Shown one piece after another: positions 1-45,065 of a stretch of DNA of 45,065 nucleotides. The position numbers were made by a program, and so were the translations under genes. The notes beneath the pieces were generated by a model. The model had not been told where the DNA came from. It saw only the letters and a program-made list of their open reading frames with translations, and made no database searches. The stretch comes from Minisyncoccota bacterium (GTDB lineage: Bacteria; Patescibacteriota; Minisyncoccia; UBA11713; 2-01-FULL-45-33): contig DATDXD010000009.1 in assembly GCA_036517275.1 (NCBI GenBank), forward strand, positions 1 to 45,065. The letters run 5' to 3'. How positions within the stretch are numbered: position 1 is the first letter of the stretch; every line of letters begins with the position of its first letter.

Positions 1-387
1 AGTTTCAGATTATTTTTTGTCATTTTCAATCTCCCTTGTCTCGCCGTAGCTTTTAAGCGTAGGCGGATCAAAAAATCGTTTCAGTTTTGCGCCACGGGTG
101 CAATTACAACCCGTTACTTACCTTCCAGCGCAGAAAAAAACTTTTGACAATCCATTGATTGCCACCGGAAACTCCATTCAACTTCGCTCGTGATGAGCAA
201 ACAAATAGAATCTCCAATTCCAATCAAAAGAATCGTGGTCAAACTCGTTTTGACTCAAACGCTCCGGTATATCATCCCCGAACGTGTAATCGCCAAAACT
301 ACACCACGCCTATTTTGTTTTCAAACCCCTCTCCTCTCTTAAGAGAAAGTTATTAACTTATGGTTTAATTATACGCTTATTTTTTAA

Positions 388-452
388 TTTTGTCAATAGT
401 AAATGACAAAATAGAGCTAAATTAAGATTAACTTAGCTCTATTTAGCTCTAT
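388..452 (-). terminator. Intrinsic terminator region downstream of the DEAD-box helicase gene
   Basis: On the minus strand ATAGAGCTAA (442-433) pairs with TTAGCTCTAT (420-411) and is followed by TTTGTCATTT. The arm TTAGCTCTAT is directly duplicated (433-442 and 443-452), which allows alternative hairpins. A second hairpin TTTTGTCA/TGACAAAA lies at 388-411. Confidence 0.5.
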
Positions 453-463
453 TTTCTATTAGC

Positions 464-1735
464 TTAATAACTGTGTCTGTGGTGCGATGGATATGCTGGT
501 TTTCTGTGTCCTCGCCAATTAATTTTTCCGCCCGGTCTGGCATGCGATCTGTTTTGTGTATCCCTTGGAACGAAACTCAAAACCCTTTCCGGAGGCAATT
601 CCGGAAGCTTTGATATTGGCAAATTTTTTCGGATAAGTTGTTCAATTTGCCTAACTTCCCTACGCTGGTCCGGCATGGCAAATGAAATCGCGTGTCCTGC
701 AGAACCAGCTCTTGCTGTCCTCCCAATGCGATGAACATAATCTTCGGAATGTTCCGGAATATCATAGTTGAGAACAAGCTCAATGCCCGCAACATCAATC
801 CCGCGCGCCGCAATATCAGTCGCCACAAGCACTCTATACTTTCCAGATTTAAATCCTTCAAGCGCTTCGCGCCTTTGTCCCAAAGATCTGTTTGAGTGAA
901 TTTCAGCGCTTGTGTGTCCCATTGTTCGCACGGTGCTCGCCACTTTTTTCGCGGTAAATTTTGTCCGAGTGAAAATCAAAGTTGAACCTTTATATTCTCC
1001 TAAAATTTTATCCAGAAGTCTGTTTTTGGAATTTTTTTGAACAATAAAAATTTCCTGCGTTACTCGTTCCGCCATTGTCCCCGGCGGGGCAATTTCCACC
1101 CGAATCGGCAATTTCATAAATTCTCCCGCGACTTTCATAATTTCCGAAGGAAGCGTGGCGGAAAAAAGCATTGTCTGTCGGTTTTTGCCAACATTCCGCA
1201 AGATTTTTTTAATTTGGGGTAAAAAACCCATATCAAGCATTCGGTCAGCTTCGTCCAAAACCAAAATAGAAATATTTTCTAGCGAAAGAATTTTTTGTTC
1301 CAAGTGGTCATTGATACGTCCTGGAGTTCCAATTATTACATGTGGGCGTCGCGCTACAGATTGCCTTTGCGCGAACATTGAAGCGCCACCAATCAAAAGA
1401 GCCGTACGCAAACCCAAACTTTTTCCCAGTTTTTGCAATGTTTCTTCAACCTGAAAAGCAAGCTCGCGTGTCGGCAAAATCACAAGACCTTTGATACCCG
1501 CTTGCGCGAGTAAATGTGTCTGCCCAATCCGCTGAATCATTGGAATTCCAAAAGCCAAAGTTTTACCGGTACCGGTCTGCGCCACCCCAATTATATCTTT
1601 ACCTTCCACCGCCACCGGAATTGCTTTTTGTTGTATTGGAGTAGGAACTTTAAATTTTAAATTTTCTAAAATCTGAAGGAGCCTCGGCGCAATGCCTAGT
1701 CCATAAAAACTCTCGTGATTTGTTGTATTATTCAT
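464..1735 (-). CDS. DEAD-box ATP-dependent RNA helicase
   Basis: 423-aa ORF with motifs AQTGTGKT (I), PTRELA (Ia), VLDEADRM (II, DEAD), SAT (III) and HRIGRTARAG (VI). It has a basic Arg/His-rich C-terminal tail. Confidence 0.95.
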   Translation of the reverse strand: MNNTTNHESFYGLGIAPRLLQILENLKFKVPTPIQQKAIPVAVEGKDIIGVAQTGTGKTLAFGIPMIQRIGQTHLLAQAGIKGLVILPTRELAFQVEETLQKLGKSLGLRTALLIGGASMFAQRQSVARRPHVIIGTPGRINDHLEQKILSLENISILVLDEADRMLDMGFLPQIKKILRNVGKNRQTMLFSATLPSEIMKVAGEFMKLPIRVEIAPPGTMAERVTQEIFIVQKNSKNRLLDKILGEYKGSTLIFTRTKFTAKKVASTVRTMGHTSAEIHSNRSLGQRREALEGFKSGKYRVLVATDIAARGIDVAGIELVLNYDIPEHSEDYVHRIGRTARAGSAGHAISFAMPDQRREVRQIEQLIRKNLPISKLPELPPERVLSFVPRDTQNRSHARPGGKINWRGHRKPAYPSHHRHSY

Positions 1736-1958
1736 CCCGATGCGAATGCAACCAATCCATAAAATGTTTTCTGTGCCTGTCTATTGACCATTCGTCTCCG
1801 TTTTTAAAAAGAGTCGGGCGTTGTTGTTTAAATTTTTGAAGCAATTTCATAGATGATATAGGAAAACCTTCCGGAACGCTTTTGTTATAGGATTCCATAA
1901 AAACCGCAACGGTGGTACCAGCTTCATTCAATTCTTTTTGAATATCCCGTTTTTTCAT
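1728..1958 (-). CDS. Hypothetical small protein (76 aa), first gene of the helicase operon
   Basis: Its stop overlaps the helicase ATG by 8 nt (GATGAATAA), suggesting translational coupling. No domain recognised. A promoter-like TGGTAATAT lies 9 nt upstream of the ATG. Confidence 0.5.
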   Translation of the reverse strand: MKKRDIQKELNEAGTTVAVFMESYNKSVPEGFPISSMKLLQKFKQQRPTLFKNGDEWSIDRHRKHFMDWLHSHRDE

Positions 1959-1967
1959 TAGATTTTC

Positions 1968-1996
1968 ATATTACCATAATTTGCGCAATCCCACAA
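1968..1996 (-). promoter_or_regulatory. Putative sigma70-type promoter of the 76-aa ORF/helicase operon
   Basis: Minus strand reads TTGTGG (1996-1991), 17-nt spacer, TGG-TAATAT (-10 at 1973-1968), then 9 nt to the ATG at 1958. No SD. Confidence 0.4.
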
Positions 1997-2008
1997 GCGT
2001 GATACGAT
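1981..2008 (+). promoter_or_regulatory. Putative promoter of the UvrD-like gene (apparently leaderless)
   Basis: TTGCGC (1981-1986), 16-nt spacer, TGA-TACGAT (-10 at 2003-2008), then 7 nt (TTTTATA) to the ATG at 2016. No SD upstream. Confidence 0.45.
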
Positions 2009-2015
2009 TTTTATA

Positions 2016-4745
2016 ATGAAGGAGGATTCATTCAATAAACTTTACAACAAACTCAATCCGGAACAAAAAGAAGCGGTGGATACGATTGAGGGTCCGGTAA
2101 TGGTTGTGGCGGGTCCGGGTACGGGCAAAACACAAGTGCTAACGCTTCGAATAGCTAATATTTTACAGCGCACCGACACGGCGCCAGAAAATATTCTGGC
2201 ACTTACTTTTACGGAAGCCGCGGCGGTTTCAATGCGCCGTCGTCTTGCGGAAATTATAGGAAGTCCGGCCTACTCTGTTGTCATAAATACATTTCATGGG
2301 TTTTGCAACGATATAATAAAAAATTATCCGGAATATTTTCCGCGAATAATGAACTCTGTAAACATAACCGAGGTTGACCAAATCAATATAATAAAAGAAT
2401 TTGTAGGATACCGCTTAAAGGATTTCTTAAAAAAAATAAATGACTTCAAAAAAGACGGGATTTCTCCAAAAGAAACGGAACAACAAAATCCGAAAATAGC
2501 GAAAATATACACAAAGTACGAATTAGAGTTAAAAAAACAAAAACTTTACGACTACAACGATATGATAATTGAAGTTTTGCGCGCGCTAAAAAAAGAAAAG
2601 AAACTCCTTCAAACACTTCAAGAACAATACCATTACGTGCTTGCCGATGAACACCAAGATGTCAACAAATCCCAAAATAAAATTATAGAAGTACTTATGG
2701 AATTCCATCAAAACCCAAACATTTTTGTGGTTGGAGATGAAAAACAGGCAATTTACAGATTTCAAGGAGCATCGCTAGAAAACTTCCTTTTTTTTAAAAA
2801 TAAATATCCGGAAGCAAAAACAATAAATCTGGTAAAAAATTATCGCTCACAACAAACAATTTTAGACGGCGCGCAAAGTATTTTTAAAGAAAAAAAACTT
2901 TTTGGACAAAGCTCGCACGCCCCTAAAAAGTTGCAACTACTTTCGTTTTCGCGTCCGGAAGTAGAAGCGTACTTTTTGGCTCAAAACATTAAGAGAGGAA
3001 TAAAAAGCGGTATTGTCCCGAATGAAATAACTGTTTTGTACCGAAACAACAAAGACGCGTTTTTATACTCTGAATTTTTGGAAAAAATGAAAGTACCTTT
3101 CGCCATAGAGTCCGACATGGACATACTTACCGATCCGGACATAAAAAAAATAACAACACTTCTTTCATTTATCGCGGAACCGGATAATTTCCAAAAACTA
3201 ATTTCCGCGTTACACGTGGATTTTATAAACAGAGACGTTCTCACAACCTATAAAGTGGCGCATCTCGCAAATCAAAAAAAAATTTTGGCACTTGAAGCTC
3301 TGAAAGAAAAAATTCCGCAAATTTATTCAAAAATTGCTTCGTGGATAACTTATTCTAAAAATTTGAACTTTACTGAATTTTTTCAAAAACTTTTACAAGA
3401 ATCTGGATTTTTGGCGCACATTCTCCAAAAAAAAGACGCCGCTGACAAAGTAAACAAACTAAACAGCTTGTTTGATGAAATAAAAATGCTTTCAAAATCT
3501 AGAAAAAACTATTCTCTTTCCGATTTTATGTCTTACCTTGAAGCGCTGGAAAAACACGACGTTTTAATCAAAAAAAGCCCCGCTATGCGTCTCAAAAAAA
3601 ATGTAAGGTTAATGACGGCGCATAAATCAAAAGGACAAGAATTTGAATATGTGCATATTGTAGGCGTAAACGATGGACATTGGGGCGGAGGATTTAACCA
3701 ATCGGATGATGACGAGCGTCGCCTTTTCTATGTAGCTCTTACACGGGCAAAAAAAGAACTAAACATTTCTTACGCCAGAGAAAATGAATTACAAAAAGAA
3801 CAGCTCCCTTCAAGATTCATAAAAGAAATAAACCCAAAATTTATTGAAACTCAAAAAACAGAACAATACGAAAAACAATTTGAAAAAAATAAAAAAATAA
3901 TATTTACGCCGGCGCCTCAAATGAATGGCGGAGTCCTTGAAAAAGAATTTACGCGCGAATTATTTTTGGACAGAGGACTTTCGGTAACCGCGCTTAACAA
4001 CTTTCTTTCATGTCCATGGAAATATTTTTACGTAAATCTTTTGCGGATACCCAAGGCCCCAAGCCCACACCAAATTTTTGGCATCGCAGTACACTCCGCG
4101 CTTAAAGAACTTTTTCTGCACAAAAATGAACTTGAGAAAAACAAGGAAAAAACATTTTTATTGGACAGTTTTGAGCGAAATTTAAAACAAAATGCGCTTT
4201 CGCAAAACGATTTTGAAGAACTTTTGCTCAAAGGAGAAAACAGTTTGCCGGTATTTTACGAAAATCGCAAAAACGAATGGAGCAAACTAACAATACCGGA
4301 GTTAAACATTAAAATTTCTTTTGCTCCCGGAATTACATTAAAAGGACAATTGGACAAGCTGGAATTTTTGGAAAATAACAAAGTAAATGTTGTGGACTAT
4401 AAAACAGGTAAAGCCAAAACCCGCAACGAAATAGAAGGATTGACCAAAAATTCCAACGGAGATATAAAACGCCAGCTCGTTTTTTACAACTTACTTTTAA
4501 ATAAATATAAATCCATAGCGGGGCGGAGTAAATTTGAAATGGTCTCTGGTGAAGTTGATTTTGTGGAACCAGATGAAAAAGGTAGAAACCGCAAAGAAAA
4601 GTTTGTTATAACACCAAATGAAATTACGGAACTTGAGAGTGTAATCAAAAAAACCGCGAACGAAATCACTTCGCTTTCTTTCATCAACAAACGTTGTTTG
4701 GATAAAAAATGTGAGTGGTGCGCGCTTCGAAATATGATGAGTTAA
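2016..4745 (+). CDS. UvrD/PcrA-family helicase fused to a C-terminal RecB-type PD-(D/E)XK nuclease domain (AddA/AddB-like)
   Basis: 909-aa ORF. Helicase motifs: AGPGTGKT, DEHQD, GDEKQAIYRFQGA, NYRS, HKSKGQEF, ALTRAKKEL. C-terminal nuclease motifs: GQLDKL, VVDYKTGK, QLVFYN. There is one Cys upstream (SCPWKYF) and three at the C-terminus (CLDKKCEWC). Confidence 0.85.
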   Translation: MKEDSFNKLYNKLNPEQKEAVDTIEGPVMVVAGPGTGKTQVLTLRIANILQRTDTAPENILALTFTEAAAVSMRRRLAEIIGSPAYSVVINTFHGFCNDIIKNYPEYFPRIMNSVNITEVDQINIIKEFVGYRLKDFLKKINDFKKDGISPKETEQQNPKIAKIYTKYELELKKQKLYDYNDMIIEVLRALKKEKKLLQTLQEQYHYVLADEHQDVNKSQNKIIEVLMEFHQNPNIFVVGDEKQAIYRFQGASLENFLFFKNKYPEAKTINLVKNYRSQQTILDGAQSIFKEKKLFGQSSHAPKKLQLLSFSRPEVEAYFLAQNIKRGIKSGIVPNEITVLYRNNKDAFLYSEFLEKMKVPFAIESDMDILTDPDIKKITTLLSFIAEPDNFQKLISALHVDFINRDVLTTYKVAHLANQKKILALEALKEKIPQIYSKIASWITYSKNLNFTEFFQKLLQESGFLAHILQKKDAADKVNKLNSLFDEIKMLSKSRKNYSLSDFMSYLEALEKHDVLIKKSPAMRLKKNVRLMTAHKSKGQEFEYVHIVGVNDGHWGGGFNQSDDDERRLFYVALTRAKKELNISYARENELQKEQLPSRFIKEINPKFIETQKTEQYEKQFEKNKKIIFTPAPQMNGGVLEKEFTRELFLDRGLSVTALNNFLSCPWKYFYVNLLRIPKAPSPHQIFGIAVHSALKELFLHKNELEKNKEKTFLLDSFERNLKQNALSQNDFEELLLKGENSLPVFYENRKNEWSKLTIPELNIKISFAPGITLKGQLDKLEFLENNKVNVVDYKTGKAKTRNEIEGLTKNSNGDIKRQLVFYNLLLNKYKSIAGRSKFEMVSGEVDFVEPDEKGRNRKEKFVITPNEITELESVIKKTANEITSLSFINKRCLDKKCEWCALRNMMS

Positions 4746-5698
4746 ACCTTCAAATACCTTTTTGTGGCAAACTGGGCTGAAAGCACGCCCAAAAGCGCCC
4801 CCGCGACAAGCAAAATAAACGATATTTGCAAAATGTTTGAAACAAAATAAGTATAAATATTTAAACCTCCAAAAGCGGATGCAATACGCTCCCCCGTCCA
4901 AAACAAAATTCCATAAAGAGCAAGAAGTGTAAACACGGCGGATATGAATCCGTGTATCAAACCTTCTATTAAAAATGGGCCCCGTATAAAAGAACGCGAG
5001 GCTCCAACCAATTGCATTACCGCAATTTCATCTTTGGAATTGTAAATCGCGACTCTTACGGTGTTGTACGCAACCATCAAAGCAATAAGAGCCAGGATTC
5101 CGCTCACTGAAAAACCTATCTTTCGGCTTACGCTCAAGACATTTGAAAGTTTGTTTATGGCTTCTTCATTTTGGCGAAAAGTAATTTTTTGCTTTCCCAT
5201 AGAGTCTATATCTATAAGACTTGAGTAAGCGCTGGCTTCTATAAATCTGGTGATGTCCTCAAATTTATCGGTACTTTTGGCGTTGATATCCAGATTTGCC
5301 GAAAAAGGATTATTTTCAACAGTTTCTATTGAACGTAAAATCAAAGTGTCTCCTTTGTGGCGCCCCAAAAAACTCTCCAAAGCCTTTTCTTTTGAAACAT
5401 AAGACACGCTTTTTACATTTATATTTGATTCTAAATCTTCTTTAAAAGATAGAATTTTTTCTTCCGGAGAATCAAGCTTAAAGTAAACGCTTATATCCAC
5501 CTTGTCTTCAACTCCGGATATAATTCCATTTACAAAAATGCCCCCAACCAAAACTCCGCCAAAAACAAGCATAGAAAGCGACATTACCAAAACAGTGGCA
5601 ACGCTTATAAGTCCGCCTCGAAAAAATTTAGTGATTCCGCTTTTTAAAATTCTTTGAAATGTAATTTTATTATAAGACATATTTTCCTTTTTGATCAT
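4742..5698 (-). CDS. ftsX: Cell division ABC transporter permease-like protein FtsX
   Basis: 318-aa ORF directly downstream of and overlapping ftsE. It has an N-terminal TM segment, a large extracytoplasmic loop and three C-terminal TM segments, which is the FtsX topology. The start may be the internal Met at 5680. Confidence 0.8.
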   Translation of the reverse strand: MIKKENMSYNKITFQRILKSGITKFFRGGLISVATVLVMSLSMLVFGGVLVGGIFVNGIISGVEDKVDISVYFKLDSPEEKILSFKEDLESNINVKSVSYVSKEKALESFLGRHKGDTLILRSIETVENNPFSANLDINAKSTDKFEDITRFIEASAYSSLIDIDSMGKQKITFRQNEEAINKLSNVLSVSRKIGFSVSGILALIALMVAYNTVRVAIYNSKDEIAVMQLVGASRSFIRGPFLIEGLIHGFISAVFTLLALYGILFWTGERIASAFGGLNIYTYFVSNILQISFILLVAGALLGVLSAQFATKRYLKV

Positions 5699-6350
5699 CT
5701 CTTATTAATTTTCCTTTGTCTAAAGTAATAACTCTTTTTTTAAGAGAATCTATAACACCCTTATCGTGAGTCGCCAAAATAACAGTAGTACCAAGAACAT
5801 TTACCTTTTCAAGTAAATTTATTATCTCCCAAGTATTTTTTGGATCCAAATTTCCGGTAGGCTCATCCGCCACCAAAACATCTGGACGCACAATTATGGC
5901 ACGAGCTATGGCTACCCTTTGCTTTTCTCCACCAGAAAGCTCGTGCGGAAAATGCCAAGCTTTATCCATAAGCCCCACCAACTCCAGCACATGTGGGACA
6001 TCTCTTTGAATTTCCTCATCGGATTTTCCGGAAGCCTCCATTGCAAAAGCCACATTTTCAAAAGCTGTTTTGTGCGACAACAAACGATAATCCTGAAAAA
6101 CTATTCCTATTCTGCGTCGTATTAAAGGAAGTTCTTTTTGATCAAGAGTATGAACATCGTGGGATTCAAAAAAAACATTGCCAGAAGTTGGCTTTTCTTC
6201 CGCAAGCAAAAGTTTAATAAGTGTAGACTTCCCCGCTCCCGACTGACCCACAATAGAAACAAACTCGTTTGGAGCGACAGTAAACGAAACATCATCAAGC
6301 GCGATTGAGGTGGGAGAATACACTTTGGAAACTTTATCGAAGTAAATCAT
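5670..6350 (-). CDS. ftsE: Cell division ATP-binding protein FtsE
   Basis: 226 aa with Walker A GQSGAGKST, ABC signature LSGGEKQR and Walker B VLVADEPTGNLD. It is paired with the ftsX-like gene. Confidence 0.9.
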   Translation of the reverse strand: MIYFDKVSKVYSPTSIALDDVSFTVAPNEFVSIVGQSGAGKSTLIKLLLAEEKPTSGNVFFESHDVHTLDQKELPLIRRRIGIVFQDYRLLSHKTAFENVAFAMEASGKSDEEIQRDVPHVLELVGLMDKAWHFPHELSGGEKQRVAIARAIIVRPDVLVADEPTGNLDPKNTWEIINLLEKVNVLGTTVILATHDKGVIDSLKKRVITLDKGKLIRDDQKGKYVL

Positions 6351-6357
6351 GTAATAC

Positions 6358-7426
6358 TTATAAGTTTAGTCCTGCTTCTATAAACATGTCCAGACCCCCG
6401 TCTAAAACTTTTTCCACATTGCCTGTTTCAATGTTTGTGCGATGGTCTTTGACCATTTTGTAAGGATGAAAAACATACGAGCGTATCTGGTGACCCCATT
6501 CTATTTTTTTGTATTCACCTTTTACCGCCATTTTTTCTTCCGTTTTTTTATGTAATTCCAGTTCATAAAGCTTTGAGCGCAAAATATCTAAAGCGGATTT
6601 TTTGTTCGCGATTTGCGTCCGTTCGGAACTTGCGTGCACGGAAATTCCGGTTGGCTTATGTGTTATACGCACAGCCGTTTCTCTTTTGTTAACATTCTGT
6701 CCACCGGGTCCGCTTGAACGCGAAAAACTTATTTCCAAATCATCGTCTTTTATTTCCACATCATCTGTATCTGAAACAAAAGGCAGAATTTCAACAAGAG
6801 CAAAAGAAGTATGCCGTCTTTTACTCGCGTCAAAAGGAGAAATTCTAACAAGGCGGTGAACCCCGTTCTCATTTTTTAAATAGCCGAACGCAAAACGTCC
6901 AGAAATTTTTGCGGATGCGTTTTTTATTCCCCCAAACTCATTTGGATGAGTATGTAAATTTTTAAAATCCCAATTTTTTGACCGAGCAAATTTTTCATAC
7001 ATTAAAAACAAAATCGCCGCCCATTCTTCCGCGTCATCTCCTCCGGCACCCGAATAAACATTGAGGATCGCGTCTCCGGAATCATACTTGTCAACAAACA
7101 AAGAAATTCTTTCAAGATTGACAAATTGACGTTCAATTTCCGCGGATTCTTTGTTTAGATCAATATTGGAATCAATTTTTGAAAGCTCCAACAAGCTTGC
7201 TGTATCTCCCAACAATTTTTCCCATGAAGAAATTTCTTCTTTTTTTTGAGAAATCTCTGAAGAAATTTTTTGCGCGCGCAAATTGTCGCTCCAAAATCCT
7301 TCTTTTAGAGTTTCTTGTTCAAGTTTAATTAAATCTTCTTTTTTTTGACGCAGGTCAAAGACGGTCCGCCGCTTTGCGGACCTTTTCGTTTAGTTCTTCA
7401 ATTTTTTGAATTTCTTTTTTATCCAT
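6358..7426 (-). CDS. prfB: Peptide chain release factor 2, requires a programmed +1 frameshift
   Basis: Frame 0 runs from ATG 7426 ([23 protein letters not shown]) to an in-frame TGA at 7357-7355. The +1 frame continues [14 protein letters not shown]... into the 307-aa track ORF. RF2-specific SPF (RISPFD) and GGQ ([10 protein letters not shown]) motifs are present. Confidence 0.95.
7354..7360 (-). other. prfB: RF2 +1 ribosomal frameshift site CTT TGA C
   Basis: The minus strand reads CGT CTT TGA CCT, with the canonical CUU UGA C heptamer at 7360-7354. The upstream GCGGCGGAC is only a weak SD-like element. Confidence 0.9.
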
Positions 7427-7433
7427 AACCACA

Positions 7434-7462
7434 ATTCTATCAAAATTAACAAAAAAAATCAA
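7434..7462 (-). promoter_or_regulatory. Putative prfB promoter (apparently leaderless transcript)
   Basis: Minus strand reads TTGATT (7462-7457), 17-nt spacer, TAGAAT (7439-7434), then 7 nt (TGTGGTT) to the ATG at 7426. No SD. Confidence 0.5.
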
Positions 7463-7471
7463 AACCTTTTG

Positions 7472-7544
7472 AGCCGCCTCCGAGATTCGAACTCGGGACC
7501 TCTGCTTTACGAAAGCATTGCTCTACCAGCTGAGCTAAGGCGGC
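7472..7544 (-). tRNA. tRNA-Thr (anticodon CGU)
   Basis: Hand-folded cloverleaf. Acceptor GCCGCCT/AGGCGGC, D arm GCTC-AGCTGGTA-GAGC, anticodon arm ATGCT-TTCGTAA-AGCAG, T arm CCGAG-TTCGAAT-CTCGG, discriminator T. CCA is not encoded. Confidence 0.9.
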
Positions 7545-7571
7545 TTATCCTAAAAAAATGTTACCTTAAAT

Positions 7572-7603
7572 ATTAAAAATCCGCTACTTTTTGTAGCGGA
7601 TTT
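7572..7603 (-). terminator. Intrinsic terminator after the CPBP protease gene
   Basis: Minus strand forms AAATCCGCTAC-AAAAA-GTAGCGGATTT followed by TTAATATTT. The hairpin overlaps the stop codon. Confidence 0.6.
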
Positions 7604-8316
7604 CATTGAAGAGCAATTGCCAAGAGTAAGGCTGAAAAATTAATTGCTGAATGTAAAATAATTGCTGGAATTACGCTTCCGGTGGCAATAGTAATTGTGG
7701 AAAAAATCGCCCCACCAGAAAACGTAGCCATGCGGTAAAAAAGATCGGCTTCGTGCCAAAATCCAAAAAATAAAGATGAACCAAAAAATGCCGCGTGCCT
7801 CCCAAAAATTCTATTTAGAGAGTAATAAAGAATCAGTCTAAACTCCAACTCTTGTTCTAAAACAGACAAAAATCCTATCCAAATTTTTAAAAAATAAATT
7901 TTTTTATCCCCCACAATCAAATTCATTTTAACAAAAAGAATATTCGCAACACCCGGCCAAAAAACTAACACCACATAAATACCTGTTACGAAGAATAGGA
8001 TTAATAACATTCTAAAATCTGCCTCAGAAAACTTCTTTTGCCAACTTGGAGGCCAATGGATTTCTATTCTGAAAATTCCCGTGTGAACAATGACAATAAA
8101 AAAAGTTGCCCACCAAAAAAATTTTTCTAACCCCAAAACCATTGAAGATGGATCGTGATCAAATCCAAAAACAAATCCTATCACTTCCAAAAACGGGACA
8201 AGCGCAACTCCAAAAATCAAAATCAAAATTTCAATTAAATTCAGCTTTTCAAATTCGTTGCGTATGCGGTCGTCATCTGCCCAAGACCAAAAATTTATTT
8301 TCTCTACCATACCCAC
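7603..8316 (-). CDS. CPBP (CAAX/Abi) family intramembrane metalloprotease
   Basis: 237-aa polytopic membrane ORF with family motifs EQELEFR, FGFWH and HSAINF. Confidence 0.75.
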   Translation of the reverse strand: MGMVEKINFWSWADDDRIRNEFEKLNLIEILILIFGVALVPFLEVIGFVFGFDHDPSSMVLGLEKFFWWATFFIVIVHTGIFRIEIHWPPSWQKKFSEADFRMLLILFFVTGIYVVLVFWPGVANILFVKMNLIVGDKKIYFLKIWIGFLSVLEQELEFRLILYYSLNRIFGRHAAFFGSSLFFGFWHEADLFYRMATFSGGAIFSTITIATGSVIPAIILHSAINFSALLLAIALQ

Positions 8317-8750
8317 CTCGCATGTGAAAAAGGCAAAAATACCAAAATTACGCGTTCGTGTATTTTTTCACCACGCACAGGTCCAAAATCACGCGAATCC
8401 AAAGAAACTACCATCTCGCCAAGCTCTTTGTTCCAATAACTTCCCTTAAAATCGCCCAGCACATAGTAATGATTAGCGGGAATAGTGTAGGAATTATATA
8501 TTTCTTCAATTTTTTCTCCCGGCAAACCAACTATCCTTTTAACCAACTTTATGTTTTCATTTTTAGGGTCATCCACAAAAAAAATACCAAATTTTTCCGG
8601 ATTAGAAAATCTTAAAAAAAGAAGCCAATCGCCGTCATTTAATGTGGGCATCATACTTTTGGATTCAACTCTGGAAATCCCAAAAAAAACATTTAAAAAA
8701 GATATCAAAAAAATAACGACAACAATCGGCACAAGCCTCTTGCGCGACAC
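8304..8750 (-). CDS. lepB: Signal peptidase I (S26), short paralog
   Basis: 148 aa with an N-terminal TM segment. Catalytic Ser box SKSMMPTL, Lys box VKRIVGLPGEKI, and a C-terminal box LGD...SLDSRDFGPV interrupted by an insertion. Overlaps the CPBP gene by 13 nt. Confidence 0.8.
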   Translation of the reverse strand: MSRKRLVPIVVVIFLISFLNVFFGISRVESKSMMPTLNDGDWLLFLRFSNPEKFGIFFVDDPKNENIKLVKRIVGLPGEKIEEIYNSYTIPANHYYVLGDFKGSYWNKELGEMVVSLDSRDFGPVRGEKIHERVILVFLPFSHARWVW

Positions 8751-8796
8751 AAAACACCACCTCTTTTCAAAGTTACCAGTCTGATTTCACGCTAAC

Positions 8797-8827
8797 ACAA
8801 AAACAAAAGAGCGGCTAGCGCCGCTCT
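8797..8827 (-). terminator. Intrinsic terminator after the SLT-like gene
   Basis: Minus strand forms AAGAGCGGC-GCTA-GCCGCTCTT followed by TTGTTTTTGT. It overlaps the TAG stop at 8815-8817. Confidence 0.7.
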
Positions 8828-9945
8828 TGCACAAAACTTTTTTCAAATTCTTCCAAAATTTTCCGTGTTTCTCTGTATTTTTTTATAAAATTCTGAGTTT
8901 CTTTTGGAATACGTTTCCCTTGCAGAAAATTCAAGGCTCTTCCCAAACCCCCATTATGGGCAACAATGGCCGCTTCTTCATTTCTTTTTTCTTTTGACAT
9001 TTGGGCGAAATTCGTGTCAGCAAGACAAACAGCGGATTTAATAGAATTTTTCATGTTGGCGGTGCCACTTTCAAAATCAGCTATCAAACCAACTTCAGGA
9101 TACTTCCCACGAACTAAATCATATGTGCGAATTTTTTTACTATTCATAAATTGCATGAGTCCCCGAGCGCCGTCGGAACTTATTGAATAATAAAACGCTT
9201 TTTCTCCGTTACGCGCGATATGCGCCAAAAATTTTTTTATTGCGTATCGCGAATTGTTAAAAAATTCTCCATCGTCCATTTGTTCAATTGTACCCAAAGC
9301 CATTATTGTTTCGTCTGAAAAAACCTCGCACAAAAGTTTCTGCGGATACGCTTTAGATTTTGCGCCTGTTTTGCAAAGCTCCCGCCGAGATTCTTCAATA
9401 ATCGCCCGATAAATTACCAAACCCTTTTTTGTAAAATATTCGTCTTGAAAAAAATCAGAATAAGGCGCGTAAAAAAGGTCGCGGGGAGAAGTTCTTTTAT
9501 TTTCCAAATGAAGATGGCGAGAATCCCAAACAATAAGACTTTCATGATTTTGTTTATCGTAAATGCTAAATTCCAAACGAGTTACGCCAAAACCGGCAAT
9601 TCTTTTGACATCAAAATTAGAAACCGTGGACACGCCCGTGTCTTTTACTTTAAATTTAAAAGATCCGTCAGACAAAGATTTTGGCACAACAACTTCCAGT
9701 TTTATCGGTATCAAGTGTCCGTTTTTGAGAGAATACGCTATGAGTAAAATTTCCCGCGAAACTATTCTGGAACTTTTTCCTTTTCCAACAATTTCAAAAA
9801 AAACACGATCTTTTTCTAGCATCTTTCTGGCTTCCAAAAATTTTTGTTCAAAAACATTTGGATCAATTCCTTGGGTATAAACACTTTCCGTTAAAATCAG
9901 TAACACCATTAAAACAACCGACGCAAACAAAATAACTTTTTTCAT
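8815..9945 (-). CDS. Secreted protein with a C-terminal lytic transglycosylase (SLT/GH23-like) domain
   Basis: 376 aa with a signal peptide. EKAFYYSISSDGARGLMQFM matches the SLT pattern E-x13/14-GLMQ. The downstream AAIVAHNGGLGRA resembles the AYNAG box. Confidence 0.6.
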   Translation of the reverse strand: MKKVILFASVVLMVLLILTESVYTQGIDPNVFEQKFLEARKMLEKDRVFFEIVGKGKSSRIVSREILLIAYSLKNGHLIPIKLEVVVPKSLSDGSFKFKVKDTGVSTVSNFDVKRIAGFGVTRLEFSIYDKQNHESLIVWDSRHLHLENKRTSPRDLFYAPYSDFFQDEYFTKKGLVIYRAIIEESRRELCKTGAKSKAYPQKLLCEVFSDETIMALGTIEQMDDGEFFNNSRYAIKKFLAHIARNGEKAFYYSISSDGARGLMQFMNSKKIRTYDLVRGKYPEVGLIADFESGTANMKNSIKSAVCLADTNFAQMSKEKRNEEAAIVAHNGGLGRALNFLQGKRIPKETQNFIKKYRETRKILEEFEKSFVQERR

Positions 9946-9961
9946 TTTTCAAACTCCCATA

Positions 9962-9980
9962 TCTGTATTTAGAATACAGA
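9962..9980. promoter_or_regulatory. Perfect 8-3-8 palindrome in the 5' region of the SLT-like gene
   Basis: TCTGTATT-TAG-AATACAGA lies between the upstream terminator and the GGGAG SD of the gene starting at 9945. It could be an operator or an RNA hairpin. Confidence 0.35.
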
Positions 9981-9994
9981 AAAGCACAAAGGTG

Positions 9995-10020
9995 TCAAAA
10001 AACCCCTTAAAACAAGGGGC
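9995..10020 (-). terminator. Intrinsic terminator after the M50 protease gene
   Basis: Minus strand forms CCCCTT-GTTTT-AAGGGG followed by TTTTTTGA. It overlaps the stop at 10007-10009. Confidence 0.55.
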
Positions 10021-10795
10021 TTTTGAAAAGTTGAAGAGAACTAATTAGTGAGAAATTGGAGGAATTGTAAATAACAAAAAAAGCAACCAACATGCTCACG
10101 GTTACCGCCATGCAAGCAAAAACAAATACAACCGTCTGTAAATTGTTCATGGGATTTTTTAAAAAAAGTGGTAACAATGAATCATCTAACTCTTGTTCTT
10201 GAGCCAAATTTTCAATTGGTTTTTCTTTTTTATTTACAATATATGACCTTATAAACCTCGCTTCCGGCAACATCAAAGTCCAAAAAATAACAAACATAAA
10301 AAGGCCAAAATTAAACAACATTACCATACCTCCAGCTATTGCTCCCAAGTAAAATACCCACAAACCTATTTTACTTGGCAAACGAGGCAATGTTGAGACT
10401 TTGAGAACCAACCAACCATCCAAGGGGAACATTGGAATTAAATTAAAAACATTAACAAAAAGCACCCAGCAAACCGCGTGAGCATACAACAAATTTCCAC
10501 TTATTTGCCAAAGAATACCGAATGGTATCGCAAGCAATGAGCCAATGGCTGGTCCGCAAAGGGCAATATAACCGTAAGAAAACGCGTCTTTTGGATCGGA
10601 ATCAAATTGAGTAAATCCTCCTAAAATGGAAAAATAAAAACCTTTTGTTTTAATCCCAGCAAGTTTCGCGGCAAAAATATGACCATACTCGTGAACAGCA
10701 ATAGTTAACATTAACAATAAAGACAGTTTCCAACTATTAAAGAAAATAGCCAAAACAAAAAATGTAGCTAAGGCGGACCCAAATTTTTGAAACAA
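10007..10795 (-). CDS. Site-2 protease family (M50) intramembrane zinc metalloprotease
   Basis: 262-aa polytopic ORF with HExxH (HEYGH) in a TM segment and the second family motif NLIPMFPLDG. Confidence 0.85.
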   Translation of the reverse strand: MFQKFGSALATFFVLAIFFNSWKLSLLLMLTIAVHEYGHIFAAKLAGIKTKGFYFSILGGFTQFDSDPKDAFSYGYIALCGPAIGSLLAIPFGILWQISGNLLYAHAVCWVLFVNVFNLIPMFPLDGWLVLKVSTLPRLPSKIGLWVFYLGAIAGGMVMLFNFGLFMFVIFWTLMLPEARFIRSYIVNKKEKPIENLAQEQELDDSLLPLFLKNPMNNLQTVVFVFACMAVTVSMLVAFFVIYNSSNFSLISSLQLFKSPLF

Positions 10796-10861
10796 ATGAC
10801 ACTCCTTTTTTCAATTTATCTATCAGTTTTTATAGCACAACAAACAAAAAAAGTAAATTTG

Positions 10862-10932
10862 TGCGGAATACGGGAATCGAACCCGTGTCTCAACCTTGGG
10901 AAGGTCGCATATTGCCATTATACTAATTCCGC
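10862..10932 (-). tRNA. tRNA-Gly (anticodon CCC)
   Basis: Hand-folded. Acceptor GCGGAAT/ATTCCGC, anticodon arm CGACC-TTCCCAA-GGTTG, T arm ACGGG-TTCGATT-CCCGT, discriminator A. No encoded CCA. Confidence 0.9.
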
Positions 10933-10936
10933 AAAA

Positions 10937-11479
10937 TTATTTTTTCTTTACCGCGTATTCTTTTGTGTCCCAATAGTACCCTGGATAGTAAATTTTTACG
11001 GAAGCGGTGCCATACAAAGACGTCCACGCTTGAATTATATCTTGATTATTTTTTTTGAAATAATTTTCCACGAGGTCTCTTTTTGCCTGTGGCAATAAAA
11101 CCAATTTCTTAAAATCCACCGAACTCAAACCATAAAGCTCTTCCGAAACATTATCCAAAGATAAATCCGGTGTTTTCGCGATTGCTTCCGCGACAATATC
11201 TTCCGCCTTTGATTTTAAATTGTGATCAACACTGTCTATTAAAATATCCAGAAATTCCTGCTCCATAAGATTCATCATTGCCACAGAGTTTAAATCTCCG
11301 GGAATTTTGTCTTTGGAAATAAAGTTAGTCTTTTCAATGGCACTCCTTATTTTTAAAAACTCGGAATAACTAGCTCTCTTGCCTTGCACAGAAAGCACAG
11401 GAACAAACCTAAAACCCACGAAAATAGACGCGGACAAAACTACTAAAACAAAAATTATAATTTTTTTATTTTTTGTCAT
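10937..11479 (-). CDS. Membrane-anchored hypothetical protein (possibly a SurA-N-like chaperone domain)
   Basis: 180 aa with an N-terminal TM segment; the remainder is predicted to be extracytoplasmic. The resemblance to PpiC/SurA N-terminal domains is weak. The stop lies 4 nt from tRNA-Gly. Confidence 0.4.
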   Translation of the reverse strand: MTKNKKIIIFVLVVLSASIFVGFRFVPVLSVQGKRASYSEFLKIRSAIEKTNFISKDKIPGDLNSVAMMNLMEQEFLDILIDSVDHNLKSKAEDIVAEAIAKTPDLSLDNVSEELYGLSSVDFKKLVLLPQAKRDLVENYFKKNNQDIIQAWTSLYGTASVKIYYPGYYWDTKEYAVKKK

Positions 11480-11787
11480 TCTTCAACAAATAATATAACT
11501 TCTTCTCCGGGTTTTTTCAAATTAAAATTCTTTCTTGCCTCAAAATCAATATCGTACTCTGTATCCATAATATTGACTTTTTCTTCAACAACTTTTCGCG
11601 ATTTTTTTATCTCCTCTAAATCTTGAGATAATTTTTGGTTTTTTCCAGAAAGTTCTCGCAAAGTTACAAAAGCGGAAACCACCCCGTAAATCATCCAAAA
11701 TGAAAGTGCCAAAACAACAACGAGCACCGGCGCAGAAAAAATCAACCTACGAGCGATCTTTTTTTCTTGAAATTCTCGAAGTACCAT
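11476..11787 (-). CDS. Septum formation initiator (FtsB/DivIC-like)
   Basis: One TM segment is followed by a coiled coil (LRELSGKNQKLSQDLEEIKK) and a C-terminal ARKNFNLKKPGEEVILFV typical of FtsB/DivIC. The start is set at Met27 of the track ORF because TGG-TATAAA lies 9 nt upstream. Confidence 0.65.
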   Translation of the reverse strand: MVLREFQEKKIARRLIFSAPVLVVVLALSFWMIYGVVSAFVTLRELSGKNQKLSQDLEEIKKSRKVVEEKVNIMDTEYDIDFEARKNFNLKKPGEEVILFVEE

Positions 11788-11912
11788 TGTATAATTTTTA
11801 TACCATGCTTCAAAACAAAAAGAAAGTAAAAATAATTTGGAATATAATCTCCATACTTGTGGCAATCTCTATGATCGCGTTTTTGGTGGTACCGTATTTA
11901 TAATCCCCCGCT

Positions 11913-13694
11913 CTAGTCCCTCTTTATCATCTTCAAATATACATCGTGGGGGATATCAACCGAGGCGTGTTCTTGCAGGCGTTTTTTGCCTTCTTTTTGT
12001 TTTTTCCAAAGTTTCATTTTTCTGGTTCTATCTCCTCCGTATAATTTAGCGGTAACATTTTTCCCAACTGCCGAAAGAGTCCGTGACGCAATAATTTTTC
12101 CTTCGGACCCCGCTTGAATTTTAAGCGCAAAAAGCTGTCTTGGTAGAATTTCATGAAGCTTATCAACTGTCCTTCTTGCTTCAAATTCAATTTCGTCCCG
12201 ACTAATCAATTTGGCGAACTGCAAAACTTCTTCCTCTGCCACAAACACGTCTAATTTTACAATGTCGGACGGTCTGTTTTCTTTAAATTCGTAACTCATG
12301 GAAGCGTATCCTTGTGTTACGCTTTTTAAATTGTCAAAAAAATTAGAAACCAGTTTCCGAAGCGGAATAACACAGCGTAACATCACTCTCGCACTAGGCA
12401 TTGTTTTTGTTTCCAAAAGTTCTCCTTTGTTTTTTTGTATCAAATCAAGCGTAGAACTAATATCTTCCGTCCTTTCTAAAATATGGACCGAAAACCAAGG
12501 TTCTTGAATTTCTTTTACCTTTCCACTTTCAGAAAACATTTCCGTGTTTCTAACGATTTTTCTTGTTCCGTCTCCAGATATAACTTCATATTCCACGCTC
12601 GGAGAAGCCACAACCACATTTATTCCAAATTCTCGCGTTATCCTTTCTATTGTTATATCCAAATGCAAAAGCCCCAAAAATCCCGCACGCAACGCTCTGC
12701 CAAAAATCCTTGAGCCCTCCACTTCAAAAGAAAGCGCCGCATCGTTAAGTTTTAATTTTAAAAGGGCGTCATAAAGTTTTGGAAAGTCATCAGAGTGTTC
12801 CGGAAAAATACTCGCCCACACCATTGGTTTTGGTTCTTCATAGCCAGAAAGTGGATTTTCTCCAATGGTATCGCCAACCCTCACCATGGACGGATCTTTT
12901 AAATTTGTCGCGATATATCCAATTTCACCGCTCAAAAGCGCTTCGGTCTTTAACAAGTCTGGTGAAAAAATGCCAACCTCAATTGGTTTAAATTTAATTT
13001 TTTTATGGAAAAGATTAACCGTATCCCCCGCCCTGATACCACCATCAAAAACACGCACATGGGCAAGCGCTCCTTTGTGCGAAGAATAAAATGAGTCGAA
13101 AATCAAAGCGCAGACTGACGCGGACTTTGTGCCGACAAACGCAGACTGTGGAGCGGGAATTTTTTCCACAATCGCATTAAGCAACATTTCCACTCCTTCT
13201 CCAGTTTTTCCAGAAACAAAAAAAATATCTTTTTTTTCAACATTCAAAAGTTCAATCAATTCTTCGGTGGATTCCTCAACGCGTGCGCCAGCTATATCAA
13301 TTTTGTTTACAACCGGAATAACCGTGAGTTTGTTTTTCCGCGCGAGTTCAAGGTTGGCAAGAGTTTGCGCCTGCACGCCTTTGGTGGCGTCAACAAGCAA
13401 AATGGCGCCCTCAACTGCCATAAGCGCGCGCGAAACTTCATACTGAAAATCTATGTGCCCGGGGGTATCAATTAAATTTAGTTGATAGTTTGTAGTCCCT
13501 AGTTTATAGTTCATTCGCACTGGTTGCATTTTTATTGTAATTCCGCGCTCTCGTTCCAAATCCATTTTATCCAAAAACTGTTCGCGCATTTTCCTTTTTT
13601 CAATCGTTCCGGTCAACTCCAACATTCTATCCGCCAACGTGGATTTCCCATGGTCAATATGCGCGATAATACAAAAATTTCTTATATTTTTCAT
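11913..13694 (-). CDS. lepA: Translation elongation factor 4 (LepA)
   Basis: 593 aa with GTPase motifs AHIDHGKST, DTPGH, NKID and a LepA-type C-terminal domain. Confidence 0.95.
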   Translation of the reverse strand: MKNIRNFCIIAHIDHGKSTLADRMLELTGTIEKRKMREQFLDKMDLERERGITIKMQPVRMNYKLGTTNYQLNLIDTPGHIDFQYEVSRALMAVEGAILLVDATKGVQAQTLANLELARKNKLTVIPVVNKIDIAGARVEESTEELIELLNVEKKDIFFVSGKTGEGVEMLLNAIVEKIPAPQSAFVGTKSASVCALIFDSFYSSHKGALAHVRVFDGGIRAGDTVNLFHKKIKFKPIEVGIFSPDLLKTEALLSGEIGYIATNLKDPSMVRVGDTIGENPLSGYEEPKPMVWASIFPEHSDDFPKLYDALLKLKLNDAALSFEVEGSRIFGRALRAGFLGLLHLDITIERITREFGINVVVASPSVEYEVISGDGTRKIVRNTEMFSESGKVKEIQEPWFSVHILERTEDISSTLDLIQKNKGELLETKTMPSARVMLRCVIPLRKLVSNFFDNLKSVTQGYASMSYEFKENRPSDIVKLDVFVAEEEVLQFAKLISRDEIEFEARRTVDKLHEILPRQLFALKIQAGSEGKIIASRTLSAVGKNVTAKLYGGDRTRKMKLWKKQKEGKKRLQEHASVDIPHDVYLKMIKRD

Positions 13695-15367
13695 GGTAAT
13701 TTTTCGGGTTCAGGGGCGGGAATACGGTCGCGCCAAATAGTGGTTTTAAAACTTTCCAAAACTTCAAAAAATTCTTTGTTTTTTGTGAAATACAAAACCG
13801 CGCAGATAGCTAAAATTCCCAAAATACCAGAAAAAAACCCTTGCAAAAATATACCACTAAAAGTATGCAGGTTAAAAACTGAAGAAAAAATGTTAAGTCC
13901 AAAATACGCCATCAGCGCACCAACCAAACTTCCCAAAAATATTTGAAAAAGAGATTTTTGCGTTTTTCCTATTGGAAACCATCCAAAAGTCATTTTAAAA
14001 ACAAACAAGAGTAATACAAAATTTAAAGCGCTTCCAATCAAAATTCCAATAGATAAAGCCAACACTCTTATATCCACAATATCAGAAATATCCAAAAGAG
14101 CGGACAAAGTATTAGCAAACGGAGAAAGTGGTTCAAGAAGTTTCAGAAAATAAAACATGATCCCAATGCTTGTAGCCATAGAAACAATATTTACAACCAA
14201 AGTTTTTTTAGTTTCTCCCTCCGCGTAAAAAGATCTTACCAAAAGCAAAAAAAGGCTTTGAAATACCACCGAAAGCGAAAGCAAAAAAAGAGACGCGGCT
14301 GTAAGCCTTGTGTCCTGCCATGAAAACGCTCCGCTTCCCAAAATCACCCTTACAATCTGCGCGCGCAAAATCAAAACAAGCGCGGAAAAAGGTAAAGTCC
14401 AAAAAACAATATGCCTGAAAGCAGATGAAAAATGTTCCAAAAATTCATTCTTCTCTTTCCGCAACGAAAAAGAAGACAAAGCAGGAAAAGCAGCAACACT
14501 ATAAGAAAGTCCGATTACAGTAACGGGAATATAACCCAAATTTTGCGCCAAATTAAAAACCGCTATAGAACCGGAAGATAAAGTGGAAGCAACAACAGTA
14601 AAAACCATAATGGAAATTTGATTGACAGCAAGTCCAACTGTTCTTGGTACGGAAATTAAAACCACTTTTTTTATATCGGAAAAATTAAATTTCTTAAACC
14701 CAAAATTTAACTCAATACCAATTAAAGATGGGATCTGAATGCCCATGTGCAAAAAAGCTCCCAATATCACACCAAACACTAATCCATTTACGCCAAAAAT
14801 AGGAACAAAAATAAAAAAACCTATAATTATTCCTAAATTATAAAAAACAGGACTTAACGCAAAAGCAAAAAAACGCTTAAACGTTTGAGTTACACCGGAA
14901 ATCAAGTTTGAAAAACCCAAAAATATTGGTGAAAAAAGCATTATCCGACTCAAAAAAACAACTGTTTGTTTATCATTTATTGAAAACCCTGGAAACAAAA
15001 ATTCTATAATTTGCGGCATGAACAAAAAAAAGACTGCTGAAAAAATAAAAACTGTGAAAGAAAAAAACAACATAAGTGAACCAAAAAAATCCGCGGCTTT
15101 TTCTTTTCCGGTTTCCCACCGTTCAACAAACAAGGGTATTATAGCGGTGGCAGATGTCATAAACAACATTAAAGTATATAAAAAATCCGGTACTCTAAAG
15201 GCGGAATAATAAATATCCAAAATCCGAGAAGCACCAAATTCTCCAGCCAAAAGTCTGTCTCTAAAAAGACCCAGAAACCCAGAAATAATCGCGAAAAATC
15301 CCAACCAAAAAGCGGCATGATGAATACTTGAGACATTTTTTTTAAATATGTTGAAAACTTTTATCAT
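13691..15367 (-). CDS. murJ: Lipid II flippase MurJ (MviN family)
   Basis: 558-aa polytopic (about 14 TM) ORF. The N-terminal pattern (FGLFRDRLLAGEFGAS...DIYYSAFRVPDFLY) is typical of MurJ. Its stop overlaps the lepA start (ATGA). Confidence 0.85.
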   Translation of the reverse strand: MIKVFNIFKKNVSSIHHAAFWLGFFAIISGFLGLFRDRLLAGEFGASRILDIYYSAFRVPDFLYTLMLFMTSATAIIPLFVERWETGKEKAADFFGSLMLFFSFTVFIFSAVFFLFMPQIIEFLFPGFSINDKQTVVFLSRIMLFSPIFLGFSNLISGVTQTFKRFFAFALSPVFYNLGIIIGFFIFVPIFGVNGLVFGVILGAFLHMGIQIPSLIGIELNFGFKKFNFSDIKKVVLISVPRTVGLAVNQISIMVFTVVASTLSSGSIAVFNLAQNLGYIPVTVIGLSYSVAAFPALSSFSLRKEKNEFLEHFSSAFRHIVFWTLPFSALVLILRAQIVRVILGSGAFSWQDTRLTAASLFLLSLSVVFQSLFLLLVRSFYAEGETKKTLVVNIVSMATSIGIMFYFLKLLEPLSPFANTLSALLDISDIVDIRVLALSIGILIGSALNFVLLLFVFKMTFGWFPIGKTQKSLFQIFLGSLVGALMAYFGLNIFSSVFNLHTFSGIFLQGFFSGILGILAICAVLYFTKNKEFFEVLESFKTTIWRDRIPAPEPEKLP

Positions 15368-15373
15368 TTGCCA

Positions 15374-17716
15374 TTATTGCCCCAAAAAAGAGCGAACGGA
15401 ACCGTCTTTGATTGGGGTTTCTTTTCGTTCATCCGGAGAGGGTCCTGGAGGAGATATGCCAAAAAGTGCGCTTTTTCCGGAATTGAGGTTAGACAAAATC
15501 TTTTCTATTTCTTCATTTCCTGGGTTTAAAGTGGAAATTTTTTCAAACTCCGCGATTGCGTCGTTTTTTCTTTTGGTCTTATCATAAATCAAACCCAAGA
15601 AATAACGAGCATTGGAATAATTAGGATTTATGGAAACCGTTCTCTTTAAAACAATTTCAGCGTCTTTAAGTCTGTTAGCTTTGTGATAAAGAAGTCCTAA
15701 TTGAAATAAGGTGCCAACATCGTTGGGAGAAATAAGCGCCGCCGCCTCACCTCCTTTTATTGCTCCTGCCGAATCTCCTTTTGCGTCAAAAATTTGCGCC
15801 AAAAGAAAATGCGCAGCGGCATAATCTGGTTTCAATTCAATTGCTTTTTCCAATTCTTTTTGTGCCATATCCAACAAAGAATTGTCTTTTTTATTTACAG
15901 CTTCCGAAATATAAACCAAAGCTTTGTCTCTAAAAAGAGAAGGGTTTTTGGGTGATCTTTTAAGTGCTTCGTCAAATTGAACAATTGCCGCGTCGCGCGA
16001 TCCTTCGGCATTTATTGAAACAAGAAAACGATAAATATTTCCCAAAGATCTGTAATTTTCAAAATCCATGGGCGATAGCCTAATTGCTTCCTGCGCGGTG
16101 GCTATTGACCCATCTAATGCGTCTTTGAATCTGGAATTCAAAAGTTCGGCGGGAGTCGCGCGGTCTTGCAAAACAAGTTGAGATTTAATGTTATAAATTT
16201 GTGAAAAAGAATTCATATAAACACTATTTCTGCTATCAACGCGCGAAGCTGAAACCAGCTTTTTTTCAGCAAGATCAAGATTGTTTTCCGAAAAAGCCTT
16301 GGCAGCTTGTGAAAAAAGAACCTGTCCAACATATTTTGAACCCGCCACGTAAAATCCGAAAATTCCGGCAATCATCAAAAGAACCATGGCCATGGCGGAA
16401 ACAAAACCCATAGAACCTTCTCCAAAAATCAAAATATCATAAACTTTAATCAAACCCCCAATACGCAAAGACGCCAAAAGAAAACCAATACTCAAAAATC
16501 CAAACACCAAAAGAGTATATCCAACGGGAAAAAACATCCACATTAAAACCGTATAACTAAACAAGAAAAACGAAGATAAAAACAAATTTTCTTTTTTTGC
16601 CACAACACTAACCAAATTAAGTCCCAGATACCACAAATAGGCGAGAAAACCCAAAAACAAAATCCAAGCAACCATGCCAACCTCCCCCAAAAGACTCAAA
16701 AGATACGATGAACCAGCATCAAATCTGGAAGCCCAAAAAACAGTGCGATTAACATCAGCCGGCTTATAAGAATCCCAAATATATCTAAAAGAAGTTGGTC
16801 CATTTCCAAAAATAATATTATCTTTTAGAGCGTCTTTTACAACGCGAAATGTCGCGCCATGCGAAACCCCAACCTCAACAGGAGAAGAAACACTAAGAAT
16901 ATTTGGAACAACGGATTTAAAAGTAAATCCAAAAACAGACAAAGATAAAAGCAATATACTCAAAAGGAGTGCGAAACCATCAACATGTCGCCTCCATATC
17001 GCATAACTTAAATAAACTAAGGCAAAAAAGCCCAAAAAGGCCCAAGAGAGCGGAAAACTAATTACAGCCATTATAAAAAGAAAGATCGCGAACAAAACAC
17101 CCAAAATCCATCTTTTTTTTCCGTCTGAACCTTGCGCCAAAAAAGCGTAAATCATCATCAAGAAAAAACCAGAAGCCAAACCAATGCTATTCCAAGAACC
17201 TATTGTATTAAAATTTTGATTAACAAAAACTCCACCCAAAAATTTTCCTAAACCAAAAATTGAAAAAATAATAAACAAGGCAAAAACAACGAAACCCGCT
17301 GAAAAAAAGAAAAATAATTTTTTAAGTGAAACTGTGTCTGAAAACAAAACAGCAATGAGCCATGAAAGCAAAAATAAAATAAAAACATTAAAAAAACTTG
17401 TGGTCTCCGCACCCACCCCAAAAATAGATTGGGGTCCGATACCTGAAAAAATTGACGATAAAAACCAAAACAAAAGAGTTGCGATAAAAAAAAGTAGAAC
17501 CCTGTGCGAAACCACGGTAATTTTCGCGCGTAAAATAGCATGGGTTAAATAAAAAATAAAAGAAGCGATGACAAGCGCGGAAACAAGCAAAACCTTATTA
17601 AATTCAACGGGCACCAAGGTTGTGGGTAAAAACCAAAAAGGCAACAAAAAAACAAGAAGTAAAATTGACCATTGAGCAAGTTTATAAAATCTATCTTCAT
17701 TATAAGTTGTATTCAT
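15374..17716 (-). CDS. Polytopic Wzy/O-antigen-ligase-like membrane protein with C-terminal TPR repeats
   Basis: About 780 aa. The N-terminal roughly 480 aa contain many TM segments. The C-terminal roughly 300 aa contain several TPR-like repeats (e.g. AAAHFLLAQIFDAKGDSAGAI, GTLFQLGLLYHKANRLKDAE, ARYFLGLIYDKTKRKNDAI). The start is set at Met28 of the track ORF, where TATAAT lies 7 nt upstream. Confidence 0.55.
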   Translation of the reverse strand: MNTTYNEDRFYKLAQWSILLLVFLLPFWFLPTTLVPVEFNKVLLVSALVIASFIFYLTHAILRAKITVVSHRVLLFFIATLLFWFLSSIFSGIGPQSIFGVGAETTSFFNVFILFLLSWLIAVLFSDTVSLKKLFFFFSAGFVVFALFIIFSIFGLGKFLGGVFVNQNFNTIGSWNSIGLASGFFLMMIYAFLAQGSDGKKRWILGVLFAIFLFIMAVISFPLSWAFLGFFALVYLSYAIWRRHVDGFALLLSILLLSLSVFGFTFKSVVPNILSVSSPVEVGVSHGATFRVVKDALKDNIIFGNGPTSFRYIWDSYKPADVNRTVFWASRFDAGSSYLLSLLGEVGMVAWILFLGFLAYLWYLGLNLVSVVAKKENLFLSSFFLFSYTVLMWMFFPVGYTLLVFGFLSIGFLLASLRIGGLIKVYDILIFGEGSMGFVSAMAMVLLMIAGIFGFYVAGSKYVGQVLFSQAAKAFSENNLDLAEKKLVSASRVDSRNSVYMNSFSQIYNIKSQLVLQDRATPAELLNSRFKDALDGSIATAQEAIRLSPMDFENYRSLGNIYRFLVSINAEGSRDAAIVQFDEALKRSPKNPSLFRDKALVYISEAVNKKDNSLLDMAQKELEKAIELKPDYAAAHFLLAQIFDAKGDSAGAIKGGEAAALISPNDVGTLFQLGLLYHKANRLKDAEIVLKRTVSINPNYSNARYFLGLIYDKTKRKNDAIAEFEKISTLNPGNEEIEKILSNLNSGKSALFGISPPGPSPDERKETPIKDGSVRSFLGQ

Positions 17717-17723
17717 AAAATTA

Positions 17724-17774
17724 ATTATAATCACATATTTATATTTTGCAATTATGGACAGGATTAAATACAAT
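17724..17774. promoter_or_regulatory. Back-to-back divergent promoters sharing one palindromic -35 hexamer
   Basis: Plus strand: TTGCAA (17746-17751), 17 nt, TACAAT (17769-17774), 8 nt, ATG 17783. Minus strand: the same TTGCAA, 16 nt, TATAAT (17729-17724), 7 nt, ATG 17716. Confidence 0.45.
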
Positions 17775-17782
17775 AAAAACAA

Positions 17783-18004
17783 ATGAAAAACAAGCAATAC
17801 CTAACCATAAAACAAGCGGCAAAAATAATAGGAGTAGCTGAACTTACGCTTAGAAACTGGGATAATTCCAAAAAATTTGAAGCCACTAGGCATCCTATAA
17901 ACAACTATAGGGTCTACGCTCTTGATCAAATAGATGAACTTATGAAAAAACTTGGCCGTAAAAGGGCTTCAAGAAAATTGGTAATCAAAGTGTTGGAGGA
18001 TTAA
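17783..18004 (+). CDS. Minimal MerR-family HTH DNA-binding protein
   Basis: 73 aa. LTIKQAAKIIGVAELTLRNWDNSKKFEATRHPINNYRVYALDQIDEL matches the MerR-type HTH/wing pattern (TLRxW...R...YRxY). There is no effector domain. Confidence 0.7.
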   Translation: MKNKQYLTIKQAAKIIGVAELTLRNWDNSKKFEATRHPINNYRVYALDQIDELMKKLGRKRASRKLVIKVLED

Positions 18005-18008
18005 ACAC

Positions 18009-18035
18009 AAACACCCCGATCAAATCGGAGTGTTT
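18009..18035. terminator. Hairpin between the convergent MerR-like gene and rnpB (possible bidirectional terminator)
   Basis: AAACACCCCGA-TCAAA-TCGGAGTGTTT. On the minus-strand RNA the single mismatch becomes a G-U pair. T-rich tracts follow on the plus strand. Confidence 0.45.
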
Positions 18036-18424
18036 GGTATCTTTGCTTATAAGCCGAATTCTGTCCCCGACCGAGGTCGGGGGATAGCCATCTGTCTGGG
18101 ATTGAGATTACTCTCAACCTCTAGCCCTCTTTCGAGGTTGCACCAGATAGGGTTTTCCTTTCCCGATGGTTACCCACCGGAACTGTGAGCTCTTACCTCA
18201 CTCTTTTCACCCTTGCTCTATCAACTTTTTTGGCTTTAGGCCAAAAATGATGACGTCAGCGGTATTGTCTCTGTGGCACTTTCCCGGTCACGGCGGCTGT
18301 TAGCCGCTACCTACTTCCTTTGACCAAGGTCAAAGGGGTGTTCGGACTTTCCTTTCCAAAAATATTGATATATCAAAATTTCAATATATTAATAATTCAG
18401 AACGGCTATCCAGCAAAGAACTAC
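18036..18424 (-). ncRNA. rnpB: RNase P RNA (bacterial type)
   Basis: The minus strand contains GGAAAGGAAAGTCCGAAC (P4 5' strand/CR-I), GGGTGAAAAGAGTGAGGTAAGAGCTCACAG (the GGUAAGAGC region) and ACAGAATTCGGCTTAT (P4 3' strand/CR-V). P1 pairs TCTTTGCT (18419-18412) with AGCAAAGA (18047-18040). P2 pairs GGATAGCC with GGCTATCC. Ends are uncertain by about 10 nt. Confidence 0.9.
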
Positions 18425-18427
18425 TAT

Positions 18428-18455
18428 AGTATAGCATTTTATTAAAAAAAGTAAA
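18428..18455 (-). promoter_or_regulatory. Putative rnpB promoter
   Basis: Minus strand reads TTTACT (18455-18450), 16-nt spacer, TATACT (18433-18428), about 7 nt upstream of the P1 5' strand. Confidence 0.45.
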
Positions 18456-18543
18456 TCCCCCCTCATCCATAAAACACTCTTTCAAAAATCTTTAAACTAG
18501 ATTATTGTATAAGAAGCGTTATTTGACAACAGGTGACCAAACA

Positions 18544-19161
18544 ATGAAAATACTGATTTTAGCAATGTTTTTATTGCAAGAACCAGCCCTATTGCCGATA
18601 CAACAGGGTCCAAACAACCCTCCATCCGTAAATGGATGGAAAAAGGTGACCGAAATACATTTAGAATTGAAAAATGTTATAAAATCTGGAGAAAAAACAA
18701 TGACGGCAACGTCTATTGTTGGATCCTTCCGAGTGCTTCAAAATCCAGAATTGGAAAGCGAATTTGTTTTTATGGTTTCAAAATATCCTCCTTTGACATT
18801 TGTTCCGCAATTACTACAATCCGCGGAAAATACTCGTGACGAAATGGTGGTGGCAGAAAATTATTTTCAAAAAGTAAAACAAGAAAAACTAAAAGAAATG
18901 ATAAAATTTTCAGATACTATTTTACTTATAAAATGGCGGGAGTCAAAAGATCTAAGAACCGGAGAAACGATTCTTCTGGGTCCAATTGAAAACTGGCTTT
19001 TAAACCAGCAGGGTAAGTGGATATTTGAATCAACCAACGACAAAACAATAAAAAGAGAACTCGTTAGCGAAGAGGATTTGCTTCTGGGATTCAAATTTTC
19101 TCTTAAAGAAAATTATCATATTTTAAGGTTAAATATGAGCCATTTAGGAGGCGAAAAATGA
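18544..19161 (+). CDS. Exported hypothetical protein
   Basis: About 205 aa starting at MKILILAMFLLQEP (hydrophobic N-terminus), with SD AGGTGA 7 nt upstream. No recognisable domain. Its stop overlaps the next ATG (ATGA). Confidence 0.55.
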   Translation: MKILILAMFLLQEPALLPIQQGPNNPPSVNGWKKVTEIHLELKNVIKSGEKTMTATSIVGSFRVLQNPELESEFVFMVSKYPPLTFVPQLLQSAENTRDEMVVAENYFQKVKQEKLKEMIKFSDTILLIKWRESKDLRTGETILLGPIENWLLNQQGKWIFESTNDKTIKRELVSEEDLLLGFKFSLKENYHILRLNMSHLGGEK

Positions 19162-20288
19162 GACACCAAATAAAGGTTTTTATTTTAATTGTCTTTTTAC
19201 TAATTTTAAACGGATGCGCAAAAAAGGTTCTTATGAAGTATGCTGAAACCGACACAATAAAAATGTGTGAGGAAAACTTTTACTCAAAATTTTATATGCA
19301 TTTTTCGGAAAACGAAAAAAATGAATTTAAAGAAATAAAAACATTGGGAGAGTGCCAAATTTTTATAGATACATTTTGGCAAAAACGCGACACAGACCCA
19401 TCAACTTCTGAAAATGAATATAAAACATTGCTTGAGAAAAGAGTCGAAGACATAGAAAAAGAGGTTCTGTTTCAAAACATGGATACGGCTGGATTTGCGT
19501 TTAAAGCAAGTGATGGATTTAAAGGAGATCCGGCAAAAATTTATATGCTACACGGCGCTCCTGACTTCACAAAAAAAATTGAAGGGCACACTTTTGTTAA
19601 TTTAATGGTTTGGATTTATGGAGATGAAAACGGAAAACACAGGTATAGATTCCTTTTTTATCAAAAAAACTCAATCCAATATGTAATTTTTTGGCCACAA
19701 TGGAATGGCTGGATAGCTATAGAAGAAATATCAAAAGACTTTGTAGAATTAGATGCGGTCTATGAGGAATTAATACAAAATGAGGGTGAAATATTTCTTA
19801 TTTCCATGATTTCTTTTTCTGATAACTCAAATATAACACCAGATAAGGCATTAAAACCGCCAAAACCAGCTTCAGAAATAGCAAAAGAATTGGCTCCAAA
19901 AATAAAAACTGAAACCCCGAAAACAGAAGAAATTGTAGTTGCAAACAGTTTTAATTCAACAATTCCAGCCGAATTTTCTTACGAAATAACAAACGATAAA
20001 TTAATTTTAAAATTAGAAATAAAACACGAGGATCTTGATTGGATTTTAAAAAACAACGAACTTGTTTCGGAATTGTTTATAAAAACAATTGTTTGGGATA
20101 AAGATCAAAAACACGAAGAGGAACACAATATAAATATTGTGTCCACAAAACAAAAAATTACCGAAAAAAACTCATTTTTCTTTTTTGAATCAAAACCAAT
20201 AACACTCGAGAGTGAAATAGTAAAAGCAAGTATTTACATAAAAAATAATCAAAAATACAATTCTTGGATTGAAGAAATAAAGAGATAA
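19158..20288 (+). CDS. Lipoprotein with a GWxTD-like domain (signature degenerated to GFKGD)
   Basis: 376 aa. The signal ends in LNGC (lipobox-like). The pattern FWQKRDTDP...NEY...RV...F...GFKGDPAKIYMLHGAPD...VWIY fits the GWxTD-domain consensus as I remember it. SD AGGAGG lies 6 nt upstream. Confidence 0.5.
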   Translation: MRHQIKVFILIVFLLILNGCAKKVLMKYAETDTIKMCEENFYSKFYMHFSENEKNEFKEIKTLGECQIFIDTFWQKRDTDPSTSENEYKTLLEKRVEDIEKEVLFQNMDTAGFAFKASDGFKGDPAKIYMLHGAPDFTKKIEGHTFVNLMVWIYGDENGKHRYRFLFYQKNSIQYVIFWPQWNGWIAIEEISKDFVELDAVYEELIQNEGEIFLISMISFSDNSNITPDKALKPPKPASEIAKELAPKIKTETPKTEEIVVANSFNSTIPAEFSYEITNDKLILKLEIKHEDLDWILKNNELVSELFIKTIVWDKDQKHEEEHNINIVSTKQKITEKNSFFFFESKPITLESEIVKASIYIKNNQKYNSWIEEIKR

Positions 20289-20292
20289 ATAA

Positions 20293-20333
20293 AATCCATT
20301 TAGGTGTCCAACACCTAAATGGATTATTTTTTT
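20293..20333. terminator. Bidirectional intrinsic terminator between convergent genes
   Basis: 15-bp perfect stem AATCCATTTAGGTGT-CCA-ACACCTAAATGGATT, flanked by A-run and T-run (ATTTTTTT downstream on the plus strand). Confidence 0.75.
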
Positions 20334-23316
20334 AAAAATTCCAACCTTTTGATATGTAGAAATCTGGAACTCGTTTTTTGAATTTTTCCAACTCTCTCCA
20401 AGCAAATACATAATTGAGACCAGCGAACTGAGCGCCAATTCCCAATGACACACCCTTTTGAACTGGAAATTTTTCGTTGCTGAATTTCGCAAGAGCGTAA
20501 TCCGCGAACAAAAAACTTCTTATTGGTCCCAAGGCAATTCCACCGGGAAAAACAACGGCATCAATAAAAGGAAAACGCAATTCCGCACTTCCATAAACAA
20601 CTTGATTTCCAGCAAGATATCCAAATGGGTAAGTTTTGAGAGTGGCATCTCCACCCATAATAATATAATCGCCCATCGCACGTGAACTTTGAAGACCACG
20701 CACATTAAACGCCAATAAACTTCCTTCACTTAACCTTTTATATCTCCTGTAGTCAAAAGAAAAGGTTGTATAACCCTTGGTATTTTTAAATCCCAAAGGA
20801 GGGGCAACTTCAAAGTTAAATCTTGCGGCATTACCATGAATTGGTCCTTGGGTAGCGTAAGAATACAAAACAGTATCTCTTACAAAAGAAGTGGAAAAAC
20901 TAGCATTGAAACCTTTAGAATTTTTGAAAAAGTTATAAAACTGTTTATCTGTGTCACTAAAATATTCTGGAGATTCCTCAATAACAGAATCGTCAATAAA
21001 TACTTCAAAATTTCTCTTTTCAAAACTAAACCCTGTTTCAACTCTTGTAAATTTACCGAAGAGATAACTCCCAAAAACATCCCCGCCAATTTCGTCTCCA
21101 ACAGTATAATTGAACAATGTTTGATTGGCATAACCTTTTATCGGATCCCATTTTAGATATTGAAGTGGTAACTTGTGGTTATAAAAATCAAAACCCCAAT
21201 TCAAACGCTTTTCGCGATTCAAATAACTAAAATCTATCAATCTAAAATAACTTCCATTAAACGCAAATCCAATTTGAAAAAGATTGTTTTCTTTAATATC
21301 CGAAATTCCTTTCAATCCATAACCAAACATTCCCCAATAATTACTTAACCCCAAACTTACTTCTCCTTCGGACATTTTCCATCTTTTAGGAGGAACAGTT
21401 TTATTTTTTATTTGATTCTCATCAATAACACTAGAAAATAAATTAAATGGTCTCCAAGCGTAAACCATGTTTTCCGCTCTTTTTTCTTCAGTATAAGAAT
21501 ACAGGGGTTCCTTAAATTTCAAACTATAAATTTCAAAATTTTTGTATATTTGATTTCTAAACTGGTCATACGGCCAAAAAACTATCGCCGCGATTTCTCC
21601 AGAAGAATCAGGAATTGGTTTTGGCAAAAAAGTTCCTCCAAAAAATTCCGTCCATTGCTTTACTTCTTTTGTTTCAATATCAATAGTAACAATATTCCAA
21701 GCGCTATTTCTTTCATCAGAAGTAAAAACAATAGTATGATCATCCAAAAAATACGGAGAATCTTCATTGTGCCTATTAAATGTCAGCTGACGCTTTTTCA
21801 TTGTTTCCAAATCAAGCAAAAATAACTTTTGAAAATCTCCATCAAACGCAACATATGCGATAATTTTTCCGTTTAGTGATATTGCAGGGGCAGTGTCAAA
21901 ATTTGAATCTTGAGTTAAATTTTTAAATTCCTGTGTCAAAAAATCAAATTCATAAATATCGCGGGTTGCGTTTTGAGACGCTGAAAAATAAATTTTCTTT
22001 CCGTCCGGACTAAAAGTGGGGGAAAAAGATTGGTCATATGGAATTTTAATTTTGGTAAACTTATTTTCTTTGTCCGCATCAACCAAAAATAATTCGTGAT
22101 CTCTTCCTTTTCTAGCAAAGAACGCGATTTGTTGACTAACGGGCGACCACGCAATATCCCCACCATTAAACGGCCAAGTATTTCCGCGCTGGGAAATAAC
22201 ATACTCAAAATCGTTTGGTGGAAAATGTGAAGTCAAATTTTTTATTTTTGAATCAGTACCACCAGACAAAGCATAAGTTATAACCGAAACACCATTTTTT
22301 TGAGGAGACAGAACCGCAACATCTTTTCCATCTGAAGAAAAGGTAAAAGACAAAATTCCGAATGGTAATTTACTATTGGTTATGTTTGTTCCTGAAAAAC
22401 TTTTTTCATTTTCGTAAGGCTTCTGGCTTAATCTCATTTCTTGGGCGTATTTGTTGCTCCAAAAATCTCTGTGTTTTCTATCAAACAATTCTGGATTTTT
22501 TTGCGGATCCGGAATATCTCCATTGGTTAGTTCTTCAATCAGCTTTCCAAGATTCTTTCCGGAACTTTTTATACCTTTTGTCTTAAACTCAACTCCAACA
22601 TGATATTTTTCTTCCAAAAATTCAAAAACCATTGCCCATTGCCCATAAGGGTCTGCTTGATCAGACATAAATCTTTCCCAAGTCGGCAAAAACAACTCTG
22701 GATTTCCAGCATCGGTGCGTTGATTAATTCGTCTTAAATCATCACGAGTATGCGGGACATAAAGAGAGGCGATAAATTCAGCTCCACCCTCTATAAATCC
22801 ATTGGGAAACGGTAATGTGCCAGTAGTTTTATTTAAAAAACCTCTTTTGAGAATACTGAACTGAAAACTATGCACAAGTTCGTGGACAACCATTGATTTC
22901 ATGAGTGGAAGAGAAAAATCGGCTTTTAGCACCATTCTATTTTTTTCGTTTTCAACAAAAGCGCCGACTCCTTCCGGTAAAAATTCCATAGTTATGTTTG
23001 TACTTTCAAACTCACTATGGGTTTTGTACATCATGATCGGAATTTTTTCTTTTATTTCAAGGTTAAAAAGAATACTCAAAGATAAATGAGCACTTTCCAA
23101 AATAGACAAAGTTTCTTCAAAAAATTTTTTTTGGGAAAAATCGTTCAAATCAAGAGAATGCCAAACTTCAAAATGCTCACTTTGGTAAAAATTCTGCAAA
23201 GATTTTTCATATACAACCTTGTTTTTTCCAAAAGGACCAAATTCATCCGTTTGCGCCAAAGCCTCAATCGGCAACAATACCAAAACAACAATCATCAAAA
23301 ACAACAGTTTCCTCAT
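20332..23316 (-). CDS. Large exported multidomain protein: MA-clan metallopeptidase-like domain + PD40/TolB-like beta-propeller + C-terminal Omp85-type beta-barrel
   Basis: 994 aa. Signal peptide ends ...IEALA/QT. HELVH followed by FIEGGAEF (HExxH...EGxAE gluzincin pattern). PD40-like repeats FSSDGKDVA, WSPVSQQIAF, FSPDGKKIYFSA, ISLNGKIIAYVA. The C-terminal roughly 350 aa show alternating beta-strand patterns with GGDATLKTYPFGYLAGNQVVYGSAELRFPF...FLFADYA...SLGIGAQF and a terminal ...KGWNF. SD GAGGTGA precedes the start. Confidence 0.6.
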   Translation of the reverse strand: MRKLLFLMIVVLVLLPIEALAQTDEFGPFGKNKVVYEKSLQNFYQSEHFEVWHSLDLNDFSQKKFFEETLSILESAHLSLSILFNLEIKEKIPIMMYKTHSEFESTNITMEFLPEGVGAFVENEKNRMVLKADFSLPLMKSMVVHELVHSFQFSILKRGFLNKTTGTLPFPNGFIEGGAEFIASLYVPHTRDDLRRINQRTDAGNPELFLPTWERFMSDQADPYGQWAMVFEFLEEKYHVGVEFKTKGIKSSGKNLGKLIEELTNGDIPDPQKNPELFDRKHRDFWSNKYAQEMRLSQKPYENEKSFSGTNITNSKLPFGILSFTFSSDGKDVAVLSPQKNGVSVITYALSGGTDSKIKNLTSHFPPNDFEYVISQRGNTWPFNGGDIAWSPVSQQIAFFARKGRDHELFLVDADKENKFTKIKIPYDQSFSPTFSPDGKKIYFSASQNATRDIYEFDFLTQEFKNLTQDSNFDTAPAISLNGKIIAYVAFDGDFQKLFLLDLETMKKRQLTFNRHNEDSPYFLDDHTIVFTSDERNSAWNIVTIDIETKEVKQWTEFFGGTFLPKPIPDSSGEIAAIVFWPYDQFRNQIYKNFEIYSLKFKEPLYSYTEEKRAENMVYAWRPFNLFSSVIDENQIKNKTVPPKRWKMSEGEVSLGLSNYWGMFGYGLKGISDIKENNLFQIGFAFNGSYFRLIDFSYLNREKRLNWGFDFYNHKLPLQYLKWDPIKGYANQTLFNYTVGDEIGGDVFGSYLFGKFTRVETGFSFEKRNFEVFIDDSVIEESPEYFSDTDKQFYNFFKNSKGFNASFSTSFVRDTVLYSYATQGPIHGNAARFNFEVAPPLGFKNTKGYTTFSFDYRRYKRLSEGSLLAFNVRGLQSSRAMGDYIIMGGDATLKTYPFGYLAGNQVVYGSAELRFPFIDAVVFPGGIALGPIRSFLFADYALAKFSNEKFPVQKGVSLGIGAQFAGLNYVFAWRELEKFKKRVPDFYISKGWNF

Positions 23317-23429
23317 AATTCACCTCATTTTCAACGTTCAAAATCTATCCAAAGAGTAACTTATATAAATACAAAATTCAACGGACCAAACAAAATAGAA
23401 AAAGTTGAAGGGTTATAGAAAATTTTTTA

Positions 23430-26300
23430 TTACGAACAGCTGCCAATGTTTTCTCCGCAAGATGGACAAGTGTAACACGAACCCGTGCGAATCATGAGTG
23501 AACCACAACGACAAGATGGAGCGTCTTGGAATGAAAAAATTGTCGCTTTAGATGTTAATATTTCTACATTTCGTCCGCCGACTGGTGAATTCGACATTTC
23601 AATATTGGCTTCCGGCAATGCTTGTATTTGAGGCAATACTTTTGTTTCATTTTCCGCAACCGAAGATTCTTCGTGGTTTGAAGAATAAATTCCCATTTCC
23701 ATCTGTTCTTCTTTTGATAAAAACTTCAAAGCCAGAAACTTAGCTATGTAATCTGTAATTGATTTAGCAGTCAAAATATCTTTATTTTCCGTATAGCCCA
23801 TGGGTTCAAACCGCGAATGAATAAACTTTTGAATTATTGTTTTTACCGGCACTCCGGATTGCAAAGAAACCGACATCAAAATACCAATCGCGTCAAAAAG
23901 ACCAGCGGTTGTAGAACCCTCTTTTGCCACCCTTATAAACACTTCTCCCAAAGAACCATCTTCGTAAAGACCACAATGAATGTATCCCTCATGCCCAGCA
24001 ATAGAAAATTTATGCCGAATTGATTTTACATCGGCCGGAAGTTTGCGCCTTCCGACTTCTTTTGGAGCTGGGGTAGAAACTTCGTCCTGATTTGAACCTT
24101 TTGTTTTGGAAGTATTCAAAGGTTGAGATCCTTTTGAGTTATCTCTATATATCGCAATTGCTTTGAGTCCCATTTTCCAAGCGTCCATATAAGTATTCGT
24201 TACATCTTCCACTGTCGCAGACTCCGGCAAATTGACAGTTTTAGAAATCGCACCAGAAATAAATGGCTGTGCCGCAGACATCATACGCACATGCCCCAAA
24301 TAATGAATTGAACGAACTCCTTTTTTTGCGTTTGTGGCGCAATCAAAAACATTCATATGCTCTTCTTTTATGTATGGCGCGCCCTCAATTGTGTCATTTG
24401 CTAAAATATATTCCATTATTTCACGAGTTTCATTTTGCGAATATCCCAAATTCAAAAGCGCGTAAGAAACAGATTGATTTATAATTTTCAAAAAACCTCC
24501 ACCCACCATTTTTTTATACGCAATCAATGAAAAACCCGGCTCAATGCCAGTGGTATCCGCGTCCATCATAAAAGAAATAGTTCCGGTAGGCGCCAAAACC
24601 GTCGCCTGTGAATTTCTTATACCGTATTTTTGTCCTTCCATGTACGCGATTTTCCAAGGTTCTTGAGCGGATTCCCACATGTGTGGCAACACAAATTTTT
24701 TATCAATTTTTTTTGCTTCTTCTCCATGCATTTTTATCACATTCAACATATGTATTTTATTTTTTTCGTATCCAGCAAATGGACCTTTTACTCTGGCGAT
24801 TTCAGCGGACACCGCATAACTTTCTCCGGTTAAAACAGAGGTTAAAATCGCGCAATGAGCCCTTGCCGCGTCTGAATCGTATGGATACCCCCAACGCATC
24901 AAAAGAGCCCCTAAATTTGTATAACCAAGACCCAACTCGCGGTAATCATACGCGTTTTTTTCAATTTTTTCGGTCGGATACGAAGAATGCCCCACAATAA
25001 TATCTTGGGCGATTATAAATACGCGAATAGCTTTTTTGTATGACTCAATATCAAACTCTCCTGATGATTTTAAAAATTTAAGAAGATTAAGCGACGCCAA
25101 GTTACAAGCGGAATTATCCAAATGCATATATTCGGAACATGGATTTGAAGCAGTGATCGGACCAGTCACCGGACAAGTGTGCCACTTGTTGATTGTGCTA
25201 TCAAATTGCATTCCGGGATCCGCGCAATGCCAAGCCGCTTCAGATATAAGACGCATCAAATCCCGCGCGCGGATTTTGCGTGCTATTTCATCTGTTTTTA
25301 CATACTTTAGCTCCCACTCGCCGTCTTCTTCCACGGCATTCATAAACTCGTCGGTCGCACGGACGGAATTGTTGGCATTTTGAAAAAAAATATTCGTATA
25401 AATTTCACCGTCTATCGCGTCATCATGCCCCAAGGCAATCAACTTTTTAGCTTTTTCTTCTTCTTTCCATTTGCAAACTATAAAACTTTCTATATCCGGA
25501 TGACTCGCGTTTAAAATTACCATTTTGGCGGCTCTCCTTGTTTTTCCGCCAGATCTTATGGTACCAGCAATGGCGTCCGCGCCTTTCATAAAAGATACGG
25601 GACCGGAAGATTTTCCACGGTTTGAAATATTTTCCAAAGAAGAACGCAATGGCGAAACATTGATACCACTACCGGATCCACCGGAAAATATAAACATTTC
25701 TGTTTTATACCATTCGGATATTGATTCTTTGTCGTCCGTAACAGACAAAATGAAACAAGCGGAACATTGTGGTTTTTTTTCAACTCCAACATTGAACCAG
25801 ACAGGCGAGTTGAAAGAGCCTTTTTGATTTACCAGAAGATGTTTCAATTCTCTGTTGAAAATTTGAGCGTCATCCAAAGATTCAAAATAATTTGATTTAA
25901 TCCCCCAAGTGGTTATTGTATCAGCCACCCTATTTATTAATTCTTTAACAGAAACTTCGCGCCCAGGTTTCCCCACATGTCCAGTGAAATATTTTTCCGC
26001 GACAATATCGGTGGCGGTTTGACTCCAAAATTTGGGAACTTCAACGCCTTTTTGCTCAAAAATTGTTTCGCCTTTGGCAGAAGAAATTTTTGCGTCGCGC
26101 GCTTCCCACTCTATTTCATCGTATGGATGAATATCTTTTTTTGAAAAATAATTTTTTATAACAAGCCCTTTATTTTTTGAATTTAAAGCGTCCAATTCAT
26201 CTTGAATTTGATTATTTAAGGCGCCGATTTTTTCAGGCGCCCTAAAGAAAGTTTTTGAAGTTAGTCCAAGGCCCAATGCCTCGTTGAATTCGTCTCTCAT
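23430..26300 (-). CDS. nrdJ: Adenosylcobalamin-dependent (class II) ribonucleotide reductase
   Basis: 956 aa. The N-terminal HPYDEIEWEARDAKISSAKGETIFEQKGVEVPKFWSQTATDIVAEKYF is typical of NrdJ. Active-site region ASNPCSEY...ACNLASLNL. C-terminal Zn-ribbon CRCG...CYTCPSCG. Confidence 0.85.
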   Translation of the reverse strand: MRDEFNEALGLGLTSKTFFRAPEKIGALNNQIQDELDALNSKNKGLVIKNYFSKKDIHPYDEIEWEARDAKISSAKGETIFEQKGVEVPKFWSQTATDIVAEKYFTGHVGKPGREVSVKELINRVADTITTWGIKSNYFESLDDAQIFNRELKHLLVNQKGSFNSPVWFNVGVEKKPQCSACFILSVTDDKESISEWYKTEMFIFSGGSGSGINVSPLRSSLENISNRGKSSGPVSFMKGADAIAGTIRSGGKTRRAAKMVILNASHPDIESFIVCKWKEEEKAKKLIALGHDDAIDGEIYTNIFFQNANNSVRATDEFMNAVEEDGEWELKYVKTDEIARKIRARDLMRLISEAAWHCADPGMQFDSTINKWHTCPVTGPITASNPCSEYMHLDNSACNLASLNLLKFLKSSGEFDIESYKKAIRVFIIAQDIIVGHSSYPTEKIEKNAYDYRELGLGYTNLGALLMRWGYPYDSDAARAHCAILTSVLTGESYAVSAEIARVKGPFAGYEKNKIHMLNVIKMHGEEAKKIDKKFVLPHMWESAQEPWKIAYMEGQKYGIRNSQATVLAPTGTISFMMDADTTGIEPGFSLIAYKKMVGGGFLKIINQSVSYALLNLGYSQNETREIMEYILANDTIEGAPYIKEEHMNVFDCATNAKKGVRSIHYLGHVRMMSAAQPFISGAISKTVNLPESATVEDVTNTYMDAWKMGLKAIAIYRDNSKGSQPLNTSKTKGSNQDEVSTPAPKEVGRRKLPADVKSIRHKFSIAGHEGYIHCGLYEDGSLGEVFIRVAKEGSTTAGLFDAIGILMSVSLQSGVPVKTIIQKFIHSRFEPMGYTENKDILTAKSITDYIAKFLALKFLSKEEQMEMGIYSSNHEESSVAENETKVLPQIQALPEANIEMSNSPVGGRNVEILTSKATIFSFQDAPSCRCGSLMIRTGSCYTCPSCGENIGSCS

Positions 26301-26357
26301 ACTTTTATCCTACCTTCCAGACAACAAAAATACTTGTGCATATCTGTTGACAATTTT

Positions 26358-27467
26358 TTACTTCTTCTGTCTTCGCAAGAATGCGGGAATTGAGTCTAGT
26401 TCCGATTGTTCGGATTCTGTTTCTTCGTTTGTGTCTTTTTGTTCTTGAGACAAACTTTTCTGCTCTTTCCTCAAATCTGTCCCAAAAAGCGAACGGGCTT
26501 TGAAATTATGTCCATTAGGAAATCCTGTGGCAATCACAGTTATTTTTATTTCTCCTTTTTTAAGAGAACCGTCTTCAATTGCTCCAAAAATAATTTTAGC
26601 GTCAGGATCAATTGAGGCTGTTATAACTTTAGCAGCCTGTTGAATTTCCCACATTGTAAGATCTTTGCCTCCTGAAATCGCAAACAAAACTCCTTTTGCT
26701 CCGTTTATTGAAACATCCAAAAGTGGAGAATTTATGGCAGATTTTGCCGCGTCTTCCGCTCTAAATTCTCCTCTACCATAACCTATACCCATGAGCGCGG
26801 AACCCGCACTTTGCATAACAGCGCGAACATCGGCAAAGTCCACGTTAATTATTCCCGGCTTTGTAATAAGTTCGGAAATTCCGCGAACCGCGTTTTTTAA
26901 AACCTCGTCACACATCGCAAATGCCGAAAGAAACGGAGTTTCTTTTGATACTATAGTCAAAAGTTTATCGTTTGGAATTACAATCAACGCATCTACAGCA
27001 TCACGCAAACGCAAAAGTCCGGCTTCGGCAAGTCGGGAACGCTCGTTGCCTTCAAAAGCAAAAGGTTTTGTTACAACACCAATTGTCAGCGCTCCGCCCA
27101 TTTTCGCGGTATGCGCCACCACCGAAGAAGCTCCGGTACCTGTGCCTCCCCCAAGCCCGCAAGTTATAAAAACCATATCAGAACCCTTGAGAGCTTCTTG
27201 AATTTCATCTTTTGTTTCTTCTGCCGCCTGCCGACCAAGTTCTGGATTCATTCCGGTGCCAAGTCCACGAGTAAGTCCCTTACCAATTCTTATTTTTCTA
27301 TGCGCCAAACTTGCGTGCAAGTCTTGCGCGTCGGTATTTATCGCGATAAATTCAACACCGCGGACTTTTGATTCCACCATATGATTTACGGCATTTTTTC
27401 CAGATCCGCCCACTCCTACAACCTTAATTTTGGCGAATGATTCAATTTCTGGTTTTACGTGTGGCAT
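26358..27467 (-). CDS. ftsZ: Cell division protein FtsZ
   Basis: 369 aa with the tubulin signature GLGGGTGTGAS, the N-terminal VGVGGSGKNAVNHM, and a conserved C-terminal peptide DSIPAFLRR. Confidence 0.97.
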   Translation of the reverse strand: MPHVKPEIESFAKIKVVGVGGSGKNAVNHMVESKVRGVEFIAINTDAQDLHASLAHRKIRIGKGLTRGLGTGMNPELGRQAAEETKDEIQEALKGSDMVFITCGLGGGTGTGASSVVAHTAKMGGALTIGVVTKPFAFEGNERSRLAEAGLLRLRDAVDALIVIPNDKLLTIVSKETPFLSAFAMCDEVLKNAVRGISELITKPGIINVDFADVRAVMQSAGSALMGIGYGRGEFRAEDAAKSAINSPLLDVSINGAKGVLFAISGGKDLTMWEIQQAAKVITASIDPDAKIIFGAIEDGSLKKGEIKITVIATGFPNGHNFKARSLFGTDLRKEQKSLSQEQKDTNEETESEQSELDSIPAFLRRQKK

Positions 27468-27522
27468 GCAATAAATCTCGCATAACGGACAAAGACACGC
27501 AATATTGACAAAAAATAAAAAA

Positions 27523-28707
27523 CTACGGCAAAAAGGTACGAAGCCAGCGAAGGAAAGATCCTGAACGTCCGCGCATAAATTGATTTTTTGAATTTTCTAA
27601 ACCATAAAGAGCTATACCAACTGCGGTAGACCATGCCGGATTTTTTACAAGCTCCTTTCTTTCATCAATGTGTATTGGAAATCCTACTTTTGCCGGAAGT
27701 TTTAGATAATTTTTTACTAACTCCTCTACGCCCGGGAAATTTGCTCCTCCGCCAACTATCACAACACCGGCGGGCAAAAGCCCAAATCTATCAACTTTTT
27801 TTAGATGCTTTTCAACAAGTTCAAAAATATCGTCAAATCTAGCTTCTATTATATCTGAAAGTTTTTTTGAGGAATATTTTCCTTGCGTCATTTCATCTTT
27901 TTTTAATGATTTATTATACGGCTTAAAATCAAGTTTTAATTTTTCCGCCTCGTCCAAATCTATTTGAAAACCAACCGCTATATCTTGCGTGATGTGTGAG
28001 GAACCAACAGGTAAAACTTCAAGAGAATAAGGCAAACCATCTTCAAAAATCGAAACAGATGAGGTTGTGGCACCCAAGTCCAAAACAACCACACCAACCT
28101 CCATTTCCCTTTTGTCCAATACCGACTTTGATAAAACAAATGGACTTGCGACCATTTCTTCTACTTCTGTTTCAGATTCTTCAAATGTCTTGATGGCAGA
28201 CTTTAAAGACAGGGATTGAGCAGTAATAAACATTGTTTCAACTTCCAGTTTGCTTCCAGAAAGTCCAAGTGGATCTTGAATTGGCTCTTCACTATCAACT
28301 TTATACAAAAGCGGGACCCTGTGAAGAATCTCTTTATTCTGCAGTCTAGAAAGTCCCCCCTCGCTCGCTGAAACAGCTCTTTTCATGTCCTCATTAGAAA
28401 CTTCACCATCCGCGCGGGATATGACCACAAGTCCTTTTGACTTTTGGAACGATATCCCCAAACCACCAACACCTGCGTATATATTTTCTTTTGGAACACC
28501 GGAAGATTTAGACAAAGAAATCAGCGCCTCACTTATGGATAACGCCGCTTCTTCAACATCCACAATTGAACCTCTTTTGAAACCACGTGAAATAGAACCG
28601 CCAATTCCCAAAACCTTTGGAGCAGAAGATTCGTTTGATTCCAAAGCCACGGCTTTTATAGATTCCGTACCCAAATCAATGCCTATTGCAAAAGTGGATT
28701 TTTTCAT
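27523..28707 (-). CDS. ftsA: Cell division protein FtsA
   Basis: Actin-like ATPase motifs AIGIDLGTESIKAV, VVLDLGATTSSVSIF, VIVGGGANFPG. The start is set at Met33 of the track ORF because the longer N-terminus would overlap ybeY. The start remains uncertain. Confidence 0.9.
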   Translation of the reverse strand: MKKSTFAIGIDLGTESIKAVALESNESSAPKVLGIGGSISRGFKRGSIVDVEEAALSISEALISLSKSSGVPKENIYAGVGGLGISFQKSKGLVVISRADGEVSNEDMKRAVSASEGGLSRLQNKEILHRVPLLYKVDSEEPIQDPLGLSGSKLEVETMFITAQSLSLKSAIKTFEESETEVEEMVASPFVLSKSVLDKREMEVGVVVLDLGATTSSVSIFEDGLPYSLEVLPVGSSHITQDIAVGFQIDLDEAEKLKLDFKPYNKSLKKDEMTQGKYSSKKLSDIIEARFDDIFELVEKHLKKVDRFGLLPAGVVIVGGGANFPGVEELVKNYLKLPAKVGFPIHIDERKELVKNPAWSTAVGIALYGLENSKNQFMRGRSGSFLRWLRTFLP

Positions 28708-28718
28708 AGGAGATGGTT

Positions 28719-29063
28719 TTATTGTACCATCTCTTTTTCTTTTTGTTCCATTATTTTTGCGTTTTTTTGGGTTTTGTGTGAATAACCCAAAAGATGCAAA
28801 CAAGCATGCGTAAAAAGATAAGACAATTTTTTCTCATCTATGTTCAAAAATATCTCCCCTCGCCTTTTATCCAGCAAAAAAGACAAAACATTGGCTACCT
28901 TGTTTTTGTTCCTGTATTTTTTATTTAAATTTTTCATGAACGTAGTGTCCGCAAATACCACGCTCAAATCCCAACCCAGCAATAACTTTTTATAGATACG
29001 CTCAAAATCCGCGGTTTTTATCTGTTTTTTTGTAAGATTAGTGAAAGATATTTTGTCACTCAT
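28719..29063 (-). CDS. ybeY: Endoribonuclease YbeY (rRNA maturation factor)
   Basis: 114 aa with the zinc motif HACLHLLGYSH (HxxxHxxxxxH) and the upstream NVLSF. Confidence 0.85.
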   Translation of the reverse strand: MSDKISFTNLTKKQIKTADFERIYKKLLLGWDLSVVFADTTFMKNLNKKYRNKNKVANVLSFLLDKRRGEIFLNIDEKKLSYLFTHACLHLLGYSHKTQKNAKIMEQKEKEMVQ

Positions 29064-29518
29064 TATTTCACAAGTTCCTTTTTCACGGCTTCGGAAATAC
29101 GATCGCCGGAGGCTTTACCTTTGAGTGTTGGCATAATTGATTTCATAACTTTGGGAAAATCCGCGGCGCTTGCGGCTCCAGTTTCCCTTATTCCGTCCCG
29201 AACAATTCTCATCAAATCATCGTCTCCAATTTCTGGAGGCAAATATTTTTTTAAAATATTTAGTTCAAACTCTTCTTTTTTCGCGGATTCTTCACGTCCA
29301 GCTTTTTTGTATTCAACAACCGCGTCTTTTCTTTTTTTAACTTCGGAATTTATAACATCCAAAACCTCGCTGTCCGAAAGTCCTAGATCTTTTTTTCTCA
29401 AATCAATTTCTTTGTTGGCAATGGCGGAACTAAGCATGCGCAAAGTTGAAAGCTCATCTTTACGCCCGTCTTTGAGGGCAAGTTTTTGGTCTTCGGATAT
29501 TTTTTGTTTTAAAGTCAT
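29063..29518 (-). CDS. yqeY: GatB/YqeY domain protein
   Basis: 151 aa. The N-terminal LKQKISEDQKLALKDGRKDELSTLRMLSSAI and the overall pattern match the YqeY family. It sits downstream of rpsU, as in many bacteria. Confidence 0.8.
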   Translation of the reverse strand: MTLKQKISEDQKLALKDGRKDELSTLRMLSSAIANKEIDLRKKDLGLSDSEVLDVINSEVKKRKDAVVEYKKAGREESAKKEEFELNILKKYLPPEIGDDDLMRIVRDGIRETGAASAADFPKVMKSIMPTLKGKASGDRISEAVKKELVK

Positions 29519-29736
29519 TTACTCAAAATCTTTCCTAATTTTCTTTGTTTATCCAATTCTTTAAATAATTTTATCCTCCGCAAGGCGTCTCTCTTTTTTT
29601 GAAATTCAGACTTTGGTGGCTCGTAATATCTTCGCCCCCGAGCGCGCGTTAAAACAGTACTTAATTTTACGGCGCGCGAAAAACGCCTCAAAAGGCTTCC
29701 GGTGGATTCGTTTTCTTTTTTAGTTATTTTTACCAT
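29515..29736 (-). CDS. rpsU: 30S ribosomal protein S21
   Basis: 73 aa, highly basic. LLRRFSRAVKLSTVLTRARGRRYYEPPKSEFQKKR fits the S21 consensus. Confidence 0.85.
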   Translation of the reverse strand: MVKITKKENESTGSLLRRFSRAVKLSTVLTRARGRRYYEPPKSEFQKKRDALRRIKLFKELDKQRKLGKILSK

Positions 29737-29738
29737 AA

Positions 29739-30062
29739 TTATTTAGTCCATCCTCCAAGAATATGAAGATGTATATGATCAATTATCTGTCCGCCATCCC
29801 GCCCTACGTTAAACACTAATTTGTATCCGGAAAGATTTAACTTTTCCGCGGCTTCCTTTGCCATTAGCACAATGTGCCCAATCAACGCTTCGTCTTCATG
29901 CGATATATCTTTTACAGACAAAATGTGTTTTTTGGGAACCACCAAGTAATGAACAGGAGCTGAAGGATGAATGTCCTTGAATATAACAGCTTTGTCAGAT
30001 TCTTGCAATATATCCGCCGAAACCTCCTTTTTGGCTATTTTGCAAAAAACACAATCTATCAT
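29739..30062 (-). CDS. HIT-family (histidine triad) protein
   Basis: 107 aa with CVFCKI at the N-terminus and the histidine triad HIHLHILGG. Confidence 0.9.
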   Translation of the reverse strand: MIDCVFCKIAKKEVSADILQESDKAVIFKDIHPSAPVHYLVVPKKHILSVKDISHEDEALIGHIVLMAKEAAEKLNLSGYKLVFNVGRDGGQIIDHIHLHILGGWTK

Positions 30063-31357
30063 TTTTTATATTTTCCCTTTTTTAAAATATTTTTGATTTT
30101 TTCTACCAGTTTGTCTTGGGTCACCATATCTTGAGTCTCGTTTAGCATATCTTTTACAATCACCGTTCCATCCATCGCTTCTTTTTGACCAATAATCAAA
30201 GCAATTTTTGACTCTAGTTTAGATGCAATTTTAAGTTGGGCTCTGAAATTATCTTTAGAAAGAGATTCGGAAACAGATATACCCGCGTTTCTTAATTCTT
30301 CAACCAAAACAAAACTTCTTTTTTTGGCGGCTGAACCTATTTGAATCAAAAACACATCTTGGGACTTTTCTTTGCGAGAAGTAATTCCTATTCTTTTTGC
30401 CTCGTGAATAATTCTTTCAATGCCCAAAGCACAACCAGCCGCAGGAAGTGCTTTCCCGCCCAACAAAACCATTAAATCGTCGTATCTTCCCCCACCACAA
30501 AGAGCCGATTTTTCATCCGCGAGAGAAAATGCTTCAAAAACAGTTCTGCTGTAATAATCAAAACCTCTTACCAAATAATTATCTAGCGTATATGGAATTT
30601 TACTTTCATCCAAAAATTCCAAAACAAGTTTAAAATGTTCTTTGCAAGCTTCGCACAAATGATCAATCATTTGCGGCGCGGTTGATTTTATTTCCACGCA
30701 AGATTCTTCCTTGCAATCCAAAAGGCGAAACGGATTTTCTTTGTGTCTTCTTTTGCAATCCTTGCAAAGGTAGTTAAATTTCTTTTTAAAAAAGTTCAAA
30801 AGTTCTTTTTTGTAATTCGGTCTGCAATTTTTATCGCCAATGCTGTTTATGTGTATAACAACATCCTTGAAACCGAGTTCTGACAAAATAACAAAAGAAA
30901 TTTTAATAATTGTTGCGTCAACTATTGGGTCATTTTCACCCAAAACCTCCATTCCAAATTGGCGAAACTCCCGAAGCCTTCCTTTTTGTGGATTTTCGTG
31001 CCGAAAAAAAGAACCGTAATAATAAAGCTTAACTGGGTGAGGCCACGAAACCATTCCGTTTTCCGCGTACGATCGCATTATGGGCGCCGTACCTTCCGGA
31101 CGCAAAGTTAGAGAATCTCCCCCTTTTGTGCGAAATGTGTACATTTCTTTTTCCACCACATCGCTTGTCTCACCCAGTGGACGCACAAAAAGTTCGGTGT
31201 ACTCAAGATGTAGAGTCGTAATCGGCATAAAACTGTAAAATTCCGCGATTTCTTTGGATTTTTCTATAATTTTTTCGTAAATTTTAAAATCCTCGGGCAA
31301 CATATCGTGCATGCCTTTGGGTGTTTTTATTATTTCTTTTTTTGGATTTTTGGACAT
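30059..31357 (-). CDS. hisS: Histidine--tRNA ligase
   Basis: 432 aa with class II motifs: GMHDMLPED, LRPEGTAP, FRHENPQKGRLREFRQFG, GGGRYD. It carries the usual Cys-containing insertion and a C-terminal anticodon-binding domain. Confidence 0.95.
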   Translation of the reverse strand: MSKNPKKEIIKTPKGMHDMLPEDFKIYEKIIEKSKEIAEFYSFMPITTLHLEYTELFVRPLGETSDVVEKEMYTFRTKGGDSLTLRPEGTAPIMRSYAENGMVSWPHPVKLYYYGSFFRHENPQKGRLREFRQFGMEVLGENDPIVDATIIKISFVILSELGFKDVVIHINSIGDKNCRPNYKKELLNFFKKKFNYLCKDCKRRHKENPFRLLDCKEESCVEIKSTAPQMIDHLCEACKEHFKLVLEFLDESKIPYTLDNYLVRGFDYYSRTVFEAFSLADEKSALCGGGRYDDLMVLLGGKALPAAGCALGIERIIHEAKRIGITSRKEKSQDVFLIQIGSAAKKRSFVLVEELRNAGISVSESLSKDNFRAQLKIASKLESKIALIIGQKEAMDGTVIVKDMLNETQDMVTQDKLVEKIKNILKKGKYKK

Positions 31358-31382
31358 AAAAATTAGTAATTAATATGAATAC

Positions 31383-31928
31383 TTATTCGTTGATAATTAG
31401 AATATCTAAATTTGACAACGGCCAGAGACGCAAAAAAGCTCTGCCAGTAATGCTTTCTTTTTTGAGTGTGCCCCACAATCTGGAATCCGAGCTTCTGTCT
31501 CTGTTGTCGCCCAAAACAAAATACTCATTTTCGCCAAGACTAAAAGAAGAATCGGGATTAGTTTTTAGCCCTTCCGGTAAATATTTTTCATCCAAAATAA
31601 CTCTTTCGTTTCCGCCACCTAAAATTATTTTTCCGTTTTCAATCAAAACTTTTTCACCAGGCAAACCAACTATTCTTTTTATGAAAAAAATTCTCTGCCC
31701 TGTTGGTGGATGAAAAACTATCACATCTCCCCTTTGTGGTTCTTTGAATCTATATGAAATTTCATCAACTATCAAATATTCTCCGTCGCTGAAATTGGGT
31801 TCCATAGAATCCCCTTCCACAATAAACGGTTGCGCCACATAAGCGCGTATCGGAAAAACAATTGCCAGAGATATAACAAGGATTTTAACAAATTCAAAAA
31901 GGCTATTTTTCTTTTGTTCGGCTTCCAT
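31383..31928 (-). CDS. lepB: Signal peptidase I (S26), canonical paralog
   Basis: 181 aa with an N-terminal TM segment and motifs GDSMEPNF, IKRIVGLPGEKV, VLGDNRDRSSDSRLWG. Confidence 0.9.
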   Translation of the reverse strand: MEAEQKKNSLFEFVKILVISLAIVFPIRAYVAQPFIVEGDSMEPNFSDGEYLIVDEISYRFKEPQRGDVIVFHPPTGQRIFFIKRIVGLPGEKVLIENGKIILGGGNERVILDEKYLPEGLKTNPDSSFSLGENEYFVLGDNRDRSSDSRLWGTLKKESITGRAFLRLWPLSNLDILIINE

Positions 31929-31946
31929 ATTAGATATTATAATACG

Positions 31947-32243
31947 CTAATTTTGCTTTCTTGCCAATCGTTTATAGATTTTATCTCTCCTATCTGCTGT
32001 CAAAAGCTGAATAGTGTGATTGGATAAAAATTTAAATCCAACCCTATAATCTCTTACAATACGAAAAGAAAATAACCCCTGAAGCGGAGGACTTAATGGT
32101 TTTGTATGTAAAAGTGGATCAAAAGCGTCATTTTGCAGAACTTCAAGTAAATCCGCGAGCTTATTTTGACATTCTATGGGAAGTTTACGCGTGTCTTTTA
32201 TAAAATCGTTATCATAAACGATTTTACTTTTTGGATCGGACAT
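31947..32243 (-). CDS. RelE/ParE-superfamily type II toxin
   Basis: 98 aa. The C-terminal GLFSFRIVRDYRVGFKFLSNHTIQLLTADRRDKIYK resembles the RelE/ParE/YafQ consensus (...yRi..dyRiiy.....i.ll.vg.R.diY). It overlaps the small upstream ORF by 20 nt. Confidence 0.6.
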   Translation of the reverse strand: MSDPKSKIVYDNDFIKDTRKLPIECQNKLADLLEVLQNDAFDPLLHTKPLSPPLQGLFSFRIVRDYRVGFKFLSNHTIQLLTADRRDKIYKRLARKQN

Positions 32244-32445
32244 GACTTAAAAATGATTCTTTTCCAGAAAAACGGTAAAATGGTCCATTAATCAAAGACC
32301 GAAGAAGCATCTTTTTTACAAAAGATTCTTTATATTCACCTTCAGAGTCCTTTAATGGAGCAAAAAGAAACTCTTTCATTTGATGGAGATCCCATTTCAA
32401 ATCTGCAACATCCTTATTGAGTTTTTCTATTGTAGCTAAAGACAT
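32224..32445 (-). CDS. Putative cognate antitoxin
   Basis: About 73 aa starting at MSLATIEKL. It lies upstream of and overlaps the toxin gene (canonical antitoxin-toxin order). No fold recognised. Putative promoter: TTGCTC, 17 nt, TATATT, then 9 nt to the ATG. Confidence 0.45.
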   Translation of the reverse strand: MSLATIEKLNKDVADLKWDLHQMKEFLFAPLKDSEGEYKESFVKKMLLRSLINGPFYRFSGKESFLSHVRSKK

Positions 32446-32527
32446 AACAATCTCAATATAACAAACAATCAAAATTTGAGCAAATATCCGTATTTAAAAA
32501 ATATCGCAATAAGATATAATTAAAATT

Positions 32528-33055
32528 ATGAAAGGTTTTGCACTGAAATTTTTAGATATCATGATTGGTATTATACTTGGACTAGGATTTCAATGGTGGC
32601 CAAACTTGGTGGAATCATGGCAATATATAGCATTTATTTTTGTATATCTAGATATCATAGACTATTGGATCGACTTTTTGCCGGCATTGCACAAATTTCC
32701 ACCAATAGCGGAAATTGATTGGTTCTTGGAAATGGGAATTATGTTTTTTCTATTTTTATTTATTTACACAACCCAAACCACAATTTCTTATTTTCTCTGG
32801 TCTTTTATCGGTTTTAGAATAATAGATACTTTATGGTTGTGGCGTGCCAAAACAGAATACAAACCAACACACACTGAATCACTTTACGTTAATACTTGGA
32901 TAAAATTTAACATAATAGAAATATTAGCCTCTTTAATCCTTGTGCTATACAAATTTCCTTTTCCATCGCTTACGGTTTTGGGAATTTTTATCGCGTTTCG
33001 TTTAACAACAAGAGTACTCGCCAGCTTAAAATATAAAAGAGTACATTTCACATAG
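32528..33055 (+). CDS. Hypothetical polytopic membrane protein
   Basis: 175 aa, Trp/Phe-rich, about 5 TM segments. TATAAT (32515-32520) lies 7 nt upstream of the ATG with no SD. Confidence 0.5.
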   Translation: MKGFALKFLDIMIGIILGLGFQWWPNLVESWQYIAFIFVYLDIIDYWIDFLPALHKFPPIAEIDWFLEMGIMFFLFLFIYTTQTTISYFLWSFIGFRIIDTLWLWRAKTEYKPTHTESLYVNTWIKFNIIEILASLILVLYKFPFPSLTVLGIFIAFRLTTRVLASLKYKRVHFT

Positions 33056-33061
33056 TCAATT

Positions 33062-33613
33062 ATGAAAACAATTATTGGTCTCGGGAATCCGGGGAAAGAA
33101 TATGAAAACACAAGGCATAATGCCGGACGAATGGCGGTGGGATTTTTAGCGCAAAAAAATGATTTGCCTGAGTTTGTATTTGATAAAAAATCTAATTCTT
33201 TAATTTCAAAAAATAAAAAGGTTTTACTCGCGCTTCCGGAAACGTTTATGAATAAATCTGGATTTTCGGCGGGAAAATTATACAAAACAAAAAAGGAAAA
33301 CAAAGATCTTGTGGTAATTCATGATGATTTGGACTTGCCTTTGGGAAAAATCAAAATCTCCTACGGCAAAAATTCTGGCGGACACAAAGGGGTGGAATCC
33401 ATAATGCGCGCGCTTAAAACCAAAAACTTTTACAGAATCCGCATCGGCGTAATTTCCAGCAAAAACAAACCGGCGGACATACTCAAATTCATAATTGGTA
33501 AATTTAAACCGGTGGAAGAAAAGGAATTTAAAAAAGTTCTCAAAAAAACCACCGAAGCCCTTGAAGTTTTCGTCAACGACTCCCCCGAACGCGCAATGAG
33601 CGAGTTTAATTAA
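33062..33613 (+). CDS. pth: Peptidyl-tRNA hydrolase
   Basis: 183 aa with motifs IIGLGNPGKEYENTRHNAG, HDDLDLPLGKIK, GGHKG. Confidence 0.95.
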   Translation: MKTIIGLGNPGKEYENTRHNAGRMAVGFLAQKNDLPEFVFDKKSNSLISKNKKVLLALPETFMNKSGFSAGKLYKTKKENKDLVVIHDDLDLPLGKIKISYGKNSGGHKGVESIMRALKTKNFYRIRIGVISSKNKPADILKFIIGKFKPVEEKEFKKVLKKTTEALEVFVNDSPERAMSEFN

Positions 33614-33618
33614 ACAAT

Positions 33619-33646
33619 CGCCCCGACCACGGTCGGGGCGTTTTTG
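33619..33646. terminator. Intrinsic terminator after pth (shared with the convergent small ORF)
   Basis: CGCCCCGAC-CACG-GTCGGGGCG followed by TTTTTGATTTT. Confidence 0.8.
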
Positions 33647-33652
33647 ATTTTA

Positions 33653-33922
33653 TTATTCATTTTCTAATTCTACGAATTCTTCGATAATCAAAGTGTTGTT
33701 TGTTGATACCAATAAAAATACTTTCCCGCCATCTTTTTTTGTTATTGTGGCAGATCTGGAAGAGATTTGGTACTCAATGTCTAAAATTTGTGCTGATTGA
33801 ACATCTTCCCACTTCCTTAGGACATGTCCGATTTCAGATTCACAAAGCACAACATTTACTCTTTTCATAAACACCTTAAAATAATCTACGGGCAGATTAG
33901 CAAACATTGAAAACAAAATCAA
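33653..33922 (-). CDS. Hypothetical small protein
   Basis: 89-aa track ORF. The true start may be the internal Met at 33868 (MKRVNVVL...), which is preceded by AAGGTG. No domain recognised. Confidence 0.35.
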   Translation of the reverse strand: MILFSMFANLPVDYFKVFMKRVNVVLCESEIGHVLRKWEDVQSAQILDIEYQISSRSATITKKDGGKVFLLVSTNNTLIIEEFVELENE

Positions 33923-35865
33923 GATACTGTATATTTACTTTGCTGGAACGAAAAACTGAAAAACTTTTGATAGTGGCAGTTACCCCCTCGTTTTTGGAAA
34001 AAGGGGTTTTTCCATATTCCACTGAAATTGCAAAATTGCGTAGCGCAAACCCTTGGTACCAAAGAAATACTTATGTTGTAGAAAAAAATCAGCAAATTCA
34101 ACTTTCACATTTTCTGCGCAAACTCGCCGAATTGGGATATAGCAAGGTTTGGGAAACTTCGCGCAAAGGAGAATTTTCACAAAGAGGAGGAGTGGTGCGC
34201 GTGTTTCCAATTAATGCGGAACAAATTTACACAGTTGAGTTTTCTGGAAATTTGGTGGAAACAATAAACACAGAGGAAATAAAGTCCAAGATCAAGGGGC
34301 AAGAAAAAAAAATTTTTCGTTCCAACCTCCAACTTCCAACCTCCAACTTCCAAATTGGCGATTATGTCGTTCATATTGACCACGGCATTGGAATTTTTGC
34401 TGGTGAAGATCCGCCAACTGGCGGAGATGATTTTGTTCTTGAATACGCAGCGGGAGACAAATTATTTGTCCCAAAAACAGAAACACAACGAATAACGCCT
34501 TATTTAGGACTCAAAACTCCGCGGATATCGCGCTTGGGAACTCCAATTTGGTCCATCACAAAAAAGAAAGCCAAAGAAGATATTGTGGAATTTGCCAAAG
34601 AACTTCTCAAAATTTTAGCTAAAAGAAAATTGGTAAAACGTCCACCTTACCAAACATTTCCAGAGCAAGAAGATGAGTTTGTGGCAAATTTTGAACACAT
34701 TGATACACCCGACCAGCAAAAAGCCATTCTGGAAATTTTTTCCGACATGGAAAGATCTGTTCCAATGGACAGGGTTTTAACAGGCGATGTGGGATTTGGA
34801 AAAACCGAGGTTGCTCTGCGTGCCGCGTTTAAAACAATTTTAAATAACAAACAGGTAGCGCTTATTGCGCCAACCACAATTTTGGCAGACCAGCATTTTG
34901 AGGTCGCCAAAAAACGTTTAGAACAATTTGGGGTAAGCATTGCTAAAGCAAGCCGGCTTGAAGAAAATTATGAAATTAAAAAAATTTTTGAAAAAGCCAA
35001 AAATGGAAGTCTGGATATTTTGATTGGAACACACAAACTTTTGGGAAAAGGTTTGGAGTTTAAAAATTTGGGACTTTTGATAATAGATGAGGAACAAAAA
35101 TTTGGGGTCGCCCACAAAGAACATTTTAAAAAAATAAATCCGGTAATTGATATTTTGACGCTTTCAGCCACCCCAATCCCGCGCACATTGAGCCAAGCAC
35201 TTTCAGGAATTACAAACATTTCACGCATAGAAACCCCGCCTTTGGGAAAAATGACAGTACAAACATATGTTCTGCCAAAAAATAAAAAAATTATAAAAGA
35301 CGCGATAAAATACGAACTTTCCCGAAACGGACAAATTTATTTTTTGGCAAACAGAATTCACAAGATGCCCCAAATATTAGAAGAAATAAAGTCGCTCAAA
35401 ACAAAAGTGAAAGTCGGAATACTGCACGGCAGGATGGGAGAAAAAAATATTATAAAAACCATGCATGACTTCAGAGAAAAAAAATTCAACCTTTTGCTTT
35501 CAACCACAATTATAGAAAATGGTTTGGACATTTCCGAAGCAAATACTTTGATTGTTGAGGACGCCACAAAACTCGGACTCTCGCAGGCGCACCAGCTTAG
35601 AGGAAGAATCGGCAGAGGAACAAAAGAAGCGCACGCGTATTTTTTGTATCCAACACAACACCTCAAAGAAAAAGCCGCTCTGCGCCTTGAAGCGCTGGAA
35701 AGATATTCTTGGTTGGGAGCAGGAATTGAAATAGCAAAACAAGATCTTGAAATACGCGGAGCGGGCAACATTTTGGGTAAAGCTCAAAGCGGAGTCGCAT
35801 ACAAAGTCGGACTCAATCTATACTTCCAACTTTTGGAAGAAACAATTAAAGAGTTGGGGTCTTAG
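33907..35865 (+). CDS. mfd: Transcription-repair coupling factor (Mfd), short form
   Basis: 652 aa. UvrB-like N-terminal piece (GEFSQRGGVVRVFP). CarD/TRCF RNAP-interaction domain (IGDYVVHIDHGIGIF...GDKLFVP). SF2 translocase motifs GDVGFGKTEVA, IIDEEQKFG, LSATPIPRT and the TRG-like LSQAHQLRGRIGRG. The protein ends shortly after the translocase. The TTG start is uncertain. Confidence 0.85.
   Translation: MKTKSRYCIFTLLERKTEKLLIVAVTPSFLEKGVFPYSTEIAKLRSANPWYQRNTYVVEKNQQIQLSHFLRKLAELGYSKVWETSRKGEFSQRGGVVRVFPINAEQIYTVEFSGNLVETINTEEIKSKIKGQEKKIFRSNLQLPTSNFQIGDYVVHIDHGIGIFAGEDPPTGGDDFVLEYAAGDKLFVPKTETQRITPYLGLKTPRISRLGTPIWSITKKKAKEDIVEFAKELLKILAKRKLVKRPPYQTFPEQEDEFVANFEHIDTPDQQKAILEIFSDMERSVPMDRVLTGDVGFGKTEVALRAAFKTILNNKQVALIAPTTILADQHFEVAKKRLEQFGVSIAKASRLEENYEIKKIFEKAKNGSLDILIGTHKLLGKGLEFKNLGLLIIDEEQKFGVAHKEHFKKINPVIDILTLSATPIPRTLSQALSGITNISRIETPPLGKMTVQTYVLPKNKKIIKDAIKYELSRNGQIYFLANRIHKMPQILEEIKSLKTKVKVGILHGRMGEKNIIKTMHDFREKKFNLLLSTTIIENGLDISEANTLIVEDATKLGLSQAHQLRGRIGRGTKEAHAYFLYPTQHLKEKAALRLEALERYSWLGAGIEIAKQDLEIRGAGNILGKAQSGVAYKVGLNLYFQLLEETIKELGS
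34304..34355 (+). repeat. Low-complexity slippery tract inside mfd: A9T5 followed by 5 tandem heptamers TCCAACY
   Basis: A9 at 34304-34312, T5 at 34313-34317, then TCCAACC TCCAACT TCCAACC TCCAACT TCCAAAT at 34321-34355, encoding SNLQLPTSNFQ in the linker before the CarD-like domain. Confidence 0.9.
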
Positions 35866-36961
35866 GAGTTCCGTCTTTGCCCAAAAATGAAAGAGATAAT
35901 TTTTTGAGGTCTGGTTGAAATACGGCGATTTGGAAAAAATATTTTTCGCCAGTCTTTACCATATCGCGCATTTTTTGTTCAGATTCAAATTCTGAAATAT
36001 GCGAAAGACCATAGATACCGCTTTCCAAAAGCACAAGCGCGCCAAATTTATTGAGACGCAAAACTTTTCCTTCCACAATATCTCCCTTTTTATGTTTGTC
36101 GCGTCCCACAGTCCAAGGATCCGGCAAGAGAGCTTTTATGGACAAGGATACCTTGTCCCCATCTATGGCAATAATTTTTGCCTTCTTTTTTTCTCCCACC
36201 TTAAACATTGAAATTGGATTTTCCACAAGCGCCCAATCAAGTTCCGAAATATGCGCAAGACCCTCAAGCCCGTCTTCCAGTTTTATAAACACCCCAAACT
36301 CCACAACTCCGGTAATCTCGCCTTCCACCACATCGCCAATTTTATATTTTTCCACCATTTTTTTTACATCTTCAGACAAAATTCCTTTTTCAGAAAAAAT
36401 CAATTTTTCTTCTTTTGGATTTAAATCAAGTACTACCACCGACATTATTTCTCCAATAAGTTTTTTTAATTCTTCTGAAATTTTTTCTTTGTCTCCTCCT
36501 TCAACTTTTGGATAGTGCGCCGCGCTCAATTGTGATGCAGGCAAAAAACCTTTCACTCCTCTCCACTCCAAAACAAGACCTCCTTTATTTGAATCAACCA
36601 CCTTAAGATCAAGGGCATCTTGTGATTCCTTGAGGGTAGCTGCCTCCTTCCATAAAACGTCGGAACCAGCTTCTTTTATAGAAAGTTCTGTAAGACCATT
36701 TTCGTTTTCAAGCTCAACGATTTTTCCTGAAATTTTGTCTCCAACTTTTAGTTTTTTTATAATGTCTTTCGCGTTTTGAAACTCCTTTCCAAAAACCACA
36801 CCCATTCCTTTGTCATTCAAATCTATATATAAATTTGTACCTCGCTTTTGAAGCACCATTCCTTCCGCGAGATCGCCCACGCGCAAAAAAACCTTAGGTT
36901 TGGCCTTCAAAAGTTCTTCCATTATTGTGTTTTTCTTCTCCGTTTCCATTAAAACAGTCAT
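35846..36961 (-). CDS. S1 RNA-binding domain protein (ribosomal protein S1-like, 4 S1 repeats)
   Basis: 371 aa with four repeats of the S1/OB pattern (e.g. GDLAEGMV...GMGVVF, GDKISGKI, GDVVEGEITGVVEFGVFIKL..GLEGLAHISEL, GDIVEGKVLRLNKFGALVLL..GIYGLSHISE). Confidence 0.8.
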   Translation of the reverse strand: MTVLMETEKKNTIMEELLKAKPKVFLRVGDLAEGMVLQKRGTNLYIDLNDKGMGVVFGKEFQNAKDIIKKLKVGDKISGKIVELENENGLTELSIKEAGSDVLWKEAATLKESQDALDLKVVDSNKGGLVLEWRGVKGFLPASQLSAAHYPKVEGGDKEKISEELKKLIGEIMSVVVLDLNPKEEKLIFSEKGILSEDVKKMVEKYKIGDVVEGEITGVVEFGVFIKLEDGLEGLAHISELDWALVENPISMFKVGEKKKAKIIAIDGDKVSLSIKALLPDPWTVGRDKHKKGDIVEGKVLRLNKFGALVLLESGIYGLSHISEFESEQKMRDMVKTGEKYFFQIAVFQPDLKKLSLSFLGKDGTPKTPTL

Positions 36962-37017
36962 TGTTCACTATTATATTGATATTTAAAATTTTATCAACCT
37001 CTGATAATATAATCCGT

Positions 37018-37590
37018 ATGGTTATCACATATTATGGAATATCGTGTTTTAAAATCCAAAGCGGGGACACAGTGCTTGCTGTAGATCCTTTTGGCAAAGA
37101 GGCGGGACTTACAATCCCCCGTTTTGAGGCTCAAGCTGTAATTTCAGCGACACCCCACGCAAATTATCCGGAGGATAAAATTTTTAATATCGCAGGTCCC
37201 GGAGAATATGAATTTAAAGGAATATATACAAAAGGAATCGCGGTATCTCCCAAAAATACAATATATGTAATCAGCTGGGAGGGCATGAAAATCGCGCACA
37301 TGGGAAAATTTTCAGAAAAAGAATTGAAATCGGAAATACAAGAACAAATCGGAACTCCGGATATTTTATTTATTCCCGTGGGTGGAGAAGATGTAATAGA
37401 TGAAGAAAAGGCGGTGAAAATAATAAATCAAATTGAACCGCGGATAGTAATACCAATGTGCTACAAAAAGCCGGATGATTTCTTAAAAGAAATTGGAGAA
37501 AAAGTAGCGCCCGAAGAAAAACTTACAATCAAAAAAAAGGATCTTCCAAATGCGGAAGATACAAAAGTAGTCGTATTGAAAACTCCGTAA
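37018..37590 (+). CDS. MBL-fold (UPF0173-like) hydrolase homolog, apparently lacking the His motif
   Basis: About 190 aa. The N-terminal ITYYGISCFKIQSGDTVLAVDPF resembles ITWLGHACF...DP of MBL-fold proteins, but I could not see an HxHxDH motif. The start is chosen at Met32 because TGA-TAATAT lies 7 nt upstream. Confidence 0.5.
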   Translation: MVITYYGISCFKIQSGDTVLAVDPFGKEAGLTIPRFEAQAVISATPHANYPEDKIFNIAGPGEYEFKGIYTKGIAVSPKNTIYVISWEGMKIAHMGKFSEKELKSEIQEQIGTPDILFIPVGGEDVIDEEKAVKIINQIEPRIVIPMCYKKPDDFLKEIGEKVAPEEKLTIKKKDLPNAEDTKVVVLKTP

Positions 37591-37799
37591 TGAGTGTTTG
37601 GCATAAATTAGACAATATGCGCAACAAGCCCGAGCCAGCAAGGCAAGCAGTTGCCTTGCTTATCGCGATAATAATTACGGCAATAATTGTTGGAATTTGG
37701 TTTTCTTTTAGAACTTTTTTTCAATCCCCTCCTGCAACACAAAACACACCATCGCCTTTTTCAATTTTGTGGAGTTATATCAAAAGTTTTGGAGAATAA
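37590..37799 (+). CDS. Small hypothetical membrane protein
   Basis: 69 aa with one TM segment (VALLIAIIITAIIVGIWF). Its start overlaps the previous stop (TAATG). Confidence 0.4.
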   Translation: MSVWHKLDNMRNKPEPARQAVALLIAIIITAIIVGIWFSFRTFFQSPPATQNTPSPFSILWSYIKSFGE

Positions 37800-37802
37800 A
37801 AA

Positions 37803-37840
37803 CCACTTAGGAGTCGGATTCCTAAGTGGTGAATTTTTTT
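37803..37840. terminator. Bidirectional intrinsic terminator
   Basis: CCACTTAGGA-GTCGGAT-TCCTAAGTGG followed by TGAATTTTTTT, between convergent genes. Confidence 0.75.
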
Positions 37841-38198
37841 ATAATTCCGACATGGTAGATTGAAAATCAGTTTCGGTTGTCGCCCACTTTATGTTTTTGG
37901 CTTTTTCAAAAAGTTTAAAAATTTCTTCGTCTAAATCATCTGCATGCCGGTTTTGGTATCTGGCAACCATTTTTTCAATAATAATCATGAAAGCCCTGTC
38001 CTTTTTGCCTTCCAAAGAATCTGACACCATCTGAATATTGTGAGAGTTTTTGATTAAGTCAGCCAAACGGTCGCCCTGTTCGTCCACACCCTCGGCAATA
38101 AATTCTAAAGCCAACGCCAGATTAAAATTTGAAACCTTATTATTATAAAGAGCGTTATCTCGAAAACAACTTTGAACTTTTTTTGTTGTTTTTCCCAT
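37839..38198 (-). CDS. Hypothetical all-alpha protein
   Basis: About 119 aa starting at MGKTTKK, with a strong SD GGGAGGAAGG just upstream. No family recognised. It contains an RYQNRH (Rx4H) motif. Confidence 0.5.
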   Translation of the reverse strand: MGKTTKKVQSCFRDNALYNNKVSNFNLALALEFIAEGVDEQGDRLADLIKNSHNIQMVSDSLEGKKDRAFMIIIEKMVARYQNRHADDLDEEIFKLFEKAKNIKWATTETDFQSTMSEL

Positions 38199-38316
38199 TC
38201 CTTCCTCCCTTTTCTTCAAATTTTTGGACTTGAACTCCGAGATAAACTTAGCATACAAGTTTCGGGTTTGTCAATATCACACCAAAAAATCTTTTGTGTT
38301 ATAATTTTTTTATTCT

Positions 38317-40785
38317 ATGGCTAAAAACAAGGAGACTGAAAAAGAAAATATATCAGAAGTTGGTACTCTGGAACCACGAGAGATTGTTGAGGAAATGAAG
38401 GAATCATATTTGGATTACGCGATGTCAGTAATTGTGGCGCGCGCTCTTCCTGATGTCAGAGACGGCTTAAAACCTGTGCACCGCAGGGTGCTTTTTGCAA
38501 TGCATGAAATGGGACTTTCGCACCAATCCAAAACCAAAAAATCCGCGACAGTTGTGGGAGAAGTTATGGGCAAGTACCACCCACACGGCGACACCGCCAT
38601 TTACGATACCCTTGTCAGAATGGCTCAAGATTTTTCTCTGCGTTATCCGCTTGTTCAAGGACAAGGAAACTTCGGCTCAATAGATGGCGATTCCGCCGCC
38701 GCAATGCGATACACCGAGGCAAAAATGTCCGGCATTGCTTCTGAAATGCTGCGCGATATTGAAAAAGAAACAGTCAATTTTGTTCCAAATTACGATGGCA
38801 CCAAACAAGAACCGGCTGTTTTACCTTCGGCAATTCCAAATCTTCTTTTAAACGGTTCAATAGGCATAGCAGTTGGTATGGCAACAAATATACCTCCGCA
38901 TAACCTTACCGAGGTTGTAAGCGCCACGCTTCATCTTTTGCACAAACCAAAAACAACAGTAGAAGATTTAACTGAATTTGTAACTGGACCGGATTTTCCA
39001 ACGGGAGGAATGATTTTTAACAAAAAGGAAATTTTGGAAGCGTATACCACAGGACGAGGAGGGGTAGTAAACAGGGGTGAAGCGGAAATTATAGAACGCA
39101 AAAACAGCGAATGGCAGATTATTATCACCTCGATTCCCTATCAAGTAAATAAATCGGAAATGATTAAAAAAATGGCCGACTTGGTGCATGAAAAAAAGTT
39201 AGAAGGAATAAGAGATATTAGAGACGAATCCGACAAAGACGGTCTGCGCATAGCAATTGACCTAAAAAGAGATTCCTATCCTCAAAAAATACTAAATAGT
39301 TTATACAAACACACGGAACTTGAACGAACTTTCCATTTCAACATGATCGCGCTTGTGGACGGAATCCAACCGCAAACATTATCACTTAAAGGATTTTTGG
39401 AAGAATTTATAAAACACCGCAGAGTAATAATTGAACGCCGTGCGCGATTTGATTTGATGCGCGCACAAGAAAGAGAACATATACTTTTGGGTCTCAAAAA
39501 GGCGCTGGACAAAATTGACGCGGTAATACAAACAATCAAAAAATCAGAAAGCAAAGAAGACGCGCATAAAAATTTGATAAAAAAGTTTGACCTTTCGGAC
39601 AAACAAGCCACAGCAATTTTGGAAATGAGACTTTCAACTCTTGCCGGTCTTGAAAGGCAAAAAATAGAAGATGAGCTCAAAGAAAAACAGCGTTTAATCC
39701 GAGAACTTAAAGCCCTTTTGGGAGACCCTAAAAAAATAGACGAGGTTTTGGAAAAAGAACTCATAGAAGTGAAAGAAAAATATGGTGACCAGAGAAAAAC
39801 AAAAGTAATTGCCGGAGCCGCCAAAATAATTTCAACGGAGGACTTGGTGCCGGAAGAAGAAACAATTTTAATACTCACTCAAGGGGGATACGTAAAAAGA
39901 GTAAAACCCGCTGAATACAAAATCCAAAAACGCGGAGGCAAAGGAGTTATTGGTGTTACCACAAAAGACGAGGATGTGCCTTTGGAATTTATTTCTGGAA
40001 GCACTCACGCGGGACTTTTATTCTTTACCAACAGCGGAAAAGTTTTTGAAACCAAAATGTACGAACTTCCGGAAGGTACTAGACAATCCAAAGGAAAATC
40101 AATTGCCAATTTCCTTTCTTTGTCTGCGGATGAAAAAGTAACCGCAGTGCTTGCCGTACCCAAAGGAAACAAGGGAATAAAAAACTTTGTAATACTCGCA
40201 ACCCAACAGGGCATTATTAAAAAAGTGGCAGCGGAAGATTTTGCGGATGTCAGAAGATCCGGAATCAAAGCCATCAATCTTCAAAAAGGCGATGGTTTGT
40301 ATTGGGCAAAAATTATATCTACCGGTGAAGAAATTTTAATCTCTACAAGTAGGGGGCAGGCCATAAGATTTAAAGAAAAAGACGCAAGGGCAATGGGCAG
40401 AACGGCAAAAGGGGTACGTGCTATAAGACTTAAAAAAGGCGATGAAGTTGTTGGCATGGACGTTATCCCACAGGAAGCCAAAAAATTTGAAGTGCTTGCG
40501 GTTTCAGAATTGGGATATGGCAAAAAAACGTCTCTTACCCAATACAAAGTTCAGCGTAGAAGCGGTTCTGGAGTTAAAACAGTAAAAGTAACTCCGAAAA
40601 CTGGAAATTTAATTTTGGCTCAAATAGTTTGGGAGGACAAAGAGGAACTAATTGCGATTTCCAATAACGGACAAGTAATCCGCACAGCGCTTTCGCAAAT
40701 TCCATCACTTTCGCGCGCCACACAAGGGGTGCGAATAATGCGCCTAGAATCTGGGGACAAAGTAGCTTCGGTGGTGCTATTATAG
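38317..40785 (+). CDS. gyrA: DNA gyrase subunit A
   Basis: 822 aa with motifs [19 protein letters not shown], catalytic Tyr in AAMRYTEA, and a C-terminal beta-pinwheel with repeated G.G...L motifs. Confidence 0.97.
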
Positions 40786-40789
40786 AAGA

Positions 40790-41296
40790 ATGTCTCAAGA
40801 ATCATTTTTAAACCCAGATACAATTGTGGATGAATGGGATGTTCGTCCGGGGGAGGTTGTTGCCGACTTTGGCGCGGGTTCCGGATTTTTTTCCGTAGCT
40901 TTGGCAAAACGAGTTGGATACGCGGGAAAAGTTTACGCTTTGGATATTAGAGAGGAGGCGCTGGAAGCTGTTCGCTCCCGAGCAAAATCATTTAGACTTT
41001 TAAACATTGAAACAATTAAAGCGGATCTTGAACGCGAACGCGGTTCAACTTTAAAAAATGAAACAATGGATAAAATTGTAATCTCAAATATACTATTTCA
41101 AGCTGTAAACGGCCAAAGTATAATAATAGAAGAAGCGCGCAGAATATTAAAACCAAACGGATTGGTTTTTGCGATAGAATGGAAAGATAAAATAAAAAAA
41201 GAAGAAACTGAAAGATTATTTGAACTCGCGGGATTTAAAAAACACAAAGAATTCGTCGCGGGCTCGCATCATTATGGAATTATTTTTAAGAAATAG
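40790..41296 (+). CDS. Class I SAM-dependent methyltransferase
   Basis: 168 aa with SAM-binding motif I VVADFGAGSGFFSVALAK, post-I DIRE, and motif LKPNGLV. Confidence 0.75.
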   Translation: MSQESFLNPDTIVDEWDVRPGEVVADFGAGSGFFSVALAKRVGYAGKVYALDIREEALEAVRSRAKSFRLLNIETIKADLERERGSTLKNETMDKIVISNILFQAVNGQSIIIEEARRILKPNGLVFAIEWKDKIKKEETERLFELAGFKKHKEFVAGSHHYGIIFKK

Positions 41297-42607
41297 GTGT
41301 TGGAAGCTATGAATATCAACAAACTGCAAATAATATTAATCGGGGGGGCGGTGTTTTTAACGCTTATTGTTGTTTTAATTTTTTCCGGAGTTCTTCCGGG
41401 ACTAAAAGACAATACGCAAGAATCCGCAACACTTGAACTTTGGGGTTTTGACGACGATAGGGTTTGGGATCAAACGCTTCGCGCCCACAAAGATGAAAAT
41501 CCAAAAATAACCGTAAACTACAAAAGAAAAACTTTAGAAAACTTTGAGACGGAACTTTTAAACGCGATTGCCCGCGGAGATTCTCCGGATATTTTTATAC
41601 TTCCGTCCGAATATTTAAAAAAATTTGAGGACAAAATTTCTTCCGCTCCCCCAATTTTGATTACCGAGCGAGAAGTAGAACAACAATTTGTGGAATCAGC
41701 AAAACAGTTTCTAACGCCCCAAAAAAAAGTTTTGGGAATACCTTTATACGCGGATCCTTTGGTCCTTTACTGGAATAAAGACATATTTACACGAGAAAGC
41801 ATCGCTTTACCACCAAAAACTTGGGACGAGTTTCTCCAAATATCCCAAAAAATAACCAAAAAAGACAATGCCGGAAATATTACAGTTTCAGGAGCCGCGC
41901 TTGGGAGGGCAAAAAATATAAAAAACGCCCCAGCAATTTTAACGGCGCTTTTTTTGCAGTCGGGAGAAAAAATTATAAATGAAGAAAATGAAGTTGTGTT
42001 GGGTGAAAGCGTGCGCACCGGAGAAGTCAGCTTGCGCCCCGCGGAATCCGCTTTGAGATTTTTTAGCGAGTTTGCCGACTCCGGCAAAACATCGCATAGC
42101 TGGGTGTCTTCCCTACCAGAAGCGGAAGATTTGTTTCTTTCCGGAAAATTGGGAATGTATATTGGATTTTCTTCAGAATACGAGCAGATGCGCAAAAAAA
42201 ACCCACACACGGCAATAGGCATGGCGCATCTACCTAACCTTAATTCGGAAAAAGCAACATACGGATCAGTTTTCGCGCCAGTAGTTCCTTTGGCTTCGCA
42301 AAACTACACGGCATCGTGGCAATTTATAAAATTTTTAACTTCAAAGGAAATATCCAAACTTTTTTCTGACTCCCAAATGAGCGCTTCCCCCAGAAGAGAC
42401 TTATTTTCTTCGTATCAAAGTGATTCTGTTCGTTCGGTTTTCGCAGAAAGCAACTTATCGCTTAAAAGTTGGCCAAATCCAAATCCAACAAAAACAAACG
42501 CAATATTCTCTGAACTTATGGAAGATATGGCTCGGAAAATTGACACAATGCGGGCGCTTCTTACAAAAGCTGCGAATAAAATTAGAGAAATAAACAAAAC
42601 AAGGTAA
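41297..42607 (+). CDS. Membrane-anchored extracellular solute-binding protein (ABC SBP family 1-like), orphan
   Basis: 436 aa with an N-terminal TM anchor instead of a lipobox. The pattern LELWGFDDD...SPDIFILPSEYL...YWNKDIF...PKTWDEF is typical of sugar-type SBPs. No permease or ATPase is adjacent. The real start may be the ATG at 41309. Confidence 0.65.
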   Translation: MLEAMNINKLQIILIGGAVFLTLIVVLIFSGVLPGLKDNTQESATLELWGFDDDRVWDQTLRAHKDENPKITVNYKRKTLENFETELLNAIARGDSPDIFILPSEYLKKFEDKISSAPPILITEREVEQQFVESAKQFLTPQKKVLGIPLYADPLVLYWNKDIFTRESIALPPKTWDEFLQISQKITKKDNAGNITVSGAALGRAKNIKNAPAILTALFLQSGEKIINEENEVVLGESVRTGEVSLRPAESALRFFSEFADSGKTSHSWVSSLPEAEDLFLSGKLGMYIGFSSEYEQMRKKNPHTAIGMAHLPNLNSEKATYGSVFAPVVPLASQNYTASWQFIKFLTSKEISKLFSDSQMSASPRRDLFSSYQSDSVRSVFAESNLSLKSWPNPNPTKTNAIFSELMEDMARKIDTMRALLTKAANKIREINKTR

Positions 42608-43479
42608 TGCAAGAATCTTTAGCGCAACTTGTCACTTGCGGAATTGGTGAAGGCACAACATTTAAAGCCTGCACAATTTGCGATATTTGGGTTTTGGCAG
42701 ATAAAATCGTGAACTTTGTCTGGTTTTTGGCAACTCCAATTTTAATAATTATACTTATTGTTGGCGGATTTATTTATTTAACTTCTGGCGGAAATCCAAA
42801 AAAAACCGAGCAAGCAAAATCACTCCTTACTTCCGCGATTGTTGGAATTGTAATTTCCCTCGCTGCGTTTTTGATTGTGGATACGATTTTAAAAACATTG
42901 GTTCGTCAAGACTTCACATGGCCTTCGTGGAATACAATAACCACAAGTAGCTGCCCCAAGCCTCTTGAACCCACACCAGTTGATTTGTCTAAATTACCGA
43001 AGCCGATAATTTTAGGAAACGCCGGAACACTCGCATCAGAAGAAGAAGCCAGAAACGCACTTGAAGGATTTTCAGGAGTCGGAGAACGGGTAAGTATCAA
43101 TAAAAGACCTTGCGCTTGCTCCTTGCGAAACGATCCGCGATGCGCCGACTGCACAAATACCGCCGGTCTTCCCGCAAGCACGATTAACTATCTTCGTTTA
43201 CTTCAAGAATACTGTGCTTCGGGACAAATTTTAAACTGCAAATTTGTTCTTTCCGGCGGAACAGAATCTCATCTTCATTCCGAAAACACAAGACACGCCC
43301 CGGGAAATACAGTAGTTGATGTGGTGCCAAACACGCAAACCCAAGCAATTTATCAAGCGCTTATTAGTGCGGCGCAAAATATAACCACAACCGCAAGATG
43401 CGAAAACAGAGACAGTGAGACAATATCAACTTGTGCCGTACCTTCAACAAACCATATTCATTTTGAATTTAGACGGTGA
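42607..43479 (+). CDS. VirB2/TrbC-like (T4SS-pilin-like) membrane protein fused to a Cys-rich C-terminal domain with an LAS/M15-like zinc-peptidase motif
   Basis: 290 aa. The N-terminal roughly 100 aa have two TM helices flanking YLTSGGNPKKTEQAKS, like the three downstream paralogs. The C-terminal roughly 160 aa have about 9 Cys, RHAPGNTVVD (H-x7-D) and NHIHFEF (HxH). The start overlaps the SBP stop (TAATG). Confidence 0.5.
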   Translation: MQESLAQLVTCGIGEGTTFKACTICDIWVLADKIVNFVWFLATPILIIILIVGGFIYLTSGGNPKKTEQAKSLLTSAIVGIVISLAAFLIVDTILKTLVRQDFTWPSWNTITTSSCPKPLEPTPVDLSKLPKPIILGNAGTLASEEEARNALEGFSGVGERVSINKRPCACSLRNDPRCADCTNTAGLPASTINYLRLLQEYCASGQILNCKFVLSGGTESHLHSENTRHAPGNTVVDVVPNTQTQAIYQALISAAQNITTTARCENRDSETISTCAVPSTNHIHFEFRR

Positions 43480-43491
43480 TATAATATCCCT

Positions 43492-43770
43492 ATGCTCCAA
43501 AATCTACTAGCCGCGATCACAAACCCGCTAAAAGCCGACGATATACCGGCACTTATTTTAAGTATTGCGGAGTTTGCTCGCAATATTGGCCTCCCTATTG
43601 CTATAATATTCATAGTCTATAACGGCTTTTTGTTTGTATCCGCCAGAGGAGACGAAAAAAAGCTTGAAACGGCAAAAGCGGGCATCAAATGGTCTTTAAT
43701 AGGCGCCGCGCTTATTGTGGGAGCCAGCTTTTTGGCAGAAGCGGTTGTTAACTTTGTAAAAGAATTTTGA
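43492..43770 (+). CDS. VirB2/TrbC-like mini-pilin paralog
   Basis: 92 aa with TM1 (LPIAIIFIVYNGFLFV), loop SARGDEKKLETAKAG, and TM2 (LIGAALIVGASFLAEAV). TGATATAAT ends 6 nt before the ATG. Confidence 0.6.
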   Translation: MLQNLLAAITNPLKADDIPALILSIAEFARNIGLPIAIIFIVYNGFLFVSARGDEKKLETAKAGIKWSLIGAALIVGASFLAEAVVNFVKEF

Positions 43771-43793
43771 TATAATAGAAAGGTCGAATTAAG

Positions 43794-43821
43794 TATTTAG
43801 TAATTAGTAGTTAGTATTTAG
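43794..43821 (+). repeat. Four tandem heptamers TANTTAG in the 5' leader of the third pilin gene
   Basis: TATTTAG TAATTAG TAGTTAG TATTTAG at 43794-43821, between the TGATATAAT -10 element (43768-43776) and the ATG at 43826. Confidence 0.85.
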
Positions 43822-43825
43822 AACA

Positions 43826-44164
43826 ATGAATAAAAATTTATTAAAAATAGCCGTAAGCGCAGGGGCAATTTTGCCGCTTTTTGCGTTCGCGGCGGATGTA
43901 TTCACTGTATTAGACACAGTTGAAGACGTTATCGCGCGCATAATCCCGATTATAATGGCAGTTGCCACAATCATATTTTTGTGGGGAATTGTTATGTATA
44001 TCACAGCGGCGGGAGACGAAAAGAAGGCGGCAACGGCAAAATCATACATTACATCCGGTCTCATTGGCCTATTCTTCATGGTCGCGATTTGGGGAATAGT
44101 TAAGGCATTGGTTGCCACATTCGGCGTAGGCGGAGAGGGTATCCCAGTAGGACCCGGAAGATAA
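43826..44164 (+). CDS. VirB2/TrbC-like mini-pilin paralog with signal peptide
   Basis: 112 aa. Signal ends ...LFAFA/AD. Core IIFLWGIVMYITAAGDEKKAATAKSYITSGLIGLFFMVAIWGIV. C-terminal tail GIPVGPG. Confidence 0.6.
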   Translation: MNKNLLKIAVSAGAILPLFAFAADVFTVLDTVEDVIARIIPIIMAVATIIFLWGIVMYITAAGDEKKAATAKSYITSGLIGLFFMVAIWGIVKALVATFGVGGEGIPVGPGR

Positions 44165-44200
44165 GTTGCGCGATAAATAAAAACAAGCTAACATTTATTT

Positions 44201-44572
44201 ATGAAAAAACCATTGGCTATTTTAACTGTTTGGATGTTGCCTATTTTAGTATTTGCGCAAACAACTGGCAAACTAAGCGGAACAGCCGTTGGTAATTGGC
44301 TTGATATTATATTTGATATTGTAGGATTTGCCTCTTATCTTTTGATGGGAATAGCAACGGCAGTATTTTTGTGGGGAATGGTTAAATATATAATGGCTGG
44401 AGCGGATGAAAAAGCCAAAGAAGCGTCAAAGGGCTATATAAAAGCTGGAATAATCGGTTTGTTTTTATCTCTTGCGGTTTGGGGAATAGTATACGCAATA
44501 GCTAGAACATTTGATGTGGCAGATAGCGGAATACCGTTTGGTCCTGGGAACTTAGATCCGAGAAAACAATAA
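44201..44572 (+). CDS. VirB2/TrbC-like mini-pilin paralog with signal peptide
   Basis: 123 aa. Signal ends ...LVFA/QT. Core AVFLWGMVKYIMAGADEKAKEASKGYIKAGIIGLFLSLAVWGIV. C-terminal tail GIPFGPG. Promoter-like TTGCGC, 17 nt, TAACAT, then 6 nt to the ATG. Confidence 0.6.
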   Translation: MKKPLAILTVWMLPILVFAQTTGKLSGTAVGNWLDIIFDIVGFASYLLMGIATAVFLWGMVKYIMAGADEKAKEASKGYIKAGIIGLFLSLAVWGIVYAIARTFDVADSGIPFGPGNLDPRKQ

Positions 44573-44601
44573 TAAAAACAAAATAAAATAGATAATCAAA
44601 T

Positions 44602-44639
44602 CCCCGCCTCCTTCTTCTGAAGGGGCGGGGTTTGGTTTT
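44602..44639. terminator. Bidirectional intrinsic terminator after the pilin array
   Basis: CCCCGCC(T)CCTTC-TTCT-GAAGGGGCGGGG followed by TTTGGTTTT. T-rich on the opposite strand as well. Confidence 0.75.
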
Positions 44640-44648
44640 GGGAAAAAG

Positions 44649-45065
44649 TTACTTTGGAAAGTAGACTAATTTCCCCTTTCTTTCTTCTTCTTTTATCTTG
44701 TCTGCCGCACTTGTGGCAGCGCTTTCAACTGCTTTCCGAAAATTCCGATTTTCACCAACGCCAACCGCCATCTCAAGATCTCCTTGAGATAACGTGACGT
44801 AGACGACAGATTCCGGATCAGAATAGCACTGCCGACGATACCCGTCGTAATTTGGGCACCGTAAACGGTCTCGAAGGAAAAACTTTATCTCAACGGTAAG
44901 TGTTCCTTCGACATTTTGCCTGGTGACCTTAAATCCTTTGTCACCCAGCACCCGAGACACTTCCTGCCGCGCCAGACTGGCTTTCTCCGCAGTCTGGTCT
45001 TGCGACAAAACTGTCGAATCGGCAGAACCTCGATCGCCTCGCTGGCTACCAAACAGTCCATTGAA
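44649..45065 (-). CDS. Hypothetical protein, 5'-partial (the frame stays open to the window edge)
   Basis: The reading frame is open from 45065 down to the stop at 44649. The track Met is a TTG, and upstream codons (FNGLFGSQRGDRGSADSTV) have no stop. The region is markedly more GC-rich than its neighbours. No family recognised. Confidence 0.45.
   Translation of the reverse strand, partial: FNGLFGSQRGDRGSADSTVLSQDQTAEKASLARQEVSRVLGDKGFKVTRQNVEGTLTVEIKFFLRDRLRCPNYDGYRRQCYSDPESVVYVTLSQGDLEMAVGVGENRNFRKAVESAATSAADKIKEEERKGKLVYFPK

Follow-up and report, generated by a model that had tools for sequence, protein, structure and literature searches.

The window analysed here, the whole stretch of 45,065 nucleotides, carries three genes between rnpB and nrdJ (g1, g2 and g3), each predicted to encode an exported protein.

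17783-18004: gene for a 73-aa MerR/HTH_17 protein (Pfam search)
18034-18421, minus strand: rnpB
18544..19161, plus strand: g1, an exported protein of 205 aa, fold unknown (ORF list; independent gene call on L001 agrees)
19158..20288, plus strand: g2, a 376-aa GWxTD-domain lipoprotein (ORF list and TIGR04514)
19215..19217, plus strand: lipobox Cys20 of g2 (...ILNG-C), read from the sequence
19293..19619, plus strand: GWxTD domain of g2, aa 46-154 (TIGR04514 match)
19965..20282, plus strand: C-terminal beta-sandwich of g2, aa ~270-375 (AF2 secondary structure)
20293..20325: hairpin with a 15-bp stem and a 3-nt loop, between the convergent g2 and g3 stops
20332..23316, minus strand: g3, a 994-aa exported protein with metallopeptidase, beta-propeller and Omp85 barrel (ORF list, homologues, AF2 model)
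20335..21366, minus strand: Omp85-type 16-stranded beta-barrel of g3, aa ~651-994, ending ...GWNF
21481..22419, minus strand: PD40/TolB-like six-bladed beta-propeller of g3, aa ~300-612
22429..23199, minus strand: gluzincin-type metallopeptidase domain of g3, aa ~40-296
22789-22791, minus strand: Glu176 of g3
22870-22884, minus strand: HELVH of g3, aa 145-149
23254..23316, minus strand: Sec-type signal peptide of g3, aa 1-21 (...IEALA|QT), read from the sequence

An independent gene call on a separate ENA assembly (L001) returned identical genes in the same arrangement, and the three reading frames proposed in an initial annotation of this DNA are confirmed. The flanks described there were also recovered, namely rnpB, the small MerR-type gene and a gap of 113 nt between the module and nrdJ, as was the ATGA overlap that couples g1 to g2 (19158-19161), which is accompanied by a GGAGG located 6 nt 5' of the g2 start. 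The hairpin has a T-run on each of the two strands and looks like the shared, bidirectional terminator that had been predicted. N-terminal export signals, judged by eye, are present in g1, g2 and g3, consistent with the claim that all three products leave the cytoplasm, and g2 has in addition its lipobox cysteine.

The g1 protein had no match in Pfam, NCBIfam or the PDB. Its family is small: 1.84 billion proteins include only 56 representatives, of ~150-250 aa in nearly every case, the exceptions being two short fragments and one 1389-aa match that is marginal (E=8.8e-4). Members were seen only in CPR loci, always alongside g2 and g3, and all 11 of those aligned have a hydrophobic N-terminal signal. 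For g2, the proposed likeness to GWxTD proteins is borne out by the NCBIfam model TIGR04514 (38.5 bits, cut-off 28), whereas the score against Pfam PF20094 (21.2 bits) falls below the gathering score of 26.9; one homologue carries the name 'GWxTD domain-containing protein [Patescibacteria group bacterium]', and a cysteine is aligned at Cys20 in 14 of the 15 N-terminally complete homologues. The protein shares with the GWxTD families (TIGR04514 / PF20094) the domain and the conserved blocks FWxxRDxDPxTxxNE and GxxGD...LHGxPD, which vary little or not at all across the aligned family, but its literal GWxTD motif reads GFKGD. In the AF2 model of g2 (pLDDT 70.7) a disordered linker separates an alpha/beta N-terminal domain from the C-terminal beta-sandwich, for which Foldseek returned only generic Ig-like or macroglobulin-like matches (E >= 1e-3). 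A full-text literature search found no papers on the GWxTD domain, a family with no described function.

The third gene, g3, has >800 homologues and yielded a model of high quality (AF2, pLDDT 88.6, pTM 0.85) that Foldseek matched to TolB and to the barrels of BamA, TamA, Sam50 and Toc75; the signal segment appears in it as a low-confidence N-terminal helix. Within the gluzincin-type domain, H145, E146, H149 and E176 are invariant across 77 g3-family sequences, and the peptidase-domain profile matched the peptidase domain of collagenase ColG (2.4e-5) and an M1 aminopeptidase (2.4e-4). A homologue, P0088, passes Peptidase_MA_2 (34.0 vs 32.4), while the only Pfam match of this domain in the window protein, DUF6782, is sub-threshold. 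The propeller scored 48.9 bits against Pfam PD40 and resembles TolB in both sequence (7mx5_A, 6.7e-16) and structure (4r40_C, 4.8e-11); the DSSP string of the model contains six four-strand groups, and the precomputed Pfam matches Tricorn_N and Tricorn_2nd map onto the same region. No POTRA domain lies ahead of the barrel, and the protein as a whole has the 'WD40-Omp85' architecture.

The C-terminus of g3 had been read as an Omp85-type barrel ending in Phe, and the evidence for this identity is strong. Homologues of g3 pass Pfam PF01103 (Omp85), the barrel profile of the family matches BamA of F. nucleatum (4.5e-9) and of E. coli (1.9e-6) in an alignment that pairs GGxxxLRGY and FxDxG, and the modelled barrel has 16 strands and aligns by Foldseek with the BamA barrel 6fsu_B (3.1e-10, TM 0.58-0.61 on target), although the window protein by itself has no Pfam Omp85 match at E<=1. 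Judged by sequence comparison, the barrel is under constraint in CPR and about as conserved as the enzyme domains; among CPR g3 proteins the barrel has a mean pairwise identity of 41%, the peptidase 43% and the propeller 49%. The C-terminal residue is aromatic in 77/77 g3-family sequences; F, W or Y is the last residue of all 48 CPR-type proteins, and the strands remain amphipathic. The CPR consensus has the L6 LRGY and beta-13 FxDxG motifs, both of which are degenerate in the window copy (LKTY and FADYA), and at the positions facing lipid hydrophobicity is slightly lower in CPR than in the other sequences (0.82 vs 1.16, Kyte-Doolittle).

A WD40-Omp85 subfamily of the Omp85/TpsB superfamily has been described in a survey of Gram-negative genomes (Heinz & Lithgow 2014, PMC4104836), and in it, as in g3, a TolB-like propeller replaces POTRA before a 16-stranded C-terminal barrel. 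The text consulted makes no reference to an N-terminal gluzincin domain, an invariant feature of the g3 family; further differences from the survey are that g3 resides in CPR bacteria, regarded as monoderm, and that its gene is locked to the pair of g1 and the GWxTD gene. A GWxTD gene stands beside the WD40-Omp85 gene in 1/70 diderm loci (L064, Aminicenantes) vs all CPR loci. With BamA, TamA and Sam50 the g3 family shares the barrel fold, the aromatic C-terminus and, in its consensus, loop-6 (V/I)RG(F/Y)-type and beta-13 FxDxG-type motifs, but it differs from them in having neither POTRA nor BamB-E/TamB-like neighbours, and in the altered motifs of the window copy; nothing indicates an insertase role. 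TolB of the Tol-Pal system has the same six-bladed PD40 propeller, by sequence and structure, yet g3 reaches only 83 bits against the NCBIfam TolB equivalog (cut-off 343) and is devoid of the TolB N-terminal domain, and no Pal or TolQRA genes occur near it. The type Vd autotransporter PlpD (patatin-POTRA-Omp85) likewise joins an N-terminal enzyme to an Omp85 barrel; g3, however, has neither POTRA nor patatin, and a folded propeller would be an unlikely passenger. The HExxH + Glu zinc site is that of collagenase-type gluzincins (the ColG match above), and the likeness to Tricorn, a serine protease without a barrel, is limited to the idea of propeller gating.

By gene sequence, the host belongs to the Parcubacteria (CPR): among named organisms, its GyrA comes closest to those of Candidatus Giovannonibacteria and Parcubacteria (76-79%), Giovannonibacteria being the nearest, and T4SS-pilin (T4SS_pilin) genes are present in the window. 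The initial annotation was thus right to place an Omp85 barrel and a GWxTD protein in a Patescibacteria-type genome. Its contrast in G+C (~23-33% in the module vs ~40-55%) was overstated; g1, g2 and g3 have 34.5%, 30.0% and 34.6%, and other window genes range from 32% to 44% (murJ 34.3%, hyp175 32.2%). In codon usage the module correlates with the remainder of the window at 0.61-0.79 (window range 0.48-0.86), its tetranucleotide profile does not stand out, and on all of these measures the module lies inside the window's own range. The flank order ftsA/ftsZ-nrdJ-g3><g2-g1...TPR-murJ-lepA recurs in L085/L086 (identity to the window 59% for g3 and 86% for GyrA) and in L087/L088 (45% and 78%), g3 divergence tracking that of GyrA, and the three genes adjoin wherever a CPR locus has sufficient flank (L002-4, L006-L010, L053, L082, L090, L091). 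Conservation of the module at this same locus throughout the lineage, named in the initial annotation as a possible refutation, holds in part, within the window's own sub-clade; in more distant CPR relatives the module lies elsewhere, beside dnaG-rpoD.

These data bear directly on whether the module is an island gained horizontally in recent times, or diderm DNA wrongly joined to a CPR contig during assembly or binning, as could be supposed from families typical of diderms and from a G+C content 3-8 points under that of highly expressed neighbours. A mis-binned or chimeric contig was rejected because the same junctions recur in independent assemblies and related species, and a recent acquisition because the composition is ordinary and the locus, with its housekeeping flanks, is conserved in relatives whose g3 has diverged to 59% and 45% identity; the single deep CPR clan, together with GyrA and g3 diverging in step, argues in the same direction. 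We regard either origin as hardly credible, and the module as native to the host lineage. In a neighbour-joining tree rooted only at its midpoint, the CPR g3 copies form one clan (100/100 bootstrap) whose sister is a pair labelled Acidobacteriota by its depositors (L011/L012). At least 568 stretches of species-representative genomes encode a g3 relative, and among the matches listed most of 80 g3 relatives bear Acidobacteriota-type labels, organism labels being the depositors' own throughout. One CPR clan beside Acidobacteriota-labelled copies therefore suggests a single old acquisition, in a gene family that appears to be mainly acidobacterial, such that horizontal acquisition survives in its old form, from an Acidobacteriota-type lineage, and not as a recent event. 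Thereafter the CPR copies would have been inherited and rearranged within CPR.

The domain identities, the intact catalytic residues, the constraint on the barrel, the conservation of the module, its native status and the CPR host are established by the data above, and we consider it probable, though well short of certain, that this is a native, lineage-conserved envelope module of Parcubacteria, forming a barrel-anchored extracytoplasmic protease complex. Exported by Sec, g3 would be a zinc metallopeptidase (HExxH + Glu) joined to a TolB-like propeller and anchored by a POTRA-less Omp85 barrel. The barrel would insert itself into an extracytoplasmic lipid layer, as the barrels of BamA and SonA are reported to do in liposomes (PMC13018214), and keep the protease, gated by its propeller, within the wall space, there to cleave envelope or captured proteins or peptides. 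Translational coupling would keep the output of the small secreted g1 proportional to that of g2, and both may be partners of g3 (tether, regulator, substrate adaptor or assembly aid), as adjacency and coupling suggest. Against these partner roles, and the explanation as a whole, stand the 69/70 diderm loci of g3 homologues that have no GWxTD neighbour and the lack of a detectable diderm counterpart of g1; the explanation is further weakened by the failure of the window g3 in Pfam Omp85 and by its degenerate motifs. CPR bacteria are, moreover, regarded in the literature as having no outer membrane (PMC6744442, PMC12102498), as reported from both surveys and microscopy. The partner roles, what the protease would do and, above all, the membrane that would hold the barrel are inferences. 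The earlier claim of an implied outer membrane goes beyond the evidence; the cells may have an envelope compartment that has gone unrecognised.

The simplest reconciliation with a monoderm envelope would keep the barrel out of any outer membrane, as a soluble or wall/S-layer scaffold or in the cytoplasmic membrane, leaving a secreted protease with two accessories. The degenerate L6 and beta-13 motifs of the window copy and the lower lipid-facing hydrophobicity in CPR would fit, but alternating hydrophobicity and a terminal aromatic residue persist in 48/48 CPR-type sequences, the barrel matches the catalytic domain in conservation, and 16 strands in the cytoplasmic membrane would risk leakage; we hold this to be unlikely, while giving it some weight. 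If the sub-clade instead had a second lipid membrane of its own, complete or patchy, g3 would be an outer-membrane protein and g2 an outer-membrane lipoprotein. GWxTD proteins are otherwise mostly from diderms, which counts in favour of this, as do a barrel constrained as in diderm homologues, with its terminal aromatic and amphipathic strands, and the presence in one relative of another outer-membrane-type barrel gene, PagL-like (PF09411, 61.8 bits, cut-off 23), between nrdJ and g3. This gene was seen in three assemblies and its product has an HYSN motif, which we take to be the catalytic site. A second membrane is nonetheless unlikely, given a g3 family that looks acquired and not ancestral, ~250 kb of examined CPR sequence in which Pfam detects no gene of the Bam, Lpt, Lol or Tol-Pal systems, CPR surveys without TonB-ExbBD or PilQ and microscopy against a Gram-negative envelope (PMC6744442), and a T4SS of monoderm type (PMC12102498).

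Such a barrel could also act on another cell, g3 being a secreted epibiont effector that enters the outer membrane of a diderm host, tethers the CPR cell or opens a pore, and brings protease and propeller to the interface, with the PagL-like enzyme of some relatives working on host lipid A. To our knowledge CPR bacteria do not make lipid A, yet one relative has the PagL-like gene beside g3. We know of no precedent, however, for a barrel entering an LPS leaflet from outside, the module has no linked secretion system, and neither the window nor any other locus examined contains the PagL-like gene. CPR bacteria are widely described as epibionts (PMC12102498, PMC6744442) and Omp85 barrels, those of BamA and SonA, have been reported to self-insert into liposomes in vitro (PMC13018214), yet such an effector strikes us as improbable. 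The barrel-anchored protease complex is the explanation that we prefer. An outer-membrane-type barrel is conserved in a group held to have one membrane, and the envelope of these bacteria, or their contact with hosts, would therefore differ from what has been assumed.

The exported-protein module between rnpB and nrdJ consists of three open reading frames (ORFs), in which g2 and g3 are convergent:

18544-19161, plus strand: g1, ORF of 205 aa, a small secreted protein
19158-20288, plus strand: g2, ORF of 376 aa, a predicted GWxTD-like lipoprotein
20332-23316, minus strand: g3, ORF of 994 aa, a predicted exported peptidase with a propeller and an Omp85-type barrel

An independent gene caller, run on L001 (a 35,875-bp contig from another ENA assembly of this organism), recovered the same genes and neighbors, and the layout described in the initial annotation was borne out in its details. 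The g1 and g2 genes are coupled by an ATGA overlap, with GGAGG 6 nt ahead of the g2 start, and the shared bidirectional terminator is a hairpin with a 15-bp stem (20293-20325) between the g2 and g3 stops, with T-runs on both strands. The flanks hold a class A RNase P RNA (rnpB, 18034-18421, minus strand, 181.8 bits) and a minimal 73-aa MerR/HTH_17 gene (17783-18004) on one side, and a gap of 113 nt between g3 and nrdJ on the other. The surroundings are housekeeping in nature, the window annotation including cshA, pcrA/uvrD, ftsEX, prfB, lepA, murJ, nrdJ, ftsZ and ftsA, as well as hisS, lepB, pth, mfd, rpsA and gyrA. Between the HTH gene and the rnpB 3' end sits a hairpin with a 13-bp stem (18008-18036) that resembles a terminator on the minus strand. 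Elsewhere in the window, the prfB ORF (6358-7281, minus strand) has a TTG start and is matched by the RF2 model only from position 42, its N-terminal part probably lying in another frame, as the programmed +1 frameshift usual in prfB would entail. The 909-aa PcrA/UvrD-like protein at 2016-4745 (plus strand) looks like a helicase-nuclease fusion, with C-terminal matches to AddB/Cas4-type nucleases (aa ~650-906), and two signal peptidase I (S26) genes occur within 45 kb (8304-8750 and 31383-31928, both minus strand), the former being short (148 aa), with its match confined to the family model's N-terminal half.

Among named relatives, the GyrA protein of the window is closest to those of Candidatus Giovannonibacteria and of MAGs from the 'Parcubacteria group' (76-79%), followed by Niyogibacteria, Ryanbacteria and Sungbacteria at ~65%, and among the best 120 matches all taxon-level names are Patescibacteria lineages, with two entries labelled only 'bacterium'. 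VirB2-like pilins are typical of Patescibacteria, and two T4SS_pilin (PF18895) genes, at 42607-43479 (plus strand, 41.2 bits) and 44201-44572 (plus strand, 37.8 bits), support this host assignment. T4SS pilin genes have been described for Patescibacteria (CPR), whose T4SS is of monoderm type (PMC12102498); CPR are without TonB-ExbBD and PilQ and show no Gram-negative envelope by microscopy (PMC6744442), and they are grouped in the literature with Chloroflexi in a 'monoderm clade'. The GyrA relatives, the pilin genes and the CPR literature without an outer membrane therefore support the premise, adopted at the outset, of a monoderm, Patescibacteria-type host.

A database search with g3 returned > 800 relatives, many of them aligned across almost the full length. 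Scanned directly against Pfam and NCBIfam, the window protein matches propeller repeats of PD40/TolB type and, weakly, an HExxH peptidase, and nothing else. An AlphaFold2 model built on a 77-sequence alignment (pLDDT 88.6, pTM 0.85) falls into three parts:

aa ~40-296: alpha/beta peptidase domain
aa ~300-612: propeller of six four-stranded blades
aa 652-988: barrel of 16 long strands, after a short linker

The gluzincin zinc site, an HExxH motif plus a downstream Glu (H145, E146, H149 and E176), is invariant in the 77-sequence alignment, a profile of the N-terminal 300 aa matches the peptidase domain of collagenase ColG (2.4e-5) as well as M1 aminopeptidase, and one homolog (P0088) scores above the Peptidase_MA_2 cut-off; with the zinc ligands of a gluzincin (Peptidase_MA clan), g3 is a predicted peptidase. 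In Foldseek searches against the PDB, the propeller matches TolB at 4.8e-11. The protein nevertheless differs from TolB of the Tol-Pal system, reaching 83.4 bits against the TIGR02800 equivalog cut-off of 343, with the match confined to the propeller region.

Because direct scans of the window protein were empty for Omp85, ShlB and POTRA in Pfam/NCBIfam (for PF01103, no match at E<=1), the barrel was demonstrated via homologs, a family profile and the structure model; on these grounds the Omp85/BamA-type C-terminus proposed in the initial annotation stands, while the direct HMM scan of the window protein does not bear it out. Full-length homologs pass PF01103 (P0019 39.4, P0047 41.8 and P0078 44.2 bits; cut-off 24), with the passing homologs other than P0019 scoring 26-44 bits and one of those that pass being named Candidatus Yanofskybacteria. 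The family profile of the barrel region matches BamA of Fusobacterium (4.5e-9) and E. coli (1.9e-6), and Foldseek aligns the g3 C-terminus with the BamA barrel 6fsu_B (3.1e-10) and with 6qgw_A (TM 0.61 on the target), TamA, Sam50 and Toc75 also being matched. Omp85 proteins carry the motifs (V/I)RG(F/Y) in loop 6 and (F/G)xDxG in beta-13, and the family consensus GG...LRGY and RG..F.D.G aligns on SLRGY (loop 6) and FADAG (beta-13) of BamA; these motifs are present in the CPR consensus and degenerate in the window copy (LKTY, FADYA). Window g3 ends in ...GWNF, and the C-terminal residue is F, W or Y in all 77 aligned sequences and in all 48 of CPR type. Mean pairwise identities in CPR-type versus other sequences are 41% and 38% for the barrel, 43% and 50% for the peptidase, and 49% and 42% for the propeller. 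In a crude sequence-only test (Kyte-Doolittle) the 16 strands keep an alternating hydrophobic/polar pattern, with outward/inward means of 0.82/-0.87 in CPR vs 1.16/-0.89 in the others.

POTRA gave no match in g3 or in nine homologs, and in the model the propeller and the barrel are connected by a linker of ~40 aa with one short helix. This distinguishes g3 from BamA, TamA and TpsB, in which POTRA precedes the barrel, and from the type Vd autotransporter PlpD, which combines patatin, POTRA and Omp85, whereas g3 and the nine homologs are without patatin or POTRA matches. Heinz & Lithgow 2014 (PMC4104836) define the WD40-Omp85 cluster by a TolB-like beta-propeller N-terminal to an Omp85 barrel; g3 has the same propeller-barrel architecture and an extra peptidase domain.

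The reading of g2 as a GWxTD-like lipoprotein was upheld by TIGR04514 (38.5 bits; cut-off 28), with the Pfam PF20094 cut-off not reached (21.2 vs 26.9 bits), and an iterated search from a canonical GWxTD protein (at locus L064, 112 bits) retrieves g2 at 1e-57. The literal motif is absent from g2, reading GFKGD in the window and G(F)xG(D/E/N) in CPR homologs. Its lipobox (...LILNG-C20) has a Cys shared by 14 of 15 complete homologs, by which g2 is a predicted lipoprotein; Asn at lipobox position -2 is atypical. In the g2 model (pLDDT 70.7), a disordered linker joins the helical/beta GWxTD domain to a beta-sandwich at the C-terminus; Foldseek searches with this model returned generic beta-sandwich matches only and none to the GWxTD domain, and a full-text literature search found no paper mentioning GWxTD. 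The initial description of g1 as an unrecognizable secreted protein also held: its N-terminus resembles a signal sequence, and Pfam, NCBIfam and the PDB contain no match to the protein; Pfam gave none for ten g1 homologs, and phmmer searches of g1 and g2 against PDB sequences gave no meaningful match. Scanned exhaustively with HMMER, 1.84 billion representatives yielded only 56 g1 relatives, nearly all of ~150-250 aa, with two short fragments and one marginal 1389-aa match (E=8.8e-4).

The contrast in G+C first reported from spot counts proved too strong: values are 0.345 for g1, 0.300 for g2 and 0.346 for g3, and those of the other 23 window genes range from 0.32 to 0.44, with murJ, M50, CPBP and hyp175 as low as the module. 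Correlations of RSCU with the remaining window are 0.61-0.79 for g1-g3 (window range 0.48-0.86), and tetranucleotide correlations in 5-kb windows are 0.977-0.983 over the module vs 0.948-0.989 elsewhere. All of these values are unremarkable; they show no sign of a foreign origin, and composition was rejected as evidence for one.

The same module junctions occur in independent assemblies, and the locus order in relatives is ftsA/ftsZ-nrdJ-(one variable gene)-g3><g2-g1...TPR-murJ-lepA, shared by L085 and L086 (g3 59% identical, GyrA 86%) and by L087 and L088 (g3 45%, GyrA 78%). In more distant CPR lineages, namely named Yanofskybacteria and several TPA bins, the trio is adjacent and co-directional (g3-g1-g2) upstream of dnaG-rpoD, and g3 is 32-42% identical. 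Being adjacent at both locus types, g1, g2 and g3 thus move as a unit; g3 is inverted in the lineage of the window, and its divergence tracks housekeeping divergence. Horizontal acquisition and a mis-binned or chimeric contig had been raised to account for a module held to imply an outer membrane; against the independent junctions, the conserved locus and the parallel divergence, a recent island or a chimera is rejected as hardly credible. Adjoining murJ, a polytopic membrane protein of 807 aa with C-terminal TPR repeats (15374-17797, minus strand) is kept beside the module locus in L085 and L087 and may be an O-antigen-ligase-like envelope protein. Three assemblies of a CPR relative carry a PagL-family protein of 194 aa between nrdJ and g3 (L087:9321-9905, minus strand; also L088 and L089), which has a signal peptide, a HYSN motif and a PF09411 score of 61.8 bits (cut-off 23), and which the window lacks. 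PagL enzymes deacylate lipid A in the outer membrane, and the gene is odd in an organism not known to produce lipid A; when metagenomes were scanned with the PagL-like protein, the same contig came back and no other.

A scan of one genome per species gave at least 599 matched stretches, at least 568 of which encode a g3 relative. Among the 80 loci listed, nine are CPR-type, and most others bear Acidobacteriota-type labels (Vicinamibacterales, Holophagales, Aminicenantes, Polarisedimenticolia and Thermoanaerobaculia). Organism labels are the depositors' own and look unreliable. Several TPA/MAG records with acidobacterial-type g3 homologs (L033, L034, L040, L052, L059, L062, L066 and L078) bear the titles Bifidobacteriaceae, Eubacteriales, cyanobacterium or Acidimicrobiia, and Saccharibacteria is the title given to the CPR-type loci L007-L009 and L082. 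Neighbor joining of 78 full-length proteins groups all 11 CPR sequences in a single clan with 100/100 bootstrap support, and under midpoint rooting, with the root only inferred, its sister is the Acidobacteriota-labelled pair L011 and L012. The single clan and its sister fit one old transfer into CPR, as far as a distance-based tree with an inferred root suggests.

Outside CPR, the g3 homolog stands behind a small TPR lipoprotein and a ~220-aa lipoprotein in 12 of 70 diderm loci (including L005, L011, L013, L019, L032, L040, L041, L052 and L064), one of these lead genes having a Pfam FlgT_M match; an anti-sigma-like gene lies divergently upstream in 24 loci, and a TPR + aspartyl-protease-like gene downstream in 23. 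The possibility that g1 is a diverged form of the ~220-aa lipoprotein was rejected (hhalign probability 1.5%). Searches of the 70 loci with HMMs and jackhmmer for GWxTD or g1 neighbors found only L064, an Aminicenantes MAG in which a GWxTD+TPR protein (717 aa, TIGR04514 112 bits) opens a co-directional string (L064:2690-8823, plus strand), in which a small TPR lipoprotein, a lipoprotein of 218 aa and then a WD40-Omp85 peptidase follow. With a GWxTD neighbor in one of 70 diderm loci and no g1 counterpart, g1/GWxTD pairing is in essence confined to CPR.

We favor, with some confidence, a native module of ancient acquisition, in which an Omp85 barrel anchors an extracytoplasmic protease and the GWxTD lipoprotein and a protein specific to CPR are partners inherited with it. 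Domain conservation, the motifs, the aromatic terminus, the amphipathicity and the PagL-family gene of a relative argue that the CPR barrel is functional and probably lipid-embedded, whichever the membrane. Omp85 barrels are regarded as an outer-membrane hallmark, and the CPR envelope is described as lacking that membrane. A barrel residing in no true membrane, or in the cytoplasmic membrane, would agree with those descriptions and is unlikely given the amphipathic strands; an outer layer of the cell's own, which the PagL-family gene would suit and the microscopy would not, appears more unlikely still; and insertion into the outer membrane of a host is very improbable. By analogy with BamA and SonA, which are reported to insert themselves into liposomes (PMC13018214), the barrel would plausibly self-insert. 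We put forward as a doubtful proposal that a Parcubacteria sub-clade, comprising the Yanofskybacteria-type lineages and the Giovannonibacteria-like lineage of the window, may use a second bilayer, either an outer-membrane-like layer of its own or the outer membrane of a host, bearing a self-inserting Omp85-barrel protease that is assisted by a GWxTD lipoprotein and a partner specific to CPR. In that event, either not all CPR would be monoderm or epibiont attachment would involve insertion of the barrel.

Searches of the literature on Omp85/BamA in CPR, or on an outer membrane in Yanofskybacteria, found no paper describing the module. The WD40-Omp85 class is known and the GWxTD domain already has catalogue entries; judged by the searchable literature, the conserved presence of WD40-Omp85 proteins in CPR, the fixed three-gene module, and the invariance of the peptidase domain within the family appear to be new. 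CPR serve as a monoderm group in arguments on the gain and loss of the outer membrane, and here an Omp85-family protein is under constraint over deep CPR divergences, locked to two partner genes. With g3, the little-studied WD40-Omp85 class gains a peptidase domain, and the module supplies the first conserved genomic partner for the uncharacterized GWxTD domain. It is also a clonable handle, both on the true nature of the envelope in uncultured Parcubacteria, and on the function of an Omp85 barrel without BAM, Lpt and Lol machinery.

Follow-up and report, generated by a model that had tools for sequence, protein, structure and literature searches.

A WD40-like Omp85 protein with a predicted zinc peptidase domain in a patescibacterial genome

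The 45,065-nucleotide window analysed here carries an intact open reading frame on its minus strand (20332..23316) that begins with ATG and encodes a protein of 994 aa. The open reading frame list, homologues and an AlphaFold2 (AF2) model together predict a signal peptide, a gluzincin peptidase, a propeller and an Omp85 barrel for this gene. It converges on a plus-strand gene (19158..20288) for a 376-aa lipoprotein with the lipobox LNGC and a GWxTD domain (TIGR04514, 1.3e-9), and a terminator scan placed a bidirectional intrinsic terminator with a 15-bp stem between the two (20293..20325). A second conserved partner, an orphan secreted protein of ~205-218 aa recognized by locus conservation, is encoded at 18505..19161 (plus strand); its gene overlaps the start of the GWxTD gene by 4 bp, the stop and start codons of the two partner genes overlapping. 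Among loci of the type found in Patescibacteria (CPR), the GWxTD gene adjoins the 994-aa protein gene in 19/19 cases and the orphan gene does so in 18/19, and the shared order reads AhpC, the 994-aa protein, the two partners, a PurF-like gene (2/3 loci), DnaG and RpoD. A large-database search with the GWxTD partner returned 16 close CPR relatives only; no PDB relatives were detected for it and a literature search found no mention of GWxTD. For the orphan partner of ~215 aa, neither Pfam nor the PDB yielded a relative, even when a profile built from 14 sequences was used. Across 80 loci there is no universally conserved neighbour gene, and the neighbourhoods in Acidobacteriota are lineage-specific, with DnaA/DnaN, TPR lipoproteins, a thioesterase or a TPR-aspartyl protease.

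Residues 1-22 (23251..23316, minus strand), read directly from the sequence, form a predicted Sec signal peptide, MRKLLFLMIVVLVLLPIEALA, with QT following the cleavage site (...PIEALA/QT); residues 11-29 have low pLDDT in the AF2 model. That full-length model has a pLDDT of 86.4 and a pTM of 0.85, and at least 818 homologues were available for comparison. A single-sequence Pfam scan of the 994-aa protein detected neither Omp85 nor Peptidase_MA, whereas a family-profile search against the PDB returned matches for peptidase, propeller and barrel alike. The Omp85 and peptidase domains were revealed by the family profile and by structure only. The motifs quoted in the initial annotation (ALA/QT, HELVHSF, FIEGGAEF, FSPDGKKIYFSA, GSAELRFPF, FLFADYA, SLGIGAQF and KGWNF) are all present, and their occurrence is far beyond chance. 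Modelling confirmed that a single chain combines a predicted zinc protease with a six-bladed propeller and a membrane barrel of the Omp85 type.

The predicted gluzincin zinc-peptidase domain spans residues 30-300 (22417..23229, minus strand) and was delimited using a domain-only AF2 model (pLDDT 87.8), Foldseek and the family profile. All 50 of the 50 Foldseek matches listed for this model belong to zinc peptidases of families M9, M1 or M61, and they point to a thermolysin-like catalytic fold; the top matches are ColH/ColT (M9; TM 0.58-0.60), with M1 and M61 enzymes next. The family profile also matched the active-site region of the M1 aminopeptidase 3cia (2.4e-3), and DUF6782 and Hvo_1808 gave weak matches to the domain. 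HELVHSF occupies residues 145-151, of which HELVH (residues 145-149; 22870..22884, minus strand) is the predicted zinc-binding and catalytic motif, located on helix 136-156 of the model. FIEGGAEF follows at residues 173-180; within it, EGGAEF (residues 175-180; 22777..22794, minus strand), on helix 172-186, supplies the predicted third zinc ligand Glu176, 27 residues past His149. H145, E146, H149, E176 and Y224 are invariant in 52/52 homologues, the most distant of which share 27% identity. Gluzincins (clan MA(E)) are marked by HExxH and a Glu ligand located 18-30 or more residues further on, in a second helix, and the earlier assignment of the protein to the MA clan is thereby upheld. No Pfam peptidase threshold, that of Peptidase_MA_2 (PF13485) included, was reached by the 994-aa protein; some homologues carry PF13485. 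We rejected identity as an M1 aminopeptidase on the grounds that there is no M1 Pfam match, that the domain has only ~270 aa and that no clear GxMEN exopeptidase motif was found, the region before HExxH reading PEGVGAFVEN.

A predicted six-bladed β-propeller of the TolB/PD40 type follows (residues 305-610; 21487..22404, minus strand), as judged by Pfam, DSSP and Foldseek. Pfam detected PD40 at E=5.6e-13, with the motif FSPDGKKIYFSA at residues 435-446, and DSSP on the AF2 model counted 24 strands, in six sets of four, which bears out the PD40/TolB-like blades noted originally. Foldseek matched the propeller to TolB at 1e-10 and the family profile did so at 1e-33; there was also a partial TolB propeller match at 1.5e-23, and Tricorn_N and Tricorn_2nd are among the precomputed matches of homologues. 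Full-length TolB identity was rejected: the TolB equivalog model TIGR02800 scored 83 bits against a cut-off of 343, with only propeller positions 156-317 aligning, and the TolB N-terminal domain is absent. Between propeller and barrel lies a linker (residues 611-650; 21367..21486, minus strand) that, by DSSP of the AF2 model and by Pfam, has two short helices and no POTRA fold. A POTRA domain was likewise absent from the Pfam scan and the AF2 model of the whole protein, which is therefore not a BamA orthologue, in agreement with the initial annotation.

The C-terminal third is a predicted Omp85-type β-barrel of 16 strands (residues 651-994; 20335..21366, minus strand), ending in ...KGWNF. This assignment draws on AF2, Foldseek, the family profile, hydropathy and invariant residues. 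The AF2 model places 16 long strands in the stretch from residue 652 to residue 988, and Foldseek matched them to BamA/TamA barrels with TM 0.59-0.63, in agreement with the outer-membrane-type C-terminal strands first read from the sequence. In the PDB, the family profile matched 9ccg (9e-10) and BamA 8xnb (6.5e-5); a single-sequence PDB search with the C-terminal 362 aa returned nothing. PF01103 (Bac_surface_Ag) did not match the 994-aa protein at E<=1 and is precomputed for several homologues. E912, R914, P916 and R933 are invariant across homologues, and 51/51 sequences end in F, W or Y (...GWNF here). The strand-13 motif FxDxG and the following E-x-R-x-P strand are present, with Gly replaced by Ala in this protein (FADYA). 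In loop 6 (residues 878-904; 20605..20685, minus strand), the Omp85 hallmark (V/L)RG(Y/F), which is functionally important in BamA and FhaC, reads LKTY in the alignment. The family consensus is LRGY and the Acidobacteriota-type clade is strict (R in 24/24), whereas the motif is relaxed in the CPR-type clade (R in 21/27, G in 13/27 and Y in 16/27).

In the CPR-type clade E912, R914, P916, R933, D939 (27/27 sequences) and the C-terminal aromatic are 100% conserved, and mean pairwise identity is similar for barrel (0.42), peptidase (0.44) and propeller (0.47). Barrel integrity was gauged with a strand-parity hydropathy proxy: the strands alternate hydrophobic and polar faces, with out-face/in-face hydropathies of 0.67/-0.87 in the CPR-type clade versus 1.08/-0.88 in Acidobacteriota. 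The barrel in the CPR-type clade is not decaying.

Proteins of this kind were grouped by Heinz and Lithgow in 2014 as the "WD40-like Omp85" subfamily (PMC4104836), which stands beside noNterm and Metallo among the accepted Omp85 subfamilies without POTRA. Their Table S3 gives for each member, among them H1XQ58 and D0MEQ5, a BamA/TamA barrel (~100), TolB (~100) and a best aminopeptidase match (1z5h, 4kxd, 4fgm, 3qnf or 4ar1, at 98.7-99.4); the main text discusses the propeller alone and never the peptidase (PMC4104836). Two of these structures, 4ar1 (ColH) and 4fgm, are also among our own Foldseek matches. On domain architecture, compared against Table S3, the 994-aa protein belongs to the WD40-like Omp85 subfamily. 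We found the architecture in at least 577 species genomes, mostly of Acidobacteriota, and in 202 clusters at 50% identity; the class is abundant in soil Acidobacteriota. The initial annotation had called the architecture unusual, and had allowed that its novelty would be lost if it proved to be a common annotated family; since it is both catalogued and widespread, that claim falls. By accession, the catalogued members presumably come from diderm phyla, for example Rhodothermus, Caldithrix, Myxococcales, Chlorobi and Cloacimonas. The supplements of Heinz and Lithgow contain no mention of candidate divisions. The architecture is thus known since 2014 and common; what is unexpected is its host, a member of the Patescibacteria.

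That host is identified by other genes of the same contig. GyrA is 75-87% identical to proteins of Patescibacteria (CPR), and LepA has a best match of 86% overall, and of 75% among named Patescibacteria proteins; the MAG with the best GyrA match, H51-bin155_1, also carries a homologue of the 994-aa protein at 65% identity. The contig is patescibacterial, from an organism related to Ca. Yanofskybacteria. The CPR-type gene occurs in ~19 species-level CPR genomes, mostly Ca. Yanofskybacteria, from at least six projects; the labels "Saccharibacteria", "Bifidobacteriaceae" and "Eubacteriales" on binchicken assemblies were judged unreliable and set aside. In a tree that is a midpoint-rooted neighbour-joining (NJ) tree only, the CPR-type sequences branch as a deep sister group of the Acidobacteriota clade, outside it, and we therefore reject a recent transfer from sampled Acidobacteriota. 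CPR bacteria are described in the literature as monoderm, without an outer membrane, and the literature searches made found no report of Omp85 or BamA in CPR/Parcubacteria.

We propose that the protein is probably a Sec-exported, barrel-anchored zinc endopeptidase of the cell envelope, belonging to the WD40-like Omp85 subfamily and gated by its propeller, a reading we hold with modest confidence. The signal peptide would carry the chain over the cytoplasmic membrane, and the modelled 16-stranded barrel would then fold into a lipid layer and anchor the protein. By analogy with tricorn protease, DPP-IV and prolyl oligopeptidase, which are gated by propellers, the propeller beside the catalytic domain may serve as a gate, or as a platform for capture, letting in unfolded chains or peptides only. 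The gluzincin site, to judge by its invariant residues, would cleave the captured chains, with His145, His149 and Glu176 binding zinc, Glu146 acting as general base and Tyr224 stabilizing the transition state. The initial annotation suggested a surface protease, which is not the default topology. The N-terminal domains of solved Omp85 proteins lie on the periplasmic face, so protease and propeller are no less likely to face inward, toward the periplasm or wall zone. A protease facing inward could, in turn, serve to turn over envelope proteins or control their quality, or to trim peptides that have been imported. In the CPR host, the gene would work with two co-inherited secreted partners, the orphan protein of ~215 aa and the GWxTD lipoprotein. 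More tentatively, we suggest that the family-level lineage of Yanofskybacteria and relatives may long have kept a functional membrane-inserting Omp85 barrel in an operon with two lineage-specific secreted proteins, which at present we regard as conceivable and somewhat doubtful.

Export of the protease and propeller to the surface by their own barrel, as in PlpD-like (type Vd) self-exporters, is an unlikely reading, close to the self-anchored surface protease of the initial annotation, in which the enzyme would act on proteins of the host or the surroundings. The catalytic domain does have secreted M9 collagenases as its best structural matches, but most carriers are free-living Acidobacteriota, and we know of no precedent for a folded propeller and protease of ~600 residues passing through an Omp85 barrel. 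An N-terminal passenger joined to a C-terminal 16-stranded Omp85 barrel does recall PlpD (PMC11116518; PMC4104836), although PlpD is described with at least one POTRA (PMC11116518), a domain lacking here. In favour of this reading, Ca. Yanofskybacteria live as parasitic episymbionts and deform the Methanothrix wall where they attach (PMC9600506); against it, the annotation tables of cultured Yanofskyibacterium contain no PD40, WD40 or TolB among the entries listed. No link emerged between the module and the "three conserved gene arrays with signal peptides" that Kuroda 2022 describes for Ca. Yanofskybacteria/UBA5738: no PD40, WD40 or TolB appears among the supplementary entries listed, and the text on the three arrays gives no gene identities. 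For a parasitic CPR cell with a PlpD-like exporter, a possible target would be the S-layer or sheath of the host.

We rate as improbable a single-chain BamA-like machine for assembly and quality control, comprising an insertase barrel, a BamB-like propeller scaffold and a BepA-like peptidase for stalled substrates. The conserved Omp85 signature residues and terminal aromatic are consistent with such a machine, and the zinc metalloprotease BepA docks on BAM for OMP quality control (PMC13478230; PMC8423444). Against it, the protein has no POTRA for substrate handling, loop-6 RG(Y/F) is relaxed in the CPR-type clade, and the literature places CPR in a monoderm clade; moreover, no other outer-membrane gene (BamA/BamD, Lpt, Lol, Lpx, TamB or OmpM) occurs within the 45-kb window or the sequence flanking the CPR loci. 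A BamA-like protein would be the sole Omp85 in these CPR and would point to a cryptic outer-membrane-like layer.

Very improbable, in our view, is delivery of the barrel into another cell's membrane as an episymbiont anchor or pore, with protease and propeller at the interface. CPR bacteria are obligate episymbionts (PMC9600506), the module is CPR-specific and includes two secreted partners, and Omp85 barrels are reported in the literature to enter plain bilayers in vitro; yet the idea is pure inference without precedent, the same family is abundant in free-living Acidobacteriota, and Yanofskybacteria have been reported on archaeal hosts only, cells that lack an outer membrane (PMC9600506). 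An artefactual CPR assignment, whether by contamination, a chimeric contig or a decaying, functionless relic of a recent Acidobacteriota transfer, gains something from the unreliability of many MAG labels (Acidobacteriota-like loci are labelled "Bifidobacteriaceae" or "Eubacteriales") but is largely refuted and scarcely credible, as the gene is flanked on both sides by genes nearest Patescibacteria on one 45-kb contig, shows conserved synteny across those ~19 species-level genomes and at least six projects, belongs to a deep clade sister to that of Acidobacteriota in the midpoint-rooted NJ tree, and has three domains and catalytic residues that are equally conserved.

The architecture by itself is a known yet unstudied part of the Omp85 superfamily, and the invariant gluzincin active site makes the WD40-like Omp85 proteins a testable class of barrel-anchored envelope proteases. 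Its presence in CPR has wider consequences. When genomes are screened for an outer membrane, barrels of the Omp85/BamA family serve as its hallmark, and CPR are assigned in the literature to a clade whose outer membrane is said to have been lost. If the CPR barrel is functional, then either these CPR would have an unrecognized outer lipid layer, perhaps a remnant of a diderm ancestor, or a single-chain Omp85 barrel would work in a non-classical membrane, the cell's own or that of its host. The rule that Omp85 barrels mark diderms would then be broken, and the protein would offer a molecular entry point to the step from diderm to monoderm in the CPR/Chloroflexi clade. A conserved barrel with operon partners in ~19 species is a specific protein with which to probe the episymbiont envelope and outer-membrane loss.

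Comparison with known systems places each part of the protein. With M9 and M1 gluzincins the peptidase shares HExxH, a conserved Tyr and the Glu that follows on a second helix. M1 peptidases have an N-terminal β-domain and an ERAP-like C-terminal domain, and M9 peptidases an activator domain, whereas the present domain has none of these and only ~270 residues. A six-bladed PD40 propeller is common to TolB and tricorn-type proteases, and homologues match Tricorn_N/Tricorn_2nd, but the 994-aa protein has neither the N-terminal α/β domain of TolB nor the catalytic domains of tricorn. BamA/TamA resemble it in the 16-stranded barrel (Foldseek TM up to 0.63), the C-terminal aromatic and the family consensus LRGY..AELRFP..RGxLFxDxG, which corresponds to the loop-6 and strand-13 signatures; they differ in that this protein reads LKTY and FADYA at those two motifs and has a protease and propeller at its N-terminus in place of POTRA. 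Like PlpD (patatin-Omp85), it places an enzyme ahead of an Omp85 barrel in one fused chain, but PlpD has a POTRA and a lipase passenger that reaches the surface, whereas the N-terminal part here lacks POTRA and includes a rigid propeller in its ~600 residues. BepA and BamB on BAM likewise bring a zinc metalloprotease and a β-propeller to an Omp85 barrel, as separate polypeptides rather than one chain; BepA belongs to the M48 peptidases and carries TPR repeats, and BamB is an 8-bladed lipoprotein, in contrast to the M9/M1-like gluzincin and six-bladed TolB-type propeller predicted here. The closest counterpart is the WD40-like Omp85 subfamily of Heinz and Lithgow, which has the same three parts, and from which the present clade is distinguished by its patescibacterial hosts, its own two-gene partner module and its relaxed loop 6.

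The protein is encoded by an intact frame of 994 codons on the minus strand (20332–23316), and every motif quoted in the initial annotation was found in it: a signal peptide ending ALA/QT, HELVHSF (145–151), FIEGGAEF (173–180), FSPDGKKIYFSA and, in the barrel region, GSAELRFPF, FLFADYA, SLGIGAQF and the C-terminal KGWNF. The gene is closed by a hairpin (20293–20325) whose 15-bp stem is perfectly paired and which has T-runs on either strand; it lies exactly between two convergent stop codons and looks like a bidirectional terminator common to both genes. Using the single sequence, Pfam returned PD40 (5.6e-13) and a sub-threshold match to the metallopeptidase family DUF6782 and nothing else, NCBIfam a partial TolB propeller match (83 bits vs a cut-off of 343), and a PDB sequence search TolB only, with no match for the C-terminal third. 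A profile of the family (52 aligned sequences) searched against the PDB matched TolB (1e-33). Over residues 814–989 it matched Fusobacterium BamA 9ccg (9e-10) and BamA 8xnb (6.5e-5), and over residues 133–249 the region around the active site of 3cia, an M1 aminopeptidase (2.4e-3).

AlphaFold2 yielded a confident model from this alignment (pLDDT 86.4, pTM 0.85), in which HELVH and Glu176 lie in two helices (136–156 and 172–186) of an N-terminal alpha/beta domain, 24 strands form six four-stranded blades (305–610), the linker is short and helical with no POTRA fold, and 16 long strands occupy residues 652–988. Foldseek matched the model to TolB and to BamA/TamA barrels in the PDB, with TM ≤0.63 against barrel-only chains. 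When residues 30–300 were modelled separately (pLDDT 87.8), the 50 Foldseek matches listed were all gluzincins, led by the M9 collagenase peptidase domains of ColH and ColT (TM 0.58–0.60) and followed by M1 enzymes (IRAP, APN, LTA4H, ColAP), Vibrio collagenases and M61. The predicted structures agree with the initial annotation in its reading of a metalloprotease fold around HELVH, a PD40/TolB propeller and a barrel in the C-terminal third, and bear out its view that this is no BamA orthologue.

HExxH and the downstream Glu, proposed as catalytic residues, are conserved throughout the homologues: His145, Glu146, His149, Glu176 and Tyr224 are invariant in 52/52 aligned sequences, at identities down to 27%. 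This argues for an active enzyme, because the complete gluzincin catalytic set is retained. Four barrel residues, E912, R914, P916 and R933, never vary, and the final residue is aromatic in every aligned sequence. The family consensus carries the Omp85 signatures GGxxxLRGYxY, AELRFP and RGxLFxDxG; at signature sites the window protein reads LKTY and FADYA. Proteins of the Acidobacteriota-type clade adhere strictly to the Omp85 hallmark of loop 6 (20605–20685, minus strand), (V/L)RG(Y/F) (R 24/24, G 20/24, Y/F 24/24). It is relaxed in the clade of the window protein, found in Patescibacteria (CPR) genomes (R 21/27, G 13/27, Y 16/27), where the remaining barrel signature is invariant. Loop-6 function may thus be under weaker constraint where a classical outer membrane is absent. 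Judged from the alignment, the barrel of the CPR proteins is not in decay, since mean pairwise identities within the clade are comparable across domains (barrel 0.42, peptidase 0.44, propeller 0.47) and the alternation of face hydropathy is kept (lipid face/lumen face 0.67/−0.87 in CPR vs 1.08/−0.88 in Acidobacteriota). One homologue, P0010, is a mosaic whose peptidase domain is 28–38% and whose last 150 residues, the barrel end, are 84–92% identical to the window protein; this suggests that domains have recombined inside the clade, or else that its 5-kb contig is a chimera.

At CPR-type loci the gene is followed by genes for an orphan secreted protein (~215 aa) and a GWxTD lipoprotein (~430 aa), with overlapping stop and start codons. 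The GWxTD gene adjoins the target gene in 19/19 of these loci and the orphan gene in 18/19, and both are absent beside the seven nearest non-CPR homologues. At the three loci examined for wider context (L001, L161 and L162), the module is embedded between AhpC and DnaG-RpoD; two of them also have a PurF-like gene. Only in the window and its nearest relative is the partner pair inverted; here the two overlapping genes (18505–20288, plus strand) are convergent with the target gene and have a bacterial class A RNase P RNA (18034–18421, minus strand; 181.8 bits) directly upstream of them. The orphan protein (~205–218 aa) has no relatives in Pfam or PDB. Its translation probably begins downstream of the listed TTG, since the stretch MKILILAMFLL, 13 codons further on, resembles the signal peptide. 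The roles of these operon partners are putative.

We lean towards a Sec-exported zinc endopeptidase that is anchored by its Omp85 barrel. The propeller would serve as a gate, or as a platform that captures unfolded chains or peptides, the presumed substrates, and by default Omp85 topology the enzyme part would face inward. A PlpD-like protease exported to the surface, in essence the self-anchored surface protease suggested in the initial annotation, we regard as rather unlikely. BamA-family barrels are described as a hallmark for predicting an outer membrane, and CPR are placed with Chloroflexi and Dormibacteraeota in a clade of monoderms whose outer membrane was lost (PMC10160955; bioRxiv 10.1101/2021.05.31.446380); Heinz and Lithgow detected no BamA in taxa lacking a Gram-negative envelope (PMC4104836). 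No account of an Omp85 protein from CPR was found in a limited literature search, and no outer-membrane markers occur among the genes of the 45-kb window. A one-chain BamA/BamB/BepA-like machine for assembly and quality control would imply a cryptic outer layer and is improbable. For the membrane that would hold the barrel, a precedent is offered by BamA and SonA of Acetonema, which fold spontaneously into liposomes and were proposed to self-insert into the inner-membrane-derived spore membrane (PMC13018214). That the barrel inserts into the membrane of a host is a distinctly remote alternative.

The contig is patescibacterial by its gene content. The GyrA protein (38317–40785) is 75–87% identical to Ca. 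Giovannonibacteria, Parcubacteria and Patescibacteria MAG proteins, and LepA (11913–13694), on the opposite side of the target gene, is closest to those of Patescibacteria, Giovannonibacteria, Niyogibacteria and Paceibacterota. A clade-specific scan placed the gene in ~19 CPR genomes at species level, drawn from six or more projects, including more than ten Ca. Yanofskybacteria MAGs (NCBI lineage Patescibacteria group; Parcubacteria group) and the isolate H51-bin155_1. The idea of an artefact or decaying relic is barely credible and largely refuted by these flanking genes, by the presence in H51-bin155_1 of both the closest GyrA (87%) and a target homologue of 65% identity, by a neighbor-joining tree in which CPR-type sequences form one deep clade, sister to the Acidobacteriota type and not nested inside it, by the partner module conserved across the CPR-type loci, and by a barrel as conserved as the other domains. 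Among the loci carrying homologues, many taxon labels of "binchicken" MAG records (L010–L080, L085–L160) are clearly wrong for their content, with the names Bifidobacteriaceae or Eubacteriales given to Acidobacteriota-like loci, and Saccharibacteria or Gammaproteobacteria to Paceibacteria-like ones.

The other genes of the window are of the housekeeping kind and encode FtsZ, FtsA, NrdJ, HisS, MurJ, RF, FtsEX, S1, signal peptidase, tRNA-Thr(CGT) (7471–7544, minus) and tRNA-Gly(CCC) (10861–10932, minus). Between MurJ and the RNase P RNA lies an 807-aa protein (15374–17797, minus) with C-terminal TPR repeats and a ~580-aa N-terminal part without annotation. An Mfd-like protein (33907–35865, plus) with UvrB-interaction, CarD/TRCF-RID, DEAD and Helicase_C domains is, at 652 aa, far smaller than the ~1100 aa expected of Mfd; the following ORF is on the opposite strand. 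A 290-aa protein with the type IV secretion system pilin domain PF18895 (42607–43479, plus) adjoins a solute-binding protein; pilins like it have been reported among the signal-peptide proteins that parasitic Paceibacteria express highly (PMC10936435).

While the domain reading and non-BamA status stand, the architecture that the initial annotation called unusual is common and already known. A word-indexed search gave at least 818 proteins of the family. Species-representative genomes that carry it number at least 577, the majority from Vicinamibacterales, Thermoanaerobaculia and Aminicenantes, and at 50% identity it forms 202 clusters (E≤1e-30), most of 930–1100 aa with end-to-end matches. 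No experimental study of the peptidase–propeller–barrel class has been made to date, and databases leave it without a name ("hypothetical", "PD40 domain-containing"). It is catalogued and common, given the size of the family and Table S3 of Heinz and Lithgow 2014 (PMC4104836), who defined a "WD40-Omp85/WD40-like" subfamily of Omp85, a term taken up again in one later paper found. That table lists three Phyre2 matches per member, namely a BamA/TamA barrel, TolB and a "best aminopeptidase hit" (1z5h, 4kxd, 4fgm, 3qnf, 4ar1). The interest of the protein lies in its host lineage and not in the domain fusion; it is most aptly classed within the known WD40-like Omp85 subfamily, as a clade that is specific to CPR and has partner genes of its own.

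Follow-up and report, generated by a model that had tools for sequence, protein, structure and literature searches.

Toward the end of the window, by which we mean the whole 45-kb stretch of DNA that was analysed (45,065 nt), four open reading frames of a pilin family, P1 to P4, lie one after another on the plus strand between positions 42607 and 44572. The features of the region, with two further genes known from a longer contig, are as follows.

40790..41296, plus strand: SAM-dependent methyltransferase (Pfam Methyltransf_31/25/11), with a homologue in the same position in related gyrA loci
41297..42607, plus strand: membrane-anchored family-1 extracellular solute-binding protein (Pfam SBP_bac_1, 91.2 bits)
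42607..43479, plus strand: P1, 290 aa (PF18895, 41.2 bits, residues 27-93)
42982..43476, plus strand: C-terminal domain of P1 (residues 126-290), 165 extra residues with no Pfam match
43477..43485, plus strand: extended -10 motif TGATATAAT, 6 nt ahead of the P2 start codon (ATG)
43492..43770, plus strand: P2, 92 aa (PF18895, 46.0 bits), a minimal pilin-family protein
43768..43776, plus strand: extended -10 motif TGATATAAT before P3, with TTAACT 17 nt ahead
43826..44164, plus strand: P3, 112 aa (PF18895, 35.0 bits), with Sec signal peptide and GIPVGPG tail
44201..44572, plus strand: P4, 123 aa (PF18895, 37.8 bits), with Sec signal peptide and GIPFGPG tail
44594..44637, no strand assigned: intrinsic terminator, a GC-rich hairpin then a U-tract, between the convergent P4 and minus-strand gene
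44649..45065, minus strand: 3' part of a gene for a 169-aa signal-peptide protein, cut by the window end
L001:11074-11328 and 11331-11585, outside the window: P5 and P6, 84 aa each (PF18895, 39.4 and 48.9 bits)

All six paralogues exceed the curated Pfam gathering score of 26.6 bits, by which membership of the T4SS_pilin family (PF18895) was defined in the profile HMM search. The matches of P1-P4 (E 1.8e-10 to 1.5e-8) are far beyond chance. A preliminary description of this DNA had proposed four same-strand pilin-like genes with a shared hairpin core; the open reading frames and the four loop peptides were all found in the translations, and the profile search bore out the assignment to a pilin family. 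The count of four was too low. The window stops 0.5 kb past P4, where the contig end cuts the array, and longer, near-identical contigs (4 differences in 2459 bases) give an array of six, with four genes, one minus-strand gene and then two genes, followed by four tRNAs, rbfA and infB. The minus-strand gene had no Pfam match. Homologues of 205 aa in L011 and 182 aa in L098 occupy the corresponding position, and the break that it makes in the pilin array is conserved.

Pairwise identity among the paralogues is 22-50% (41% between P3 and P4). With its 4 + 1 + 2 genes and this range of identity, the locus has the form of the patescibacterial pilin arrays surveyed in 2025 (Quinonero-Coronel et al., PMC12102498). 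That survey counted 441 arrays of 2-11 pilin genes with an average identity of 25%, either in an unbroken row or with one non-pilin gene between them, as is also the case here. The locus is thus an instance of already described Patescibacteria arrays, a chromosomal operon of VirB2-like PF18895 proteins in a Giovannonibacteria-like Parcubacterium. It also resembles the six tandem PF18895 genes of Southlakia epibionticum (SEML1_0014-0019), which lie by T4SS genes and were all scored essential (Wang et al., 2023, PMC10633639): in both, six small co-oriented genes of low identity sit in a chromosomal rather than a mobile-element setting. Unlike the Southlakia array, ours has no T4SS gene beside it in the window or, by motif screen, in the flanks of relatives; it follows gyrA, the methyltransferase and the solute-binding protein gene, and its first gene carries an enzyme-like domain. 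The less ordinary features of this locus are this first gene, in which a pilin is joined to what is probably a zinc enzyme that cuts cell walls, and the conservation of the operon across the class.

Kyte-Doolittle hydropathy placed two hydrophobic segments on either side of a K/R-rich loop in every paralogue, the two helices and short positive loop of PF18895, so the two-membrane-helix hairpin proposed earlier was upheld throughout. The AlphaFold2 model of P1 contains this hairpin (residues 24-58 and 64-98; block-mean pLDDT 87-98 over residues 31-90), which gave a weak Foldseek match to the Aeropyrum conjugative pilus 8dfu (probability 0.60). By inspection, the signal peptides of P3 and P4 end in ..LFAFA (before AD) and ..LVFA (before QT), respectively. 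P1, P2, P5 and P6 were judged to lack one, but in L011 and P0003 the orthologue of P1 does carry it. The earlier account of the individual proteins was also accurate: P3 and P4 share a signal peptide and a GIPxGPG tail, P2 has neither, and P1 bears a large extra domain.

The proposed VirB2/TrbC-like identity fared less evenly. TrbC (PF04956) scores fell below the 27.9-bit cut-off, with P2 the best (19.2 bits, E 0.0014), followed by P5 (16.5) and P1 (13.8); P3 and P4 had no match in the profile search. The best similarity among related fusion proteins, also weak, was at E 3.4e-6, and solved VirB2/TraA pilins showed no sequence-detectable similarity to the array proteins. The array genes therefore appear to be only distantly VirB2/TrbC-like and to belong to the PF18895 family typical of Patescibacteria. 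They share with TrbC/VirB2 pilins a small size, two hydrophobic helices, a short basic loop and, in some members, a Sec signal peptide, and differ in scoring under the cut-off, in having no adjacent virB operon and in the absence of a signal peptide from 4 of the 6 paralogues. In contrast to the pilins of Gram-negative T4SS, those described here belong to a monoderm organism and are not known to cyclise or to form a pilus.

The P1 start codon overlaps the stop of the solute-binding protein gene (TAATG), and gaps of 12, 55 and 36 nt separate P1-P2, P2-P3 and P3-P4. The terminator after P4 has a predicted RNA fold of -29.8 kcal/mol (z = -5.1; 0/200 shuffles as stable). This gene spacing and the single strong terminator indicate that P1-P4 form an operon, possibly with internal promoters. 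P2, P3 and P4 had each been credited with a promoter of their own, and this holds at most for two of them: the motif at 43477 is a possible internal promoter that would yield a leaderless P2 mRNA, and the one at 43768 is a possible P3 promoter, but no comparable extended -10 motif lies upstream of P4. The extended -10 motif TGNTATAAT occurs 4 times in the whole window (1.6 expected), with a third copy inside P2, and a generic promoter scan performed at chance (12 found, 8.4 +/- 3.5 expected).

No VirB4/VirB6/VirD4-type domain was found among the 40 window ORFs in a Pfam scan, no T4SS component in the 4 kb past the window end, and, by motif screen only, no VirB4-like ATPase in the 10 kb on either side of gyrA at 80 related loci. 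The array was therefore not seen to be encoded with VirB4/VirB6 machinery in any of these places. The statement that no secretion machinery was in sight stands for the window and the 4 kb beyond, but partly reflects the contig edge, because the window ends so soon after P4. It is common for pilin arrays to lie apart from virB4: in the 1,948 assemblies with both, a pilin gene is near virB4 in 1,135, and pilin genes are away from it in about 40% (PMC12102498). Among the rows consulted in published class-level data, most of those for Paceibacteria and both of those for Giovannonibacteria list VirB4 as present.

Gene order is the same in L011, L012 and L098. Orthologue identity was 65% and 44% for P1, 69% for P2, 74-86% for P3 (L011 and L012), 67% for P4, 68% for P5 and 78% for P6; the 44% value, from L012, is the lowest single figure, and the other five paralogues lie at 65-86%. 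In the same comparison, the solute-binding protein was 59-72% and the methyltransferase 55-64% identical. Judged from these alignments, each paralogue keeps its own positional orthologue and is at least as conserved as these neighbours. Because identity is this high relative to the neighbours (55-72%) and order is kept, the paralogues are likely to be non-redundant. P4 is missing from L011; it is a P3-type duplicate and lineage-specific.

The block of gyrA, methyltransferase, solute-binding protein and pilin array, in which the methyltransferase is the first gene after gyrA (from 40790 onward), is kept in 50 of the 80 related loci. In these, the distance from the solute-binding protein stop to the first pilin start is mostly -4 to +25 nt, and 38 of the 50 arrays hold 5 or 6 pilin genes. 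The solute-binding protein gene directly precedes the first pilin gene in L015 as well. We found neither this block nor the C-terminal domain of P1 described in the literature searched.

P1 consists of the hairpin (about 24-98), a Cys/Pro-rich linker and the C-terminal domain (126-290). A profile search with this domain returned 405 representative homologues; PF18895 lies N-terminal to it in 73 of 90, and SLT takes that place in two, directly N-terminal to the domain. Conserved across the family are C169, C182-T183, (S/T)GGTE at 216-220, H224, H230, D238 and H283-x-H285, giving the motif TGGTE..H..H..D...HxH. E220, H224, H230 and D238 are present in 66/66 domain sequences, with H283 in 94% and H285 in 98%. 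H230-x7-D238 and H283-x-H285 correspond to the His-x(n)-Asp and His-x-His signatures, for metal binding and catalysis, of LAS enzymes. The AlphaFold2 model (90-sequence alignment) has a mean pLDDT of 85, and most 10-residue blocks of the C-domain lie at 87-96. In a Foldseek search of the PDB, about 30 of the top 35 matches, including the 25 best, were Hedgehog N-terminal domains (probability <=0.98, E 0.02-0.4, TM-score 0.42-0.51 on target length for most). In hhalign, H230 and D238 fall on the SHH zinc ligands H140 and D147, at a profile E of 0.04-0.07 that is not significant, and the HIH of P1 mirrors SHH H180-I-H182.

From the fold search (E >= 0.02) and the motif, the predicted domain resembles the Hedgehog/DD-peptidase (LAS) zinc fold and is a putative zinc peptidase. 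Its model gives Foldseek matches to ShhN, IhhN and DhhN, and it has the residue order (T-x-G..E)..H..H-x(n)-D ... H-x-H of the group that includes DD-carboxypeptidase, VanX/VanY (M15), lysostaphin (M23) and ShhN. It differs from that group in its His-to-Asp spacing (7 residues, against 6 in SHH), in an extra Cys-rich N-terminal subdomain and in its constant association with a pilin hairpin or SLT. It also has no significant sequence or profile match there: a Pfam search with 40 domain sequences, relaxed to E <= 10, matched no LAS family (Peptidase_M15*, M23, HH_signal), and the PDB gave no sequence match.

Taken as a whole, the locus is probably best explained as an operon of T4SS-assembled pilins together with a pilin-anchored wall enzyme, P1. 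The hairpins would insert with both termini outside and the basic loop in the cytoplasm, from where they would be extracted by a T4SS of the monoderm type, driven by VirB4 and with its genes in another part of the genome (a partner assumed from the class-level data). The product would be a filament or conduit at the cell surface, in which the paralogues act as major and minor subunits, none of them redundant; for this locus, no Parcubacterium has yet been seen to bear a filament. By analogy with Southlakia epibionticum, such a filament may serve a host-dependent lifestyle. P1 would be the pilin-anchored enzyme, with an extracellular C-domain carrying the conserved His/Asp/His zinc-type site, and would most likely cut peptidoglycan peptide links, either letting the structure through the cell's own wall, a VirB1 role apparently missing from most Patescibacteria, or acting on the host wall. 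This putative role, to open peptidoglycan locally so that a structure can span the envelope, is that of VirB1 (SLT) and of two-domain Gram-positive enzymes such as PrgK, TcpG and CwlT; the P1 domain is itself fused to SLT in two proteins, and in L030 SLT stands at the P1 position of the operon. Unlike those proteins, P1 has no SLT (by profile search), CHAP or NlpC/P60 domain, is anchored by a pilin-family hairpin rather than a single helix or signal peptide, and is not beside virB4.

A bolder proposal, which we offer tentatively and think rather less probable, is that the head gene of a class-wide Paceibacteria operon is a pilin-anchored peptidoglycan hydrolase, that its enzyme domain here represents a zinc peptidase family of LAS/Hedgehog-like type not described before (no Pfam model, at least 405 sequence clusters) and in a sister lineage is a lytic transglycosylase, and that the filament belongs to a dedicated host-contact or nutrient-capture apparatus. 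If so, the head gene would supply the VirB1-type function reported missing from most Patescibacteria, and the coupling to a solute-binding protein without nearby T4SS genes would point to such an apparatus and not to an accessory of a conjugation-like machine.

Two other readings concern the small proteins. The hairpin proteins and the co-translated solute-binding protein could form a T4SS-independent complex in the membrane or at the surface (a receptor or uptake assembly, or a scaffold for the display of binding and enzymatic domains), making them pilins in name only. The overlapping or near-abutting stop and start codons in most of the 50 loci, the lack of a T4SS gene near the block in any related locus, and the many family members with large extracellular domains at either end (fn3-like in L040 and L082, SLT in L030, the P1 domain) speak for this. 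We nevertheless regard it as unlikely, since there is no permease or ATPase nearby to use the solute-binding protein, PF18895 sits within the essential Southlakia T4SS cluster, pilin genes lie near virB4 in more than a thousand assemblies (the 1,135 above), and five or six divergent two-helix paralogues are easier to reconcile with the major and minor subunits of a filament than with a transporter. It had also been suggested that the paralogues are surface subunits under independent regulation and possibly interchangeable. They would then serve antigenic or host-range variation of the sort proposed for the VirB2 proteins of Bartonella and Anaplasma, where several divergent pilin genes likewise stand in a row. 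The divergence of the paralogues, the motifs before P2 and P3, the lineage-specific P4 and the versatility towards different host strains suggested by the 2025 survey (PMC12102498) are compatible with this. Interchangeability is contradicted by the conserved positional orthologues, which evolve no faster than their housekeeping-type neighbours (P1 in L012 being the low value); the Bartonella and Anaplasma genes, by contrast, are held to undergo antigenic variation and are part of virB operons in intracellular pathogens. The arrays keep their gene order and number across deep divergence, the short gaps (12-55 nt) and one shared terminator argue against independent regulation, and the six Southlakia paralogues are individually essential, so that we consider this reading very unlikely.

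The enzymatic reading of P1 competes with one in which its C-domain is a non-catalytic binding module, a ligand or adhesin akin to Hedgehog signalling proteins, that rides on the pilin anchor and cleaves no wall. Its best structural matches are indeed Hedgehog ligands and not bacterial peptidases, no peptidase family is matched by sequence, and the fn3-like domains of other array-head genes are probably adhesive. Even so, the (near-)invariance of E220, H224, H230, D238, H283 and H285 over 66 diverse members is what is expected of an enzyme, two proteins fuse the domain to SLT, and in L030 (7403-8536, Sungiibacteriota) the positional equivalent of P1 is PF18895 plus SLT (53.6 bits), with SLT replacing the P1 domain; a purely binding role thus seems improbable. 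We give next to no credence to a phage-derived lysis cassette of holin-like two-helix proteins and a membrane-tethered endolysin. Small two-helix proteins with charged loops beside a putative wall hydrolase do superficially resemble a holin-endolysin pair, but structural comparison with viral proteins brought no informative match, all six small genes belong to PF18895, and the block is part of the core chromosome beside gyrA, conserved across Paceibacteria and free of surrounding phage genes.

Translation of the end of the window returned the four same-strand ORFs of the preliminary description, complete with the loop peptides it had quoted, and chance is excluded as the source of the pattern. 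The array and its surroundings, with the part that lies beyond the window on a near-identical longer contig (L001), are as follows.

42607-44572, + strand: four ORFs, P1 (290 aa), P2 (92 aa), P3 (112 aa) and P4 (123 aa)
44594-44637, after P4: intrinsic terminator hairpin (-29.8 kcal/mol, z = -5.1)
44649-45065, - strand, convergent: gene for a signal-peptide protein of 169 aa with two conserved Cys, cut by the window end (full at L001:10449-10958)
Beyond the 169-aa gene: P5 and P6, two PF18895 genes of 84 aa each (39.4 and 48.9 bits)
L001:11590-11937, - strand, directly beyond the last pilin gene: four tRNA genes (Leu-tag, Gly-gcc, Leu-taa, Cys-gca)

In each of the four proteins, hydropathy found two hydrophobic segments flanking a K/R-rich loop, the two-helix hairpin that had been proposed. 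A Sec-type signal peptide at the start and a GIPxGPG tail mark P3 and P4, both features are missing from P2, and P1 carries the long C-terminal extension described earlier (residues 126-290, here the C-domain). All four score above the gathering threshold of the Pfam T4SS_pilin family, PF18895. Matches to TrbC/VirB2 (PF04956), to which the proteins had also been likened, were sub-threshold only, P2 being highest at 19.2 bits; NCBIfam gave sub-threshold matches only, to a mycoplasma 'pilin-like conjugal transfer protein' model, and the pilin profile found no pilin match in the PDB. We rejected the GIPxGPG tail as a family-wide signal: it occurs in 5 of 269 pilin ORFs and is confined to the lineage of the source organism, and is therefore no general processing motif.

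Contigs from several metagenomes, Rifle aquifer assemblies among them, extend past the window end and differ at 4 of 2459 bases. Because these longer contigs add two PF18895 genes beyond P4, the array consists of six pilin-family genes; the earlier count of four stands for the window but not for the array as a whole. The opposite-strand 169-aa protein had no Pfam match. Since its homologues keep the same array position in two related loci, L011 (205 aa) and L098 (182 aa), it probably belongs to the system. Beyond the tRNA cluster of L001 come rbfA and then infB.

Around GyrA homologues, 80 loci were retrieved and screened with local HMMs. A block of gyrA, a SAM-methyltransferase gene, a family-1 solute-binding protein gene (SBP_bac_1) and three to six PF18895 genes, all on one strand, was present in 50 of these 80 Paceibacteria-type loci; most of the others end too soon, and three with full flanks are without it. 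GyrA identity among block-bearing loci falls to about 56-60% (Giovannoni-, Nomura-, Vogel- and Sungiibacteria, and others). The distance from the solute-binding protein stop to the first pilin start is mostly -4 to +25 nt, and the gene at the array head is often long, joining the hairpin to a C-terminal domain or to N-terminal fn3-like domains (L040, L082). A more distant P1 homologue, P0005, has the same layout, including the opposite-strand gene for a secreted protein.

38317-44572 of the window, + strand: conserved block in the source, compared with loci L018-L097
L040:14431-16047, L082:14367-15860, L015:5617-6906 and L015:9092-10225: array members with large N-terminal parts

These array members, 377-538 aa long, carry the hairpin at the C-terminus; their large N-terminal portions give fn3 or purple-acid-phosphatase-N-like matches, and anchoring of displayed domains seems to be a widespread use of the hairpin. 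Some mid-array genes (228-257 aa; L065:15421-16194, L049:15144-15830) match PF18895 in two stretches and so encode pilin domains fused in tandem.

The preliminary description had suggested that the paralogs are independently regulated and possibly interchangeable. Comparison with the two closest genomes carrying the locus, L011 and L012, speaks against interchangeable subunits.

Identity of orthologues of the array genes and their neighbours (L011 / L012 where two values are given)
P1: 65% / 44%
P2: 69% / 69%
P3: 74% / 86%
P4: 67% (P4 absent from L011)
P5: 68%
P6: 78%
Solute-binding protein (neighbour): 59-72%
Methyltransferase (neighbour): 55-64%

Each paralogue has positional orthologues, which, P1 in L012 excepted, are far more alike than the paralogues are to one another (22-50%), and with the same exception the paralogues evolve no faster than the neighbouring genes; the pattern is therefore one of specialised, non-redundant parts. 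Independent regulation likewise gives way to an operon: gaps of 12, 55 and 36 nt separate P1-P2, P2-P3 and P3-P4, the ATG of P1 shares bases with the preceding stop codon (TAATG), and a single terminator follows. The claim that P2-P4 each have their own promoter was borne out in part. The window has four copies of the extended -10 motif TGNTATAAT against 1.6 expected, three of them at 43477, 43599 and 43768, and the sequence thus lends some support to putative internal promoters before P2 and P3 (copies at 43477-43485 and 43768, respectively), but no comparable motif precedes P4 and a generic promoter scan showed no excess over chance. The copy before P2 lies only 6 nt from its ATG, which suggests a leaderless P2 transcript. 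A further extended -10 is found at 38297-38305, 11 nt before the gyrA ATG. Given these motifs close to the gyrA and P2 start codons, and with no Shine-Dalgarno visible before P2, P3 or P4, leaderless or very short-leader mRNAs are suggested for the source organism.

The reported absence of secretion machinery was reproduced, no VirB4-, VirB6- or VirD4-type domain being found among the genes of the window; it partly reflects the contig end, since the window cuts the array. Among the 80 gyrA loci, a motif screen found no VirB4-like ATPase within 10 kb on either side of gyrA, and no ABC permease, ATPase or T4SS gene lies near the conserved block. Large ORFs beyond the L015 pilin array were considered as T4SS genes and rejected, as they encode FtsH, RNase III, SMC and a PA14 protein. 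Upstream of gyrA, some Giovannonibacteria have an ORF of 570-582 aa whose Walker A sequence, GPTGSGK[ST], is of the kind usual in PilB/GspE-type pilus ATPases, an assignment by motif only.

L018:1560-3308, L019:1666-3378 and L025:142-1854, upstream of gyrA: PilB/GspE-like ORFs (motif only)

Pilin genes without adjacent T4SS machinery are a common situation for the PF18895 family. Quinonero-Coronel et al. (2025; PMC12102498) screened 3,035 genomes of Patescibacteria for PF18895 and PF04956. Of their 1,948 assemblies with both VirB2-like genes and VirB4, only 1,135 had a pilin gene near virB4, and VirB4 is marked present in most Paceibacteria and both Giovannonibacteria among the rows of Table S1 examined; on these parts of the survey, a machinery-free array is nothing unusual. 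The paralogue identity of 22-50% fits the arrays described there. Tandem series are also known from Southlakia epibionticum, where pilin genes lie within an essential T4SS cluster and six tandem PF18895 genes (SEML1_0014-0019) are all essential according to the tables (Wang et al., 2023; PMC10633639), and a 2025 review treats the pilin series as an exception to the pilus-less Gram-positive T4SS. The locus is therefore a genuine, correctly recognised example of a known locus type. Neither 'solute' nor 'gyrA' appears as a word in the 2025 survey (PMC12102498), and we found neither a paper joining a pilin array with gyrA and a solute-binding protein nor a report of a pilin-peptidase fusion; since our literature coverage is incomplete, this is weak support for novelty.

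A word-indexed search with P1 residues 101-290 recovered six proteins only, all pilin plus C-domain, and an exhaustive profile search with the C-domain reached 405 representative clusters. PF18895 precedes the C-domain in 73 of 90 matches examined; the C-domain itself is covered by no Pfam family. All 66 C-domain sequences keep C169, T183, E220, H224, H230 and D238, while C182, G217, G218, T219, H283 and H285 are each found in 94-98% of them. An AF2 model of P1 from a 90-sequence alignment reached pLDDT 85, most 10-residue C-domain blocks being at 87-96, and supersedes a poor first model from six sequences (pLDDT 57). In the PDB, Foldseek matched chiefly Hedgehog N-terminal signalling domains, which fill the top 25 places and about 30 of the top 35 (probability at most 0.98, E from 0.02, TM-score 0.42-0.51 on target length for most). 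Hedgehog N-terminal domains adopt the fold of zinc DD-peptidases (LAS). With a human ShhN query checked against PDB 6e1h_C, hhalign paired the family signature ITGGTE-GH--HGPG-P-VD with SHH, setting H230 and D238 on SHH H140 and D147 at a non-significant E of 0.04-0.07, and the terminal HIH of P1 mirrors SHH H180-I-H182. Because sequence searches of the PDB chains with P1 and C-domain profiles gave noise only, and that of Pfam with the C-domain found none, the modelled domain is called LAS/Hedgehog-like at the fold level only and is assigned to no curated peptidase family. Foldseek against viral structures was uninformative.

The best reading of P1 is that of a cell-wall enzyme. By the positive-inside rule, the hairpin would place the Cys-rich C-domain outside the cell. 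In two homologues (P0018 and P0073) Pfam scans place an SLT lytic transglycosylase domain directly before the C-domain, and the positional counterpart of P1 in a Sungiibacteriota MAG, the first array gene behind the solute-binding protein (L030:7403-8536), joins PF18895 to SLT (53.6 bits), another type of wall-hydrolase domain. The main alternative is a non-catalytic binding role of the C-domain, and a prophage or lysis-cassette origin was rejected on synteny. Most Patescibacteria with VirB2 homologues have no recognisable VirB1, and other hydrolases might substitute (PMC12102498); read as a wall enzyme, the pilin-anchored hydrolase at the array head would be a candidate for a VirB1-type role.

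The domain also appears in other settings. In P0010 (1718 aa), positions ~17-48 of the P1-domain profile (AR..L...GI.VNK..C) are matched 16 times in a row with a period of about 57 residues, so an N-terminal sub-motif of the C-domain also occurs as a repeat unit. An Azambacteria MAG has a lone, off-array gene for a pilin with P1-type C-domain upstream of gyrA (L078:2409-3428, - strand; 339 aa, signal peptide).

Patescibacteria account for a large part of bacterial diversity, and little is known of how they attach to and exploit host cells. To our knowledge, the T4SS-like system with its pilin series is the sole host-contact apparatus shown to be essential, in one Saccharibacterium only. The present locus is no new kind of system, and the array itself is modest; most noteworthy are the family of putative pilin-enzyme fusions and the coupling of arrays to a solute-binding protein across the class. 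It gives Parcubacteria/Paceibacteria a stable class-wide operon for locating the apparatus, support for paralogues as specialised parts rather than variants, and, in the fusion, a candidate for the missing wall-opening enzyme that could be expressed and assayed without growing the organism.

Elsewhere, the window has the content of an ordinary chromosome: DEAD and UvrD-type helicases, FtsEX, RF, MurJ, LepA, class II ribonucleotide reductase, FtsZ/FtsA, HisRS, Pth, Mfd, S1, GyrA, RNase P RNA and two tRNAs. As its GyrA is 87% identical to that of one Patescibacteria MAG and 76-78% to those of several Candidatus Giovannonibacteria, the source is, judged from sequence, a Giovannonibacteria-like Parcubacterium of class Paceibacteria. 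The Mfd/TRCF-like gene (33907-35865, + strand) is short, at 652 aa, with UvrB-interaction, CarD/RID and helicase domains only. A further possible wall hydrolase on the contig is the 376-aa protein at 8815-9945 (- strand), which matches the SLT lytic-transglycosylase domain weakly and below threshold (E 9.6e-4).

Follow-up and report, generated by a model that had tools for sequence, protein, structure and literature searches.

The window, a 45,065-nucleotide stretch of a Minisyncoccota contig, carries near its end a gene (nucleotides [nt] 42607 to 43479, forward strand) whose 290-amino-acid product joins a VirB2-type pilin module, a linker, and a C-terminal domain with a predicted LAS (Hedgehog/DD-peptidase-like) fold. 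The ATG of this fusion gene overlaps the stop codon of the upstream gene (TAATG), which encodes a membrane-anchored solute-binding protein (SBP_bac_1; nt 41297 to 42607, forward strand); the two genes are translationally coupled, and the pairing is kept in relatives. An earlier note on this DNA, made from the sequence alone, had called the product pilin-like and a first paralog, and this description holds: the fusion gene heads four consecutive genes whose products match the Pfam family PF18895, with E-values of 1.8e-10, 5.7e-12, 1.5e-8, and 2e-9 in gene order. The other three T4SS_pilin paralogs, all on the forward strand, are a 92-amino-acid protein without a leader (paralog 2; nt 43492 to 43770) and two proteins with signal peptides, one of 112 amino acids (paralog 3; nt 43826 to 44164; C-terminal tail, GIPVGPG) and one of 123 amino acids (paralog 4; nt 44201 to 44572; C-terminal tail, GIPFGPG). 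Between the pilin array and a convergent gene, a GC-rich hairpin (CCCCGCC...GGCGGGG) followed by TTTGGTTTT (nt 44602 to 44639) was read directly from the sequence and likely marks the end of the operon. A scan with promoter and terminator consensus sequences did not pick up this hairpin and was uninformative. No VirB4 gene was found in the window or on the closest contigs. A frameshift or assembly error was considered as the source of the fusion and was rejected, the same architecture being present in dozens of independent clusters and on six independent contigs of P0002.

The pilin module forms a helical hairpin (aa 24 to 58 and 64 to 99; nt 42676 to 42903, forward strand), as judged from Pfam, the full-length AF2 model, and hydropathy. 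PF18895 (T4SS_pilin) matches aa 27 to 93 with a score of 41.2 bits, against a cutoff of 26.6, and the hydrophobic cores are centered at aa 38 to 55 and 79 to 91, with a basic loop (TSGGNPKKTEQAKS) between the helices. Weak matches of the module to the NCBIfam Mbov_0395 pilin-like model and, by Foldseek, to the archaeal conjugation pilin 8dfu were also obtained. The pilin of the window protein is of the VirB2/TrbC conjugative type and is not a type IV pilin. Ahead of the hairpin lies a net acidic segment (aa 1 to 23; nt 42607 to 42675, forward strand) that holds C11 and C22; a third N-terminal cysteine, C25, sits where helix 1 begins. The window protein and P0002, which start with MQESLAQLVTCG, have no hydrophobic leader and no in-frame start codon upstream, and a signal peptide is present in most homologues (for example, P0003, P0004, L007, and L008). 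The positive-inside rule, together with the leader-bearing homologues, would place the N-terminal segment outside the cytoplasm.

A Pro-rich linker (aa 100 to 140; nt 42904 to 43026, forward strand) follows the hairpin. It is modeled with low confidence (pLDDT of 59 to 71 in the full-length AF2 model) and contains a conserved cysteine, C116, in a CP.P motif (CPKP in the window protein, beginning at C116; W...C..P in the consensus of the full-length alignment). The C-terminal domain (aa 141 to 290; nt 43027 to 43476, forward strand) is rich in cysteine, with 8 of the 12 cysteines of the entire protein. The earlier note had counted about nine cysteines in the C-terminal ~140 residues; the stretch it described (nt 43057 to 43479; aa 151 to 290) has eight, and the ninth is C116, which lies upstream, in the linker. 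The strings that it quoted were all located in the 290-amino-acid open reading frame: besides CPKP, these are CACSLRNDPRCADC (aa 169 to 182), YCASGQILNC (aa 202 to 211), SENTRHAPGNTVVDV (aa 225 to 239; nt 43279 to 43323), ARCENRDSETISTC (aa 263 to 276), and NHIHFEF (aa 282 to 288; nt 43450 to 43470).

Structure prediction, which the earlier note had proposed as a check on its LAS-type assignment, gave a Hedgehog/LAS-type fold for the C-terminal domain (AF2 model of aa 137 to 290; pLDDT, 90.5; pTM, 0.86). When this model was compared with the PDB using Foldseek, the best 37 matches were all Hedgehog N-terminal domains (probability of up to 1.0, TM-score of ~0.47, ~104 columns, E-values of 7e-3 to 0.1), and the matches ranked below them were noise. 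The full-length AF2 model reproduced the Hedgehog match. The Hedgehog N-terminal domain is the "S" of LAS. The predicted elements run from a helix through a strand (FVLSG), the His loop, a second strand (VVDVVP), and another helix to two closing strands, the last of which is HIHFEF; this order matches that of the Sonic hedgehog N-terminal domain in PDB 1VHH. Among the viral models of BFVD, the best matches were to proteins named "Peptidase" and "Peptidase M15A C-terminal" and to tail or tape-measure lysins. By its predicted fold, the domain belongs to the LAS (Hedgehog/DD-peptidase) superfamily, whose alpha/beta fold has helices packed on a central antiparallel sheet and places its ligands in the last strand and in the loop or strand that follows strand 1.

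Sequence models told less. The M15 (Peptidase_M15 and Peptidase_M15_2/3/4), VanY, M23, and HH_signal hidden Markov models (HMMs) matched neither the window protein nor, at an E-value of ≤1, any of 38 family members, and searches of the domain against Pfam, NCBIfam, PHROGs, and PDB sequences yielded nothing significant; in particular, they yielded no confident match to an unrelated family, the outcome that would have told against the earlier note. Three weak matches, each involving one member or a short stretch, were rejected as chance: the Pfam "Metalloenzyme" family (E-values of 0.046 to 0.14), DUF6573, and the PDB thiolase 6aqp (E-value of 0.06), which shares just "GGTE." Alignment by hhalign with an 18-sequence Hedgehog alignment gave a weak match (35 columns; E-value of 0.0068; probability of 5.6%), in which TGGTE..H..H..G..VD falls on the TE..(G)HHSE..H..G..VD stretch of Sonic hedgehog, a weak correspondence at the level of the motif. 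By sequence alone, homology to Hedgehog is unproven. The likeness to LAS and M15 enzymes that the earlier note had drawn therefore has two sides: it stands for fold and motifs and fails for the M15, M23, and Hedgehog family HMMs, with an H-x7-D spacing besides. What the window encodes is a new family with a new architecture inside a known superfamily.

An exhaustive HMMER search recovered 47 cluster representatives of this family, almost all of whose full-length members have the pilin-plus-domain architecture; a word-indexed search had returned close relatives only (three and then five proteins). Seven genomic loci were recovered with a narrower alignment as the query, and all seven belong to the ultrasmall Patescibacteria (CPR); the earlier note had suggested surveying related genomes for the fusion, and it does recur. 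One further candidate, P0005, was left out of the family. It is a 1,718-amino-acid repeat protein whose 16 matches, at profile positions 40 to 67, cover a short helix region only.

Conservation in the family is concentrated in two motifs. Motif 1 (SGGTESHLHSENTRHAPGNTVVD; aa 216 to 238; nt 43252 to 43320, forward strand) contains the invariant residues G217, T219, E220, H224, H230, and D238; motif 2, defined by conservation and the AF2 model, is H283-I-H285 (nt 43453 to 43461, forward strand), which lies within the last predicted beta strand (aa 281 to 288). All five histidines of the window protein (positions 222, 224, 230, 283, and 285) fall within these motifs. When 38 relatives were aligned (mean column identity, 23%), the only invariant columns were C182, G217, T219, E220, H230, D238, H283, and H285. 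The full-length alignment adds H224 to the invariant residues, and H224 aligns with the second histidine of "GHHSEE" in Sonic hedgehog. Across 49 members, H-x6/7-D and the upstream histidine were present in every one and the C-terminal HxH in 48. Judged from these alignments, the motif pattern is far beyond chance. The His/Asp residues whose loss in homologues would have counted against the earlier note are kept: H230, D238, H283, and H285 are invariant in distant homologues. We propose that H230 and D238 of motif 1 and H285 of motif 2 are zinc ligands and that H283 is a catalytic-type histidine.

The H-x7-D spacing that the earlier note had read from the window protein is correct and occurs in 48 of 49 members, with x6 in P0049; the canonical x6 was also seen in P0038 and L013 when their sequences were read directly. 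Characterized LAS enzymes have H-x3-D or H-x6-D. A second departure concerns the general base of Sonic hedgehog, E177, which lies four residues before HxH: the window protein has no Glu there (PSTNHIH), and the equivalent position is variable across the 38-relative alignment. E266 is just partly conserved, and the glutamate that is invariant is a different one, E220. Vertebrate Hedgehog acts mainly as a ligand, and the domain could likewise be a non-catalytic, hedgehog-like module, an adhesin or a binder of wall or surface glycopolymers with a structural metal site. The lack of an invariant equivalent of the canonical general base fits such a module, as do the identity of the top structural matches, which are Hedgehog ligands and not bacterial enzymes, and the existence of one subgroup in which HxH is replaced by HWD and GGTE by GGSE. 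We nevertheless consider a non-catalytic role improbable. Drosophila Hedgehog lost the peptidase function, and both its H..D and its HxH motif degenerated (PMC6027127), whereas here the two motifs are kept in nearly all members, alongside invariant H224 and E220, and a sister fusion bears a bona fide enzyme domain.

That sister fusion was found in Adlerbacteria, where the adjoining gene encodes a pilin module (81% identical) joined to an SLT lytic transglycosylase domain (PF01464), whose E-S and G.MQ motifs can be read from the sequence. In Saccharibacteria, the homologue L011 lies near dnaA, two genes downstream of a gene for a VirB4-like P-loop_TraG ATPase. Because of the sibling pilin-SLT fusion and the VirB4-like ATPase two genes away, the reading of the domain as a cell wall hydrolase gains independent support. 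The tandem occurrence of one N-terminal module with alternative C-terminal enzymatic heads is also a cassette pattern typical of polymorphic toxin systems, and the protein could be a secreted or contact-delivered antibacterial toxin that degrades walls, its pilin-like part acting as an export or trafficking module. We think this very improbable: the fusion gene is followed by pilin genes and not by a small immunity-like gene, both heads are housekeeping-type wall hydrolases that jointly mimic bifunctional VirB1 proteins, and the synteny with methyltransferase and SBP genes is stable across distant lineages, unlike that of mobile toxin cassettes.

The best reading of these data, and one that we consider probable, is that the window protein is a zinc peptidase of peptidoglycan, tethered to the membrane or the pilus, that serves the CPR pilus or type IV secretion system (T4SS). 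Its VirB2/TrbC-type hairpin would span the cytoplasmic membrane, the basic loop facing the cytoplasm and the two ends facing out, and the flexible Pro-rich linker of ~40 residues would hold a disulfide-rich, 150-amino-acid LAS-fold domain on the extracytoplasmic side. There, H230, D238, and H285 would bind one zinc ion. Water activation and transition-state stabilization would fall to H283 and H224, perhaps with the invariant E220, in the manner of the peptidoglycan peptidases of M15 and M23. The putative substrate is a peptide bond in peptidoglycan stems or cross-links, cleaved close to the presumed assembly site of the pilin array and of the type IV secretion apparatus. The protein would thereby fill the role of VirB1-type hydrolases in other T4SSs, and in related genomes its partner would be the sister protein, in which this pilin module bears an SLT lytic transglycosylase. 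The pilin module may be a mere anchor or may be polymerized into the pilus.

Were it polymerized together with the small pilins, the same peptidase could be displayed at the tip or on the surface of the T4SS pilus and cut the wall of a host bacterium, making an opening for attachment, uptake, or effector delivery by the CPR cell. The fusion gene does stand at the front of an array, followed by three small VirB2-type pilin genes, in an arrangement repeated in relatives, and the long flexible linker would allow the head to project; the viral structural matches, moreover, include lysins of the tail tip and the tape measure, enzymes that break through walls from the outside, and epibiotic growth of a Saccharibacterium requires a T4SS and a pilin array (PMC10633639, PMC12857230, PMC11665869). 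Set against this, a 190-amino-acid C-terminal extension may not fit the helical packing of VirB2, and sequence does not tell an organism's own wall from a foreign one. We regard cutting of a host wall as unlikely on balance, and we hold as similarly doubtful the broader idea that the CPR VirB2-type pilus is an enzymatic drill in which zinc peptidase heads, joined in some lineages by lytic transglycosylase heads, digest the host wall from the tip or surface. If true, a drill pilus would explain why epibiotic life depends on the T4SS and the pilin array.

Patescibacteria account for a large part of the diversity of bacteria, and the only member that can be manipulated genetically depends for its life on its T4SS and VirB2-like pilin array. 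For the peptidase reading that we favor, the CPR-restricted, widespread fusions of a pilin to a Hedgehog/DD-peptidase-like (or SLT) domain are a candidate for the missing wall-cutting activity, and a domain that most likely cuts the bacterial cell wall offers a testable handle on how CPR pili and secretion machines cross a wall. The domain has no Pfam, NCBIfam, or PHROGs model and is therefore annotated just as "hypothetical" or "pilin." It is a single small, soluble domain with five histidines and clear point mutants to make, which gives an experimental handle, and the superfamily that includes animal Hedgehog gains a remote bacterial branch in which the spacing is H-x7-D.

Among the closest described counterparts is SEML1_0007 of "Candidatus Southlakia epibionticum" ML1 (Saccharibacteria), which adjoins VirB4 in an essential T4SS locus and whose C-terminal ~155 residues were assigned by structure to the ECOD Hedgehog/DD-peptidase group (best template, 6n7g_C, Sonic hedgehog) with no Pfam match (PMC10633639). 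Its Tn-seq score of GD/ES/ES (essential at later time points) is shared by neighboring genes of the T4SS locus (PMC10633639), and it is otherwise named just a "peptidase homolog" (PMC12102498). The two proteins share a CPR origin, linkage to a T4SS, and a C-terminal domain without a Pfam match that is of Hedgehog/DD-peptidase type by structure prediction or assignment, and L011 occupies an oriC-proximal, VirB4-adjacent position equivalent to that of SEML1_0007. The latter differs in its length of 1,113 residues and in not being described as a pilin fusion; its domain may or may not be of the GGTE...H-x7-D...HxH family.

With M15 peptidases (M15A D-Ala-D-Ala carboxypeptidase, phage M15A endolysins, VanY, VanX, and L-Ala-D-Glu peptidases; the "A" of LAS), which carry out zinc-dependent cleavage of peptidoglycan peptides (PMC6027127), the window domain has in common the class of its predicted fold, a pair of His and Asp placed before and at a beta strand, and an HxH that lies in the final strand. 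It differs from them in matching no M15 HMM, in having H-x7-D in place of H-x6-D, an invariant GGTE in place of an SGYR-type segment, and an additional invariant upstream histidine, in its richness in cysteine, and in its fusion to a pilin. Hedgehog N-terminal domains and their bacterial counterparts (bacHh) provide the best structural matches, with the TE..(G)HHSE..H..G..VD register plus HIH, and bacterial Hh-like domains are also C-terminal in membrane-anchored proteins (PMC6027127); the window domain is set apart from them by the lack of a match to HH_signal (PF01085), by the weak profile-profile match, by the absence of an equivalent of the conserved E177, and by one residue more between H and D.

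At the level of the operon, the window array resembles the tandem, divergent PF18895 pilins described in Patescibacteria, of which 441 VirB2-like arrays were reported in 383 assemblies (PMC12102498). The published descriptions consulted are of small pilins and do not mention an enzymatic C-terminal domain on the pilin that heads an array. Such arrays are common in CPR, where clear VirB1 homologues are seldom linked to VirB4 (PMC12102498). In monoderms, VirB1-type hydrolases such as PrgK, TraG, and TcpG are membrane tethered and combine SLT and CHAP domains, that is, a glycosidase and a peptidase, for the T4SS (PMC12102498). The pair of pilin-LAS and pilin-SLT fusions repeats this glycosidase/peptidase combination in another form, with a predicted zinc enzyme of LAS fold where the VirB1-type proteins have a CHAP cysteine peptidase, the SLT domain on the sister fusion, a VirB2 pilin hairpin as the anchor, and the two activities on separate proteins. 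The resemblance to VirB1-type hydrolases is one of apparent functional analogy and not of family membership.

The window is chromosomal DNA from a CPR/Patescibacteria-type bacterium and carries the housekeeping genes gyrA, ftsZ/ftsA, murJ, lepA, class II RNR, hisS and pth, as well as mfd-like and prfB-like genes, ftsEX and signal peptidase. Towards its right end, a cluster of genes in one orientation encodes a SAM methyltransferase (40790-41296), a membrane-anchored SBP_bac_1 solute-binding protein (SBP; 41297-42607), the 290-aa fusion protein (42607-43479) and three small pilins (paralogs 2 to 4; 43492-43770, 43826-44164 and 44201-44572). The fusion gene and the three small pilin genes all exceed the gathering threshold of Pfam T4SS_pilin (PF18895). 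A conserved G-[IV]-P-x-GPG tail closes small pilin paralogs 3 and 4 (44120-44161 and 44525-44569) and is also present in relatives (L007:4390-4806 and L008:3389-3745); it could be a site of processing or cyclisation, as in TrbC/VirB2. Between the pilin array and a convergent 119-aa gene (44649-45008), a GC-rich hairpin with a T-run after it (44602-44639) looks like a bidirectional terminator; it is absent from the listing of the promoter/terminator consensus scan. Elsewhere in the window, a 376-aa secreted or anchored protein (8815-9945, minus strand) with a sub-threshold SLT match (E 9.6e-4) and visible GLMQ and AHNGG motifs is likely a stand-alone lytic transglycosylase, without a pilin fusion, and a 994-aa protein (20332-23316, minus strand) has PD40 repeats and weakly matches DUF6782, a putative metallopeptidase family.

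A full-length AlphaFold2 model of the fusion protein (35-sequence alignment, pLDDT 82) revealed a long helical hairpin (aa 24-58 and 64-99), a Pro-rich linker modelled with low confidence (aa 100-140) and a confident globular domain (aa ~141-290). The hairpin and the PF18895 match bear out the pilin-like character proposed in the earlier note, whose quoted strings and motifs are all present in the sequence. Hydropathy placed two hydrophobic cores (centres aa 38-55 and 79-91) around a basic loop (three K/R versus one D/E), and the N-terminal segment is acidic. In most homologues (P0003, P0004, L007, L008 and others), a signal peptide precedes the same pilin module; together with the charge pattern, these leader-bearing proteins argue for an N-out, loop-in, C-out topology, in which the Cys-rich domain would sit outside the membrane. 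The signal peptide has been lost in the window lineage (start 42607) and in the contigs of the homologue P0002 (L001-L006), and no upstream in-frame start is available since the fusion ATG overlaps the SBP stop codon. This overlap (TAATG) suggests translational coupling. The N-terminal 23 aa contain Cys, and the protein has 12 Cys in total: C169 and C182 are general to the family, the pairs C203/C211 and C265/C276 are typical of subgroups, and C171/C179 is lineage specific. The nine Cys previously assigned to the C-terminal domain all exist; eight fall within 43057-43479, and C116, the remaining one, belongs to the linker.

The C-terminal domain matched nothing among Pfam, NCBIfam, PHROGs or PDB sequences and is a new, unmodelled family of its own. 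When 1.84 billion cluster representatives were searched exhaustively with HMMER (E <= 1e-3), 47 proteins were returned, including one that we excluded (P0005). Most of the others are 270 to 340 aa long, with the domain C-terminal to a pilin-type hairpin, so the fusion does recur, as had been asked of it. The excluded protein, P0005 (1,718 aa), is one in which 16 tandem ~57-aa repeats each cover only profile positions 40-67, the helix region EEARxALEG...INK.PC; this match may be spurious or else a repeated sub-module. Across a 38-member alignment (mean identity, 23%), the sole invariant columns are C182, G217, T219, E220, H230, D238, H283 and H285; H224 is likewise invariant in the full-length alignment. 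The motif [ST]GGTE-x(2-11)-H-x7-D is present in 48 of 49 members, with x6 in the other (P0049); the x6 spacing also occurs in P0038 and L013. An upstream His lies 3 or 6 residues from the ligand His in 45 of 49 members (other offsets in 4), and HxH follows ~50-77 residues downstream, close to the C terminus, in 48 of 49. The window protein has only five His, all inside these motifs. H230, D238 and H285 would bind zinc, and H283 and H224, perhaps with E220, would serve catalysis in the manner of M15/M23 enzymes; a non-catalytic binding role for a domain conserved in this way is improbable.

Modeling of aa 137-290 (38-sequence alignment) gave a pLDDT of 90.5 and a pTM of 0.86. In Foldseek searches against the PDB, ranks 1 to 37 were Hedgehog N-terminal domains (Shh, Ihh, Dhh and fly Hh; probability up to 1.0, TM ~0.47, ~104 columns, E 7e-3 to 0.1), and everything beneath them had a probability below 0.15. 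The full-length model gave the same outcome, its hairpin weakly resembling an archaeal conjugation pilin. Among predicted viral structures, the best matches were "Peptidase" (E 8e-4), "Peptidase M15A, C-terminal," tail lysins of the tape-measure and gp5 types, and a "cell wall hydrolase." The predicted elements run helix, strand FVLSG, His-rich loop, strand VVDVVP, helix, strand, strand HIHFEF, the same order as in ShhN (helix, [27 protein letters not shown], helix, WVYYES, HIHCSVK; sequence checked against PDB 6e1h, secondary structure as in 1VHH). A short, statistically weak hhalign match (E 0.01 with a single sequence; E 0.0068, probability 5.6%, with an 18-sequence Hedgehog profile) sets TGGTE..H..H..G.-.VD on Shh [23 protein letters not shown], with H230 on the zinc ligand H140 (human) or H141 (mouse), D238 on D147/D148 and H224 on H134/H135. 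It is therefore predicted structure and motif conservation, not profile significance, that carry the LAS assignment. The proposed LAS likeness is thus supported for the predicted fold and motifs, whereas literal membership in M15, M23 or HH_signal fails, and the spacing is H-x7-D here, with x6 in a few relatives, against the LAS-defining H-x(3-6)-D. Some animal Hedgehog proteins (P0070 and P0076) have precomputed matches to HH_signal (PF01085) as well as Peptidase_M15_3 (PF08291), two families that overlap; the CPR domain matches neither.

All seven homologous loci recovered are from Patescibacteria: an unclassified MAG (71% identity), Giovannonibacteria, two Moranbacteria, two contigs labelled Saccharibacteria, and Adlerbacteria. 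The order methyltransferase-SBP-fusion-pilins is retained in close contigs, the MAG and the 33%-identical Giovannonibacteria locus, L001, L007 and L008 being among these loci. No ABC permease adjoins this conserved cluster, and it is conceivable that SBP and hydrolase are functionally linked, e.g., in wall-fragment capture. In Moranbacteria and one Saccharibacteria contig, the fusion gene lies near yidC/rnpA/dnaA, and in the latter contig (L011) a VirB4-like P-loop_TraG ATPase is encoded two genes upstream. Directly 3' of the fusion gene, Moranbacteria and one Saccharibacteria contig encode a conserved ~380-420-aa protein (L009:4448-5698, L010:8020-9153 and L011:3517-4770). Its three copies resemble each other at the C terminus (...LY/FF.N/D...L.RI.L), and the only hint of a domain is a faint one of a PD40 beta-propeller.

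Tandem genes in Adlerbacteria MEXB01000008 (L013:501-1502 and L013:1510-2697), and likewise in a near-identical contig (L012:9-500 and L012:508-1644), have pilin modules that are 81% identical over 155 aa and different heads. The first head is an LAS-like variant (H-x6-D, with HWD replacing HxH); the second is an SLT lytic transglycosylase (PF01464; E 1.3e-9 and 1.7e-13). A Moranbacteria fragment also fuses a pilin to a weak lysozyme-like SLT_3 match. The pilin module thus appears to be a carrier of alternative peptidoglycan-hydrolase heads, and among the contextual arguments for an action of the LAS-like head on peptidoglycan as well, this is the strongest. A role as a toxin used in competition is very improbable. 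We hypothesize that the domain is extracytoplasmic and disulfide-stabilised and would cleave peptidoglycan peptides locally, opening a passage for the pilus or T4SS in a VirB1-like role, and we regard this proposal as a whole, zinc site and catalysis included, as probable.

MPF-FATA-like T4SSs are common in CPR genomes, with arrays of 2 to 11 divergent VirB2-like pilins, and VirB4 is seldom linked to recognisable VirB1 homologues (PMC12102498). Epibiotic growth of Ca. Southlakia epibionticum requires a T4SS and its pilins (PMC10633639, PMC12857230). In the main rival reading, a pilus formed by polymerisation bears the same enzyme, which attacks the wall of the host; we consider this unlikely next to the VirB1-like role. 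Public sources label family members "hypothetical protein," and our incomplete literature coverage yielded no description of a pilin-peptidase fusion, which is absence of evidence only. Direct testability and relevance to an open question of CPR biology give the finding moderate to high interest. In Ca. Southlakia epibionticum, SEML1_0007 adjoins VirB4; a supplementary structure-based annotation assigns its C terminus to a "Hedgehog/DD-peptidase" domain on the template 6n7g_C and gives it no Pfam match and an essentiality score of GD/ES/ES (PMC10633639). The pilin-LAS-like protein has a new domain architecture; its superfamily is already known, as is the kind of system it falls into, that of T4SS-associated wall hydrolases and CPR pilin arrays.
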